A stretch of DNA of 64,000 bases from Candidatus Binatia bacterium. Its GTDB lineage: Bacteria > Desulfobacterota > Binatia > UBA1149 > CAITLU01. Both the position numbers and the translations under genes were made by a program. The DNA lies in assembly GCA_036493895.1 (NCBI GenBank), contig DASXOZ010000041.1, positions 22,054 to 86,053 of the forward strand, read 5' to 3'. The notes under the pieces were generated by a model. That model searched no databases. It was not told the DNA's origin and worked only from the letters and a program-made list of their open reading frames with translations. The first letter of the stretch is position 1, and each line of letters begins with the position of its first letter. Positions 1-64,000 of the stretch are shown here, in pieces.

Positions 1-437
1 CGCGCGAGCGCTTCAAGGTGAAAGGCGTTTCGGCCGATGCGATGTCGCTGCTGGTCGAGCAGCACTGGAAAGGCAACGTGCGCGAGCTCGAAAACGTGCT
101 GCTGCGCGCAGCCGCGCTCGCACCCGACCGTGTGCTTGGCCCCTCGGATCTTCCGCTGCGCGCCGGACAGTCGGCCCCGGTGATCGAGCTGGCGGTACCG
201 CTGAACGTCATTCTTTCGGCGAAAATCCGCGAGATGCTGCAGTCGTTCGGCTCGGCCGAGCCGCGCGACCTGCACGCGAGGGTCCTGGCGATGGTCGAAA
301 AGCCGCTGTTCGAAGCCGTGCTCGAGAGCACCGGCGGAAACCAGCTGAAGGCTGCCGACATCCTCGGCATCAACCGCAATACGCTCCGAAAAAAGATCAC
401 GGACTACGCGATCTCGCTGCCGCGCGGCAGGGCCTGA
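1..437 (+). CDS. sigma-54-dependent transcriptional activator (NtrC family), C-terminal fragment; 5' end lies outside the window
   Basis: ORF 18..437 carries the end of the AAA+ sigma-54 interaction domain (WKGNVRELENV) followed by a Fis-type HTH (GNQLKAADILGINRNTLRKKI); the frame is open to the window edge. Confidence 0.8.
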   Translation, partial: RERFKVKGVSADAMSLLVEQHWKGNVRELENVLLRAAALAPDRVLGPSDLPLRAGQSAPVIELAVPLNVILSAKIREMLQSFGSAEPRDLHARVLAMVEKPLFEAVLESTGGNQLKAADILGINRNTLRKKITDYAISLPRGRA

Positions 438-447
438 CGGCAGCGCG

Positions 448-1092
448 GTGCGCCTTCCCGCGCTCTACCCCATCGTCGACGTCCGCGGGGACGGCGCCGA
501 TAGCTGCGACGCCGCGCTCGCGCTCGCCGAAGAGATTGCGAGCGCGGGCGTCAGCCTGCTTCAGTTGCGAACGAAGCACCTCGGCGCGGGCGCGATGACC
601 GCTCTTGCCGAGCGGATCGTGGAACGCACCGGCGCCCGTGTCATCGTCAACGACAGGGCCGACGTGGCGGCAGCCAGCGGCGCGGCCGGCGTCCACCTTG
701 GCGACGAGGACCTGCCTGTAGCGGCCGCGCGAAGCGTGCTGGAAGCGGGCGGTCGAAGCGGCATCGTCGGCTACTCGACGCACAGCGTGGCGGAGGTGAT
801 CGCGGCCGGCTCGCTCGCAGCCGACTACCTCGGCTTTGGTCCCGTGTTCGAAAGCCCGACCAAGGCCGGTGTGCGCGACGCGCGAGGAATCGAGCTGCTG
901 GCGCAGGCGTGCCGCGCCGTGAGACTGCCGGTAGTCGCCATCGGCGGCGTCACGCTCGAGAACGCGCCCGCTTGCTGGAACGCCGGCGCGGCCAGCGTCG
1001 CCGTGATCAGCGAGATCGAGCGTTCGACGGATCGCGCGGCGCTCGTCGCAGCGTATCGTGCCGCCGCGCGAAGCGCCGGGTTGTCCGTCTAA
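448..1092 (+). CDS. thiE: thiamine-phosphate synthase
   Basis: 214 aa with ThiE TIM-barrel motifs (PIVD, HLGDEDL, YLGFGPVFESPTK, VVAIGGV); GTG start. Confidence 0.85.
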   Translation: MRLPALYPIVDVRGDGADSCDAALALAEEIASAGVSLLQLRTKHLGAGAMTALAERIVERTGARVIVNDRADVAAASGAAGVHLGDEDLPVAAARSVLEAGGRSGIVGYSTHSVAEVIAAGSLAADYLGFGPVFESPTKAGVRDARGIELLAQACRAVRLPVVAIGGVTLENAPACWNAGAASVAVISEIERSTDRAALVAAYRAAARSAGLSV

Positions 1093-1100
1093 AGCCCCGC

Positions 1101-3968
1101 TCAGTTGGCGTCGTAGCCGCCGCCACCTGCGTAGGCCGCTCCGGCGTCCTCGCGCGAGCTGAAGTTGCGGAAGCGCGCGAACGCTTTCTCGAACATCAGC
1201 CTCACCGTGCCGGTGGGGCCGTTTCTCTGCTTGGCGATGATGATCTCGGCAACGCCGGGCTCGGCCGTGTCGGGGTTGTACTGCTCGTCGCGGTACAGGA
1301 ACACGATCACGTCGGCATCCTGCTCGAGCGCGCCCGACTCGCGAAGGTCGGCCATTCCGGGCCTCTTGTCCGCGCGCATCTCGACCTGGCGGTTGAGCTG
1401 CGACAGCGCGACGATCGGTACGCTCAGCTCCTTGGCCAGGGCCTTGAGCGAACGCGAGATCGTCGAGATCTCCTGCTCGCGGTTGTCTTCTCCGCCGCCG
1501 CGCATGAGCTGCAGGTAGTCGATGATGATCAGGCCGAGCCCGGCCTGCGGATCGTGCTTGAGGCGGCGGCATTTCGAGCGGATCTCGAGCACCGTCTGGG
1601 CCGCAGTGTCGTCGATGTAGATCGGCGCGCCGCCGAGCTTGCCGGCGGTCAGCGCAATGTTCTTGATGTCGCGGTCGTGCAGGCGGCCCGAACGAACCCG
1701 CGAGTTGTCGATCTCGGCCTGGGAACAGAGCATGCGCATCACGAGCTGGTCGCTCGACATTTCCATCGAGAAGACTGCAACGCCGATGCCGCACTCGCCG
1801 GCGGCATATTCGGCGATATTGAGGCAGAAGGCCGTGTTGTGGACGCAGACGTCGTTGGCGACGAAATTGTGAGTTCCGTCGACGGTAAGGTCGTACACCT
1901 GGGCGCTTCCCACGGGCTCGATGTGTACGATCGGATCCCAGTAGACGTCGCTGGTCGCGATGTCTTGCAGATTGGAGTCATCGACGGCGCTCGCGATCGC
2001 CTGCAGCCGCTTTCGCGACACGGATCGACCGACGTGCAGGTTCGAAACGTCAGTGAGGCCCATGGCTGCGCCTATCTCGGACCAGCTGGCGCCACCCCTG
2101 GCGCCCTCCACGAGGCGCCATACGCCGCGCGGCACGACATCGCGGAACGCCTTGTCTCGCCGGAGCGCGCAGGCATGGCGGACCCGGTCGAGCGCGCCCT
2201 CCTTGCCGAACATTCCGATCTGATCGACGAAGGTCAGGATGGAGGCGCGATCGGTGATGTCGATCTGCCAGGCGACCCGGCTTCCACCCTGGTAACGAAC
2301 CCGCCTCTGGCGAAGCCGGCCGATGACACCGAAGCGCAGCAGCAGATGCTGCACCTGGCGCGCCATGCGCTCGCTGACGGTACAGTACCCGAGCTGGGAC
2401 TGGCCGGTCGCCAGGACGCTGGCCCACCCGTCCGTTGCGAAGAGACGATTCAGGAACGACGCGAGCTCGTCGGGGCGAAGCTGGAACACGATGTCCGGCA
2501 CGAACTTCTCGTGCGCCGATGCACCGCGCAAGCCCAGCTCGTCGAGCCAGCGCACCAGGTCGTTGCCGCTCGTCACGGTCGCGCACTCGGCGTCAGGAGC
2601 GAGGTCTTCGTAGCGAACGGCCAGCGCTCCGCACAGCTGCGACACCCGCATCGGTGAGGGAGCGGTCACGCCGCGACACCAGTTCGAAATGGAGGCCGGA
2701 GAGACGCCGATCTCCATCGCAACGGATCTCGCGGAGCGGCTCCCCGCCATCAGGGATCGGCGGATCGAAATTCCCAGGCGCTCGCGCCTTTGCTTCATGG
2801 TCTCGCGATCCGCGGCGATGCGGACGGTTCTCGCCCGCGTCCGTGAGCCTTCCTCGCAAGTGCGAAGCCCGCCAAAATCCTCGACGCATTCGGCAAAATC
2901 GTCCTGCAGGCGCGAGTTGGTGTTTGTGAAGCGAATCGAGGTCCCGCCGAGCGTTCCGTCGCCGAGCAGGTAGCCGAGAATCTTTGCCCTCGCATCTCCG
3001 ATGGACTGGCGACCCGCCACGGGGATGCGCCTCGGAACCGCGATGGAATCGCCCGCGCGAATCTCTCCGAGAGGTTTCCAGCCGTCGATGGTGAGGAACG
3101 GATGGCTGAGCGTCGTCCGCACCCGTCTGCCAAGGCGCGTCGTCACCTCGAACAGCGGCTTCACCCCGTCATCGACGAACGCAGACGGCGGCGCTGGCTC
3201 GAGCCGCCAATGGTCGTTCAACGTCCACAGCGTGCCGGAGCGCTCGCGTACGATGTCTTCGAGCCTGCGAACCCTGCCGTCCTCCAGGACGATCTCCGAA
3301 TCGGCCGCCAGGCACTTTCCCATGCTTGGCCGCCCCGCGACGATGATGAGGTCCGACGGCTGCAGCCCCGCGGTCTTGTGGTCGAGATCGTAGTAGCCGG
3401 TAGGCACGCCGGTGATCTCGGACTTGCGCTCGTAGAGCTGCTCGATCCTCTCGACGGTGCCGCTGATCAGGCTGTCGATACGGCGCAGCGCCGTGCCGGC
3501 GTGATCGGAAGAGAGCTCGAAGATCGCCGATTCCGCCTTGTCGAGAAAATCACGCGTGGAGCCGCGAGACTCGTAGGCGCCGCTGAGTATCTCCGTCGAC
3601 GTCCGGATGAGGCGGCGCAGCGTCGCCTTGTCGTGCACGAGCCGCGCGTAGTGCGAGACGTTCGCCGCCGTGACGACCCTGTCGGCGAGCTCGACGAGGA
3701 AGGCCGTGCCTCCGATCCGCTGAAGCTCGCCGGTCTGCTTGAGGGCATCGGTGACCGTGATGACGTCGGCCGGACGGGCCTGCCCCTGCAGCGCGCTGAT
3801 CGCCGCGAAGATGCGCGAGTGCCGCTCGACATAGAAGTCGGACGCGACGACGAGGTCGGCGACTCGGTCGAACGCGTCGGAGTCGGTCAGCAGCGCGCCG
3901 AGCACGGACTCTTCGGCTTCCTGGCTGTGGGGCGGAACGCGGGTGAAGGCGGTTTTCTGCTCGTCCAT
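1101..3968 (-). CDS. dnaB: replicative DNA helicase DnaB, interrupted by an in-frame intein in the P-loop
   Basis: N-terminal PPHSQEAEESVLGALL DnaB motif, with ATG at 3968 verified in sequence. Walker A GRPSMGK is split from TAFCLNIAEY by 493 aa. C-terminal RecA-like domain motifs IIIDYLQLM and IIAKQRNGPTG are present. Confidence 0.9.
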   Translation of the reverse strand: MDEQKTAFTRVPPHSQEAEESVLGALLTDSDAFDRVADLVVASDFYVERHSRIFAAISALQGQARPADVITVTDALKQTGELQRIGGTAFLVELADRVVTAANVSHYARLVHDKATLRRLIRTSTEILSGAYESRGSTRDFLDKAESAIFELSSDHAGTALRRIDSLISGTVERIEQLYERKSEITGVPTGYYDLDHKTAGLQPSDLIIVAGRPSMGKCLAADSEIVLEDGRVRRLEDIVRERSGTLWTLNDHWRLEPAPPSAFVDDGVKPLFEVTTRLGRRVRTTLSHPFLTIDGWKPLGEIRAGDSIAVPRRIPVAGRQSIGDARAKILGYLLGDGTLGGTSIRFTNTNSRLQDDFAECVEDFGGLRTCEEGSRTRARTVRIAADRETMKQRRERLGISIRRSLMAGSRSARSVAMEIGVSPASISNWCRGVTAPSPMRVSQLCGALAVRYEDLAPDAECATVTSGNDLVRWLDELGLRGASAHEKFVPDIVFQLRPDELASFLNRLFATDGWASVLATGQSQLGYCTVSERMARQVQHLLLRFGVIGRLRQRRVRYQGGSRVAWQIDITDRASILTFVDQIGMFGKEGALDRVRHACALRRDKAFRDVVPRGVWRLVEGARGGASWSEIGAAMGLTDVSNLHVGRSVSRKRLQAIASAVDDSNLQDIATSDVYWDPIVHIEPVGSAQVYDLTVDGTHNFVANDVCVHNTAFCLNIAEYAAGECGIGVAVFSMEMSSDQLVMRMLCSQAEIDNSRVRSGRLHDRDIKNIALTAGKLGGAPIYIDDTAAQTVLEIRSKCRRLKHDPQAGLGLIIIDYLQLMRGGGEDNREQEISTISRSLKALAKELSVPIVALSQLNRQVEMRADKRPGMADLRESGALEQDADVIVFLYRDEQYNPDTAEPGVAEIIIAKQRNGPTGTVRLMFEKAFARFRNFSSREDAGAAYAGGGGYDAN
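1836..3314 (-). mobile_element. DnaB intein (~493 aa) with LAGLIDADG homing-endonuclease domain
   Basis: Begins with Cys right after GRPSMGK (CLAADSEIVL, block A). Has TxxH block B (TTLSHPF), two LAGLIDADG-type motifs (ILGYLLGDGTL and LFATDGWAS) and ends with VHN immediately before the extein Thr. Confidence 0.8.
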
Positions 3969-4196
3969 GGCGGCGTCAGGATGCGGCAAACCGCGCCCCA
4001 AGAACATTCCATTGCTCGCATCAAGCCCGCGATCTCTGCACATCGCTGTGGACAACCGCGGCCAAATACCCGTCGCCGAACGCCGTCCGCCGGGGAGGCC
4101 ATGTGCGTTGTCGAGAAAGATTCGTTCCCGGCTCCGCCGTCGCCGCGAAAGGCCGAAGACCACCGGCCGCGAATCAGGTCGCCAGCAGCCGCGCGG

Positions 4197-4949
4197 TCAG
4201 GGCGTCGCGTGCACGAGCGAGGACAGCCGCGCGAGCGCGGCGGGAATGCGCGGCCCGTACCAGGCCAGGTCCTTGCCGTCGACCAACAGGAACCGCGAGC
4301 GAATACCGGCGCTGCGAAGCTCCGCGGCGTGCTTGTCCTCGAACACGTAGGGCTCGTCGGGCAGGATCGTAAGCACGGGAGCCACCTCGAGGATTTCTTC
4401 GATCGTGATCTCGAAAAAATCGCTCCCTTCCCGATCGCCGAACACGTTCTCGCAGCCGCACTGCGCAAGCACGTCGCCGATATAGGTCTGGCGACGAAAC
4501 GACATGTAGGGACGGCGCCAAATCGGACAGAACGTGCGCACGCCCGCGCCGGCCGTCGCGTTGAGCTCGCGTGCGGCGTGCAGTGCGCGGCGGCATCGCA
4601 CGGCAAGCGCAGCGCCTGCCGCCTCGGCGCCGCACGCGCGGCCGAGCGACTCCAGCATCGCTGCCGCCTCCTCGATCGTCGTCGGGTGCGTCACGTGCAG
4701 CACGAGGCCGGCCGCTTCGATCTCGCGGCAGTCCTCGAGCCTGTTCTCTTCCTTGTTGACGACGACGAGATCGGGACGAAGCTCGATGATGCGGGAGACG
4801 TCGGGGTTCTTGGTTCCACCAACGGTCTCGATGCCGGCGACGACTTCAGGCGGCTCCGTGCACCAGCGGGTGCGGCCGACGACGCTGCCGGCAAGACCGA
4901 AGTCGATCAGCGCCTCGGTGAGACTCGGGACGAGAGAGACGATGCGCAT
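4197..4949 (-). CDS. BtuF/TroA-like (periplasmic-binding-protein fold) cobalamin/metal-binding protein with no signal peptide
   Basis: 250 aa starting MRIVSLVPSLTEALIDFGL..VVGRT..VGGTKNPDVSRIIELRPDLVV, typical of BtuF/FecB-like class III binding proteins; no N-terminal hydrophobic leader. Confidence 0.55.
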   Translation of the reverse strand: MRIVSLVPSLTEALIDFGLAGSVVGRTRWCTEPPEVVAGIETVGGTKNPDVSRIIELRPDLVVVNKEENRLEDCREIEAAGLVLHVTHPTTIEEAAAMLESLGRACGAEAAGAALAVRCRRALHAARELNATAGAGVRTFCPIWRRPYMSFRRQTYIGDVLAQCGCENVFGDREGSDFFEITIEEILEVAPVLTILPDEPYVFEDKHAAELRSAGIRSRFLLVDGKDLAWYGPRIPAALARLSSLVHATP

Positions 4950-5007
4950 AAAAAAGGCGGCGCCGTCCTTCTTGAAGGCCGGACGGCGCCGCCTGCGAAA
5001 CAGGCCG

Positions 5008-6192
5008 TCAGACCCTCTCGATGACCATCGAGATGCCCTGCCCTCCGCCGATGCACAGCGAAGCGAGGCCGAGGCTGACGCCCCGATTCTTCATCGCGTG
5101 AAGCAGAGTGATCAGGACGCGCGCGCCGCTGGCACCGATCGGATGGCCGATGGCAACCGCGCCGCCATTGACGTTCACCCTGGCGGCATCGATCTTGAGC
5201 TCGGCCAGTACGCCGAGCGACTGCGCGGCGAATGCCTCGTTCAGCTCCCACAGGCCGATGTCTTCCTTGCGGATGCCGAGTTTCTTCAGCACTTTTTCGG
5301 AAGCCGGCCACGGGCCCATGCCCATGATCGCCGGATCGACGCCGGCAGCCGCTGCTCCGCGAATGATCGCGAGCGGAGTGAGCTTCTCGGCTTTCGCGCG
5401 AGCCTCGCTCATCACGACGACAGCTCCGGCGCCGTCATTGATGCCCGAAGCATTGCCGGCAGTCACGGTGCCGTCCTTCTTGAACGCCGGACGCAGCTTG
5501 GCCAGGGTCTCGGCCGTCGTGCCGGCGCGCACGTACTCGTCCTTGGTGACCTTGATCGGATCGCCTTTCTTCTGCGCGATCTCGACGGCGAAGATCTCTT
5601 CGTCGAACGCGCCGCTGGCCTGGGCGGCGGCCGCCTTGGCCTGGCTCGCCGCCGCGAACTCGTCCTGGGCCTCGCGCGAAATGCCGTACTTGGCCGCGAC
5701 GTTCTCGGCGGTGATGCCCATGTGCGTGAACGTGAGCGGGCACGAAAGACCGTCGGCGATCATCGAGTCGATGATCTGGTCGTGGCCCATGCGGTATCCG
5801 GTGCGCGCCTTGGCCAGGAGGTACGGGGCCAGCGTCATGTTCTCCATGCCGCCGGCGACGATGCACTCGGCATCGCCCGCGACGATGGCCTGCGCTGCCA
5901 GCGCGATCGCTTTCAGGCCCGAGCCGCACGCCTTGTTGACGCCGTAGCTCGGCACTTCCTTGGGAACACCGCTCTTGATGGCCGCCACGCGCGCGGGATT
6001 GAGGCCGAGGTTGGCCGCCAGCACGTTGCCGAGGATCACCTCGTCGACCGAGGCGGCGTCGATTCCGGCGCGGCGGATCGCTTCGGCGACGGCGAGTCCT
6101 CCGAGCTCCGGTGCCGGCTTGTCGGCGAAGGCGCCCTGGAAGCTCCCGACCGCGGTGCGTGCTGCGCTGACGATGACTGCTTTGCTGCTCAA
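5008..6192 (-). CDS. acetyl-CoA C-acetyltransferase (thiolase II)
   Basis: Thiolase motifs VIVSAARTAVG, NKACGSGLKA, GHPIGASGARV and LCIGGGQG. TTG start at 6192 preceded by GGGAGGA RBS; the listed ORF extension upstream has no homology signal. Confidence 0.85.
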   Translation of the reverse strand: MSSKAVIVSAARTAVGSFQGAFADKPAPELGGLAVAEAIRRAGIDAASVDEVILGNVLAANLGLNPARVAAIKSGVPKEVPSYGVNKACGSGLKAIALAAQAIVAGDAECIVAGGMENMTLAPYLLAKARTGYRMGHDQIIDSMIADGLSCPLTFTHMGITAENVAAKYGISREAQDEFAAASQAKAAAAQASGAFDEEIFAVEIAQKKGDPIKVTKDEYVRAGTTAETLAKLRPAFKKDGTVTAGNASGINDGAGAVVVMSEARAKAEKLTPLAIIRGAAAAGVDPAIMGMGPWPASEKVLKKLGIRKEDIGLWELNEAFAAQSLGVLAELKIDAARVNVNGGAVAIGHPIGASGARVLITLLHAMKNRGVSLGLASLCIGGGQGISMVIERV

Positions 6193-6292
6193 GACCCTGG
6201 TCCTCCCTGTCGTGGGGCCCGTGCCCCGGATTGCGTGCGGGTCGAAACGATGCCGCCGGCTTGCGGGCCTGCCGCCCGCGCGTCCCGCGCCG

Positions 6293-6697
6293 TCAGGCGC
6301 GAGCGTCGATGTTGGTGCGGATCCACTCGACGATGTCGCGAGTGCTCGCACCCGGCGTGAAGATCTCCTTTACGCCCAGCGTCTTCAGCTCCGCGATGTC
6401 TTCTTCCGGCACGATGCCGCCGCCGAAAACCGGAATGTCGCCGACGCCTTTCTGCTTCATTAAGTCCAGAATGCGCGGAAACAAGGTCATGTGGGCGCCC
6501 GAAAGGATCGACAGCCCCACGCAGTCGACGTCTTCCTGCACGGCGGTCTCGGCAATCATCTCCGGCGTCTGGTGAAGTCCGGTGTAGATCACCTCGAAGC
6601 CGGCGTCGCGCAGTGCGCGCGCGATGATCTTCGCCCCACGGTCGTGACCGTCGAGGCCGGGCTTGGCCACCAGGATTCTCAGTACTTTTTCCGACAC
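6293..6697 (-). CDS. B12-binding small subunit of an acyl-CoA mutase (methylmalonyl-/isobutyryl-CoA mutase family)
   Basis: 134 aa with DxHxxG cobalamin-binding motif ([11 protein letters not shown]) and Rossmann-like B12-binding domain. Confidence 0.8.
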
Positions 6698-6743
6698 TTG
6701 TCCCGTCCCTGTGATTGTCCGGCGCAGGCCTTGCCCGCGCTGC

Positions 6744-8366
<1,623 letters not shown>

Positions 8367-8581
8367 CAGTAACTCCTTCCGGCACCGCCGCCACCCTCAT
8401 CCGGCGGCGAAACGGCTGCTGCCGCTACGCTGCCACCAGGAACGGGCGCATCCGAAGGACGGCGGAGCATAGCCGGGAGGGTACCCCGGGACAATCGGTC
8501 AAGTGGGCGCCGCACGGAGCGAAATGGCTTGCTGCGGGAGGCCTTGCGGTCGTTTGGCGGGCCCGGCGCCGCCGTGCGGGA

Positions 8582-10474
8582 TTACTGCCAGTACCCGAGG
8601 CCTTTCAGCCTCTGGATTGCATCGGCGCTGAACGGAGCGGCCGCCGAGTTGTGATGCCCCAGCGAGTTTTCCCAGACGTCGACCGACACCTCGAGCTTGT
8701 CGGCGATGTCGCGATGCTCGGCCGAGACGTCGTGCTTCTCGCCTGGATCGGCTTCCAGGTCGTAGAGCGCCGACGTCTTCTTGTCGCGGTCGACGATGAG
8801 CTTCCAGTGGCCCTGGAACGCTGCGCGAAGGTTCGCGTCCCTTCTCGTCTCGCTGATCAGCAGGCGGTCCATCGGCGCCGTGCTGAGCGGCTTGCCGTCG
8901 ATCGGCTCGCTCTCGGGGAACGAAGCGCCTGCGGCCGCGAGGATCGTCGGCGCGATGTCCATCGTGCTGACGCGGGTGAGAACGTTCGTCCCTGCCCCGT
9001 CGCCACCGGGCATCTTGACGATCAGCGGGACGTGCAGGAGTTCCTGCCAGACCGTGCGGGCATGGCCGATGTAGTGGTCGCCGCGGTCGTTGAACGCCTC
9101 GCCGTGGTCGCCGACGAACACGATCAGCGTGTTGTCGTACAGGCCTTTCGCGCGAAGATGATCGAGCAGCTGCCCGATGTACTGGTCGGTGTACGCGATC
9201 TCCGAATCGTAGGCGGCCGTGACCCAGTCGACGTCCGCCTGCGTCAGCGAAGGCATCGAAAGCGTGAACTCGGTGTGGGACTCCTGGTCGCGCATCGGCC
9301 CGTCGTAGACGTAGTCGAACTTGAACTCCGGGTGCATGACGTACGCGAAGTGGGGATCGAAGTAGTGCAGGTAGAGAAAGAACGGCTGATCGCCGTTCTC
9401 GTCGAGCCACGCGATCGCGTGGTCGGTCAGGTCGCCGGAAGTGACGTCCATCTGTCCGGCAGCAAGCGAAAAATCCATCCACTCGAACCCGGCATCGAAG
9501 CCGACGCTGCGCCCGGCAAACGTGTTCGACGTGATGGCGTGGGTGCGGTAGCCGCGGTTCCTCAGCACCTCGGCCACCGTCACTTCCTTCGGCGCGAGGT
9601 AGGCGGGGTGCTGGCCGTAGCCGAGGCGCCGCGGATAGCGCGACGTCAGCATCGACGCCACCGACGGCGTGGTCCACGGCGCCGTGCTGACGGCGTTCTG
9701 GTAGACCACCGACTCCGTTGCCAGGTCGTCGAGGTGAGGACTCGTCTCGCGCGTCTCGTAGCCATACATGCCGAGGTGGTCCGCCCTCAGCGTGTCGCAG
9801 ATGATGAACACGATGTTCGGAGCCTTCTCCGGAGGCTTCGGCGCATCGAAGCCCAGCAGCAGGATCGACGGCAGCAGCACCAGCGTGGGAACCAGGGCCC
9901 AGCGCCGCAGCTCGAGCGTCCTCGAAGCAAGGCGGGCGCCGGCAAGCGGATGGGCGCAGCGCCATCGCCACGTGAGCCACCCGACGATGCCCCACAGCGC
10001 CGTCATTGCCATCAGCGACTGCGGCACCGAGATGGAGATGAGGAACGCGTAGTCGCCGATGTGGTCTCGCACCACGCTGAAAATGGATCCGTCAGTGAGG
10101 AACGGCAGCCAGTCCTTCTCGTTCTGCACCGTCAGGCGGCGAAACGTAGGAAGGACAAGCTGCTGGAGCGGGTACAGGAACAGAACCCACGACAGCACCG
10201 CGGCAACGATGCGGTGACGTGCCGTGAGGGTACGAGGCGAGGTCGCATAGGCGAGCGCGATGCCGCCGAAGGCGAGCACCTCCACGATGTAGATCGAGTC
10301 GATGACGAACGTGAGCGAGTAGCTGGCCGCCATGAACCAGAGGCCCTGGGCCAGCCACTGCTGCTTCTCGACCTCGGCGTAGGCGCGAAAAGCGGCGAGC
10401 ACCGGCGTGATCGTCACCACGGGTACCGAGACCGCGACGCACTCGCGCACCAGCTTGCGAAGCCAAGTCGGCAT
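8582..10474 (-). CDS. membrane-anchored sulfatase-family (alkaline phosphatase superfamily) phosphotransferase/hydrolase, LtaS/OpgB/EptA-like
   Basis: About 5 N-terminal TM helices followed by an extracytoplasmic catalytic domain with CDTLRADHLG metal-site motif. At the sulfatase fGly position the sequence is TTPSV..LTSRY (Thr, no CxPxR), so a phosphotransferase is more likely than a true sulfatase. Confidence 0.6.
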   Translation of the reverse strand: MPTWLRKLVRECVAVSVPVVTITPVLAAFRAYAEVEKQQWLAQGLWFMAASYSLTFVIDSIYIVEVLAFGGIALAYATSPRTLTARHRIVAAVLSWVLFLYPLQQLVLPTFRRLTVQNEKDWLPFLTDGSIFSVVRDHIGDYAFLISISVPQSLMAMTALWGIVGWLTWRWRCAHPLAGARLASRTLELRRWALVPTLVLLPSILLLGFDAPKPPEKAPNIVFIICDTLRADHLGMYGYETRETSPHLDDLATESVVYQNAVSTAPWTTPSVASMLTSRYPRRLGYGQHPAYLAPKEVTVAEVLRNRGYRTHAITSNTFAGRSVGFDAGFEWMDFSLAAGQMDVTSGDLTDHAIAWLDENGDQPFFLYLHYFDPHFAYVMHPEFKFDYVYDGPMRDQESHTEFTLSMPSLTQADVDWVTAAYDSEIAYTDQYIGQLLDHLRAKGLYDNTLIVFVGDHGEAFNDRGDHYIGHARTVWQELLHVPLIVKMPGGDGAGTNVLTRVSTMDIAPTILAAAGASFPESEPIDGKPLSTAPMDRLLISETRRDANLRAAFQGHWKLIVDRDKKTSALYDLEADPGEKHDVSAEHRDIADKLEVSVDVWENSLGHHNSAAAPFSADAIQRLKGLGYWQ

Positions 10475-10498
10475 GGAAACGACTTTCGACCCTCTCCT

Positions 10499-11455
10499 TC
10501 AGTAGCTCGGCTTGTAGTCGAACTTGTGGATGGTCTCGAGGTGACGCACCGTGCGCGACTGCGATCGCATGACGACGGAATGGCTGACCGCTCCGCCCTT
10601 GAAGAACTTGACGCCCTTGAGGAAAGTTCCGTCGGTGACGCCGGTGGCGGCGAAGAGCACGTGCCCGCGCACCATCTCCTCGACTCCGAGCTTGCGCGAG
10701 GGGTCCTTGATTCCGAGCTGGTAGAGCTCGTCGCGCTCGGCATTGCTGCGCGGGACAAAGCGGCACTGCATGAAGCCGCCGAGGCCCTTGAGTGCCGCTG
10801 CGCTGAGCACGCCCTGGGTTGCGCCGCCGGCTCCGAGCAGCATGTCGACTCCGGCACCGTCGCGCGCAGTCGCCATCGCGGCGGCAACGTCGCCGTGAGG
10901 GATCAGCCGCACTCGCGCGCCGGCTTCACGCACCTGCTCGATCAGCACGTCGTGGCGCGGGCGGTCCAGGATGACGACGGTCAGGTCCTCGACGTAGCAG
11001 CTTCGCGCTTCGGCCAGGCGTCGCAGGTTCTCCGACGGCGAGCGGTCCAGGTCGACGACGCCGAAGCCGTCGGGGCCGGTCGCGATCTTGTCCATGTAGG
11101 CGCCATCGGGGCAGCGCAGGATGCAGCCCGGATCGGTCAGCGCCATGATCGACATCGCGTTGGGGCCGCCGAGCGCGCAGGAGACTCCGCCTTCGAGAGG
11201 ATTGACGGCGACGTCGACTTCGACGCCACCGCTGCCGAGCCTCTGGCCGCTCGCCAGCAGATCTCCGCTCGTCTGCGCAGGATCGCCGAGCACGATGGCG
11301 CCCTGGAACGCGCCGATCGACGAGAATGCGTGGTGGATGGCTTGCGCAGCGAGGCGCACGGGACCCGTCTCGTCGCCGCGCCCGTTCTCGCGCGCCGCGG
11401 CCAGCGCCGCCGCCTCGGTGACGCGCACCAGCTCGAGTGCCAGGTTCCTTTCCAT
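10499..11455 (-). CDS. glpX: fructose-1,6-bisphosphatase class II
   Basis: 318 aa GlpX family: MERNLALELVRVTEAAALAAAR, DPxDGT-like region, full length. Confidence 0.85.
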   Translation of the reverse strand: MERNLALELVRVTEAAALAAARENGRGDETGPVRLAAQAIHHAFSSIGAFQGAIVLGDPAQTSGDLLASGQRLGSGGVEVDVAVNPLEGGVSCALGGPNAMSIMALTDPGCILRCPDGAYMDKIATGPDGFGVVDLDRSPSENLRRLAEARSCYVEDLTVVILDRPRHDVLIEQVREAGARVRLIPHGDVAAAMATARDGAGVDMLLGAGGATQGVLSAAALKGLGGFMQCRFVPRSNAERDELYQLGIKDPSRKLGVEEMVRGHVLFAATGVTDGTFLKGVKFFKGGAVSHSVVMRSQSRTVRHLETIHKFDYKPSY

Positions 11456-11493
11456 CTGTGATCGATCCGGCGCCGGCCGTCAGTTGCCGGCGT

Positions 11494-12588
11494 TCAGATT
11501 TCCATCGCCTCCAGGACACGACCGAGATCGGCCGCCACCCTCACAGGCTCGGGACAGGATCGGATCGCGTTATGCGGATCCTTCAGGCCGTGTCCCGTGA
11601 GCGTGCAGACTACCACGGCTCCGTCTTCGATGCGCTTCGCGTCGGCCAGCTTCTTCAGGCCGGCGATCGATGCTGCCGATGCGGGCTCGGCGAAGACCCC
11701 TTCCGTCGATGCGAGCAGCTTGTAGGCAGCCATGATCTCGTCGTCGGTGACCATGTCGATGTCGCCCCCGGACTCGTCGCGGGCAGCCTCGGCTTTCTTC
11801 CAGCTCACGGGATTGCCGATACGGATCGCGGTGGCCACGGTCTCGGGCTCGCTTACAGCGTGGCCGAGCACGATCGGCGCCGCGCCCGCGGCCTGGAAGC
11901 CCATCATCTTCGGGCGGCTCGCGGTTACGCCGTCGCGGAAATACTCGCCGTAGCCCATCCAGTACGCCGTGATGTTGCCGGCGTTGCCGACCGGCAGGAC
12001 GTGGTAGTCGGGAGCGCGGCCGAGAGTGTCGCAGATCTCAAACGCGGCGGTCTTCTGGCCTTCGAGGCGGTGGGGATTGATCGAGTTGACGACGGTCACT
12101 CGCCGCTGCTCGGCAACGCCCGAGACCATTCGGTAGGCATCATCGAAATTGCCTTTGACGGCGAGCACTTTCGCGCCATGAATCACCGCCTGGCTGAGCT
12201 TTCCCATGGCGATGTTTCCATCGGGGATGATCACGAAGCACGCAAGGCCGGCCCTGGCCGCGTACGCCGCCGCCGACGCCGAAGTATTTCCGGTGGAGGC
12301 GCAGATCACCGCGGTCGCCCCTTCGGCCACCGCCATCGTGATCGCCATCGTCATTCCCCTGTCCTTGAAGGAACAGGTTGGGTTGAGGCCCTCGTACTTC
12401 ACGTAGACGCGCCCTTTGAGCCCGAGGCGCTCGGCCAGGCGCGGAACTTCGATGAGCGGCGTGTTCCCCTCGAGCAGCGTCACCGGCTCGATGTCGCCCA
12501 CGGGAAGGCGGTCTCGGTAATACTCGATCAATCCGGGCCAGCTCATCGTGTTCTCCACTGCGCGAGCGGCGCCAGGCTGCGCCGTCAC
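11494..12588 (-). CDS. thrC: threonine synthase
   Basis: PLP enzyme motifs ([17 protein letters not shown]), short-form ThrC; true start is either 12588 or the internal Met about 14 codons downstream. Confidence 0.8.
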
Positions 12589-13916
12589 GACTCCTCTCCA
12601 AGCCGTTCCTCGACGCGAATCGCCACCGGCTGGGCGCGCACCTCCGAAAGCTTCGCGATGCGCGCCATGGCCTTCTGCAGCGCCCCCTCGCGCGCACGGT
12701 GAGTGCGCATGACGACGGGAACGGCGCCGCGGCTCGGCTTTTCGTGCTGGGCAACGGTGGCGATGCTTACGCCGGCCCTTGCCAGCACCGCCGTGATCTT
12801 CGCCAGGGCTCCCGGCTTGTCGCTCAGCTGAAGCCGCACGTAGTGCTCGTGCTCGATTGCGGCCATGTCGACGACTCGTGCCTTGGCCAGCGCGGCCGAA
12901 GGCAGGCCGTACGGCGGAACCTGGGGCGGCCGGCCTTCGAGCAGGCAGCGGCCGGCATCGACGATATCGGCAACGACGGCGGTGGCCGTCGGCATCATGC
13001 CGGCCCCGCGCCCGTAGTAGATCGAGGTGCCGAGCGCATTGCCGCGCAGGCAGACGGCGTTGAACGCTCCAGAGACCTTGGCCAGCAGGTGGTTGTTCGG
13101 CACCATCGCGGGGTGAATACGCGCCTCGATTCCCTTGTTGGTTTCACGAGCTACGGACAATAACTTGATCGTGTACCCGAAGTCCCGGGCATAGGCCATG
13201 TCGACGCCGCTCACGTTGCGGATGCCTTCGACGTGGACCGATTTCGGGTCGATCAGCTTGCCGAAGGCCAGCGCCACCAGGATCACGAGCTTGTGCAGGG
13301 CGTCCAGGCCGTCGATGTCGTAGCTCGGGTCGGCCTCGGCCAGCCCCATCTTCTGGGCCCTGGCCAGTACCTCGGCGAACTCGCCGTTGCCGGCGGCCAT
13401 CTCGGTCAGGATGTAATTGCAGGTGCCGTTGACGATGCCGTAGACCTCGAGATTGCGGTCGGCCGCAAGCGACTCGCGCAGCGCACGGACGATCGGGATG
13501 CCGCCGCCCACGCTGGCTTCGAAGCCGAGAGCGACGCCGGCCTTCTCGGCGGCAGCGGCCAGTTCGAGGCCGTGGGCCGACAGCACCGCCTTGTTCGCGG
13601 TCACGACACTCTTGCCGGCCTTGAGCGCTTCGAGCTGGAAGCTGAGAGCCGGCTGCAGCCCACCGATCAGCTCGACGACGACGTCCACCGAAGGATCGTG
13701 GATCAGCGCCCTGGCATCGGTCGTCATCAGCGACTTGTCGATCTTGACGCCGCGGTCGGACTTGAGGTCGAGGTCGGCGATGCGCGCCAGGCGAAGCGGC
13801 ACGCCGAGGCGCGCGCGAAGGCCGGTCGCGTGGTCGCGCAGAATGCGCACGACCCCGGTCCCGATGGTGCCGAAGCCGATGAGCCCGACGCCGATGTCTT
13901 TCTTCGCTACCGCCAT
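12585..13916 (-). CDS. hom: homoserine dehydrogenase
   Basis: 443 aa with NAD-binding [12 protein letters not shown], catalytic domain and C-terminal ACT domain; stop overlaps the thrC start. Confidence 0.85.
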
Positions 13917-13966
13917 GATTTTTGCCGGTCCGTAGACGCCGATCCGTCGCCGGCCAGCCGCCCTGA

Positions 13967-14893
13967 CTATCCCGGAAGTTCCGCCGCTTCCACAGCCGGC
14001 GCGGCCGGCGGCGAGCCTTCGGCCATCGCCGCGTGAAGCCGGTCGGCGCGGTACGACGATCGCACCAGCGGCCCCGCGGACACTTCGGCAAAACCGAGGC
14101 TTCGTGCGACCGATGCCAGGTCGTCGAACTCGGCGGGCTCGTAGTAACGCGCAACAGGACGCTGCTCGCGGGTCGGCCGCAGGTACTGGCCGATCGTCAC
14201 CAGGTCGCAGCCGGCGCGGCGCAGGTCGGCAAGCGACTCGACGATTTCCTCGCGGGTTTCGCCGAAGCCGACCATGATTCCGGATTTGACGGCGCCACGT
14301 CCCTTTCCCGATGCGATCTGGTGCGCGAGGCGCAGCACGTCGAGCGAGCGCTCGTAGCGGGCGCGGCCGCGCACCTCGGGCGTAAGGCGTCGCACGGTTT
14401 CGATGTTGTGCCCGAAGACATCGGGAGCGGCACGCATCACCGTCTCGACGAGCTCGCTGCGACCATTGAAATCCGACGTGAGCACCTCGACCTCGACGCC
14501 GTCGATTCTTGCGCGCAGCTCTTCGATCGTTCGCGCGAAATGGCCGGCGCCCTCATCGTCGAGATCGTCGCGCGCGACCTGGGTAAGGACGACGTACCGA
14601 AGGCCGAGCGCGGCGGCGGTGTCCGCGACGCGCACCGGTTCGAAGGGATCGGGCGCCGCGCCGCGTCCGGTCGCAACCGAGCAGAACGAGCAGCGCCGCG
14701 TGCAGTTGCCGCCGAGCAGCATGAACGTCGCCGTGCCGGCCGAGAAGCACTCGCCGATGTTCGGGCAGCGCGCTTCTTCGCAGACGGTGACCAGCCGGCC
14801 CTTTCGAAGGCGCCGCTTGAGATCGTCGGCCTCCGACAGCCGGCGGTGCTGGCCGATCACCCACGGGGGCAGCCGTTGCGTCTGCGCGTCCAC
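13967..14893 (-). CDS. lipA: lipoyl synthase
   Basis: Both LipA cysteine clusters are present (CEEARCPNIGEC and CTRRCSFC, radical SAM). Confidence 0.9.
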   Translation of the reverse strand: MDAQTQRLPPWVIGQHRRLSEADDLKRRLRKGRLVTVCEEARCPNIGECFSAGTATFMLLGGNCTRRCSFCSVATGRGAAPDPFEPVRVADTAAALGLRYVVLTQVARDDLDDEGAGHFARTIEELRARIDGVEVEVLTSDFNGRSELVETVMRAAPDVFGHNIETVRRLTPEVRGRARYERSLDVLRLAHQIASGKGRGAVKSGIMVGFGETREEIVESLADLRRAGCDLVTIGQYLRPTREQRPVARYYEPAEFDDLASVARSLGFAEVSAGPLVRSSYRADRLHAAMAEGSPPAAPAVEAAELPG

Positions 14894-14983
14894 CCTCCGC
14901 TTATAGAAGCCCGCCCGGCAGCCGCAAAACGGAGCCTGCGCAAAAAGCGCCGTGGCCGCACCGACGCGCGGGCCTGGGTGCCC

Positions 14984-17134
14984 TCAGCCCACCTCCGCGA
15001 GGTCGAGCAGATCCTTCCAGCGGGAGTCCAGAACCCGGCGAAGCTCGCGGGATTCGGCCTTTTCGAGGCGAGGATCGCCGGAGAGCCACGAAAGCGCCTC
15101 CTGGCGCGCGAGCGTGAGCAACTCACCGTCGCGCACGAGGTTGGCGGCGCGCAGAGCCGGGACTCCGGCCTGCCTCGTGCCGAGATATTCGCCCGGTCCG
15201 CGCAGCTTGAGGTCGGCCTCGGCGATGGCGAAGCCGTCGCCGGTGGACTCCATGACCGTCAGCCTCTCGAAGGATTCGCGGCTCTGCCCGACGTCGGCGA
15301 CCAGGCAGCAGAACGACTCTTCGGTTCCCCGCCCCACCCGCCCGCGGAGCTGGTGGAGCTGGGCCAGCCCGAAGCGCTCGGCATGCTCGACGACCATGAT
15401 CGTCGCGTTGGGGACGTCGATGCCGACCTCGATCACGGTCGTTGCGACCAGCAGCTGCAGCTCACCGGCCTTGAAGCGGCGCATGACTGCGTCTTTCTCT
15501 GCAGCTTTCATGCGACCGTGCAGCAGGCCGACGCGAAAATCGCGAAACGGTCCCTGCTGGAGCTGCTCGGCCGCGCTCGTCGCATCCGCGAGGTCCATCG
15601 TCTCCGATTCCTCGACCAGCGGATAGACCACGTAGCACTGGCGACCCTCGCGCATCGCTGCGGCCATGCGCGTGTGGAGCCGCGCCCTTGCGGACGTGCG
15701 GATCACGCGCGTCGTCACCGGCAGTCGTCCCGGCGGGAGCTCGTCGAGGACGCTGACGTCGAGATCGCCGTACAGCGTCAGCGACAGCGTGCGCGGGATC
15801 GGCGTCGCCGACAGAAGCAGCGTATCGGCGCGTGCCGCCGACGTCCCGTCGGCGCGCGTCGCCGACTGGATCTTCTGGCGCTGCACGACGCCGAAGCGAT
15901 GCTGCTCGTCGACGATCGCAAGACCGAGCCTGGCAAAGCCGGTCGCTTCCTGGATCAGCGCGTGGGTGCCGATCACGAGGCCGGTGTGGCCCGCCGCGAT
16001 CGCTTCGCGTGCCTCGCGCGCCGCAGCAGCCTTCATGCTGCCGGTCAGCAGGCGTACGTCGATGCCTTCGGCATCGGCCCAGCTTTTCATCGTCGCAAAG
16101 TGCTGCTCGGCCAGCAGCTCGGTCGGTGCCATCACGGCCACCTGGTAGCCATCCACGACCGCCTGGAGCGCGGCAGCGAAGGCAACGACAGTCTTGCCGC
16201 TGCCGACGTCACCCTGCACGAGGCGGTTCATCGGCTCGGGTCGGGCCATGTCGGAGGCAATCTCGTGCGTGACCCTTTTCTGCGCGCGCGTGGCCTGGAA
16301 CGGAAGGCGCGCGAAGAACGCCTTCAGCCGGTCGTCGTGGCGCGCGATCGCGACGCCGCTCTGGCGCCGGCGGGCAGCCTTGCGCAGCGACATGCCGATC
16401 TGCAGCGCGAACAGCTCTTCGAAGATCAGGCTTCTGTGTGCCGGGGTGCGCGACTGCGCCAAGGCATCGATGTCGGCGTCGGAGGGAGGCTCGTGCACGT
16501 ACGTCAGCGCCGAAGCGATAGGAAGGAGATCGAGGCGGCCGCGCACTTCTTCGGGCACCGCACTCTGCATCGTCGCGGCGTGCGTATGCGTCACCTGCGC
16601 AACGACGCGGCGCATCGCCGACAGCGGAAGGTCGCCGGGCTTCTGGTAGACGGGCAAGATGCGTGCGATGCTGCGTGCGACCGCGCCCGCCGCGCCGGCG
16701 AGATCGCTTCCGTTTTCCGCGCCTTCCAGCTTGTCGATTTCGGGATGAACGATCTGCAGCCCGCCGCGCGGCGCCGCTTCGACGCGTCCATGCACGAGCC
16801 ACGTCGCGCCGTCCTTCAGGCGATCGCGGAAATAGGCGGTCTGCTGGAACCACAGCAGCTCGGCCCATCCGCTTTCGTCACTGAACAGCGCATGAAGAAT
16901 CGCACCGCGACGTCCCGGGCGGCGGTGCTCGCGCACCGAAGTGATGCGGCCGACGAGCGTCGCGTCACCCCCTGGCGCCGCCTCGCGCAGCGTAGAGATG
17001 CGCCGCCTGTCCTCGTAACGGAACGGAAGGTGGAACAACAGGTCTTCGAACGTGCAAAGGCCCGCCTTCTCGAGCATCTCGCCGCGCCGCGGACCGACGC
17101 CTTTCAGGAATTGAACGGAATCCTCCAGCGCCAC
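14984..17134 (-). CDS. recG: ATP-dependent DNA helicase RecG
   Basis: 716 aa with wedge domain and SF2 helicase motifs (GDVGSGKT, DEQHRFG); GTG start. Confidence 0.9.
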   Translation of the reverse strand: MALEDSVQFLKGVGPRRGEMLEKAGLCTFEDLLFHLPFRYEDRRRISTLREAAPGGDATLVGRITSVREHRRPGRRGAILHALFSDESGWAELLWFQQTAYFRDRLKDGATWLVHGRVEAAPRGGLQIVHPEIDKLEGAENGSDLAGAAGAVARSIARILPVYQKPGDLPLSAMRRVVAQVTHTHAATMQSAVPEEVRGRLDLLPIASALTYVHEPPSDADIDALAQSRTPAHRSLIFEELFALQIGMSLRKAARRRQSGVAIARHDDRLKAFFARLPFQATRAQKRVTHEIASDMARPEPMNRLVQGDVGSGKTVVAFAAALQAVVDGYQVAVMAPTELLAEQHFATMKSWADAEGIDVRLLTGSMKAAAAREAREAIAAGHTGLVIGTHALIQEATGFARLGLAIVDEQHRFGVVQRQKIQSATRADGTSAARADTLLLSATPIPRTLSLTLYGDLDVSVLDELPPGRLPVTTRVIRTSARARLHTRMAAAMREGRQCYVVYPLVEESETMDLADATSAAEQLQQGPFRDFRVGLLHGRMKAAEKDAVMRRFKAGELQLLVATTVIEVGIDVPNATIMVVEHAERFGLAQLHQLRGRVGRGTEESFCCLVADVGQSRESFERLTVMESTGDGFAIAEADLKLRGPGEYLGTRQAGVPALRAANLVRDGELLTLARQEALSWLSGDPRLEKAESRELRRVLDSRWKDLLDLAEVG

Positions 17135-17187
17135 GTGCCGTCACCCCGACCGGCAGCGTCGCTCGCTGCCAGCAGAAGAGGAATCCT

Positions 17188-18330
17188 CTACCCGACGCGC
17201 GGGGTCGAAGTCGAACCGCTCCCCTGCGTCCGGGCGGCGCTGGTCACGCAGTCTGCTTCAACGGGCAACGCCGGCGTCACGTCGCCTTCGGAAAGGCCGT
17301 CGAGAATGCGATCGAAGAGCCACGGTGACCGGCAGAGCACAGGCATCATCAATCCCGAAAGAGCAGAGCGGCGCAGCGCGAGCAGCGCGCTCGTGCCCCA
17401 CCAATACCGGCGAACCAGGCGCCGCCAATGTCTGTCGTACGCGGCCGCCTCTCCGCGGCGGATCGCCGCCACCGCGGCAATGGCAGAGAGGAACCCGAGC
17501 CGGAGGCCCTCTCCGGTGATCGGGTCGAGATACCCGGCTGCATCGCCGACCAGAAGGACGCGGCCGCAGGCGACGCGCGAGGATCTCTGCTCGAAAGGCC
17601 CGGCTCCGCGCGGCGTCGACGTGGTCTCGGCTCCTTCGAGGCGCGCGCAAAGCTCGGGATAACGGGCAAGGAGCCCCTGCATCGTCACCGCTCCGTTCCT
17701 GCTGCGCTCGTCGAACAGCATCGCAACGCCGACTTCGTCGCCGGCAACCGGTGTCACGTACGCTTCGGACAGCGGGTGCAAGTGCACCTCGACGAAATCG
17801 CTCCACGGCGCAACGCGAAAGTGCTGGCGCAGTCCGAAACGTGGCGACCCGCGCCGCGGCGCCAGCTCGAGCCCGAGCCGGCGGCGCACGACCGAGCGCA
17901 GTCCGTCGCACGCGACGAGGTAGCGGGCCGCGTGCCCGTCTACGATGACACCCTGCTCGTCCTGCACGATCTGGTTCACGCGATGCGCGATCACGCGGAT
18001 TCCGAGCTCGCGCGCACGGCGCATGAGCGCCCCGTGCAGCTCGGTGCGCCGAATTCCCCACCCCGGTCCGCGCGAAAAACGACCGTCCACCCTGCGCTCG
18101 CCTTCGACATAGCGAATTCCGGCGAACTCCCGTTTTCGCGACACGCTGACGCCCGCGCGCAAAAGGGCCTCGACCGCCGCAGGCATCAGCCCTTCACCGC
18201 ACGCCTTGTCGAGAACTCCCGGCCTGGCCTCGAGCACGGCGACGTCGAGCCCCGCGCGCGCCGCTTCGATCGCTGCGTAGAGGCCGACCGGACCGCCGCC
18301 GGCAACCAGCACGTCGCGTCGCTCGGTCAC
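17188..18330 (-). CDS. FAD-dependent oxidoreductase/monooxygenase (geranylgeranyl-reductase-like; FtpE/SrsC-like hydroxylase candidate)
   Basis: GxGxxG FAD motif VLVAGGGPVGLYAA and GD motif VLLVGDAAGY; start overlaps the stop of the upstream FAAL gene by 4 nt. Confidence 0.75.
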   Translation of the reverse strand: MTERRDVLVAGGGPVGLYAAIEAARAGLDVAVLEARPGVLDKACGEGLMPAAVEALLRAGVSVSRKREFAGIRYVEGERRVDGRFSRGPGWGIRRTELHGALMRRARELGIRVIAHRVNQIVQDEQGVIVDGHAARYLVACDGLRSVVRRRLGLELAPRRGSPRFGLRQHFRVAPWSDFVEVHLHPLSEAYVTPVAGDEVGVAMLFDERSRNGAVTMQGLLARYPELCARLEGAETTSTPRGAGPFEQRSSRVACGRVLLVGDAAGYLDPITGEGLRLGFLSAIAAVAAIRRGEAAAYDRHWRRLVRRYWWGTSALLALRRSALSGLMMPVLCRSPWLFDRILDGLSEGDVTPALPVEADCVTSAARTQGSGSTSTPRVG

Positions 18331-20072
18331 GTGTCGTCCTGGCCCGCTCCAAGGCGGCTTCGAACGTAGCCGACCGCGCTGCGCAGCATCGCGCCGCCGA
18401 GAGTTCGCGCGTTGACGGCCGCCGGAGCGCGCAACTCTCCGCTTCTTGCAAGCCGCAAGGTTTCGCCGCGGCGGATTTTTCCGGAAGAAGTGCGCGGCAG
18501 CGTGCCGGGCTCGAGCACGAGCACCTCATCAGGTGAGACCGAGCAGGCCGCCATCACTGCGCGCCGGCACTCCTCGGCCATTCCGTCGCGGGCCTGCCTC
18601 GCTTCGACGAACAGCAGCAGCCTCTCACCGCTCTCGCCGATCTCCGCGACCGCGGCTGCGCACCCGGTACGAACGCCGGGGACCGCGTCGACGGCGCGCT
18701 CGAGATCCTCCGGCGCGAGGTTGTGACCTCGAAGCACCAGCAGGTCCTTCGCACGGCCAGTGACGTAGAGTCGACCGTCGCGCAGGAATCCAAGGTCGCC
18801 GGTGTCGAGCCAGCCTTCGGCGTCGATGGGCGCATCGTCGCGGCCAAAGTAGCCGCTCATTACCGAAGGCCCGCGCACCTGGATGCGGCCGACGCGATTC
18901 TCGCCGACGTGGCCGCCGGCATCGTTGCGGATCCTCACGGCGAAACCCGGCAGCGGCTCGCCGCAGCTCACCCACTCGCTTCCGTCCGGATCCGGCTGCA
19001 CGATACCGAGCGCGATCCTTGCAGTATCGAAACGCTCGCTGCGCCAGCGCGTCCCCGGCCTGGTGAATGTCACCGCCAGCGTGGCTTCGGAAAGTCCGTA
19101 GACCGGCATCAGCGCATCGTCGCGGAATCCCCAGCGCGAAAAACGGCGCTCGAATGCCCGAAGCGTTGCTGCCGCCATCGGCTCTGCGCCGTTCATTGCC
19201 ATCCGCCAGCACGCCAGGTCGCAGCCCTCCAGCTCTTCGTCGCGGATGCGATCGACGCTCAGGCTGTAGGCGAAGTTCGGTGCCGGCGACGTCGTGCCGC
19301 GGTATCTGGAAATCGCGCGCAGCCAGATCGCAGGCCGGGCGAGGAAATGTTCGGGAGGAATCAGCGTCAGCGGGCCGGGCCCGAGCAGTGCCGGCAGCAG
19401 ACAGCCGATCAGCCCCATGTCGTGGTACAGCGGAAGCCAGCTCACGCCGCCCGGATCGTGGCCGAGCTCCGGCGGCAGAAGATGCAGGATCGCGTCGGTG
19501 ATGCGCTGGCCGTTGGCGAGCATCTGCGAGTGGGACAGCGCCACCGGCTTGGGATCGGTCGTGGTTCCCGACGAGAACTGGATCATCGCGATCTGGTCGG
19601 CGCGCGACGGCGCAGCGGCAGCTTCACGGCCGTCGCGAAGCCCGGCCACGCTGCGCACACCGAGACGCGGACGGTAACGGGCCGCGGTCTCCCCGAGGAT
19701 CCGTCCGATGCGCGAATCGGTGTACAGGACGGCCGCACCGGCGGCTTTCAGCATCGCGGAGGTGCGCTCGTGGTACTCGCCGAGGCGACCAAGGCGCAAC
19801 GGCGGATAGAGCGCCACCGGGATCGCGCCGATCCACTGGGCAGCGAAGAACAGCTCGATAAATTCGGGACAGGTCGGAAGCACGATGGCGACGCGCTCGC
19901 CGCGCCGGATGCCGCTGTCGAGCAGGGCCCCGGCCGTGGTCGCGACGCGCCGGCGAAACTGCGCGAACGGCAGCCAGCTGGCTTCCTCGTGCCGGTCGAG
20001 AAACCGGAAACCATAACGGTCGCTGTCGGATCCGGCAGCGGATTCGATGACGTCGGCAAGGGTCACGCTCAT
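18327..20072 (-). CDS. fatty acyl-AMP ligase (FAAL)
   Basis: Adenylate-forming motifs QFSSGTTTDPK and WLPLYHDMGLIG (FAAL-type); ATG at 20072 overlaps the ACP stop (ATGA). Confidence 0.85.
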   Translation of the reverse strand: MSVTLADVIESAAGSDSDRYGFRFLDRHEEASWLPFAQFRRRVATTAGALLDSGIRRGERVAIVLPTCPEFIELFFAAQWIGAIPVALYPPLRLGRLGEYHERTSAMLKAAGAAVLYTDSRIGRILGETAARYRPRLGVRSVAGLRDGREAAAAPSRADQIAMIQFSSGTTTDPKPVALSHSQMLANGQRITDAILHLLPPELGHDPGGVSWLPLYHDMGLIGCLLPALLGPGPLTLIPPEHFLARPAIWLRAISRYRGTTSPAPNFAYSLSVDRIRDEELEGCDLACWRMAMNGAEPMAAATLRAFERRFSRWGFRDDALMPVYGLSEATLAVTFTRPGTRWRSERFDTARIALGIVQPDPDGSEWVSCGEPLPGFAVRIRNDAGGHVGENRVGRIQVRGPSVMSGYFGRDDAPIDAEGWLDTGDLGFLRDGRLYVTGRAKDLLVLRGHNLAPEDLERAVDAVPGVRTGCAAAVAEIGESGERLLLFVEARQARDGMAEECRRAVMAACSVSPDEVLVLEPGTLPRTSSGKIRRGETLRLARSGELRAPAAVNARTLGGAMLRSAVGYVRSRLGAGQDDT

Positions 20073-20308
20073 GCCTGCTCTCCGGTCTTTTCGACGATGC
20101 TGCGCAGCAGGTCATCGAAGTCCCGGATGGATTCTTCGTCTTCCGGCTCGAAGCAGATGTGGAAATGGTCCTCGATCGCGACGACGAGCGACATCCGCTG
20201 CAGGGAATCGAAATGGACGTCGAGACCGCCGTCGGGGACAGTGCCTTGCCAGCGCAGCTCGTCGCGCAGGATTTTCTCGACTTCTTCGCGCACGCGTTCG
20301 GGATTCAC
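20069..20308 (-). CDS. acyl carrier protein
   Basis: 79 aa with a DSL phosphopantetheine-attachment-type motif (VHFDSLQRMSLVVAIEDHF). GTG start at 20308 preceded by GAAGGA RBS. The listed 338-aa ORF upstream of this start is repeat read-through and is rejected. Confidence 0.75.
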   Translation of the reverse strand: MNPERVREEVEKILRDELRWQGTVPDGGLDVHFDSLQRMSLVVAIEDHFHICFEPEDEESIRDFDDLLRSIVEKTGEQA

Positions 20309-20991
20309 GCTGGGGTTTCCTTCTGCGCGGGCCCGAGGCCCGCGTTTGTCTGCGCGGGCCCGAGGCCCGCGTTTGTCTGCGCGGGCCCGAGGCGCGCGTT
20401 TGTTTGCGCAGGCCCTAGGCCTGCGTTTGTTCGCGCGGGCCCGAGGCCCGCGTTCGTTCGCGCGGACTGGCCGCCCGACTCCGGTTCGAGCAGGCGCAGG
20501 GCAGCGTCTTCCGATTTCACGCGAGCGCGAAGCAGCAGCGCGTTGCCGACGGTGAACGCCGCGGCGGTAAGCCACGCGCCTCCGACGGCCGGAAGCGCGA
20601 ACCCTTCGCAGACGACCGCGACGTAGTTCGGGTGTTTCAGCCACCGGTACGGTCCTCGCGCTACGCGGCCGAGGCCCGGCACGACGATGACTCTCGTGTT
20701 CCACTGGCGACCAAGCGTCACGATGCACCACCAGCGAAGAGCCTGGCAGGCCGCAGCGACTGCCAGCGCCACCGGCCACAATACCGGCAACTGTGTACGG
20801 CCGCGCAGCAGCGGCTCGAGCACGCAGCCGGCGAGAAACGCCGAATGAAGAGCGACCATCGCCGGAAAATGACCGCGGCCGACTTCGCGTCCGCCGCGCT
20901 CGAGGCTCCACCTTGCGTTCGAGTTGCTGACCGCGATCTCGATCGCGCGCTCGAGGATCGTCGCGACCAGCAGTGCGTAGTAAAGGCTCAC
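20305..20991 (-). CDS. ICMT/PEMT-family integral-membrane methyltransferase (FtpB/SrsB-like) with a repetitive C-terminal tail
   Basis: Motif RGPYRWLKHPNYVAVVCEGFALP. GTG start overlaps the PKS stop (GTGA). There is no stop codon until 20305, so the frame reads through five 27-nt repeats, giving (A[QR]TNAGLGP)x5. Confidence 0.65.
   Translation of the reverse strand: MSLYYALLVATILERAIEIAVSNSNARWSLERGGREVGRGHFPAMVALHSAFLAGCVLEPLLRGRTQLPVLWPVALAVAAACQALRWWCIVTLGRQWNTRVIVVPGLGRVARGPYRWLKHPNYVAVVCEGFALPAVGGAWLTAAAFTVGNALLLRARVKSEDAALRLLEPESGGQSARTNAGLGPARTNAGLGPAQTNARLGPAQTNAGLGPAQTNAGLGPAQKETPA
20325..20459. repeat. 5 tandem copies of a 27-bp unit (GCGCGGGCCCGAGGCCCGCGTTTGTCT) with a GC-rich palindromic core
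   Basis: Read directly from sequence. Units 3-5 carry substitutions; unit 4 (CAGGCCCTAGGCCTG) keeps the palindrome through paired changes. Confidence 0.9.
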
Positions 20992-22067
20992 CACTGCACC
21001 AGCACGAGCTCGGAGCAAAAGCCCGGTCCAAGCGCGAGCAGCAAGCCGAGGGTATCCGGCTGCGGCCTGGCCTCTTCGATTGCATCGCGAAGGACGAACA
21101 GGACCGAGCTGCTCGACATGTTGCCGACTTCCGCGAGCGATCGCCTCGTCAGCGCGAGCTCGCCGGCGCCGAGACCGAGGCTCTCCTCGAACGCATCGAG
21201 GACCTTGGGGCCGCCGGGATGACAGATCCACGAGCGGATGTCCTGGCGAGCCACACCGTGCTCGTCCAGGAATCCGTGGACGTCGTCGGCAAGGTAGCTG
21301 CGCACGACATCGGGCACCGATGCGGAAAGCACGATGCGGAAGCCTCCGCTCGTGACGTCCCAGCCCATGACGCGCTCGGTATCGGGATAAAAGCGCGACC
21401 GTGACGCGAGCACGCGAGGTCCGCGCGCGCCGAGCCGCTTCGATCTGGCGGAGCCCGCCATCACGACCGCGGCGCCGCCGTCGCCGAACAGGCCGCTGGC
21501 GATGAGGTTCGGGATCGACAGATCGTCGCGCTGCAGGGTAAGCGAGCAGAGCTCGAGCGACACGAGCACCGCGACGTGATCCGGCCACGCCAGCAGGTAG
21601 TCGTGCACGCGGGCGATGCCTGCTGCACCGGCCACGCATCCGAGCCCGAACACGGGAATCCGTTTGACGTCGTTTCTCAGGCCGAGCCGGTTGACGAGCC
21701 TCGCATCGATCGAGGGCACGGCAATCCCCGTCACGCTCGTGAAGAAGATGCAGTCGACGTCGGATGCCGCGACGCCGGCTTCCTCGAGCGCGAGCGCGAG
21801 CGCACGCGCCGCGACGTCCGTGCCGACTCGCACGTAAGCGTCGTTGGCACCGCCGAATCCGTCCAGCGCAGCATAGTCCTCGATCGGCAGCGCCAGGTGG
21901 CGCCCACCCACGCAGACCGAACGGTGCAGGCTGTCGAGGCGCGCGGGGTTGTGGTGCTGTTTCCCCCAGAACAGGCGCAGCGCGTCCAGCAGCTCTTCCT
22001 GGCTGTAGTGGTGGGGCGGATGCGCTCCCGCAACCGAGACAATCGAGCTGTGCCTGCTGTCGTTCAT
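20988..22067 (-). CDS. type III polyketide synthase (chalcone-synthase-like; alkylresorcinol/alkylpyrone synthase type)
   Basis: 359 aa with active-site Cys region GLGCVAGAAG, His CHPGGPKVLD and Asn GNMSSSSVLFVL; ATG at 22067 verified. Confidence 0.9.
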   Translation of the reverse strand: MNDSRHSSIVSVAGAHPPHHYSQEELLDALRLFWGKQHHNPARLDSLHRSVCVGGRHLALPIEDYAALDGFGGANDAYVRVGTDVAARALALALEEAGVAASDVDCIFFTSVTGIAVPSIDARLVNRLGLRNDVKRIPVFGLGCVAGAAGIARVHDYLLAWPDHVAVLVSLELCSLTLQRDDLSIPNLIASGLFGDGGAAVVMAGSARSKRLGARGPRVLASRSRFYPDTERVMGWDVTSGGFRIVLSASVPDVVRSYLADDVHGFLDEHGVARQDIRSWICHPGGPKVLDAFEESLGLGAGELALTRRSLAEVGNMSSSSVLFVLRDAIEEARPQPDTLGLLLALGPGFCSELVLVQW

Positions 22068-22117
22068 GCTCACCGAGGGCCCTGCGTCCCGCACGTTTCG
22101 GACGAACCGGAGCGGAT

Positions 22118-22948
22118 TCACATCGGCTTTTCGCCGAAGTTGCAGCCCTCGGCCGGGGCAGACGCGGGGCCGGCTGCGCGCCCGAGGTCCGCCAGATCGG
22201 CAGGCCGGGAGCGCGGGACCCAGTACGGAACCCTCGAGCGGTAACGCTCGAAGCGCTCGCCGTAGAGAGCCAGGTAGCGTCGCTCCTTGTGGAGGGGGGC
22301 CAGCACGCAGTATCCCGTCCACGCGACGGCCACGATCAGGTGGTCGAGTGTCCAGACCGGAGCGGTCCACAGTATCAGCGCGAACGCGACATAGACGGGC
22401 TGCCTGACCCAGCGGAAGGTGCCGCGCGGCTCGAAAGCGGAGTAGCGCGGAGTTTTTCCCCGAACGACCGACCCCCAACCGAGATAGCCGGTCTGAACGC
22501 CGAGGCCGGCATCCATCATCGTTCGAAGCAGCAGCAGCCACGAAGCCGCGTAAGCGAGCGACGCGCCCGCAAGCGCGATGCCGCGAGGCGCCATCTGCCA
22601 CGTCGACAACGGGGACCACAACACGAACGTCGCCAGCAACTGCCAGGCCGCGATCGTGGCGAATGTCGTCGTACCCAGAGCTGCGCCGAGGCCGGAAGGC
22701 GCAAGGCGCGCAAGAGCGCGCCGGCCGCCGCGCGACAACAACAGCGAGTGCAGCACGGGGAACTGCACGAGCAGCAGTGCATCGGCGGCGGCGCCAGCGC
22801 TGCCTTGCAACGTGCCGATGCCGACGCGCATGCCGGTGTAGAGCCCGGCAATCATCGACGCGACGGCGGCCGCGAACGACAGGTGGCACGCGATGCCCCA
22901 CGCCAGCGCGACCCGGCGATGCGCGGGCGGCAATGATGTCGTGCTCAC
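22118..22948 (-). CDS. second ICMT/PEMT/NnrU-family membrane methyltransferase-like protein
   Basis: Multiple TM segments plus FRWVRQPVYVAFALILW motif; putative GTG start overlaps the YceI-like stop. The N-terminal extension in the listed ORF is rejected. Confidence 0.55.
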   Translation of the reverse strand: MSTTSLPPAHRRVALAWGIACHLSFAAAVASMIAGLYTGMRVGIGTLQGSAGAAADALLLVQFPVLHSLLLSRGGRRALARLAPSGLGAALGTTTFATIAAWQLLATFVLWSPLSTWQMAPRGIALAGASLAYAASWLLLLRTMMDAGLGVQTGYLGWGSVVRGKTPRYSAFEPRGTFRWVRQPVYVAFALILWTAPVWTLDHLIVAVAWTGYCVLAPLHKERRYLALYGERFERYRSRVPYWVPRSRPADLADLGRAAGPASAPAEGCNFGEKPM

Positions 22949-23661
22949 GAGGGCCGCCTTTGATCGCGCGAGAGCCCAGCGGCCGCGACTGCCGGCCAAG
23001 GCTGCTGCACGGCCGCAACGGCGGTGCTGATCCGCACGTGGCCGGTCACGTGGACGTCGTCCTCGACGCGGATGAGGCCCAGCACCGTCGGTGCTTCGAG
23101 CTGGAAATCCTTCAGAGACAGGTGCGCATCGGCATCGAAGGAAACATTCGGCCCCCTGGACTGCCAGTCGCTCACTGCGACGACCACGTCGCGCGAGACG
23201 CCGGCGATGACCACGACCCCATGGAGTTGTCCCTGCCCCCGCGCTGCGTCGGGATTGACGGCAGGAAACGATACGCGGATCGACGGCGCACGGTCGGCGT
23301 GCAGCATCTCGCGCATCTTTGCGTCGCGAGAGTCGTTGTCGGTGGTCATGCCGGAGACGGGAATGGAGAACTCGACGTCCCACGCACCTGCAGCGGCGGC
23401 CGGGTGCAGTGTCGTGGTCACGCGCGGCGCCTTGCCTTCGAAGTCGTGCAGCGAAGAGCTGCCGGCAAACGTGATGTCGCAGGTTGCCTGCGCAGAGCCG
23501 CTTTCCTGCGGTACTCCTTGTGGGACTCCTTGCGGGGCTTCCTGTGCGACGGAATCGCTGTGCGCACCGGCCGTGACCAGCAGGAGCGTGAGAAGCATCG
23601 CCGCACCGCGTGATGCCGGAACAAGACCTCCACCCATGGCGCATACCGATACGCGCAGCAT
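22945..23661 (-). CDS. YceI-family periplasmic lipid/polyisoprenoid-binding protein
   Basis: Signal peptide (RGAAMLLTLLLVTAGAHS) followed by YceI-like beta-barrel motifs (FAGSSSLHDFEG, TDNDSRDAKMRE). Confidence 0.65.
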   Translation of the reverse strand: MLRVSVCAMGGGLVPASRGAAMLLTLLLVTAGAHSDSVAQEAPQGVPQGVPQESGSAQATCDITFAGSSSLHDFEGKAPRVTTTLHPAAAAGAWDVEFSIPVSGMTTDNDSRDAKMREMLHADRAPSIRVSFPAVNPDAARGQGQLHGVVVIAGVSRDVVVAVSDWQSRGPNVSFDADAHLSLKDFQLEAPTVLGLIRVEDDVHVTGHVRISTAVAAVQQPWPAVAAAGLSRDQRRPS

Positions 23662-23947
23662 GCATGCGCTTCAAGGGACGAAGTGAAAATATCTTCATTG
23701 CGTGCGCTGCGTATGCGCGCACAGCACGTGCACGAGCAGTCCGGTAATTCACTGCGCGATGCCGATTCCCGCGCGTGACAAATTCGCGCACTGCAAGGTT
23801 CACGAAGTCGTCATCCGATGCGCGGGACGAAATGCGCGCAATTTGCGGCAAAAGGCGACGGTGCCGTGGGCTCGATCACGCGCACGCAACTGCGCCCGTA
23901 CGCTTGCTTCATCGTTCCGTCACGACGCGCACGGCCCGCAACGGACT

Positions 23948-24774
23948 TCACGCGTTGCGAAAATATTTTGCCGGAGTCGTTCCGAGATTTTCGCGAAACA
24001 CCTGGATGAAGGCGCTCGTGCTGGCATAGCCGAGATGGACGGCGACCGTCGTGACGGAATCGCCGGCGCCGAGCCGTTCGAGCCCTCGCAGCAGGCGCAG
24101 CTGCTGGCGCCAGCGCATCAGCGTCATGCCGGTCTGCTGGGGAAACAGCCGCGCCAGGCTCCTCTCGCTGACAGCGGCCACGCGTGCCCAGGCGGCCGAC
24201 TCGCGAGAGTCGGCGGGATCGGCCACGAGAGCATCGCAGATCTTTCGCAGCCTGGCATCGGACGGCATCGGCAGCTCCAGCGCGGATACACCGGCAGCCG
24301 AAAGCTCGTCGAACAGCACGGCCACGAGGCGACGTTGCCGCTGCTCGTCCAAGGCAGCGTCGGTCTCGGCAATCCGCGTCGCGATCTCGCGCAGCAGCGG
24401 CGAGACGCGCAGTACGCCGCAGCGCTTCGGCGCTGCGCTCGGAAGAACGCGCGCCGTGAAGTACAGCGTGCGCATGCGCACGCTGCCGGTCATCCGGATC
24501 GAGTGCACGACGCCGGGCGGAACCCACAGCGCACGCAAGGGCGGCACGACCCAGAGCCCGGACGAGGTCTGCACGGTCATCACGCCTTCGATGGCGTAGA
24601 CGAGCTGGGCGCGGCGGTGGCGGTGGCGGGCCAGCACGTTGCCGTGCGCGAAATCGGCGGCGATTCCCGAAACGTCCCGTTTCTCGTCGCCGGCGGCGAC
24701 GACCGGCGCTGCTGCCGCATCATCAACCTGCAATTTGCGCGGGCGCACCTTACGGGGCGACGCAATCTGGCGGG
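23948..24774 (-). CDS. AraC-family transcriptional regulator (cupin sensor + AraC HTH)
   Basis: C-terminal AraC HTH (RSLARLFPQQTGMTLMRWRQQLRL...VHLGYASTSAFIQVFRENLGTTP) with an N-terminal cupin-like region; start taken at the internal ATG. Confidence 0.75.
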
Positions 24775-24830
24775 ATCGCGGCATCTTTCGGCAGCATAGG
24801 GCAAGACGGCCCCCCGGCAAGCGCGAGACA

Positions 24831-25433
24831 ATGCCACCCATGAACCGCTTTCATCGCTGGTACTGCCGTTCCTCCCATTGGCGCCGCACTGTGCGCGAGC
24901 GCCTGCTGCCGTGGGCCCTGGCCGGAGTGGATCTCGGTGAGCACGTGCTCGAGATCGGACCCGGTCCGGGCCTGACGACGGATGTGCTGCGCACCAGGGT
25001 CGCGCGCCTGACTGCCGTCGAGATCGACGCGCGGCTGGCTGCCGCGCTTGCACTGCGCACGCGCGGCACGAACGTCGTCGTGCACGAGGCCGATGCGACA
25101 GCGCTGCCGCTGGCCGATGGCTCGGTGACGGCAGTGGTCTGCTTCACGATGATGCATCACGTGCCGTCGCGAACGCTGCAGGACCACGTGCTCGCCGAGG
25201 CGGCAAGGGTGCTGGTTCCCGGTGGAACGTTTGCCGGATCGGACAGTACGGACAGCTGCTGGATGCGCATGATCCACCGCGGCGACACGCTGGTCGCGCT
25301 CGATCCGGCGACGTTCGCCGCGCGGCTTGCCAATGCAGGCTTCGTCGACGTGATGGTGAGCCGGGCGGCGGGCGCTTTCCGCTTTCGCGCGAGAAAGCCG
25401 CCCGCCACCCCTTCGCCGCAGGTAACGGCCTGA
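24831..25433 (+). CDS. class I SAM-dependent methyltransferase
   Basis: Motif I VLEIGPGPGLTT and motif post-I. ATG at 24831; the upstream part of the listed ORF is rejected. Divergent from the AraC gene. Confidence 0.7.
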   Translation: MPPMNRFHRWYCRSSHWRRTVRERLLPWALAGVDLGEHVLEIGPGPGLTTDVLRTRVARLTAVEIDARLAAALALRTRGTNVVVHEADATALPLADGSVTAVVCFTMMHHVPSRTLQDHVLAEAARVLVPGGTFAGSDSTDSCWMRMIHRGDTLVALDPATFAARLANAGFVDVMVSRAAGAFRFRARKPPATPSPQVTA

Positions 25434-25442
25434 ACAGACGGC

Positions 25443-27485
25443 TCAGCGACCCTGGCTGATTTCCCTTTCGGTCTGGTCGCCCTGCCCTTGCAGATCCTGC
25501 ACCGCAGCGGCCGCGCGGTCGTCGGGCTGAGGGGGCGGGACTTCGCCCTGCGTTACCCCTGCGTCAGGAGCCTGCGGCAGACCCTCGCCGCCGGCAGCGA
25601 GACTCCTCAGCCCGTTGTCGATCTGCTCACGGAATCGGTTGTGCATCTCCTGCAGGTCGGCGACCTGCACGCGCGGCTTGGCGCTTACCGGGCAGTCGCC
25701 CTGCTTGCTCGCAGTGACTCGTACGCCGATCGCATTGTCGTCACCGGGCGTGTCGTCGAGGCGGCCGAGCACGTCCCCGGCTGTGAGCTCGCACTCCTGA
25801 CCGTCGGGAGTCGGCACCGTCAGGCTGTCGGCGACGACGAACACCGAGATCGTCGGATCCAGCACCGGAAGCGCGACGGAGGATGCATCGGGCGGAGGCT
25901 GGTCAGGATACGAGGCAGCTTCGCGCTGCGCCTTCAGGTCGGCTTCGACCTGCGCGGCAATCGCCTGCTTGACCTCCGGGCTGAGTCGAACCGGGCCGCT
26001 CGACGGAGCGGGAGTGGGCTCGGGCTCGGCGGGCTGCGTCGCAGGCGGCGCCTGGTCGTAGCCCGGGGCAGCCGGCTGCTGGTAGTAGTCGGGTGCAGGA
26101 GCCTCAGGCGCATACACTGGCGGCGGTGCATAGGCCGCCTGCGACGCCGCGTACGCGAGCTGCAGGTTGGCCGCGAGCAGGTAGTCGGTCAGCCAGAAAG
26201 CCGCCGACGGATAGTAGGCCTCCGGCGCGAAATACCCTCCGTAGTAGCCGACCCACGGCGAGCCGTACCAACCCCAGTGATAGTAGACGTGCGACGGCCA
26301 CGGATCGCATGCCCATCCGTAGAACCCGGAGTGGTAGTAATGCGCGGGCGCGTAGACGTAGTAGGGATGGTCGTGCCAGACCGACTCGCGATACGCGTAG
26401 GCGTACGTATGCCCGCCGTGCACGTACGTGCGCTGCACGTACTGATGGCCGTGGTTCGTCATGTAATTTCGTTCGGTGAAGCCATGGTCCCTTCCCATGC
26501 TGACGACGCGCTGCCGGCCCGTCGGGTCGCGCCGCTCGACGACGCGATCCTGGGGCTTGAGCCCGCGTCGAACCTCGACGCCGTTCTGGGCGCGGATCTC
26601 TCGAACGCGGCCGCGATTGTCCGATCGTACTTCGTTGCCTTTTACCTGCGCGACCCTGCGCTCGGGCTGGCGGACACGACCCGCGGCCTGGGCGTTGTCG
26701 CGCTCGCCGCGGCGGGTCGGCTCGCCGGGAGTACCGTTTTCCCCGAGATGCTGCCCGCGCTCGCGACCCGTCGGACTCGCGTTGTCGGTGCCACGGTGGC
26801 CGTGCTCGACATCGGCGCCGCGCTCCTGGCCGCGCGCGCCGCGTTCCTGTCCAACGGCCCCGCGCTGTTGGCCCGCACCGCCCTCCTGTCCAACCGCGCC
26901 GCGCTGCTGGCCGTGCGTTGAGCGGTCGTTGTTTCGTCCGCGCTCGTCCTGCAGTTGCTGCGCCTGTCCGCCGTGTTTCTCGCCGCGGTTATCGAATCCC
27001 TGCGCCGCGCCGGCTTCGTGTCCGCCGCGGTCGGCGCCTCCCTGCCCATGCATCTGCTGGCCGTGCTGGCGCTGCTCCGGGAACTGCTGCTGCTGGGGAA
27101 CCGCCTGGCGATGCTCCTGCCGCTGCTCGGGAAACTGCTGCTGCTGCGGATAGGCCTGGCGATGGTCGGGGAACTGCTGAGGGGCGTGCGGCTGGAAAGC
27201 CGGGCGCTCGTGAACCTGGGGCTGCCCTCCGAAGGTCTGCTGGTGCTGGGGCGGGGCCGAGAAACCGCCTCCGCGGGGCGCAGCGGGCGCGGGTTGCCCG
27301 AACTGCGGCGCCTGGTGCTGGCCGCCGCCGCCCCCCCCACCCCCCTGCTGTTTCGGGTGCTCCGGCGCGTTCTGCACCGCTTGCGGGTGCTGTGCGAAGG
27401 CCGCGCAGGGGACCGCCAGCAAGGCGGCGACGGCGGCGATCGACACAAAGGGTCCAAAACAGGCGCGGCGGGTTGATTCCGACAT
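25443..27485 (-). CDS. secreted hypothetical protein, Gln/Gly/Arg-rich low complexity with an aromatic (Tyr/Trp/His)-rich segment
   Basis: ATG at 27485 with GGAGG RBS; signal peptide FGPFVSIAAVAALLAVPCAAFAQ; internal repeats (QQQQFPEQRQ, GQQRGAVGQE); no family recognised. Confidence 0.55.
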   Translation of the reverse strand: MSESTRRACFGPFVSIAAVAALLAVPCAAFAQHPQAVQNAPEHPKQQGGGGGGGGQHQAPQFGQPAPAAPRGGGFSAPPQHQQTFGGQPQVHERPAFQPHAPQQFPDHRQAYPQQQQFPEQRQEHRQAVPQQQQFPEQRQHGQQMHGQGGADRGGHEAGAAQGFDNRGEKHGGQAQQLQDERGRNNDRSTHGQQRGAVGQEGGAGQQRGAVGQERGARGQERGADVEHGHRGTDNASPTGRERGQHLGENGTPGEPTRRGERDNAQAAGRVRQPERRVAQVKGNEVRSDNRGRVREIRAQNGVEVRRGLKPQDRVVERRDPTGRQRVVSMGRDHGFTERNYMTNHGHQYVQRTYVHGGHTYAYAYRESVWHDHPYYVYAPAHYYHSGFYGWACDPWPSHVYYHWGWYGSPWVGYYGGYFAPEAYYPSAAFWLTDYLLAANLQLAYAASQAAYAPPPVYAPEAPAPDYYQQPAAPGYDQAPPATQPAEPEPTPAPSSGPVRLSPEVKQAIAAQVEADLKAQREAASYPDQPPPDASSVALPVLDPTISVFVVADSLTVPTPDGQECELTAGDVLGRLDDTPGDDNAIGVRVTASKQGDCPVSAKPRVQVADLQEMHNRFREQIDNGLRSLAAGGEGLPQAPDAGVTQGEVPPPQPDDRAAAAVQDLQGQGDQTEREISQGR

Positions 27486-27691
27486 TCCAGCCTCCGGGAA
27501 ATCCTGCTCAGAGCAGATGGTTCCGTTGCGTCTTCGAGTCCGTTCCTGCGGATCCTGGCCTTTTGCCTGGCGTCCGCGGGGACAGCGTCATTCTGCCGCC
27601 TGGGTGGGGCACGCCGATAGAGACGCAAGTCACGGTTGGAAATTCTGTTGGAACGCAGGGGCTCCTTCAACCCGACCGCCGGGCATTCGCC

Positions 27692-30907
<3,216 letters not shown>

Positions 30908-30910
30908 TGC

Positions 30911-32128
30911 TCAGCTCGCTTGCTCGGGATGGCGGTCGCTGCGGGCCTCGATTTCGCCCTCGATGCCGCTTTTGGAGCGCGTCTTCATCGATTCGACGAA
31001 ACGGCCGAACAGCGGCTCGGCGTCGTGGGGGCCGGGCGAAGCCTCGGGGTGGTACTGCACCGAGAAGATCGGCAGCTCGCGGTGCGCGAAGCCTTCGACG
31101 GTGCGGTCGTTCAGGTTGACGTGCGTGACTCTCAGGGCCGGCGGCATCGAGGATTCGTCGACGGCAAAGCCGTGGTTCTGCGACGTGATCGAGACCCGGC
31201 CCGTATCGACTTCGAGCACCGGCTGGTTGCCGCCGTGGTGGCCGAACTTCATTTTGTACGTCGTCGCCCCGAGAGCCAGCGCGAGGATCTGGTGGCCGAG
31301 GCAGATGCCGAAGGTCGGCATCGTCGGCGCAAGCTCGGCGACGACGTCGATCGCACCGCGTACCGCGTCAGGATCGCCGGGTCCGTTCGAAAGGAACAGG
31401 CCGTCGGCGCCGAGCTCGCGGATCTGCGCGGCGCCGCTGCCGGCCGGCACCACGAGCACGCGACATCCGCTGGCGACCAGGCTGCGCGCGATGTTGAGCT
31501 TGAGACCGTAGTCGAACGCGACGACGAGCGGCCCCCGCCCGCTTCCGGTTTGTCCGGGCCGCAGCAGCGTGCCCTCGGCGTAACCTTTCTCGAGGTCCCA
31601 GGTCCCGCCGGTCCAGCGATAGCGCGACTTCGTGCTCACTGCCGTGGCCAGGTCCTGCCCGACGAGGCTTGCGCGCGATGCCGCCTCGCGCACGAGAGCG
31701 GCCTCGTCGACCTCGCCGGTGGCCATCACGGCCTGCTGGGCGCCGTGGTCGCGGATGTGGCGCACCAGCGCACGCGTGTCGATCCACTCGACGCCGACGA
31801 TCGCGTTGTCCTTCATATACTCGCCGAGGGACTTCTCGGCGCGCCAGTTGCTCGGCGTGTCCCAGTATTCCTTGACGACGAAGCCGCTGAGGTATGGGCG
31901 CGACGATTCGACGTCCTCCTGGTTGATCCCGACGTTGCCGATCTCGGGGTACGTCATCACGACGATCTGCCCGTCGTAGGACGGGTCCGTCAGGATTTCC
32001 TGGTAACCCGACAGCGAAGTGTTGAAGACGACTTCGCCTCCCGCCTTGCCTTCGGCGCCGAAGCCGCGTCCGCGAAATACCCGGCCGTCGGCCAGGGTGA
32101 TGGTTGCCTTCACCTTGCGTCCTCCCAC
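30911..32128 (-). CDS. carA: carbamoyl-phosphate synthase small subunit (glutamine amidotransferase)
   Basis: CarA N-domain plus class I GATase triad region (GICLGHQ, HPE). Confidence 0.9.
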
Positions 32129-33471
32129 ACCACGGTCCCGCCGACCAGCGTCCAGACCGCCTTTCCCTTGAGCTTCCAGCCTTCGAACGGCGTGTTACGA
32201 CTCTTCGTCGCCATCGCGTCGGCGTGCAGCGTCCATTCGCGCTCCGGATCGAAGACGACGATGTCGGCCACCGCGCCCACCGCCAGGCTTCCGCGCCCGA
32301 TTCCGAGCACCCGCGACGGCCGCACCGACATCGCATCGATCATGCGGCCGAGGTCGATGCAGCCGCGCCGCACGAGCTCGAGCGAAAGAGGCAGCATCGT
32401 CTCCAGTCCGACGATGCCGAAGGCCGCCTTGTCGAACTCGCAGACCTTCTCGTCGCGGTGATGCGGCGCATGATCGGTTGCGATCGCATCGATCGTGCCG
32501 TCGGCCAGCCCGCGGCGGACCGCCTCGACGTCGCCCACGCTGCGCAGCGGCGGCTTCATCTTGGCATTCGTGTTGTAGGACTCGACGGCCGTGTCGTCGA
32601 GGATGAAGTGGTGCGGCGTCGCTTCGGCCGTCACGTCCAGGCCTTCGGCCTTGGCGCGCCGGACCATCTCGACGGCCTCGGCGCACGAAATGTGCGCGAT
32701 GTGCAGCCGGCCTTTCGACGTCCTGAGCAGCTCGATGTCGCGCGCCACCATCACCGACTCGCCCGCCGACGGCATGCCCTTGAGCCCGAGGCGCACCGAC
32801 ATGCCGCCCTCGTGCATCACGGCGCCGCAGCAAAGTCCCGGGTCTTCCTCGTGCACGATCACCGGCAGGTGGAACATGCGCGCGTACTCGAGCGCGCGCC
32901 GCATCAACGCACTGTCGACGACCGGCATGCCGTCGTCGGACACGGCGACGATGCCGGCTTCGACCATCTCGCCGAACTCGGCCATGCGCTCGCCGGCAAG
33001 CCCTACCGAGACCGCGCCGATCGGGAAAACGTTCGCGAAACCTGCTTTTCGTGCCTTCTCGAGGATGTACTGCGTGACCGCGGCGTTGTCGTTGACCGGA
33101 TCGGTGTTGGCCATGCAGGCCACCGAGGTGACCCCGCCGGCCACTGCCGCGCGACAGCCGGTCTCGATCGTCTCCTTGTACTCGAATCCGGGCTCGCGAA
33201 GGTGGACGTGCATGTCGACGAAGCCCGGCGCGACGATGAGGCCGCTCGCATCGAGGACCGGCGTCTCTTCGCTCATGCCCGGCATTGCGAGCTGGGCCGG
33301 ATCGAGGCTGCCCGGCTCGCCGATGGCGGAAATGCGGCCGTTCTCGACCAGAACATCGTAGCGACCGTCGCGGCCGCCGGCCGGATCGATGACGCGCCCG
33401 CCGCGGATGAGCAGCGCTGCAGGCGCAGGGCGGGTGTTTCGCGACGTCGCGATGGCATTCGAGTTGGGCAT
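32110..33471 (-). CDS. pyrC: dihydroorotase (multimeric type)
   Basis: 453 aa with metal-binding HVHLREPG and a carboxylated-Lys region; ATG at 33471 verified; the listed upstream extension is rejected. Confidence 0.85.
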
Positions 33472-33503
33472 CGATCGTCGTTCCTGTTCGCCGGATGGCG
33501 CCG

Positions 33504-35160
<1,657 letters not shown>

Positions 35161-35180
35161 TCACCACCTGCTTCAAGTTC

Positions 35181-35216
35181 GCACCCTTCCCGGCCTCTCA
35201 GGGCCGGATTAAAGAG
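35181..35216 (-). promoter_or_regulatory. candidate PyrR-binding anti-antiterminator hairpin in the pyr leader RNA
   Basis: Minus-strand RNA CUCUUUAAUCCGGCCCUGAGAGGCCGGGAAGG resembles the conserved PyrR binding loop (UUUAA..UCC..GAGAGGC..GGAAGG). Confidence 0.55.
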
Positions 35217-35455
35217 CCAATCGGCGCTCTCGGCGCCGCCGGCAGCCCGTTGCTGCCATCCGCGCTGATACGGGAGCCGGTTGTTCGTGTCAACGTCGTC
35301 CAGCGCCGCCGGATGCCGTTATGCAGCACAGCGACGGCGCTGATCCCCGCAGGCACCGCTGCGGCCAGTCCCAAGCCAGCGACCTTGCATCCGTTTCGAT
35401 CCAGCGGCCCGCGCGCGGCGCGCCGCCGCCGGGTGCGGCTCGCCGGAGCAGCCGT

Positions 35456-37279
35456 TCAGTCCTGCCGCGACGCCTCCGAGGCCTTCCATGTCTCGATTTC
35501 CTCCTTGGCGTAGCGGTAGCCCGCATCGACGATGCGGTCGAACGCCTTGAGGTCCATCATGCCGAACTCGCGCACCGGCGGAGCCAGCAGAAGGTCGGCG
35601 CGCCTTCCCATCTCGCGCACGCGCGACATCGTTCCGATCTCGGTCGCTTTCAGCGTCAGCGTCATCAGCGTCGGCACGCGGTACTTGCGCGCGAACGGCA
35701 GCAGGCGCCCGCGGATCACTGCCCACGGCGACGGCATCCGGCTGTACGGCACCGTGTATTTCCTCTGCGACGACAGGTCGACGGCCACGATGCGGCCGAC
35801 CGGCTTGGTCTGCATGATGTCCACCGGCATGTTGTTGATGACCGCTCCGTCCACGGCGAGCTGTCCGTCGACGACAGCCGGCGGCATCACCCCCGGCATC
35901 GACGTGCTCGCGCGCAGCGCGTCGGGCAGCGAGCCCGACTCGTGCACGTTGACCGAGCCGTCGTCGAGGTTGCAGGAGACCGCGAACATCGGGATCGGCA
36001 GGTCTTCGACGCGGCCGGGCAGGTACGTCTCGAGCATGCGCTCGAGCCTGCGGCCGCGAAGCAGCGCGATCAGCGGGAACGTGAAGTCGCCGAAGGGATT
36101 GGTCCGCGCGAATGCTTCGCGCACGGTCGCAATCGCCTCGTCGGGCGTCCATCCCTTGGCCAGGCACGCTCCCATGACCGCACCCATGCTGGTGCCGCCG
36201 ATCCAGTCGGTGCGGATCCCCGCCTCGCACAGCGCTTTGTAGACGCCGAGGTGCGCAAAGCCGCGCGCGGCACCGGCAGCCAGCACGAGGCCGACGGCGT
36301 TGCCCGACAGGATCCTCGCGATGCGGTCGAGCTCGTCGTCGCAATCGGACCGCACGTGGAGATGAACGTCGATGCGGCGGCGGGCGAGCCACGCGCCGGT
36401 GCCGACGATCGGCCTGGACTTGTCGCCCTGCAGCAGCACCAGCATGCGGCGCGCGTTGGAGGATGCGGTGGCTTCGTCCAGGTCGGACTCGTCGCTGCGG
36501 ATCGTCGGGTCGCTCGAAGCCTCGGCGACGTAGACCACGATGTCCGACTGCTGGATCGCGTAGACCGTCCACGGCGTCGACACCATCTCGCAGTCGTAAA
36601 GCAGGAACCGGTTGGCGCTCTCCTGGTCGTAAAGCCACTGGCGAAGACCCGGCGACAGCTGCCCGGCCGCTTCGAGCCTGTCCACCGGTGCGCCGAGGGA
36701 TCCGAGCTCGCCCGGCGACACCGCCAGCGTAGCGCCGAAACGCGAGAGCCCGTCGCGCAGCTGGTGCACGAAGCGACGAAGGTGCTCGGAGGCACCGATC
36801 GGGATCACCGAGATCGTGCGGAAGCGCCTCGATGCCGGCGCCACCCTGGCCGTGCGGTCCCTGAGCACCCGCGCCATGCGGCGCGCCAGCGTCATCACCA
36901 CCGCCGGATGGATGCGCGCGAGAGCCTCGAGCTCCGCCGGGCCGACTTCGAAGAGCTGGCTGGTGCGGATCGCGCGCACGTCAGCGCTTCGCGGTGCCCC
37001 GGTCAGCAGGCTGATCTCGCCGACGCTGCGGCCGGGTTCGATCTCGCCGAGCCGGGTGGCCGGGCTTCCTTCGGGCGCGCCCTCCGGCGTCATCCAGACT
37101 TCGAGGCGGCCTCGAGTCAGGAAGAACAGCGAGCCGCCGGGATCTCCCTGGCGGCACAGCCATTGGCCGCCGTCGAGCTCGATCACGCGCAGCCTGGATA
37201 GCACTTCGTCGAGCTCGTCGCTGCCCTCGCCGAAGTACATCTCGAAGAGCTGGCGTACCTTGCCGTCGGGCTCGCTCAT
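35456..37279 (-). CDS. cyclic-nucleotide-binding domain / patatin-like phospholipase fusion protein (NTE-like)
   Basis: ATG at 37279 verified. N-terminal CAP-type cNMP-binding domain (GEISLLTGAPRSADVRA); patatin oxyanion hole GLVLAAGAARGFAHLG, nucleophile GTSMG and Asp AVDGAV. The 374 codons upstream in the listed ORF are rejected. Confidence 0.85.
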   Translation of the reverse strand: MSEPDGKVRQLFEMYFGEGSDELDEVLSRLRVIELDGGQWLCRQGDPGGSLFFLTRGRLEVWMTPEGAPEGSPATRLGEIEPGRSVGEISLLTGAPRSADVRAIRTSQLFEVGPAELEALARIHPAVVMTLARRMARVLRDRTARVAPASRRFRTISVIPIGASEHLRRFVHQLRDGLSRFGATLAVSPGELGSLGAPVDRLEAAGQLSPGLRQWLYDQESANRFLLYDCEMVSTPWTVYAIQQSDIVVYVAEASSDPTIRSDESDLDEATASSNARRMLVLLQGDKSRPIVGTGAWLARRRIDVHLHVRSDCDDELDRIARILSGNAVGLVLAAGAARGFAHLGVYKALCEAGIRTDWIGGTSMGAVMGACLAKGWTPDEAIATVREAFARTNPFGDFTFPLIALLRGRRLERMLETYLPGRVEDLPIPMFAVSCNLDDGSVNVHESGSLPDALRASTSMPGVMPPAVVDGQLAVDGAVINNMPVDIMQTKPVGRIVAVDLSSQRKYTVPYSRMPSPWAVIRGRLLPFARKYRVPTLMTLTLKATEIGTMSRVREMGRRADLLLAPPVREFGMMDLKAFDRIVDAGYRYAKEEIETWKASEASRQD

Positions 37280-38622
37280 GTGGCCGCCTGCTGCGCCGGA
37301 GTCGTTCCGGTTGCCAGGGACTCCAGCGTTTCCAGGATGACGCCGATCGACTCGATGAAGTGTTCGAAGCGCTTTTCGTCCTCGGCGTCGAACGGCCGGC
37401 CGTCCTTGCGATTGAGGAGCTGCGCGACGCCGAACACTTCGCCGCGGCGGTTCTTCAGCGGGATGCAAAGGATGGTGCGGGTGCGAAAGCCCGATCTCAG
37501 GTCGACGTCGCGGTTGAAGCGGGGATCCGCGTACGCATCGTCGACGCGGATCGACTTTCCGCTCTCGGCCGATGACCCCGCAATCCCGCTCCCGATCGGA
37601 ATTCGCACGACGATGTCCTCGGGCAAGTCCTGGGCTACGCGCAGCCGGAGCGTCTTGCGCCCGGCCTCCACCACGAAGAGCGACGCGCGCTCGGCGTCGA
37701 GCAGCTGGCCGAACTTGCGCGTGAACGCGAACAGGCCCTGCTCGAGCATGCTCTGGAACGCGGCGTCGCTGGCCAGCGCCGTCGCTTCCATGAAGCGCTG
37801 CGATTCGTCGGTGAGCTGCTGCAGGAGCTCGCGGAACCCTTTCTCGTCGAGCCGGTCGACGACGCTGTCGAGGGACTGGCGCTGCCGGTTTTCGGCCAGC
37901 GTCTTCATCATCAGCTGGTTGTTCGCGATGACCGCATCGGTGAACGTCGACAGCCGGCCGTCCTCGAGGTGGACGATGCGGTCGGCGACGTCGAGGATGC
38001 GGTTGTCGTGGGTCACCAGCAGGATCGTCGTGCCTTTCTCCTTGGCCAGCGTCTTGATCCGGTCGACGACCTCGCGCCCGGACTCCTTGTCCAGAGACGC
38101 GGTGGGCTCGTCGGCGAGCAGGATGTCGGGCTGGGACGCCAGGGCCCTGGCGATGGCGACTCTCTGGCGCTGGCCGCCCGAGAGCTGCTCGCCCTTGTAG
38201 TGCAGGCGCTCGCCCAGGCCGACCGCGTGCAGCATGTCGACCGCGATCCTGTTCTCTTCGGCCGGGGAGTAGCGCTGTGTCACGCGCAGGCCGAGCTCGA
38301 CGTTCTGCACCGCGGTCAGGGCCTGCAGCAGGTTGTGCTGCTGGAAAATGAATCCGATGCGCCGGCGCGCCCTCTCCAGCGCGGCAGCGCCTGCCCCGCA
38401 CAACTCTTCGCCGAGGATGCGCACGCTTCCTTCCCGGGCCGACCGCAGCGCACCGACCAGCGTGAGCATCGTCGTCTTGCCGGAGCCGGACGGACCGGTG
38501 ACGATCACGATCTCGCCGCGCGGGATCTCCGTCGAGATGTCGAACAGGATCTGCTTGCGCAGGACGCCCTTGCCGAAGGCGTGGTTGAGGTTGCGTACGA
38601 CGATGGGCGCTTCGGCGCTCAT
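37276..38622 (-). CDS. ABC transporter ATP-binding protein (DevA/MacB/LolD type) with C-terminal GAF domain
   Basis: Walker A GPSGSGKTT, signature LSGGQRQRVAIARAL and Walker B ILLADEPT, then a ~200-aa GAF-like domain (IPIGSGIAGSSAESGKSIRVDDAYADPRFN...ILCIPL). ATG at 38622 overlaps the permease stop. Confidence 0.85.
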   Translation of the reverse strand: MSAEAPIVVRNLNHAFGKGVLRKQILFDISTEIPRGEIVIVTGPSGSGKTTMLTLVGALRSAREGSVRILGEELCGAGAAALERARRRIGFIFQQHNLLQALTAVQNVELGLRVTQRYSPAEENRIAVDMLHAVGLGERLHYKGEQLSGGQRQRVAIARALASQPDILLADEPTASLDKESGREVVDRIKTLAKEKGTTILLVTHDNRILDVADRIVHLEDGRLSTFTDAVIANNQLMMKTLAENRQRQSLDSVVDRLDEKGFRELLQQLTDESQRFMEATALASDAAFQSMLEQGLFAFTRKFGQLLDAERASLFVVEAGRKTLRLRVAQDLPEDIVVRIPIGSGIAGSSAESGKSIRVDDAYADPRFNRDVDLRSGFRTRTILCIPLKNRRGEVFGVAQLLNRKDGRPFDAEDEKRFEHFIESIGVILETLESLATGTTPAQQAAT

Positions 38623-39770
38623 CAGAACACGTCCGCGGGGTCGAGGCGCCGCACCTTTCGCACCGCCAGAAGCCCGGAGATCGCGCACATCGCGAGCGTC
38701 AGGACGAGGACCGCCGCGGCCCGCCCGGCCGTGATGTGCAGCGGCATCATCGTCGCGGACGCCGCCGCGCCGTAGAGGAAATAGACAGCGACCTGTCCGG
38801 GGATGTAGCCGAGCACGCCGAGGATCGCCGCCTGCTGGATCACGATGCCCGAGACGAAGCGATTCGGGTAGCCCATCGCGCGCAGCGTGCCGTACTCCCG
38901 CAGGTGCTCGGAGACGTCGGCGAACAGGATCTGGTAGACGATGATGGCCCCGACGACGAAACCCATCACCGCGCCGAACGCGAAGATGTAGCCGACGGGG
39001 GTCGCCGAGTTCCAGTAGTCGATCTCGTGCTGGACGAACTCGGCCTTGGTCAGGACGAAGATGTCCTTCGGCAGCAGCTTCTCGATCTTCTCCCTCACGG
39101 CGACCGGGTCGGACCCCGGCTTCAGCTTGATCAGCCCGAGCTCGATGTCGTTGCGCGAGCGCGTGGGAAACAGCCGAAGCCAGTTGTCCTCGCTCGTGAT
39201 GATGTTGCCGTCGATTCCGAACGACGGTCCCATCTCGAAGAGGCCGACCACCTTGATCTGCCGGTCGTTGAGCTCGGCCTGCAGGGGATGGGCCGGGTCG
39301 AAGGTGGCCGCTACCGGGCCGAATTCCGGCCGGGAGTGGTCGTCGAACAGCAGCACGTCCTCCTTGTCGAGCAGCTTGCGCCCCTCGCGAAACCCTTTCG
39401 TGTCGAGGAGGTCGTCCTCCGGGTGGATGCCGAAGATCGTGATCGCACGATGCTCGTTGTTCCACGGGTTCTTCCAGATTCCGGGCGCGATCCACACGGG
39501 GCTGACCCGCTCGACTTCGCTCACGCCAAGCGCTTCGTAGAGACGCCGGATCGAGAACGGCTCGGGCCGGACGATGAAGATGCTGTTGTGGCTGAATAGC
39601 GCGATGTCGTAGTCGAGTCGCTCGTGGTAGCGCACGGCGCTCTCGAACAGGGCCGAACGGAAGCCGAGCTGCATCATGATCAGCAGCACGGCGAAGCCGA
39701 TGCCGGAGACGGCCACCAGCAGTCGCATCGGGCTGTGACGAAGCTGGAGCCAGCCGAGCGGAAGCCTCAC
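38622..39770 (-). CDS. ABC transporter permease, FtsX/DevC family
   Basis: 382 aa with an N-terminal TM, a large periplasmic domain, then 3 C-terminal TM helices (FtsX fold). Confidence 0.75.
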   Translation of the reverse strand: MRLPLGWLQLRHSPMRLLVAVSGIGFAVLLIMMQLGFRSALFESAVRYHERLDYDIALFSHNSIFIVRPEPFSIRRLYEALGVSEVERVSPVWIAPGIWKNPWNNEHRAITIFGIHPEDDLLDTKGFREGRKLLDKEDVLLFDDHSRPEFGPVAATFDPAHPLQAELNDRQIKVVGLFEMGPSFGIDGNIITSEDNWLRLFPTRSRNDIELGLIKLKPGSDPVAVREKIEKLLPKDIFVLTKAEFVQHEIDYWNSATPVGYIFAFGAVMGFVVGAIIVYQILFADVSEHLREYGTLRAMGYPNRFVSGIVIQQAAILGVLGYIPGQVAVYFLYGAAASATMMPLHITAGRAAAVLVLTLAMCAISGLLAVRKVRRLDPADVF

Positions 39771-39838
39771 GGTCGCTTCATCCGGTCACTCTCGCTGCCA
39801 GCCGCATCCTTCACACCTCCGCGCCGCACGGTCGTTTC

Positions 39839-40852
39839 TCAGGGGTGGATCAGGACATCGACCTGGAGGTTGCTGAGGCTGGCCACAGGCTTCGGGTCGT
39901 CCAGCAGCACTTCGACTTCGACGATGCGGGCGTCCTTGCGCGCGGCGGGGTCGGTGCCCGTCGCATCCTGCTTGCGCACCTGGAGCCTGACGCGTTCGAC
40001 CTTTCCCGAAAGAGGCGCAGCCAGCGCGCTGCTCGTCACGGTCGCCTTCTGCCCGACCTTGACGCGGCCGATGTCGGTCTCGTAGATCTCGGCGATCGCG
40101 TACATGCGGTCGACGTGCCCCATTTCGAGGACTCCGTCCGCGCCCATCAGTTCTCCCGGGCGCTTGAGGATCCTCAGCACGCGTCCGCCCATCGGCGCTT
40201 TCACGTAGCAGCGGTCGAGCTCGGCCTGCGCGCGATCGACCTCCGCCCGGGCCACCGCGACCTTGAGGTCCGCCGCCTGGGTCGCGATCTTCGCCGACGT
40301 GCAGGAGCCGGACAGCGCTTTCGCGTCGCCCGCCGCGATGTCGGCCTCTTCGGTGGATGCCACTCCGGTCTTGAGAAGATTCGAGCGTCGCGTCGAGGTC
40401 CTCTGCGCAACGTCGGAGCGCGAACAGATGTCCTGCTCCTGCCCCAGCGCCATCGCCGACTCCTTCTCGGCAAGAGCGAGCTCGGCCTTGCGCAGGCCCA
40501 CCTGGGCCTGCTCGCTCGTCGCGGTGTCGGTGACGGCGAGCAGCTGGCCTTCGGTCACGTCGTCGCCGGCTTCGACCAGCAGCTGGCGCACCACGGCGCC
40601 GTTGACGGCGTTGACCATCGACGGCGCCGACACGCGGATGATGCCGTGCTCGGGCTCGATGCGGCCGAGGGCCGACACGGCATCGCCGGCGACGGGAGCG
40701 CCTTCGGATGCCTGCGCGGTCGCGGCCGCGGCGGCTGGGGCCGCGGCGAGCGCCAGGCACAGCAGGGCAGCGGCAAATCCGCCGCGATACGTACGTCGAT
40801 GTGGAACCATGCTGAGGAGCACCCTGGACAGCCCGAACTCCGGGTTCGGCAA
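39839..40852 (-). CDS. HlyD/DevB-family periplasmic adaptor (membrane fusion protein)
   Basis: N-terminal anchor/signal, coiled-coil region (AELALAEKES...AELDRCYVKAP) and beta-barrel/lipoyl-like motifs; start codon uncertain (TTG at 40852 or ATG 14 codons in). Confidence 0.7.
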   Translation of the reverse strand: MPNPEFGLSRVLLSMVPHRRTYRGGFAAALLCLALAAAPAAAAATAQASEGAPVAGDAVSALGRIEPEHGIIRVSAPSMVNAVNGAVVRQLLVEAGDDVTEGQLLAVTDTATSEQAQVGLRKAELALAEKESAMALGQEQDICSRSDVAQRTSTRRSNLLKTGVASTEEADIAAGDAKALSGSCTSAKIATQAADLKVAVARAEVDRAQAELDRCYVKAPMGGRVLRILKRPGELMGADGVLEMGHVDRMYAIAEIYETDIGRVKVGQKATVTSSALAAPLSGKVERVRLQVRKQDATGTDPAARKDARIVEVEVLLDDPKPVASLSNLQVDVLIHP

Positions 40853-41004
40853 GGCACAGCCTCGGGACCGGGTCCCCGAGACGAAACAAAACCCACCTGG
40901 ATCGAGGCGCGGTTCCTACTCTCGGCCGGCCGTCGTCGCAAGTTTGTCGCGAGCCGGGACCGTGACCGCCGCCACGTCCGTCCGCGAGCCGCACGGCGGC
41001 CCGG

Positions 41005-41673
<669 letters not shown>

Positions 41674-41681
41674 CGCGGGCT

Positions 41682-43481
41682 TTACTCCCCGACCTTCAGG
41701 ATGGCGAGGAACGCCTCCTGGGGAATCTCGACGCTGCCGACCTGCTTCATGCGCTTCTTGCCTTCCTTCTGCTTCTCGAGGAGCTTGCGCTTGCGCGTGA
41801 TGTCACCGCCGTAGCACTTGGCCGTGACGTTCTTGCGCATGGCCTTGACCGTCTCGCGCGCGACGATCTTGCTGCCGATGGCGGCCTGGATCACGATCTC
41901 GAACATCTGACGAGGAATCAACTCCCGCATTCGGCTGGTCAGGTCGCGGCCGCGCAGGAACGCGCGCTCACGGTGACAGATCATCGAGAGCGCGTCCACT
42001 TTCTCCCCGTTGATCAGCAGGTCGAGCTTGACCAGGGGCGAGACGCGAAAGCCCACCGGCTCGTAGTCGAGGGAGGCGTAGCCGCGGGACGTGGATTTCA
42101 GGCGGTCGTAGAAGTCGTAGACGATCTCCGACAGGGGGATGTCGTACTCGATCACCGCCCTGCCGGCGGTGGGAAAGCGCAGGTCGGTCTGGGTGCCGCG
42201 CTTGTCCTCGCACAGGGCCAGCACGCCGCCGACGTACTCGGACGGCACGTGGACGGTGGCTTTGACGTAGGGCTCGGCGATCGAATCGACCCGCGCCAGG
42301 TCCGGCAGCTTGGCGGGGCTGTCGATCTCGATCGAGGTGCCGTCGCTCAGGTGCACCTGGTAGACCACCGTCGGCGCCGTCGTGATCAGGCTCAGGCCGA
42401 ACTCGCGCTCGAGCCGCTCCTGCGTGATCTCGATGTGCAGGAGCCCGAGGAACCCGCAGCGGAATCCGAAGCCGAGCGCCGTCGAAGTCTCGGGCTCGTA
42501 CGAGAACGACGAGTCGTTGAGCTTGAGCTTCTCGATCGCGTCGCGCAGCGCCTCGTAATCCGAGCTGTCGACCGGATAGATGCCGGCGAACACCATCGGC
42601 TTGACGACCTTGAAGCCCGGCAGCGCCTCGCTGCACGGCTCGGCCGCCAGCGTCACCGTATCGCCCACCTTCGCCTCGGCGATGTCCTTGATGGCCGCCG
42701 CGAGCACGCCCACTTCGCCCGGCCCGAGCGACTCCACCTCGACCGGGCCCGGCCGGAAGACACCGACGCGAGTGACGTCGTAGTCTCGCGTGGCCTGCAG
42801 CAGGCGGACGCGGTCACCCTTGCGAACGGTTCCGTCGATCACGCGGATCTGCACGACGACGCCGAGGTACGGATCGAACCACGAATCGAAGATCAGCGCC
42901 TTCAGCGGCGCACCCGGCGTCGTCCGCGGCGGCGGGACTTTCGCGACGATGGCCTCGAGCACCTTGTCGACCCCGAAACCGGTCTTGGCGCTGACCTCGA
43001 TCGCTTCGGAGGCGTCGATGCCGATCAGGTCCTCGATCTGGCGCCTGGTGCGCGCCGCGTCGGCCGCCGGCAGGTCGATCTTGTTCAGCACCGGCACGAT
43101 CTCGAGGTCGTGGTCGAGCGCAAGGTAGACGTTGGCCAGCGTCTGAGCCTCGACGCCCTGGCTGGCATCGACGATCAGCAGCGCGCCTTCGCACGCGGAG
43201 AGCGACCGGGAGACTTCGTAGCCGAAATCGACGTGGCCCGGCGTATCGATGAGGTTGAGAATGTAGAGAAGGCCGTCGGCGGCGCGATATTCCAGGCGCA
43301 CGGCGCGAGCCTTGATCGTGATGCCCCGCTCCCGCTCCAGGTCCATGTCGTCGAGCATCTGGTTGGAGCTTTCGCGCGCGCTGACCGTGCCGGTCTTCTC
43401 GAGCAGGCGGTCGGCCAGCGTCGACTTGCCGTGGTCGATGTGCGCGATGATCGAAAAGTTGCGAATGCGGGAAACGGACAT
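41682..43481 (-). CDS. lepA: elongation factor 4 (LepA)
   Basis: 599 aa with G1 AHIDHGKST and the LepA-specific C-terminal domain; lepA-lepB arrangement is conserved. Confidence 0.95.
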
Positions 43482-43523
43482 GCGCGGAAGCGTCCCGGAG
43501 CGGCCGCTCGAGAATCGCGACCG

Positions 43524-44444
43524 CTACGACCGCGAGCGAAAGAAGTCAACCGTCGCGGCAAGCCCGTCGTCGAGACGGACTTGCGGACTCCAGCCGATCT
43601 CGCGCCGGGCTTTGTCGAAGCTGAGCACGCTGCGCCGCACCTCGCCTTCCTTGGCCGGCGCGTGCTCGGGCGCGACGTCGTGGCCCGTCAGGCGCCGCAG
43701 CTTGGCGTGCAGCTCGACGACGCTCGTCTCCTGGCTCGTGCCGATGTTCACTGCTCCGCAGCAGGCAGACGTGAGAGCCGCAAGGTTCGCACGCACGACG
43801 TCACCGACGAACACGTAGTCGCGCGTCTGCTGGCCGTCGCCGTAAATCTGGCAGCTTGTGCCCGCCAGCAGCGCCCTGGAGAAGATCGAGACGACACCGG
43901 CCTCACCGTGAGGATCCTGGCGCGGCCCGTAGACGTTCGCATAGCGCAGAGCCACGTAGCGCATTCCGCAGAAACGCCGGTAATATTCGAGGTAGTGCTC
44001 GCCGGTGAGCTTGCTGACGCCGTACGGGCAGACGGGGATCGTCGAATGCTCCTCGGTCGTCGGGAACTGGTCGACTTCGCCGTAGACAGTGCCGCCCGAC
44101 GAGGCGAACAGCACCGCGCCGGTGCCGGCGCGGCGGCAGGCTTCGAGAAGCCGCACGAACCCCACGACGTTGACGTCGGCATCGAACGCCGGGTCCTCGA
44201 CCGAAAAACGCACGTTCATCTGCGCGGCGTGGTGGCAGAGCACGTCGGGTTTCTCGCTCGCGACGACGGCGGAAGCCTCGCCGCTGCGGATGTCGAGCTG
44301 GTGGAAGCGCGCAGCCGCCGGCACCTGGGCGCGGTGCCCGCTCGAGAGATTATCGAGGACGAGGACGTCGTGCCCCGCCGCGACGAACGCATCGGCGAGG
44401 TGGGAGCCGATGAACCCGGCGCCGCCCGTGACGAGGATCTTCAT
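43524..44444 (-). CDS. NAD-dependent epimerase/dehydratase (UDP-glucose 4-epimerase-like)
   Basis: Motifs [16 protein letters not shown] and YxxxK ([11 protein letters not shown]); start at the internal ATG. Confidence 0.8.
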
Positions 44445-45385
44445 GCCGCCGAGGTCAGCTTGTTCCGGAAGAACTCGATGGTGCGCGCCAGGCCGTCGTC
44501 CAGTACCACTTTCGGCTCCCAGCCGAGCAGGCGCCGGGCGCGGCCGATGTCGGGCTGGCGCACCTTCGGGTCGTCCTCGGGCAACTCGCGGTAGACGATC
44601 CTCGAGCCGGTGCCGGCCAGGTCGCGGATCTTTTCCGCGAAGTCCTGGATGGTCATTTCCGCCGGATTGCCGAGGTTGACCGGCATCGTCTCGTCCGACC
44701 ACAGCAGCCGCGTCAGGCCTTCGACGAGATCGTCGACGAAACAGAAGCTGCGCGTCTGCGAGCCGTCGCCGTAGACGGTGATTTCCTCGCCCTTCAAGGC
44801 CTGGCACATGAAATTCGGCACGACGCGGCCGTCGCGCATGCGCATGCGCGGACCGTAGGTGTTGAAGATCCTCGCGATGCGCGTCTGCACGCCGTGGGTG
44901 CGATGGTAGGCCATCGTCATCGCCTCGAGAAACCGCTTGGCCTCGTCGTAGACGCCGCGCGGCCCGATCGGGTTGACGTTGCCCCAGTAGTCTTCCCGCT
45001 GGGGGTGCACCAGCGGGTCGCCGTACACTTCAGAAGTGGACGCGACCAGGATGCGTGCGTTCTTCTCGCGAGCCAGCCCGAGCGCCTTGTGGGTGCCGAG
45101 CGAGCCGACTTTCAGCGTCTGGATCGGAAGCTCGAGGTAATCGACGGGGCTTGCCGGCGACGCGAAGTGCAGCACGGCATCCAGCGGCCCCTTTACGTAG
45201 ACGTAGTTGGTGATGTCCTGCTGCAGGAACGTGAACTTCGGATTCGCGAAAAGATGCGCGATGTTGTCGCGGTCGCCGGTGAGCAGGTTGTCGACGGCGA
45301 TCACGTCGTGACCGTCGGCCAGGTGACGCTCGCAAAGGTGGGAGCCGATGAAACCGGCTCCACCGGTGATCAGTACGCGACCCAT
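44441..45385 (-). CDS. UDP-glucuronate decarboxylase (UDP-xylose synthase)-like SDR
   Basis: Motifs [19 protein letters not shown] and YDEAKR, typical of UXS/ArnA-decarboxylase-type extended SDRs. Confidence 0.8.
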
Positions 45386-45400
45386 CGCTGCGCTTCCTGC

Positions 45401-46714
45401 CTAGGCCGCCGCTCCACGGCCGATCGGGTAATACGTGAACCCGCGCCCGTGCATGTCCCGGGGCTCCCACAGGTTGCGACCGTCGAAGATCACCGGAGCC
45501 TTGAGCATGCCGCGGATGCGGTCGAAGTCGGGATGACGGAACTCGTTCCACTCGGTGACGATGCACAGCGCGTCGGCGCCCGGCAGCGCGTCGTAGTTCT
45601 TCGTGCAGTAATTGACCGACTTGCCGAAGAAGCCGCGCGCGACTTCCATCGCCTCCGGATCGTGCACGTTGACGTTGCAGCCGGCGGCCAACAGCTCGCG
45701 CACCAGGCCGATCGACGGCGCCTCGCGCATGTCGTCGGTGCGCGGCTTGAACGCCAGTCCCCAGACCGCGAACGTGCGCCCGGCCAGGTTGCCGTCGTAG
45801 TGCGCGGCGACCTTCTCGAACAGGCGGCGTTTCTGGCGGTTGTTGACGTCGTCGACGGTGCGCAGCAGCGAGAAGTCCATCCCCGCCTCGGTGGCGGTGT
45901 GGATGATCGCGCGTACGTCCTTCGGGAAGCAGGAGCCGCCGTAGCCGAGGCCCGGATAGAGGAAATGCATGCCGAGGCGGCGGTCCGTGCCGATGCCCTG
46001 GCGCACCGATGCAACGTCGGCGCCTACCCTTTCGCACAGGTTGGCGATCTCGTTGATGAAGGAGATCTTGACCGCGAGCAGCGAGTTGGCCGCGTACTTG
46101 GTCATTTCGGCGCTGGCATTGTCCATCACGAGGATCGGAGCGCCGCCGCGCACGAACGGCGCGTACAGGTCCTTCATGATGTCGGCGGCCTTCTGGCTGG
46201 CAGCGCCGATGACGACGCGGTCCGGCTTGAGGAAGTCCTCGATGGCCGCGCCTTCCTTCATGAACTCCGGGTTGGAGACGACGTCGAAGGGATGGGCCGT
46301 GCATTCGGCCAGAATGCTGCGCAGCGCAGCCGCCGTGCCGACGGGCACCGTGCTCTTGGTCACGACGACGCGGTAGCCGTCCATCGCGTTGGCGATGTCG
46401 CGCGCCGCCTGGTGCACGTAGCGCATGTCGGGCGCGCCGTCATGCTCACCTTGCGGAGTTCCGACTGCGATGAAGCAGACCAGCGACTCGGCCACCGCTT
46501 TGCGGACGTCGGTCGTGAACGCGAGGCGTCCCTCCTCGACGTTACGCTGGATCAGCTCCTCGAGCCCAGGCTCGTAAATCGGAACTTCGCCGGCCTTGAG
46601 CCTGGCGATCTTCTTCTCGTCGATGTCGACGCATGCGACGTCGTTGCCGCTCTCGGCGAAGCAAGTACCGGCGACCAGCCCGACGTAGCCGGTGCCGATG
46701 ACACAGATCTTCAC
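45401..46714 (-). CDS. ugd: UDP-glucose 6-dehydrogenase
   Basis: N-terminal GTGYVG Rossmann fold, catalytic Cys region GGSCFPKD and UDP-binding C-domain; GTG start with GAGGAG RBS. Confidence 0.9.
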   Translation of the reverse strand: MKICVIGTGYVGLVAGTCFAESGNDVACVDIDEKKIARLKAGEVPIYEPGLEELIQRNVEEGRLAFTTDVRKAVAESLVCFIAVGTPQGEHDGAPDMRYVHQAARDIANAMDGYRVVVTKSTVPVGTAAALRSILAECTAHPFDVVSNPEFMKEGAAIEDFLKPDRVVIGAASQKAADIMKDLYAPFVRGGAPILVMDNASAEMTKYAANSLLAVKISFINEIANLCERVGADVASVRQGIGTDRRLGMHFLYPGLGYGGSCFPKDVRAIIHTATEAGMDFSLLRTVDDVNNRQKRRLFEKVAAHYDGNLAGRTFAVWGLAFKPRTDDMREAPSIGLVRELLAAGCNVNVHDPEAMEVARGFFGKSVNYCTKNYDALPGADALCIVTEWNEFRHPDFDRIRGMLKAPVIFDGRNLWEPRDMHGRGFTYYPIGRGAAA

Positions 46715-46965
46715 TCAGTCGTCTCCTCAAATCTGCGGCGCGCGCCAACTCTCGCGTGCCAACGGGCGGTAAAAAGCCTGTTCCCGCAAGGCCTTACCCG
46801 CCTAGTTGTGAATGCGAGAAAGTATCCGCATCCCCCTGCCCCGGCAAGTCGCCGCAGCGCTCCTTGGCAGAAATTTGCGCGCTTTTGCCCTGCGGACAGC
46901 CTTCTGCGCATCCCCGGGGCGGCTGCGCGACGGCAAACGGCTGTTCGGCCAGCGTACGCGGTGCG

Positions 46966-47928
46966 TCAGGCGGAGGATCGGCCGTCGCGAGGCGCCAGGT
47001 CCTCGGCCACGGTGTAAATCGGCTTGCCTTGGCTCTCGTGGTAGGTGCGCGCGAGCATTTCGCCGATCAGCCCCATCATCACGAGCTGGACGCCGGTCAC
47101 GACGAGCAGCACGGCGAGCATCAGGATCGGCCGGTTCGCAAGCGGGTAGCCGAGCACGAGCTTCTCGAAACCGAGCATCGCCAGGATCAGCGCGCCGGCG
47201 CCGCCGAGCACGACGCCCCAGACGCCGAAGACGTGGATCGGTCGCGTCGCGTACACCGAAAGGAAACGCACCGTCAGCAGGTCCAGCACGACGCGCACCA
47301 CGCGCGAGATGCCGTACTTGGAGGTGCCTGCCACGCGCGGGCGGTGATTGACCACCACCTCGTCGACGCGGGCACCGAGATCGGCCGCAATGGCCGGGAT
47401 GAAACGGTGCATCTCTCCGTACAGGCGCAGCTCCCGCGCGAGCGGTCCGCGGTACGCCTTCAGCATGCAACCGTAGTCGTGCACGTGGACGCCGGTGATC
47501 GCACGGATCATCCAGTTGGCAGCCATCGACGGCAGCAGCCTGGTCATCCAGTCGTCCTGGCGATCCAGGCGCCAGCCCGATACCAGGTCCCAGCCTTCCT
47601 CGAGCCTCGCGATCAGCCTGGCGATGTCGCGCGGATCGTTCTGGCGATCGGAGTCGAGCGTGACGACGATGTCTCCTGTCGTGCGCTCGAGCCCTGCCGC
47701 GACGGCGGCCGTCTGGCCGAAATTGCGGCGGAAGCGCACCACGCGCACGTGCGCATCGCGCTCGTGGATCTCGCGCAGCACGTCGAAGGAGCGGTCGGAG
47801 GAGCCGTCGTCGACATAGACGATCTCGTAGCTGCGGCCGAGCGCCGCCAGCGCCTGCGTCAGCTCGTCGTGCAGCGGCCGGAGGTTTTCCTCCTCGTTGA
47901 AGACCGGCAGCACGACCGAGACGTCCAC
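46966..47928 (-). CDS. GT2-family polyprenol-phosphate glycosyltransferase (DPM1/ArnC-like)
   Basis: Motifs VVLPVFNEEENL, YVDDGSSD, DxD (TLDSDRQ) and two C-terminal TM helices. Confidence 0.8.
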   Translation of the reverse strand: MDVSVVLPVFNEEENLRPLHDELTQALAALGRSYEIVYVDDGSSDRSFDVLREIHERDAHVRVVRFRRNFGQTAAVAAGLERTTGDIVVTLDSDRQNDPRDIARLIARLEEGWDLVSGWRLDRQDDWMTRLLPSMAANWMIRAITGVHVHDYGCMLKAYRGPLARELRLYGEMHRFIPAIAADLGARVDEVVVNHRPRVAGTSKYGISRVVRVVLDLLTVRFLSVYATRPIHVFGVWGVVLGGAGALILAMLGFEKLVLGYPLANRPILMLAVLLVVTGVQLVMMGLIGEMLARTYHESQGKPIYTVAEDLAPRDGRSSA

Positions 47929-47941
47929 CGAAAAACTCCGC

Positions 47942-48880
47942 TCAGCTCTGGAAGTCGGTGATCGCCATGAACTGGCGGAAACGCTTGTCGATGTCTTCGC
48001 GCGCGAGGCCTTTCAGGCGTCCGAGGCCGAAATCCTCGACGGTAAACGACGCGACGACGGTTCCGTAGACGATCGCGCGCCGGAGCGTGCGGCTGGTGAC
48101 TTCTCCGTCGGCCGCGAGGCTGCCGAACAGGCCGCCGGCGAACGTGTCGCCGGCGCCTGTGGGATCGACGACGTTTTCGAGCGGAAAGGCCGGCACCGCG
48201 AAGATCTCCTTGTCCGAGAACTGCAGGGCGCCGTACTCACCGCGCTTGACGATCAGGTGACGCGGCCCCATCGCGAGGATCTTGCGCGCGGCGCGCACCA
48301 CGTTGTTTTCGCCCGCCAGCAGCATCGCTTCCGAATCGTTGATGCTCAGCAGGTCCACCCGCGCGAGCAGCTCGCGAAGCTCGGCCGGCGCGGCGTGGAT
48401 CCAGTGGTCCATCGTATCGGCGCCGACGTACTCGGGAGCCTCGAGCTGGCCGAGTACGTCCGACTGCAACGAAGGCTGGATGTTGGCCAGGAACACGAAC
48501 TCGCTGCCGCGGTACGACTCGGGCAGCTTGGGCTGGAAGCTCTCGAAGACGTTGAGCTTCAGGTCCAGCGTGTCGCGCACGTTCATGTTCTCGTGGTAGC
48601 GGCCGTGCCAGCGGAACGTCTCGCCGGCGGTCATCTCGAGCCCGTCGAGGTTGATCCCGCACTCGACGAGAAAGCGGCGCTCGGCTTCCGGAAAGTCCCC
48701 GCCGACGACGCCGACGAGGTTGACCGGCGCAAAGAAGCTCGCCGCCACCGAGAAGTAGCTGCAGGCGCCGCCGAGCACCCCTGCCGCACTGCCTCCGGGA
48801 GTCTCGACGTGGTCGATCGCCACCGATCCGACCACGCATACCGATTTTGCCGATGAAGCCTTTTTTGCCGTCTTCGCCAT
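47942..48880 (-). CDS. PfkB-family carbohydrate/nucleoside kinase
   Basis: ATG at 48880 verified; ribokinase-family motifs (GG di-Gly near the N-terminus; DPTGAGDTFAGG); the listed upstream extension is rejected. Confidence 0.75.
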   Translation of the reverse strand: MAKTAKKASSAKSVCVVGSVAIDHVETPGGSAAGVLGGACSYFSVAASFFAPVNLVGVVGGDFPEAERRFLVECGINLDGLEMTAGETFRWHGRYHENMNVRDTLDLKLNVFESFQPKLPESYRGSEFVFLANIQPSLQSDVLGQLEAPEYVGADTMDHWIHAAPAELRELLARVDLLSINDSEAMLLAGENNVVRAARKILAMGPRHLIVKRGEYGALQFSDKEIFAVPAFPLENVVDPTGAGDTFAGGLFGSLAADGEVTSRTLRRAIVYGTVVASFTVEDFGLGRLKGLAREDIDKRFRQFMAITDFQS

Positions 48881-48900
48881 CTGAACTGGTCCCCCTTTGC

Positions 48901-49773
48901 TCACTCGAAAAGCCTGCCGATCAGAAGCTGCAGCCGCTTGCGCGCCTCCGGTGCAATCGCCGACGGCGACGTGATCACTGCGTGGTCGAGGGCGCGCGTG
49001 CACGCGCAGGTCCTCGCCACCGATGCCACTTGCGATGCGATCTGCACCACCGCCCGCCTTGCCAGCCCGGCGTTGGCCTCCAGGACCGCCAGGATGTCGG
49101 TGACGTCTACCGTCTCGCTCTCGCTGCGCCAGCAGTCGTAGTCGGTGGCCAGCGCGATCGTCGCGAAGCAGATCTCGGCCTCGCGCGCGAGCTTGGCCTC
49201 CTGCAGGTTGGTCATGCCGATCACGCTGGCTCCCCAGGAACGGTAGAGCCTGGATTCGGCCCGCGTCGAGAACATCGGCCCTTCCATGCACACGTACGTG
49301 CCGCCTTCGTGCACGACGGCGCCCGCGCCGCGTACGCACTCGGCAACCACCGCGGACAGCGGCGCGCAGAACGGGTCGGCGAAGCCGACGTGCGCGACGC
49401 AGCCGTTGCCGAAGAACGTCGAGATGCGGCCGCGCGTGCGATCGATGAACTGATCGGGGATGACGACGTGCCCCGGCGCGACATCTTCCCGCAGGCTGCC
49501 GACGGCGGAAATCGATACGATGGCCGAGGCCCCGAGCTGCTTGAAGCCGTGGATGTTCGCCCGGTAGTTGAGCTCGCCCGGAGCGATGCGGTGTCCGATG
49601 CCGTGGCGAGGCAGGAAGGCAACCGCCTGGTCGCCGATCCGGCCCGTCACGTAGGGATCCGACGGCCTCCCGAACGGAGTATCGAGCTCGACTTCGCGAA
49701 CGTCAGCCAGGCCGTCGATCCTGTACAGGCCGCTGCCGCCGATCACGCCGAGAACTGCTGCCGATTCCCTCAT
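48901..49773 (-). CDS. mtnP: S-methyl-5'-thioadenosine phosphorylase
   Basis: PNP/MTAP family motifs (VIGGSGLY, GMTNLQEAKLAREAEICFA); start at the internal Met. Confidence 0.8.
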   Translation of the reverse strand: MRESAAVLGVIGGSGLYRIDGLADVREVELDTPFGRPSDPYVTGRIGDQAVAFLPRHGIGHRIAPGELNYRANIHGFKQLGASAIVSISAVGSLREDVAPGHVVIPDQFIDRTRGRISTFFGNGCVAHVGFADPFCAPLSAVVAECVRGAGAVVHEGGTYVCMEGPMFSTRAESRLYRSWGASVIGMTNLQEAKLAREAEICFATIALATDYDCWRSESETVDVTDILAVLEANAGLARRAVVQIASQVASVARTCACTRALDHAVITSPSAIAPEARKRLQLLIGRLFE

Positions 49774-49866
49774 CGTCTGCCTGGGCTGCGAGCCCCTCCC
49801 GCATTCCTGTTCGCCGTCGCGCACGAGCGCCGCAGCCTCGCGCGCGGACGCAGCGCTCCGCCGTGC

Positions 49867-50799
49867 TCAGCCGCGAACGAAGCGCACCGTAGGCCCCGCC
49901 TCGATCGTCAGCACGCGGACGGAAGGAAAAAGCTCTCCATCGACGGTGAACGATTGCGGCTCGGCGAATTCGATACGGAAACGCCGGGCCATGTTGTCAT
50001 ACAAGGTATCGAGCCCTGCGGGAAATCCCCGCCGGAAGCGCGGAAGCCGCCACAGGAGCTGGCCGGGCGTCGCCGGCCCCGCCAGTACGTGGAAACATCC
50101 CTGCTTGCGACCGCTGAGATAGAAAGGCTGCACGCCGAGGCCGATGTGGCGCACCGAGCTGGCCAGCACCAGCGTGTAGTCGTGAAACGGCAGCGGCTCG
50201 CCGTCGCATTCGGCCTCGCCGCCGAGCACCGGCACGATCCTTTCGATGAACGACCCTTTGCCGAGCCACGACAGGCCGCAGCGAAGCAGGATGCCGGCGG
50301 CCGACAGGGGCCCCGGGTTTGCTCCCTCGTAGTATTCCTCGAGGAAATGCGTGATCAGCCCGGCGCCGACGATGCTGCCGTAAATCGAATCGTTGACCCT
50401 CAGCAGCGGCCTCTCGACGCAGCGCAGGTCGCGCCGCGAGCGATACGCCGACATCACCTTGCCGAGGAAAGCCTCGGGCAACACCGGCCCCCCGATCGTA
50501 CGCGACACGTTGTTGATGGTGCCGCCGCGCAGCGCGACAAAGCGCGGCAGGTTCTGCTCGCCCCAGACGCCGACGGCGTGCGAGATGGCGTGGCACAGCG
50601 ACCCGTCTCCGCCGCTGATCGCGACAATGTCGAACCCCCGCGCGCGAAAGCCCTGCAGCGTCGCATCGAGGGCGTCGAGATTGGCCGTTTCGACGACCTC
50701 GCCGTCGCCGCCGACGACGGCCGTCAGGTGCGCGGCAGTGCCCGGCCGTTCGCGGTTTCCCGAGGCCCGCGGATTGACGATCACGCCAATGCCGGCCAA
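49867..50799 (-). CDS. diacylglycerol-kinase catalytic-domain (DAGK_cat/YegS-like) lipid kinase
   Basis: Motifs GVIVNPRASG and ISGGDGS (GGDG), typical of DAGK_cat; start approximate (TTG after GGGGAGG RBS). Confidence 0.6.
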   Translation of the reverse strand: MAGIGVIVNPRASGNRERPGTAAHLTAVVGGDGEVVETANLDALDATLQGFRARGFDIVAISGGDGSLCHAISHAVGVWGEQNLPRFVALRGGTINNVSRTIGGPVLPEAFLGKVMSAYRSRRDLRCVERPLLRVNDSIYGSIVGAGLITHFLEEYYEGANPGPLSAAGILLRCGLSWLGKGSFIERIVPVLGGEAECDGEPLPFHDYTLVLASSVRHIGLGVQPFYLSGRKQGCFHVLAGPATPGQLLWRLPRFRRGFPAGLDTLYDNMARRFRIEFAEPQSFTVDGELFPSVRVLTIEAGPTVRFVRG

Positions 50800-50806
50800 C
50801 TGCGTC

Positions 50807-51916
50807 TCAGCCTCCCCGCTTCTCGCGCGAGCCCGCGCTCGCGGCGAGCTGGCCGCACGCAGCCTGGATGTCACGGCCGCGGCTGGCCCGCACCGTGGTG
50901 TGAATGCCGTGCGCGAGCACCGTTTCCTGGAACGCGAGCACCGTCCGGTCATCCGGCCGCCGAAAGCCGGAGCCCTCCCATTCGTTGAACGGGATCAGGT
51001 TGAGCTTGACCGGAAGACCCGCGAGCAGGCTTGCCACGGCTTCGGCCGCATCGATGCTGTCGTTGATGCCGGCGAGCAGCGTGTACTCGAACGTGATGCG
51101 CTTGCGACGCGGCAGCTCGAGCCGCCGGCAGGCGCCGATGAGCTCGGCCAGCGGATAGCGCCGGTTGACCGGCATCAGCGTGTCGCGCACGTCGTCGATC
51201 GCCGAGCCCAGCGAAATCGCGATGTGCACGTCGGTCTCGCGCACCAGCCGTTCGAGTTGAGGGACGAGCCCGGCGGTCGAGACGGTGATCCGGCGCGGCG
51301 AGATCGCCAGTCCCCACGGCGCCGTCAGGATTTCGATCGAGCGCACCAGCCGGTCATAGTTCGCGAGCGGCTCGCCCATTCCCATGAATACGTAGTTGGT
51401 CAGCGGCTCGGGCCTGGCCACCTCGCGCGCCATCATCACCTGGCCGACGATCTCGAAGGGCTCGAGGTTGCGCAGCAGGCCGAGGCGCGCGGTCGCGCAG
51501 TACGCGCAGTCGAGTGCGCAGCCGACCTGGCTCGAAATGCACAGCGTCGTGCGCTCGTCTCGCGGGATCAGCACGCTTTCGACGACGCGGCCGTCGGCCA
51601 GGCCGACCAGCAGCTTGCGCGTGCCGTCGCTCGACTCATCGAGCAGCGAGCGATCGGGCCGGGTGGTGTCGAAATCTTCTTCGAGCGCCGAGCGCACGAC
51701 CGCGGGAAGATTGTGCATCTCCGCGACGTCGCAGGGCGGCCGGTTGTAGAGCCATCCGGCGACCTGTCCCGCGCGATACGCGGGGAAGCCGCGCCCGGCG
51801 CACCACAGCGAGATCTCGTCGAGAGTCAGCGAGCGGACGTTCTGGCGGCGCGCGCCAGCGCGGGGCCGCGCCGGCGACGGCGCGCCCCCGGGAGCGTCCG
51901 TCGCCGCAGCCGTCAC
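50807..51916 (-). CDS. rlmN: 23S rRNA/tRNA adenine-C2 methyltransferase RlmN (radical SAM)
   Basis: CxxxCxxC CALDCAYCAT and conserved C-terminal Cys; GTG at 51916 with GGAAGGAG RBS verified. Confidence 0.85.
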   Translation of the reverse strand: MTAAATDAPGGAPSPARPRAGARRQNVRSLTLDEISLWCAGRGFPAYRAGQVAGWLYNRPPCDVAEMHNLPAVVRSALEEDFDTTRPDRSLLDESSDGTRKLLVGLADGRVVESVLIPRDERTTLCISSQVGCALDCAYCATARLGLLRNLEPFEIVGQVMMAREVARPEPLTNYVFMGMGEPLANYDRLVRSIEILTAPWGLAISPRRITVSTAGLVPQLERLVRETDVHIAISLGSAIDDVRDTLMPVNRRYPLAELIGACRRLELPRRKRITFEYTLLAGINDSIDAAEAVASLLAGLPVKLNLIPFNEWEGSGFRRPDDRTVLAFQETVLAHGIHTTVRASRGRDIQAACGQLAASAGSREKRGG

Positions 51917-51941
51917 GTCGTTCTCCTTCCGGAAAGCCGCC

Positions 51942-52364
51942 TCAGCGGCTCTGGATCTGGAGGGCGTTGAAGAAATAGCCGATCTCGAACGCGGCCGTTT
52001 CCGGTGCGTCCGAGCCGTGCGCAGCGTTGCGCTCGATGTTGGTGCCGTAGAGCTTGCGCACGGTGCCGGCGTCGGCCTTGGCCGGATCGGTCGCACCGAG
52101 CAGCTCGCGGTGGCGCAGGATCGCATTCGGGCCCTCGAGCACCGAGACGACGACGGGGCCTTCGGTCATGAACGTACAGAGGTCGTTGAAGAACGGCCTC
52201 GCCTTGTGCACGGCGTAGAAGCCTTCTGCCTGGCTGCGCGACAGCTGGATCATCCTCGTCGCGACGAGGTGGAGACCGCCTTTTTCGAAGATGGAAAAGA
52301 TGCCCCCGATCGCGTTCTTCGCGACCGCATCGGGCTTGACGATGGAAAGGGTCCGTTCGGCCAT
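51942..52364 (-). CDS. ndk: nucleoside diphosphate kinase
   Basis: 140 aa with [11 protein letters not shown] active-site His region; ATG at 52364 verified. Confidence 0.9.
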
Positions 52365-52396
52365 GTTCTTCTCTGTATCCTTTTCGCTGTTCGCAT

Positions 52397-53266
52397 TCAG
52401 CCGCGCATGACCGCGACGAGGGTTTCGCCGAGCTCGGCGGGACTGGGAGCCACTCGAATGCCGGCTGCCTGCAGCGCTTCGATCTTCTCGGCGGCCGTTC
52501 CCTTGCCGCCCGATACGATCGCACCGGCATGCCCCATCCGCTTGCCGGGAGGCGCAGTCTGCCCGGCGATGAATCCGGCGACCGGCTTCTTCATGTTCTC
52601 CTTGATCCAGGCGGCGGCATCGATCTCCGCCGCGCCGCCGATCTCGCCGAGCATGAACACCGCGTCGGTGTCCGGGTCGTTGTTGAAGAGCCCCAGCGCG
52701 TCGATGAACCCGGTGCCGATGATGGGATCGCCGCCGATGCCGATGCAGGTCGACTGCCCGATGCCGCGCAGCGTGAGCTGGTGCACGCACTCGTAGGTGA
52801 GAGTGCCGCTCTTGCTGATGACGCCCACGCGACCCGGCTTGTGGATGTAGCCCGGCATGATGCCGACCTTGGCTTCACCCGGCGTGATGATGCCCGGGCA
52901 GTTCGGACCGATCAGGCGCGCCTTGCCGCCTTCGAGGCCACGCTTGACGCGGACCATGTCGGCGACCGGAATTCCCTCGGTAATGCAGACGATCAGCGCG
53001 ATGCCCGAATCGGCGGCCTCGAGGATCGCGTCGGCAGCTCCGGCCGGCGGCACGTAGATGACGGACACGTCGCAGCCCTGCTGTGCAACCGCGTCGGCCA
53101 CCGTGTCGTAGATCGGGACGCCTTCCCACGAGGTGCCCGACTTTCCGGGCTTGACGGCTGCGACCATCTTGGTGCCGTAGTCGCGGCAGCCGAGCAGGTG
53201 GAACTGGCCGGTCTTGCCCAGGCCCTGGGTGACGACGCGGCTTTTCGAAGACAGTAGAATCGACAC
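52397..53266 (-). CDS. sucD: succinate--CoA ligase subunit alpha
   Basis: CoA-binding N-domain and phospho-His loop (GHAGAIV); GTG at 53266 with GGGAG RBS. Confidence 0.9.
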
Positions 53267-53285
53267 TTCGCGTGCTCCCGCCGCC

Positions 53286-54539
53286 TCAGTGAGCTTTGCC
53301 GGCGGCTTCGACGGCCTTCTTCGCGCCGTCGGCCATGTCGGCGGCCGTGATGATGCCGAGCCCGGAGGCACCGATGATGCGCTTGCCTTCGTCGACGTTG
53401 GTTCCTTCCATGCGCACGACGAGCGGAACCTTGACGCCGACCTGCCTGGACGCCTCCACCACTCCCTGCGCCAGCACGTCGCACTTCATGATGCCGCCGA
53501 AAATGTTGATGAAAACGGCCTTCACGTTGGCGTCCGACAGGATGATCTTGAATGCCTCGGCGACCTTCTGCGTGGTGGCGCCGCCGCCGACGTCGCAGAA
53601 ATTGGCCGGCTCGCCGCCGTGGTGATGGATGATGTCCATCGTCGCCATCGCAAGACCCGCGCCATTGACCATGCAACCGATGTTGCCGCTGAGCGCGATG
53701 TACGAAAGGTCGAACTTCGCGGCCGCCCTCTCCTTCGGGTCTTCTTCGTTTTCGTCGCGCAGCTCGCGGACGTCGTCGTGGCGGTACAGCGCGTTGTCGT
53801 CGATCGAGACTTTCGCGTCCAGCGCGAGCGGACTTCCGTCGCCGGTCTGCACCAGGGGATTGATCTCGACCAGAGACGCATCGACTCCGACGTACGCGTT
53901 GTAGATGGCGTGGAAGAACGCGACCCACTCGTCGAGCTTCGCGGCCGGCACGGCGAGCTGGAACGCGAGGCGACGCGCCTGGTGGTCCTGCAGCCCGAGA
54001 GCCGGATCGACGGTGACGCGAAAGATCTTCTCCGGAGTCGTCGCGGCGACGTGCTCGATGTCCATGCCGCCGGCCTGGCTGGCCATCAGGATCACGCGCC
54101 CGACGGCGCGGTCCAGAAGCACCGACAGGTACAGCTCGCGGCCGATATCGCAGCCTTCCTCGACGAGCACGCGGCGCACCTGGCGCCCGGAAGCGCCGGT
54201 CTGGCGCGTGACGAGGATCTTGCCGAGAATCGCGCGCGCGGCGGCGGTCGCATCGGCGGCCGACTTGACGACGCGCACCCCGCCCTTGCGGTCGTGCTTC
54301 GGAAGTCCTTCCTTGGCGAGGTTCTTCGCGAAGATCGCAGCCGCATCCGCTTCGCTGTCGACGACGGCGCCGGCACCGCGGCCGCCGGCGTGGATCTGCG
54401 CCTTGACGACGACGACGGCGCTGCCGAGCTTTGCGGCGATCTCGCCGGCCTTCTCGGGAGTCTCGGCGACTTCGCCGCGAGGGACGCGCACGCCGTAACG
54501 CGCGATCAGCGCTTTTGCCTGGAACTCGTGAAGATTCAT
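53286..54539 (-). CDS. sucC: succinate--CoA ligase subunit beta
   Basis: [20 protein letters not shown]-grasp N-terminus, full length. Confidence 0.9.
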
Positions 54540-54587
54540 CGGCGGCCTGCTCTCCTGCTCTTCGCTTGCTTCAAACGGCGCCGGCGT

Positions 54588-55622
<1,035 letters not shown>

Positions 55623-55698
55623 TCACTCACGCGCCGCCGCCTTGCATCTGGACCCTTCTGATCGGCCGCCGCGATAGAGCGCGTAAATTCGCGGCGTC

Positions 55699-56952
55699 TT
55701 ATAAATTCTCGATCATCGCGCTGGCGAAGCCGGAGCACGAGACTTCGCGGGCGCCTTCCATCTGCCGGGCCAGGTCGTAGGTGACGATCTTCGCGGAGAT
55801 CGTCTTTTCGACGGACTCCTCGATGCTGCGTGCGACCTCGCTCCAGCCGAGATGTTCGAACATCAGCACTCCCGACAGGATGACCGAGCCGGGATTGATC
55901 TTGTCGAGACCGGCGTACTTCGGAGCCGTGCCGTGCGTCGCCTCGAAAACTGCAGTCTCGTCCCCGATGTTCGCACCCGGAGCCAGCCCGAGGCCGCCGA
56001 CCTGCGCTGCCGCCGCGTCCGACAGGTAGTCGCCGTTCAGGTTCATCGTCGCGACGACGTCGTATTCGTCCGGGCGCAGCAGGATCTGCTGGAACATCGC
56101 GTCGGCGATCCTGTCCTTGACGAGGATCTTGCCGGCCGGCGTCTTGCCGCCGTGCTTGTCGTAGACGTCGGCCTCGGTGATCGTCTCCGCCGCGAACTCC
56201 TTCGCTGCGAGCTCGTAGCCCCAGTCGCGGAAGGCGCCCTCGGTGAACTTCATGATGTTGCCCTTGTGCACGATCGTGACGGTCGGGCGCTTGTTCGCGA
56301 TCGCGTACTGGATCGCACGGCGCACCAGGCGCTGGCTGCCTTCCTTCGACGTCGGCTTGATGCCGATGGCCGATCCGGGGCGGATCGGCTTGTTCGCCCT
56401 GGCAGAGACGAAACGCGCGACTTCGTCGGCCTCGGCGGTTCCGGCCTGGAACTCGATCCCCGAGTAGACGTCCTCGGTGTTCTCCCGGAACAGCACGATA
56501 TTGAGCCTCTCCGGGTGCTTGACCGGCGACGGCACGCCGGTGAAGTAGCGTACCGGCCTCACGCAGGCGTAAAGATCGTGGATCTGGCGAAGCGCGACGT
56601 TGATCGAGCGGATCCCGCCGCCGACGGGTGTGGTCAGCGGTCCCTTGATCGCGACGCGGAACTGGCGAAGAACCTCGTTGGTCTCCTCGGGCAGCCAGGT
56701 GGCCGGGCCGTAAACGTCGTTGGCCTTTTCGCCGGCGTAGACTTCCATCCACGCGACGCGGCGCTTGCCGCCGTACGCCTTGGCGACCGCGGCGTCGAAG
56801 ACGCGCACCGAGGCCTTCCAGATGTCGGGGCCGGTGCCGTCGCCTTCGATGAACGGGATGATCGGGTTGTCGGGAACTTCCAGGCGGCCGCCTACTCCAA
56901 TGGAGATCGGCTTGCCGTCTGCCGGGACGGTGACGTGCTTATAGCTCGGCAT
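55699..56952 (-). CDS. icd: NADP-dependent isocitrate dehydrogenase (prokaryotic homodimeric type)
   Basis: 417 aa with [23 protein letters not shown] and other ICDH motifs. Confidence 0.9.
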
Positions 56953-57088
56953 TGCTCTCTTTTGAGAAGCGACACGGCCGCGACCTGCGGAAATCCCGCC
57001 GTCCGGCGCTTTGGCGCGTCGCGTCGGCGGACGCTAGCGGGGCCCTGTCGGGGAGTCAAAAACGCGGCGTTCGCTCGGGCTTTTGCCG

Positions 57089-57466
57089 TCAGCCCACCGC
57101 GGTCTGGCGCTGCCACGTCGCCATGTCGAAGTAGTCCCGCCAGGCCTTGATGCGGCCGTCCTCGATCTCGAAGACACCCGCCACCGGCAGCTCGACGTCG
57201 GCGGCTCCGAGCACGAATCGGTCGACCCTCTCCGTGAACACGACGTTTCCCGCGACCGCCAGGTGCAGCATCTCGAATTCGATCTTCTGTGCCGGCGGCA
57301 GGAACAGGTTGAAGACTTCGCGGATCGCCGCCTTACCGGCCACCGGCGGCATCGGGATGTTGTGATAGACGGCGTCGTCGGTGAAGAAGCCGAGAAGCTC
57401 GTCGGCATCGCGGCGTGCCCAGGCAGAGCAGAAGTCGCGGACGATCTGTTCGTTGCTTCGTGCCAT
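57089..57466 (-). CDS. NTF2/SnoaL-like small protein (limonene-epoxide-hydrolase-like fold)
   Basis: 125 aa, IVRDFCSAWARRD...FTDDAVYHN pattern typical of SnoaL-like domains. Confidence 0.55.
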   Translation of the reverse strand: MARSNEQIVRDFCSAWARRDADELLGFFTDDAVYHNIPMPPVAGKAAIREVFNLFLPPAQKIEFEMLHLAVAGNVVFTERVDRFVLGAADVELPVAGVFEIEDGRIKAWRDYFDMATWQRQTAVG

Positions 57467-57481
57467 CGCGTGTTCCTCCGA

Positions 57482-59371
57482 TCAGATTTCTACTTGCTGG
57501 CCGATCTCGATGACCCGGTTCGGCGGAACGCCGAGGTGGAGATAGGCGCCGTACGCATTGCGGAACAGGAAATCGTAGACGTACTTGCGCCAGGTGGCCA
57601 GGTCCTTCTTCTCGCCGATGATCAGCGTCTCGCGGCCGAAGAAGTACGTGGCCTGGTGCTCGTCGAACTCCACCCCCTGCTTCACCGCGAGCTCCAGCAC
57701 GTGCGCGACGCTCGGCGTCTCCATGAAGCCGTATTGCGCGACGATCCGGATGAAATTGTCGCGGTAGCGGTGGATGCGCAGGCGATGTTCGTCCTCGACG
57801 TGAGGGACGTCTGCGGTGCGCAGCGTGACCAGCAGGACGCGCTCGTGCAGCACCTTGTTGTGCTTGATGTTGTGCAGCAGGGTGCGAGGCACGCCGGCCC
57901 CGCGCGCGTCCATCACCACCGCGGTGCCCGGCACCCGCGTCAGAGGATGCGCATCGAGGTCTGCCAGGAAGTATTCCACCGGAAGGCGCGCGGCCGTCGC
58001 GTACTCGTCGAGCAGGTCGGCGCCGCGGCGCCACGTCGTCATCACGAGGTAGGTGCCGACGGCGACGGCCAGCGGGACCCAGCCGCCATCGGCAATCTTG
58101 GTCGAAGCGGCCACGAAGAACGCGACGTCGACGACGAAGAACGGTCCGGCCAGCGCGATGGCGCCGGCCTTCGAGAATCCCCAGCGCCGGCGCGCGCATA
58201 CACCGGCCAGCATCGTCGTGACGACCATCGTGAGCGCCACCGCGATGCCGTACGCGCCGGCCAGCGCACCCGACGATCCGAATGCGATGACCAGCGCTAT
58301 GGTCGCGACGAACAGGATCCAGTTGACCACCGGTACGTAGACCTGGCCGATCTGGTGCGCAGACGAATGCAGGATCTCGACGCGCGGCTGGTACCCGAGC
58401 TGCAGCGCCTGGCGCGACAGCGAGAACACCCCCGAGATGATTGCCTGCGAAGCGATGACGGTGGCTGCCGTCGCCAGCATCACCAGCGGGTAGAGCATCC
58501 ACGACGGCGCCATGTTGAAGAACGGATTGTTGATCGCTTCGGGATGGGTCAGCAGCAGCGCGCCCTGGCCGAAGTAGCACAGCACCAGCGACGGCCCCGC
58601 CAGGACCAGCCACGCGATGCGGATCGGGCGGCGCCCGAAGTGCCCCATGTCGGCGTAGAGCGCCTCGGCACCGGTGACGACGAGCAGCACGGAGCCGAGC
58701 ACGAGGAAGCCTTCGAGGCCGTTTTTCATGAAAAACACGGCGCCGTCCCACGGGTTGAGCGCCGCCAGCACCATCGGCGCCTGCGCGATCCACTCGATCC
58801 CGAGCAGTCCGAGAACGAGAAACCAGACGAGCATGATCGGGCCGAATACCGCACCGACCTTGCCGGTGCCGTGGCGCTGCACCCAGAACAGCCCCGTCAG
58901 CACCGCGATCGAGATCGGCACGATGAACGGAGTGAATAGCGGCGTCGCCAGCTCCAGCCCTTCGACGGCGCTCAGCACCGAGATCGCCGGCGTGATCATT
59001 CCGTCGCCGTAGAGCAGCGTCGCTCCGAACAGGCCGCAGGCCACCAGCCAGACGTTGCGCCGGTCTCGGCGCCGGTCGGGCGGCACGTCCAGCGTCATCA
59101 ACGCCAGGATGCCGCCTTCGCCACCGTTGTCGGCGTTCATCACGAAGAACAGGTACTTGAAGGTGACGACGATGATCAGTGACCAGACGATCACCGACAG
59201 CAGGCCGAGCACGTTCGGCGGCGTCACGGCCAGGCCGTGATGCTCGAAGCACTCGCGGAATGCATACAGTGGGCTCGTGCCGATGTCGCCGAAGACGACA
59301 CCGATGGCACCGACCACGAGCGTCGCCAGACGGCCACTGTGCTGCGCGTCGGACGCGCCGGACTCGCTCAA
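57482..59371 (-). CDS. kup: KUP/HAK/KT potassium uptake transporter
   Basis: Motifs GDIGTSPLYAF and GGEGGILAL, 12 TM region plus cytoplasmic C-domain. Confidence 0.9.
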   Translation of the reverse strand: MSESGASDAQHSGRLATLVVGAIGVVFGDIGTSPLYAFRECFEHHGLAVTPPNVLGLLSVIVWSLIIVVTFKYLFFVMNADNGGEGGILALMTLDVPPDRRRDRRNVWLVACGLFGATLLYGDGMITPAISVLSAVEGLELATPLFTPFIVPISIAVLTGLFWVQRHGTGKVGAVFGPIMLVWFLVLGLLGIEWIAQAPMVLAALNPWDGAVFFMKNGLEGFLVLGSVLLVVTGAEALYADMGHFGRRPIRIAWLVLAGPSLVLCYFGQGALLLTHPEAINNPFFNMAPSWMLYPLVMLATAATVIASQAIISGVFSLSRQALQLGYQPRVEILHSSAHQIGQVYVPVVNWILFVATIALVIAFGSSGALAGAYGIAVALTMVVTTMLAGVCARRRWGFSKAGAIALAGPFFVVDVAFFVAASTKIADGGWVPLAVAVGTYLVMTTWRRGADLLDEYATAARLPVEYFLADLDAHPLTRVPGTAVVMDARGAGVPRTLLHNIKHNKVLHERVLLVTLRTADVPHVEDEHRLRIHRYRDNFIRIVAQYGFMETPSVAHVLELAVKQGVEFDEHQATYFFGRETLIIGEKKDLATWRKYVYDFLFRNAYGAYLHLGVPPNRVIEIGQQVEI

Positions 59372-59406
59372 CTACCCTGTCCTCCCCGCCTCCCCCGGCA
59401 ACCGGC

Positions 59407-61488
59407 TCAGGCGTCAGGTCCTTTTCTCTTGGCCGCCTCGGCGACGATCCGCGCCGTCAGTTGCTCGGGCACCGCCTCGTAGTGCGAGAACGAGATGTCG
59501 AAGCTCCCCCGGCCGCTCGTCATCGCCGTCAGGTCGGATGCGTAGCGCAGCACTTCGGCCATCGGCACTTTCGCGCGGATCACCTCGGAATGGCCGCGCT
59601 GCTCCATACCTTCGACCTTCGCGCGGCGCGAATTGAGGTCGCCGAGCACGTCGCCCATGCACGCATCGGGAGCCGTGACGACCAGCGAGCCGAACGGCTC
59701 GAGCAGCACAGGCTTGGCCTGGACGAGCCCTTCCTTGACGGCCATCGAGCCGGCGACCTTGAATGCCATCTCCGACGAATCGACGTCGTGGTATTGCCCA
59801 TCCACGAGCGTCACGCGAACGTCGACGACGGGGTAGCCGCCGAGGGTCCCGCTCCTCAACCCGTCGACGACTCCCTTTTCGATGGCGGGAATGTAGTTCC
59901 TCGGCACCGCGCCGCCGACGATGTGGTCGACGAACTCGAAGCCGCCGCCGCGCGGGAGCGGCTCGATCTCGATCTTGCAGTCGGCGAACTGCCCGTGGCC
60001 GCCGGTCTGCTTCTTCAGGCGCCCGTGCGCAGGCACTTTGGTGCGGATCGTTTCGCGGTACGCCACCTGCGGAGCCTTGAGCACCACACCCACGCCGTAT
60101 TTTCGCTCGAGCCTCTCGCAGGCCACTTCGACGTGAAGCTGGCCACAGCCGGAGACGAGGATCTGGTGGGTCTCCTCGTTGCGGTCTACGCGAAAGGCGA
60201 GGTCTTCTTCGCAAAGGCGCAGCAGGCCCTGCATCGCCTTGTCTTCCTCGCCGCGCTTGCGCGCCTCGACTGCGAACGAGATCGCCGGAGTTACCGGCTC
60301 GAAGCTTTCGATCGCCACCGGTCGCGCGACGTCGCACAGGGTCTGGCCGGCATGCGTGTCGCGCAGCTTGGCCACCGCGATCACCTCGCCGACGGTGGCC
60401 GAGTCCACTGCGTGCGTCTTGCGGCCTTCGAGTTTCAGCAGGTGCCCGAGGCGCTCCTTGTTGCGCGTAGCCGTGTTGACGATCGGCGTCTCGCCGGTGA
60501 CGGTGCCCGACATCACGCGAAACACCGAAAGCTGTCCGACGTGGGGATCGCTGATGGTCTTGAACACGAAGCCTGCGAACGGATCTGTCGGTGACGGGGG
60601 GACCTCGACGTCCTTGCCGTGCTCGTCCGTGCCGCTGGCCGCCGGCAGGGAGGCCGGCGCCGGCATCAGCCACTCGATGGCGTCGAGAAGCTGCGCGATG
60701 CCGACGTTGGCCAGCCCCGATACCGACATCACGGGCTGGCAGCTGCGCGCCATGATGGACTTGGCCAGGCCCTTGACCATGTCGTCGTGGTCGAGGTCGC
60801 CGGCATCGAGGTACTTCTCGAGAAGCTCGTCGTCGCCTTCGGCTGCCGCTTCGGCAAGCTGGCTGCGAAGCTCGGAGGCACGCGCGGCCAGGGACTCCGG
60901 AATCGCGACCGACTTGAATTTGCCGCTCGCGCCTTCGTAGACGAACGCCTTCTGGTCGAGGACGTCCACGACGCCGGTCATCGTGCCGCCTTCGACGATC
61001 GCGATCGTGAGCAGCACCGGTTTGGCCCCGAGCTCCTCGCGAAGCTCGACGAGGCGCGCGTCGACGTCGGCTTCCGAGCGGTCGCACTTGGTGACGACGA
61101 AAATGACAGGCTCGGCCAGATCGGCGGCCCACTTCCATACTTTCGATGCTTCGGCGCGCACGGACGTGCTCGCATCGACCACCTGCAGCACTCCTGCGGC
61201 GCCGCGCAGCGCGTAGTGGGCGTCGGCGACGAAGTTTCCCTGGCCCGGCGTATCAAGGATCGTGATCTCGTGCTTGTCCCACGCGACGTGATGAAGCGCC
61301 GTCGTGATCGTGCAGCGCCGCCGCACCTCCTCCGGCTCGGTGTCGAACAGAGACGTCTCCTCGTCGACCCGGCCGAGGCGGGTCTGCCCTCCCCCGGCGA
61401 AGACAATTGCGTCGGCGATCGTCGTCTTGCCGGCTCCGCCCTGGCCGGCCAGGGCTACGGTTCGGATGCGCGAGGGTTCCAGAGCCAT
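59407..61488 (-). CDS. elongation factor G-like GTPase paralogue with atypical G motifs
   Basis: Five-domain EF-G architecture. G1 is GQGGAGKTT instead of the canonical AHIDAGKTT-type, and switch II is DTPGQ where canonical EF-G has catalytic His (DTPGH). ATG at 61488 verified. Confidence 0.8.
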
Positions 61489-61532
61489 GGCATCACTCCT
61501 GTCTTGCGCTGCGTGCCGGGCCAAACCCGGGT

Positions 61533-62312
61533 TCAGTTCCTTTCATATACCAGCCTGAGCCCTTCCAGAGTCAGGAACTCATCGACATCCTCGATCGTGG
61601 CCGAATGCTGGGCAATTAACGGCGCGAGGCCACCTGTTGCAAGGACGCGGCACTTGATGCCCTCCTCCTTCTCGATCCGGCGCACGACTCCGTCAACGAG
61701 CTCGACGTAACCGTACGAAACGCCGGCCTGGATCGCGTGGACGGTGTTGCGGCCAACCACGCGAGGGGGCCGGGCGATTTCGACACGGGGAAGCTTGGCC
61801 GTGCGCGAATACAGCGCATCGAGCGAAATGCCGATGCCCGGGCAGATCACGCCGCCGACATACTCCCCCTTGGCGGTGATGTAATCGAAGGTCGTCGCCG
61901 TGCCGAAATCGACGACGATGGTCGCCGAGCGCGTGCGCTCGTAGGCGGCAACGGCGTTGACGATGCGGTCGGCACCGACCTCGCGCGGGTTCTCGTAGAG
62001 GATCGGCATTCCGGTCTTGATCCCGGGCCCGACGACCAGCGCGCGCGCGCCGAAGTAGTCGCTGCTGAGCGCCTCGACGGTGCTCGTCAGGGGCGGCACG
62101 ACGCTCGCCACGATCACGCCGTCGACTTTCGGAATCGTGTGGCCTTCGGCCTGGAACAGGCTCCACATGAGGATGCCGTACTCGTCCGATGTCCGCTCGG
62201 CCGCAGTGGTGAGCCGCCAATGGCGCGTCAGGCGCTTGCCGTCGAAAAGCCCGATGACGGTGTTGGTGTTGCCGACATCGAAGGCGAGCAGCAGTCCGTT
62301 TACGGCTGGCAT
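61533..62312 (-). CDS. coaX: type III pantothenate kinase
   Basis: Motifs [15 protein letters not shown] and DFGTATTFD. Confidence 0.9.
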
Positions 62313-63322
62313 CGGTCATAGCCTCCAGAAATGGTCACGTCGCCGGCGACGACGCGTCGCTGCCCACCGCTGCCGTCGTCGATGCGCAGCGCGCCGTCGT
62401 CGTCGATGCCGGCGCAATGTCCTTCGAACGACTCGCCCGGCGAAACGACGCTGACGCGCCGGCCGTCGAGCACCGACAACTCACGCCAGCGCGGCGCGGC
62501 GGCAGAAAACCCGCGTGCGAGCCATTCGTCGTACAGCTGCTCGAAGCGCAGCAGCAACCTGGCGGCAAACGCAGTGCGATCGGCCGGCGAGCCGCGCTCG
62601 ATCAGCACGGAAGTGGCCTTGCCGGCGAGCTGCTTCGAGAAATGCTCCGCTTGCGAGTTCAGATTGACGCCGATGCCTATGACCACAAACGCTGCGCGGT
62701 CGGCCTCGGCCTCGATCTCGGTGAGAATGCCGGCCAGCTTGCGCAGCGACGCCCCGTTGCGGCCGGCGGCCGCCGCGAGCGTGACGACGTCGTTCGGCCA
62801 CTTGATGCGCGCATCGATTCCTTCCTCGCGCACCGTCTCGGCCACCGCGACTCCGGCGACGAGCGAAAGCTGGGGCGCCAGATGCGGCGCGACCGGGGGC
62901 CGCAGCAGCAGCGACATATAGAGGTTGACGCCGCGGCTGGACTCCCAGGTGCGGCCGAGGCGCCCGCGGCCGGCCGTCTGCTCTTCGGCGAGCACGACGG
63001 TGCCTTCGGCGGCGCCTTCGCGCCCGAGTGTCATGGCATCGCTGTTCGTCGACCGCGTGACGTCGAAAATGACGATGCGGCGCCCGATGCGAGCCGGTCC
63101 GAGCCGCGAACGGATCGCGCCTGCCGTCAGCGACGGCGGCAATGCCGCGAGCCTGTAGCCCTTCGCGCGCGCGCCTTCGATCTGGTAGCCGGCGTGCTTG
63201 AGCGCGCCGACGTGCTTCCACACCGCCGCGCGCGAGATGCCCAGTCGCAAGGCCAGCTCTTCGCCGGAGACGAAGCCTTCGGCCTGCTCGAGAGCGGCCA
63301 GGATGCCGCGGCGGCTCGTCAT
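62300..63322 (-). CDS. birA: bifunctional biotin--[acetyl-CoA-carboxylase] ligase / biotin operon repressor
   Basis: N-terminal wHTH, biotin-binding GRGRxG ([11 protein letters not shown]) and KWPND; ATG at 63322 verified; overlaps the coaX start. Confidence 0.85.
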
Positions 63323-64000
63323 GCCAGCAGCGTGACCTCCATGCTGACGTCCACCGAACGCGCCGAATGCGTCAGGCGGCCGAGCGAAATCGAATCCGGG
63401 CCGGCCTTCGCGTATTCGACGACGTTGTCGGGACGCACCCCGCCCGAGACTTCGATTCGCGCGCGCCCATCGATCAGCCGCACGGCCTCGGCGACCGCTC
63501 CCGGCGTGAAATTGTCGAGGAGAACCGACGTCGCTCCAGCCTCCAGCGCCGTCGCCACCTGCTCGAGAGTGTCGCACTCGACTTCGACGTCCACGCCGTC
63601 CGGACTGCCGGCGAGAGCCGCACGCACCGCCGCGGCGATGCCGCCGGCGGCGACGACGTGATTGTCCTTGATCAGCACGGCGTCGTGGAGGCCCATGCGG
63701 TGGTTGCTGCCGCCGCCGCACGCGACGGCGTATTTTTCGAGCTTTCGCCATCCAGGCGTCGTCTTTCGCGTATCAAGGATGCGCGTGGAGCAACCGGCCT
63801 CGCGCACCGCGCCGACGATGCGTGCCGTTTCCGTCGCGATTCCGCTCAGCCGCCCGATGAAGTTGAGAAGAGTCCGCTCGAGCGTCAGCACCGCCCACGC
63901 GTCGCCGTCGACGACACAGAGAATGGCGCCTTCGGACGCTCGCGCACCGTCACCGACACTGTCGTGGAAACGAAGCGATGCCGCACCGGCACCGGGTTCT
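63319..64000 (-). CDS. nadC: nicotinate-nucleotide pyrophosphorylase (quinolinate PRTase), 5' end outside window
   Basis: C-terminal ~190 aa of NadC (LLNFIGRLSGIAT, KDNH, LLDNF); the frame continues to the window edge. Confidence 0.8.
   Translation of the reverse strand, partial: EPGAGAASLRFHDSVGDGARASEGAILCVVDGDAWAVLTLERTLLNFIGRLSGIATETARIVGAVREAGCSTRILDTRKTTPGWRKLEKYAVACGGGSNHRMGLHDAVLIKDNHVVAAGGIAAAVRAALAGSPDGVDVEVECDTLEQVATALEAGATSVLLDNFTPGAVAEAVRLIDGRARIEVSGGVRPDNVVEYAKAGPDSISLGRLTHSARSVDVSMEVTLLA

Follow-up and report, generated by a model that had tools for sequence, protein, structure and literature searches.

Two of the described systems closest to the locus analysed here are tripartite pumps. 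In DevBCA-HgdD, the heterocyst glycolipid exporter of Anabaena, an adaptor, an FtsX-type permease and an ATPase are encoded in the order B-C-A and work with an unlinked outer-membrane factor. In MacAB-TolC, a type VII ABC or mechanotransmission pump, an HlyD-type adaptor is combined with a permease of the MacB_PCD/FtsX fold, which has a 1+3 transmembrane topology with a periplasmic domain and carries its nucleotide-binding domain (NBD) fused, without any ligand-sensing domain. Pumps of the MacB type have varied substrates. In the importers to which MetN (C2 domain), ModC and MalK belong, a dimeric ligand-binding domain placed after the NBD controls NBD closure. Other features of the locus are found in the neuropathy target esterases (NTE/PNPLA6/Swiss-cheese), which have one or more cyclic-nucleotide-binding (CNB) domains, PF24179 and a patatin esterase; NTE is described as deacylating phosphatidylcholine and lysophosphatidylcholine (PMC6995513). 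In the GAF domains of phosphodiesterases (PDEs) and cyclases, cNMP binding allosterically activates the attached catalytic domain (PMC4411481, PMC11977230).

The window (the whole 64-kb stretch of DNA analysed, from a Candidatus Binatia MAG) carries on its minus strand a four-gene module made of devB, devC, a devA-GAF fusion and an NTE-like lipase gene (Table 1). The original prediction had described four co-directional genes for an HlyD adaptor, an FtsX permease, an ATPase-GAF and a cNMP-patatin protein, and all four lie where it placed them; the gene calls of the source record show the same layout. The prediction had also failed to match the arrangement to a described system, and a literature search found no published description of the module. 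It is, in our view, a good candidate for a membrane-lipid system that bacteria control by cGMP/cAMP.

The overlaps of 0 to 4 nt claimed for the whole module exist at two junctions. The last base of devC is also the first of devA, the A at 38622, in the sequence gtgttcTGATGagc, and devA-GAF and the lipase gene overlap by four; but the devB stop (39839..39841) is separated from the devC GTG (39770) by a 68-nt spacer, or by 110 nt with the later devC ATG of the JGI gene call. For devB, the ATG at 40810 is the likely start (323 aa, as in the JGI gene call), the longest ORF beginning at the TTG at 40852. A putative terminator hairpin between the lepB stop (41005) and devB is probably the upstream boundary of the four-gene transcription unit. 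Genes on the same strand are densely packed in the window, and the surroundings of the locus are housekeeping genes (lepAB, pyrR-pyrB-pyrC-carAB and TCA-cycle genes) in conserved synteny.

Table 1. Features of the module, with positions in the window
Feature	Position	Strand	Assignment or basis
devB	39839..40852	-	HlyD-type periplasmic membrane-fusion adaptor, DevB family
devC	38622..39770	-	FtsX/MacB-type permease
devA fused to C-terminal GAF	37276..38622	-	ATPase + GAF
devA nucleotide-binding domain, residues 1-225	37948..38622	-	TIGR02982, ABC_tran
Helical linker (residues 226-305) + GAF domain, stop codon included	37276..37947	-	GAF_2, GAF_3
GAF domain, residues 306-431	37330..37707	-	GAF_2 residues 306-431
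NTE-like lipase gene	35456..37279	-	cNMP-binding + NTE P-loop-like + patatin domains
cNMP-binding domain, residues 34-122	36914..37180	-	PF00027
NTE P-loop-like domain (NTE_Ploop), residues 153-313	36341..36823	-	PF24179
Patatin domain, residues 331-488	35816..36289	-	PF01734
TGATG, devC stop/devA start, 1-nt overlap	38620..38624	-	Read from sequence
ATGA, devA-GAF stop/lipase start, 4-nt overlap	37276..37279	-	Read from sequence (cacATGAgc)
Terminator-like hairpin, then GGTTTTGTTT	40894..40909	-	Consensus scan only; weak evidence

Domains were called at curated family-model cut-offs or Pfam gathering scores, and all four proteins score above them. The three pump subunits pass the models of the DevBCA families. 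DevB reaches 206.6 bits against TIGR02971 (cut-off 129), also matches HlyD_D23 and HlyD_3, and has a single, N-terminal hydrophobic segment. DevC covers the full TIGR01185 model with 455.9 bits (cut-off 290), also matches FtsX and MacB_PCD, and shows four predicted transmembrane segments (1+3) with a periplasmic domain of ~215 aa. The NBD of DevA scores 328.2 bits against TIGR02982 (cut-off 295.8; residues 7-224) and matches ABC_tran over residues 28-175 (E 1e-31), with Walker A, ABC signature, Walker B-Glu and H-loop intact in the translation. Gene order and subunit architecture are those of DevBCA-HgdD, as is the separation of the outer-membrane factor: the TolC-like channel gene of the source genome is unlinked to the module, and a TolC-like OEP gene directly follows devA-GAF in one Binatia relative. 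The module differs from DevBCA-HgdD in that its host is not a cyanobacterium, its operon has a coupled lipase gene, and DevA carries an extra 224-residue linker and GAF beyond the 220-position model; no glycolipid synthase genes were found near the module. The HlyD-type adaptor, the permease fold and its topology are shared with MacAB, and MacB (5LIL) is the sole solved relative of DevC, although the two sequences have very little in common (E 7e-4).

That the C-terminal extension of DevA is a GAF domain was confirmed by the HMM check (GAF_2, 39.7 bits, cut-off 28.6; GAF_3, 35.5 bits). Compared with solved structures, its profile matches CyaB2 best (1YKD, 8e-51), followed by PDE5 (2.5e-38), PDE2A, PDE6 and PDE10A; save for one metal-dependent phosphohydrolase, the top 20 matches (E 1e-16 to 1e-51) are the cNMP-binding GAFs of CyaB2 and PDE2/5/6/10. 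Among 30 homologues, N404, R405, F411 and D415 never vary, and E416 is kept in at least 90%. These residues align to the NKFDE motif of PDE5, and the alignment with the GAFs of PDE2/5/6/10/11 and CyaB1/CyaB2 holds column by column, with Arg in place of the motif Lys. This motif sets cNMP-binding GAFs apart (PMC11977230). Judged by profile and motif, the DevA GAF belongs to the cyclic-nucleotide-binding subfamily. It is, however, a single C-terminal domain on an ABC ATPase, whereas PDEs and cyclases have tandem GAFs at their N-termini. Having a regulatory domain after the NBD is a concept shared with MetN, ModC and MalK, but these importers use unrelated folds and are regulated by their own substrate (trans-inhibition), whereas DevA-GAF is of the exporter type and its sensor of the second-messenger type. 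The AF2 model of DevA-GAF is poor (pLDDT 55), and the NBD-GAF geometry is not readable from it.

One could suppose that the GAF binds another small molecule, or is a mere dimerization or regulatory scaffold for the NBDs, cNMP being sensed by the lipase alone. GAF domains take many ligands, the motif Lys is replaced, and the NKFDE residues make no contact with the nucleotide (PMC11977230). We nevertheless find this improbable given the ranking of solved matches, in which non-cNMP GAFs such as DevS and YebR appear only at 1e-4 or worse, and given the cyclases and extra cNMP-binding genes in the neighbourhood of related modules.

The lipase was first seen as a two-domain fusion of a cNMP-binding and a patatin domain. 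Both domains are there, but the NTE-family P-loop-like domain between them makes the protein one of the neuropathy-target-esterase type rather than a simple fusion. Across 54 family members, the Gly-Glu and the Arg of the phosphate-binding cassette are invariant, as are GGxSxG, DG and the oxyanion element xGxxRG, and the domains of the AF2 model (pLDDT 79) match PlpD and CRP-type structures. Eukaryotic NTE proteins are anchored in the ER and have several CNB domains, whereas the bacterial lipase has a single one, lacks transmembrane segments and is tied to an ABC pump by translational coupling. Since DevA-GAF has no transmembrane segment either, both sensor-bearing proteins are expected to face the cytoplasm.

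The same linker and GAF extension is found on DevA in 202 species genomes, chiefly of uncultured Gammaproteobacteria, Binatia and Myxococcota. A locus census drew on the best 80 of these 202 matches: co-occurrence of the genes, a point that the original prediction had left to be checked, holds for 38 of the 50 examined loci with enough flank, which have all four. Within the same 80 matches, the lipase gene lies upstream of devB in five loci, showing that adjacency is kept despite rearrangement, and about five genomes have an orphan devA-GAF only. The 1-nt devC/devA overlap recurs in 56 of 62 related loci, and devA-GAF and the lipase gene overlap, by 4 nt or 1 nt, in 37 of 54. The divergence of ATPase and lipase is congruent (Mantel r 0.79 between the distance matrices; the observed value is reached in 0 of 2000 permutations). 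That unrelated genes merely became neighbours in a compact genome would fit the dense packing of same-strand genes in the window, but the four genes are together, in differing contexts, in Binatia, Myxococcota and many gammaproteobacterial families, and the census effectively refutes incidental adjacency.

We lean, with moderate confidence, towards the module being a cyclic-nucleotide-controlled envelope-lipid system in which two machines are expressed together. The first would be a tripartite pump of the DevBCA/MacAB type, assembled from DevB, DevC and DevA and working with a TolC-like channel in the outer membrane; by analogy with DevBCA and MacB, the substrate that it expels from the periplasm or inner membrane would be amphipathic or a lipid. 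A cNMP bound to the GAF dimer would gate NBD closure, hence pump activity, and bound to the CAP-type domain would turn on the lipase, which would deacylate (lyso)phospholipids on the cytoplasmic side of this membrane; the pump might handle products or substrates of the lipase. A less probable reading, though one to be taken seriously, is that the two machines have only their regulator in common: one cyclic nucleotide would act on both, and they would be co-expressed but carry out unrelated reactions, the pump exporting a glycolipid, peptide, toxin or xenobiotic (compare MacAB) and the lipase separately remodelling phospholipids. None of our results points to the export substrate. Furthermore, the lipase gene is missing from three of five syntenic Binatia loci and elsewhere in Binatia a lipase of 54% identity occurs on its own, so a lipase gene next door is not strictly required by the pump. 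Yet devA-GAF and the lipase gene are coupled in translation in a conserved manner, and their adjacency survives permuted gene order; such linkage is more typical of proteins that share a pathway or complex.

As to the messenger of the proposed envelope-lipid system, genes for a REC-cyclase, a MASE2-GAF hybrid kinase and a REC protein adjoin the module in 13-14 related loci, one of them in the cultured Wenzhouxiangella sp. XN201; no cyclase or kinase gene was found within the 64-kb Binatia window. Over its whole length, the cyclase domain is a close match to Cya2, the guanylate cyclase of Synechocystis (2W01, E 2.9e-65). The FGRY transducer element is retained, and so is the E-G pair that specifies the substrate of Cya2 (PMC5995499, PMC4215837): the site of base specificity has Glu (GGTIDEF), and the second one has Gly/Ala. 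The input of this cyclase is an N-terminal receiver domain, not CHASE2, and the Cya2 Tyr that boosts guanylate cyclase activity (PMC4215837) is replaced, so that the messenger may be cGMP or cAMP; it is probably cGMP. In these genomes, the neighbouring response-regulator cyclase would make the messenger under the control of the MASE2-GAF hybrid histidine kinase. The presence of cyclase and sensor kinase next to the module strengthens the second-messenger gating originally proposed.

The other proposal, a lipid-targeting effector in the sense of defence or toxicity, fared less well. In a CBASS/Pycsar-type anti-phage, abortive-infection or toxin system, a cyclic nucleotide made upon infection would trigger a membrane-destroying patatin lipase. 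There are likenesses: a nucleotide messenger acts on a patatin lipase in CBASS (CapV, CapE) and on a CNB-domain effector in Pycsar, CapV and CapE are weak structural matches of the lipase, and its CNB domain resembles those of Pycsar effectors (PADLOC, 50.7 bits). We nonetheless hold such a role to be very unlikely. CapV has no CNB domain and binds cyclic oligonucleotides directly; the module has neither CD-NTase nor PycC, and the associated cyclase is Cya2-like and under a two-component system. PADLOC gives domain-level matches only, with no system-level match, and no relatives were found among 2.9 million viral contigs. The surroundings are syntenic housekeeping genes and not a defence island, and the sequence conservation of DevA-GAF across phyla is very high, at ~70%.

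Four genes transcribed in the same direction from the minus strand, devB, devC, devA-GAF and a lipase gene, make up the module, as had been predicted, and their scores against curated models leave no doubt as to the identity of the products. The genes devB, devC and devA-GAF are adjacent in the order B-C-A, and DevB and DevC both pass their models; the ATG at 40810 is the probable start of devB, in agreement with the JGI gene call. DevA-GAF, whose match spans positions 2-219 of the 220 in TIGR02982, has 448 residues, as against about 220-250 for a single-domain nucleotide-binding protein, and its residues 226-448, a linker plus a GAF domain, lie beyond that model. The GAF_2 and GAF_3 models match residues 306-431, confirming the GAF domain proposed for the C-terminus of the ATPase.

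Features of the window and of related loci (L numbers, loci from other genomes that carry DevA-GAF relatives)
Feature	Sequence	Position	Strand	Basis or remark
devB	window	39839..40852	-	TIGR02971, 206.6 bits (cut-off 129)
devC	window	38622..39770	-	TIGR01185, 455.9 bits (cut-off 290.35)
devA-GAF	window	37276..38622	-	TIGR02982, 328.2 bits (cut-off 295.8), residues 7-224
lipase gene	window	35456..37279	-	607 aa; cNMP_binding, NTE_Ploop, Patatin
cNMP_binding (PF00027)	lipase	residues 34-122		Pfam
NTE_Ploop (PF24179)	lipase	residues 153-313		66.7 bits (against 27)
Patatin (PF01734)	lipase	residues 331-488		Pfam
PyrR attenuator-like element	window	35092..35219	-	RF00515, 45 bits, below the gathering score of 54; E 6.7e-4
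TTGACA-N17-TATCAG	window	~35265..35293		
sugar-nucleotide cluster	window	43524..48012	-	
680-aa ORF	window	25443..27485	-	
577-aa ORF	window	22118..23851	-	
genes around ICMT-family ORF	window	17188..21639	-	
eight-gene set	L089 (Wenzhouxiangella sp. XN201, JAAIVI010000017.1)	794..11128		
TolC-like OEP gene	L008	8702..10465		
DEAD-box helicase gene	L006	3614..4864		
DEAD-box helicase gene	L008	3738..4988		
orphan devA-GAF	L065	7233..8645		
orphan devA-GAF	L023	7326..8645		
small cNMP-binding-domain genes	L002 (Xanthomonadales MAG)	3375..3755, 11140..11502		

Overlaps of 0-4 nt had been claimed for the whole module. Read from the sequence, they exist at the devC/devA junction (TGATG, 1 nt) and at the devA-GAF/lipase junction (ATGA, 4 nt), but not between devB and devC, which are separated by a 68-nt spacer. 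Hydrophobicity profiles give DevB a single N-terminal hydrophobic segment and DevC the 1+3 transmembrane topology of MacB, with a periplasmic domain; neither DevA-GAF nor the lipase has a transmembrane segment, and both are therefore taken to be cytoplasmic. Functional heterocyst DevBCA belongs to cyanobacteria, with heterocyst glycolipid synthesis linked or co-regulated, whereas the host here is a Candidatus Binatia (DevA-GAF is 100% identical to a protein of a MAG of that name) and the scan of window genes turned up no glycolipid synthase.

The window has a G+C content of 66-69%, and the module is flanked on the same strand by housekeeping genes: lepA and lepB upstream, and pyrR, pyrB, pyrC, carA and carB downstream, with TCA-cycle genes, a gene for an EF-G family elongation-factor GTPase, kup, recG and a homoserine dehydrogenase gene farther out. 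A consensus scan revealed a terminator-like hairpin 3' of lepB. Immediately 5' of pyrR lies the PyrR attenuator-like element, with a hairpin and a T-run and preceded by the sequence TTGACA-N17-TATCAG. This points to a pyr operon under classic PyrR attenuation in a Binatia genome and sets the downstream limit of the module. From these two elements, the four genes plausibly form a single transcription unit with a boundary at each end. No sigma-70 promoter emerged from a consensus scan of the region, a result that is uninformative for a GC-rich organism.

The closest solved relatives of the DevA GAF are GAF domains experimentally proven to bind cyclic nucleotides. Profile A1, built on the linker and GAF part of DevA-GAF, matched CyaB2 (8e-51), PDE5 (2.5e-38), PDE2A (1e-35), PDE6 (4e-29) and PDE10A (1e-28), as against E values of 1e-4 or worse for GAFs that do not bind cNMP. 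An NKFDE motif separates cNMP-binding GAFs from the others, according to a published study (PMC11977230). The corresponding DevA-GAF residues, 404, 405, 411, 415 and 416, align column by column with the N-K...F...D-E of PDE5; among 30 homologues N404, R405, F411 and D415 never vary, and at least 90% keep E416. The sole departure from the motif, Lys to Arg, could be put forward for a GAF that senses no cyclic nucleotide, an alternative that we do not consider substantial beside the structural matches. The DevA GAF thus belongs, by its sequence, to the cNMP-binding subfamily, ligand binding itself being predicted. The AF2 model of DevA-GAF could not be used because of its low quality (pLDDT 55); the alignment behind it was shallow, all its sequences being 68% identical or more. 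In an exhaustive search with the linker and GAF profile, multi-GAF proteins dominated the matches and the DevA-GAF family collapsed to very few representatives at 50% identity.

The succession of a cyclic-nucleotide-binding (CNB) domain, an NTE P-loop-like domain and a patatin domain is that of NTE/PNPLA6, and the lipase is therefore a bacterial protein of the neuropathy-target-esterase type. Eukaryotic NTE/PNPLA6 is anchored in the membrane at its N-terminus and has several CNB domains, whereas the bacterial protein has just one, and none of its segments exceeds the hydrophobicity threshold. Its phosphate-binding cassette, VGEISLLTGAPRSA, conforms to that of PF00027, with G87, E88 and R97 unchanged throughout two alignments, of 52 and 54 sequences. 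The patatin motifs GGTSMG, DGA and AGAARG provide the Ser-Asp catalytic dyad and the oxyanion hole, and S364, D477, G478, R339 and G340 are invariant in the alignment of 54 orthologues. The AF2 model of the lipase (pLDDT 79) matched solved structures domain by domain only, the patatin domain resembling PlpD and the CNB domain CRP-type proteins, with CapV and CapE ranked lower; the full architecture had no counterpart among the solved structures compared.

More than 120 cluster representatives of DevA-GAF, 68-84% identical, each combine ABC_tran with GAF, and profile A1 found relatives in 202 species-level genomes. The hosts are Binatia, Myxococcota and, for the most part, uncultured Gammaproteobacteria (Lysobacterales/Xanthomonadales, Wenzhouxiangellaceae, Woeseiaceae, Steroidobacteraceae, Porticoccaceae and Chromatiales). 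The neighbourhoods were surveyed by tblastn on the best 80 of the 202 genome matches, which yielded 50 loci with room on both sides. All four genes occur together in 38 of these, so that the predicted co-occurrence holds across genomes; six have devBCA-GAF without the lipase, one has the lipase with devB and devC unrecognised, and about five carry an orphan devA-GAF. Five loci (L054, L068, L070, L072 and L080) have the lipase gene upstream of devB: adjacency outlasts rearrangement of the gene order. The 1-nt devC/devA overlap is kept in 56 of 62 loci, and a 4-nt or 1-nt overlap joins devA-GAF to the lipase gene in 37 of 54, while devB-devC spacing varies. Chance adjacency of the four genes is not a substantial explanation. 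Indeed, the flanking genes differ between lineages (dus and ETF-QO in Lysobacterales, lepB and pyrR in Binatia), showing that the linkage is not merely frozen synteny. Pairwise divergences of DevA-GAF and lipase are congruent (Mantel r 0.79, a value reached in 0 of 2000 permutations), which shows co-inheritance and is not by itself proof of joint function.

In Binatia relatives syntenic with the window, the slot after devA-GAF is variable: it holds the lipase gene in the window and in L009, a TolC-like OEP gene in L008, and only a gap to pyrR in L006 and L010. A stand-alone lipase, 54% identical, is found in another Binatia genome, and a few genomes, Elongatibacter sediminis among them, retain devA-GAF alone. 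The pump thus often has the lipase as its partner, but not always. A DEAD-box helicase gene lies between lepB and devB in L006 and L008. Orphan devA-GAF genes, with neither devB, devC nor lipase, were noted in L065, L023, L046 and L056; the one of the cultured E. sediminis sits between dus and ETF-QO, and others lie directly 3' of a TetR-HlyD-ABC-ABC2 transporter cluster. Such genes may be what is left of the module, or their product may be a GAF-ATPase that serves another permease.

Three extra genes precede the module in 13-14 related loci. They encode a divergently transcribed class III cyclase with a receiver (REC) domain, a hybrid kinase (MASE2-GAF-HisKA-HATPase-REC) and a single-domain receiver. 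The complete eight-gene set is present in a cultured isolate, Wenzhouxiangella sp. XN201, which makes the hypothesis developed below directly testable; its order is REC-Cya2-like cyclase (divergent), MASE2-GAF hybrid histidine kinase, REC protein, devB, devC, devA-GAF, NTE-like lipase and a convergent gene for a DUF3307 membrane protein. The extended version also occurs in L001, L003, L011, L015, L017, L019 and L069. Along its whole length the cyclase domain aligns closely with Synechocystis Cya2 (2W01; E 2.9e-65). The substitution E488K turns the Cya2 guanylate cyclase into an adenylate cyclase (PMC5995499), and an 'E-G pair' of specificity sites has been described in cyclases (PMC4215837). 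The related-locus cyclases keep Glu at the E488 position and carry either Gly or Ala at the other site of the pair; the GC-enhancing Tyr is not retained. Since the Cya2-type pair is kept, cGMP is the favoured candidate messenger. No informative GAF match emerged for the GAF of the neighbouring hybrid kinase, and tblastn found neither a cyclase nor a histidine kinase in the 64-kb window. A DUF3307 gene lies downstream of the module in more than 12 loci. L002 has small stand-alone cNMP-binding-domain genes, one on each side of the module, a hint of further cNMP receptors nearby.

The best-supported reading of these data is a cNMP-controlled pair of pump and lipase. A tripartite pump of the DevBCA/MacAB type would be gated through the C-terminal cNMP-type GAF of its ATPase, a cytoplasmic NTE-type (lyso)phospholipase would be gated by its own CNB domain, and the overlapping reading frames would ensure that the two are co-expressed. 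Pump and lipase probably act on the same envelope-lipid pool. That they share regulation but no substrate is a substantial alternative, compatible with a lipase that is not obligatory.

A lipid-targeting effector module had also been envisaged, here taken in the sense of a defence or toxin system. The domain-level matches that PADLOC returned for the window could be cited for this idea, which is not a substantial one: they were its only matches, and no relative of the GAF extension was found in the viral contig collection, leading us to reject it. For CBASS, PADLOC showed no CD-NTase or CapV match at E<=1e-3, and housekeeping genes surround the module. For Pycsar, the PycTIR, TIR-effector and PycC models match the CNB domain alone (28-51 bits), the window is without a cyclase, and the related-locus cyclases are REC-Cya2-like.

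Returning to the cNMP-controlled pair, we tentatively propose that it combines the first cNMP-gated ABC exporter, with a GAF on its ATPase, and a CNB-gated NTE-type lipase as the dedicated output of a cGMP pathway, though we would sooner expect some part of this proposal to fail than all of it to hold. The MASE2-GAF kinase would act on the REC-guanylate cyclase, and the resulting cGMP on the pair, so that membrane-lipid hydrolysis and export would be switched on together in a coordinated way, for example in envelope remodelling under stress or during resting-cell formation. Signalling by 3',5'-cGMP is rare in bacteria, with very few effectors known, and we know of no tripartite ABC exporter that a second messenger controls directly. 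The parts of the module are of known kinds; their combination is undescribed in the searchable literature, where, in line with the original prediction, our search found no system matching the four-part arrangement, no GAF-on-DevA fusion and no conserved coupling of GAF-DevA to an NTE-like lipase or a Cya2-like cyclase. Source annotations are generic ('ATP-binding cassette domain-containing protein', 'NTE family protein', 'patatin-like phospholipase family protein'). Here, two classical cNMP receptor folds, GAF and CAP-type, are found on two membrane-lipid machines, in a module conserved in at least 200 species-level genomes of three phyla. For the bacterial proteins related to NTE/PNPLA6, which in humans is a disease protein, the module supplies a partner pump and a probable upstream cyclase, a genomic context that could lead to their function.

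Elsewhere in the window, two long ORFs, of 680 and 577 aa, have no Pfam match at E<=1e-5 and may be spurious in GC-rich sequence or encode uncharacterised proteins. An ICMT-family methyltransferase domain occurs in a 444-aa ORF adjoining genes for an AMP-binding (acyl-adenylate-forming) enzyme and an FAD monooxygenase, which may together form a small lipid or secondary-metabolite cluster. Upstream of lepA lies a sugar-nucleotide cluster that recalls genes for envelope glycolipids or for the sugar modification of lipid A; it encodes a family-2 glycosyltransferase, a UDP-glucose/GDP-mannose dehydrogenase and two NAD-dependent epimerase/dehydratases.
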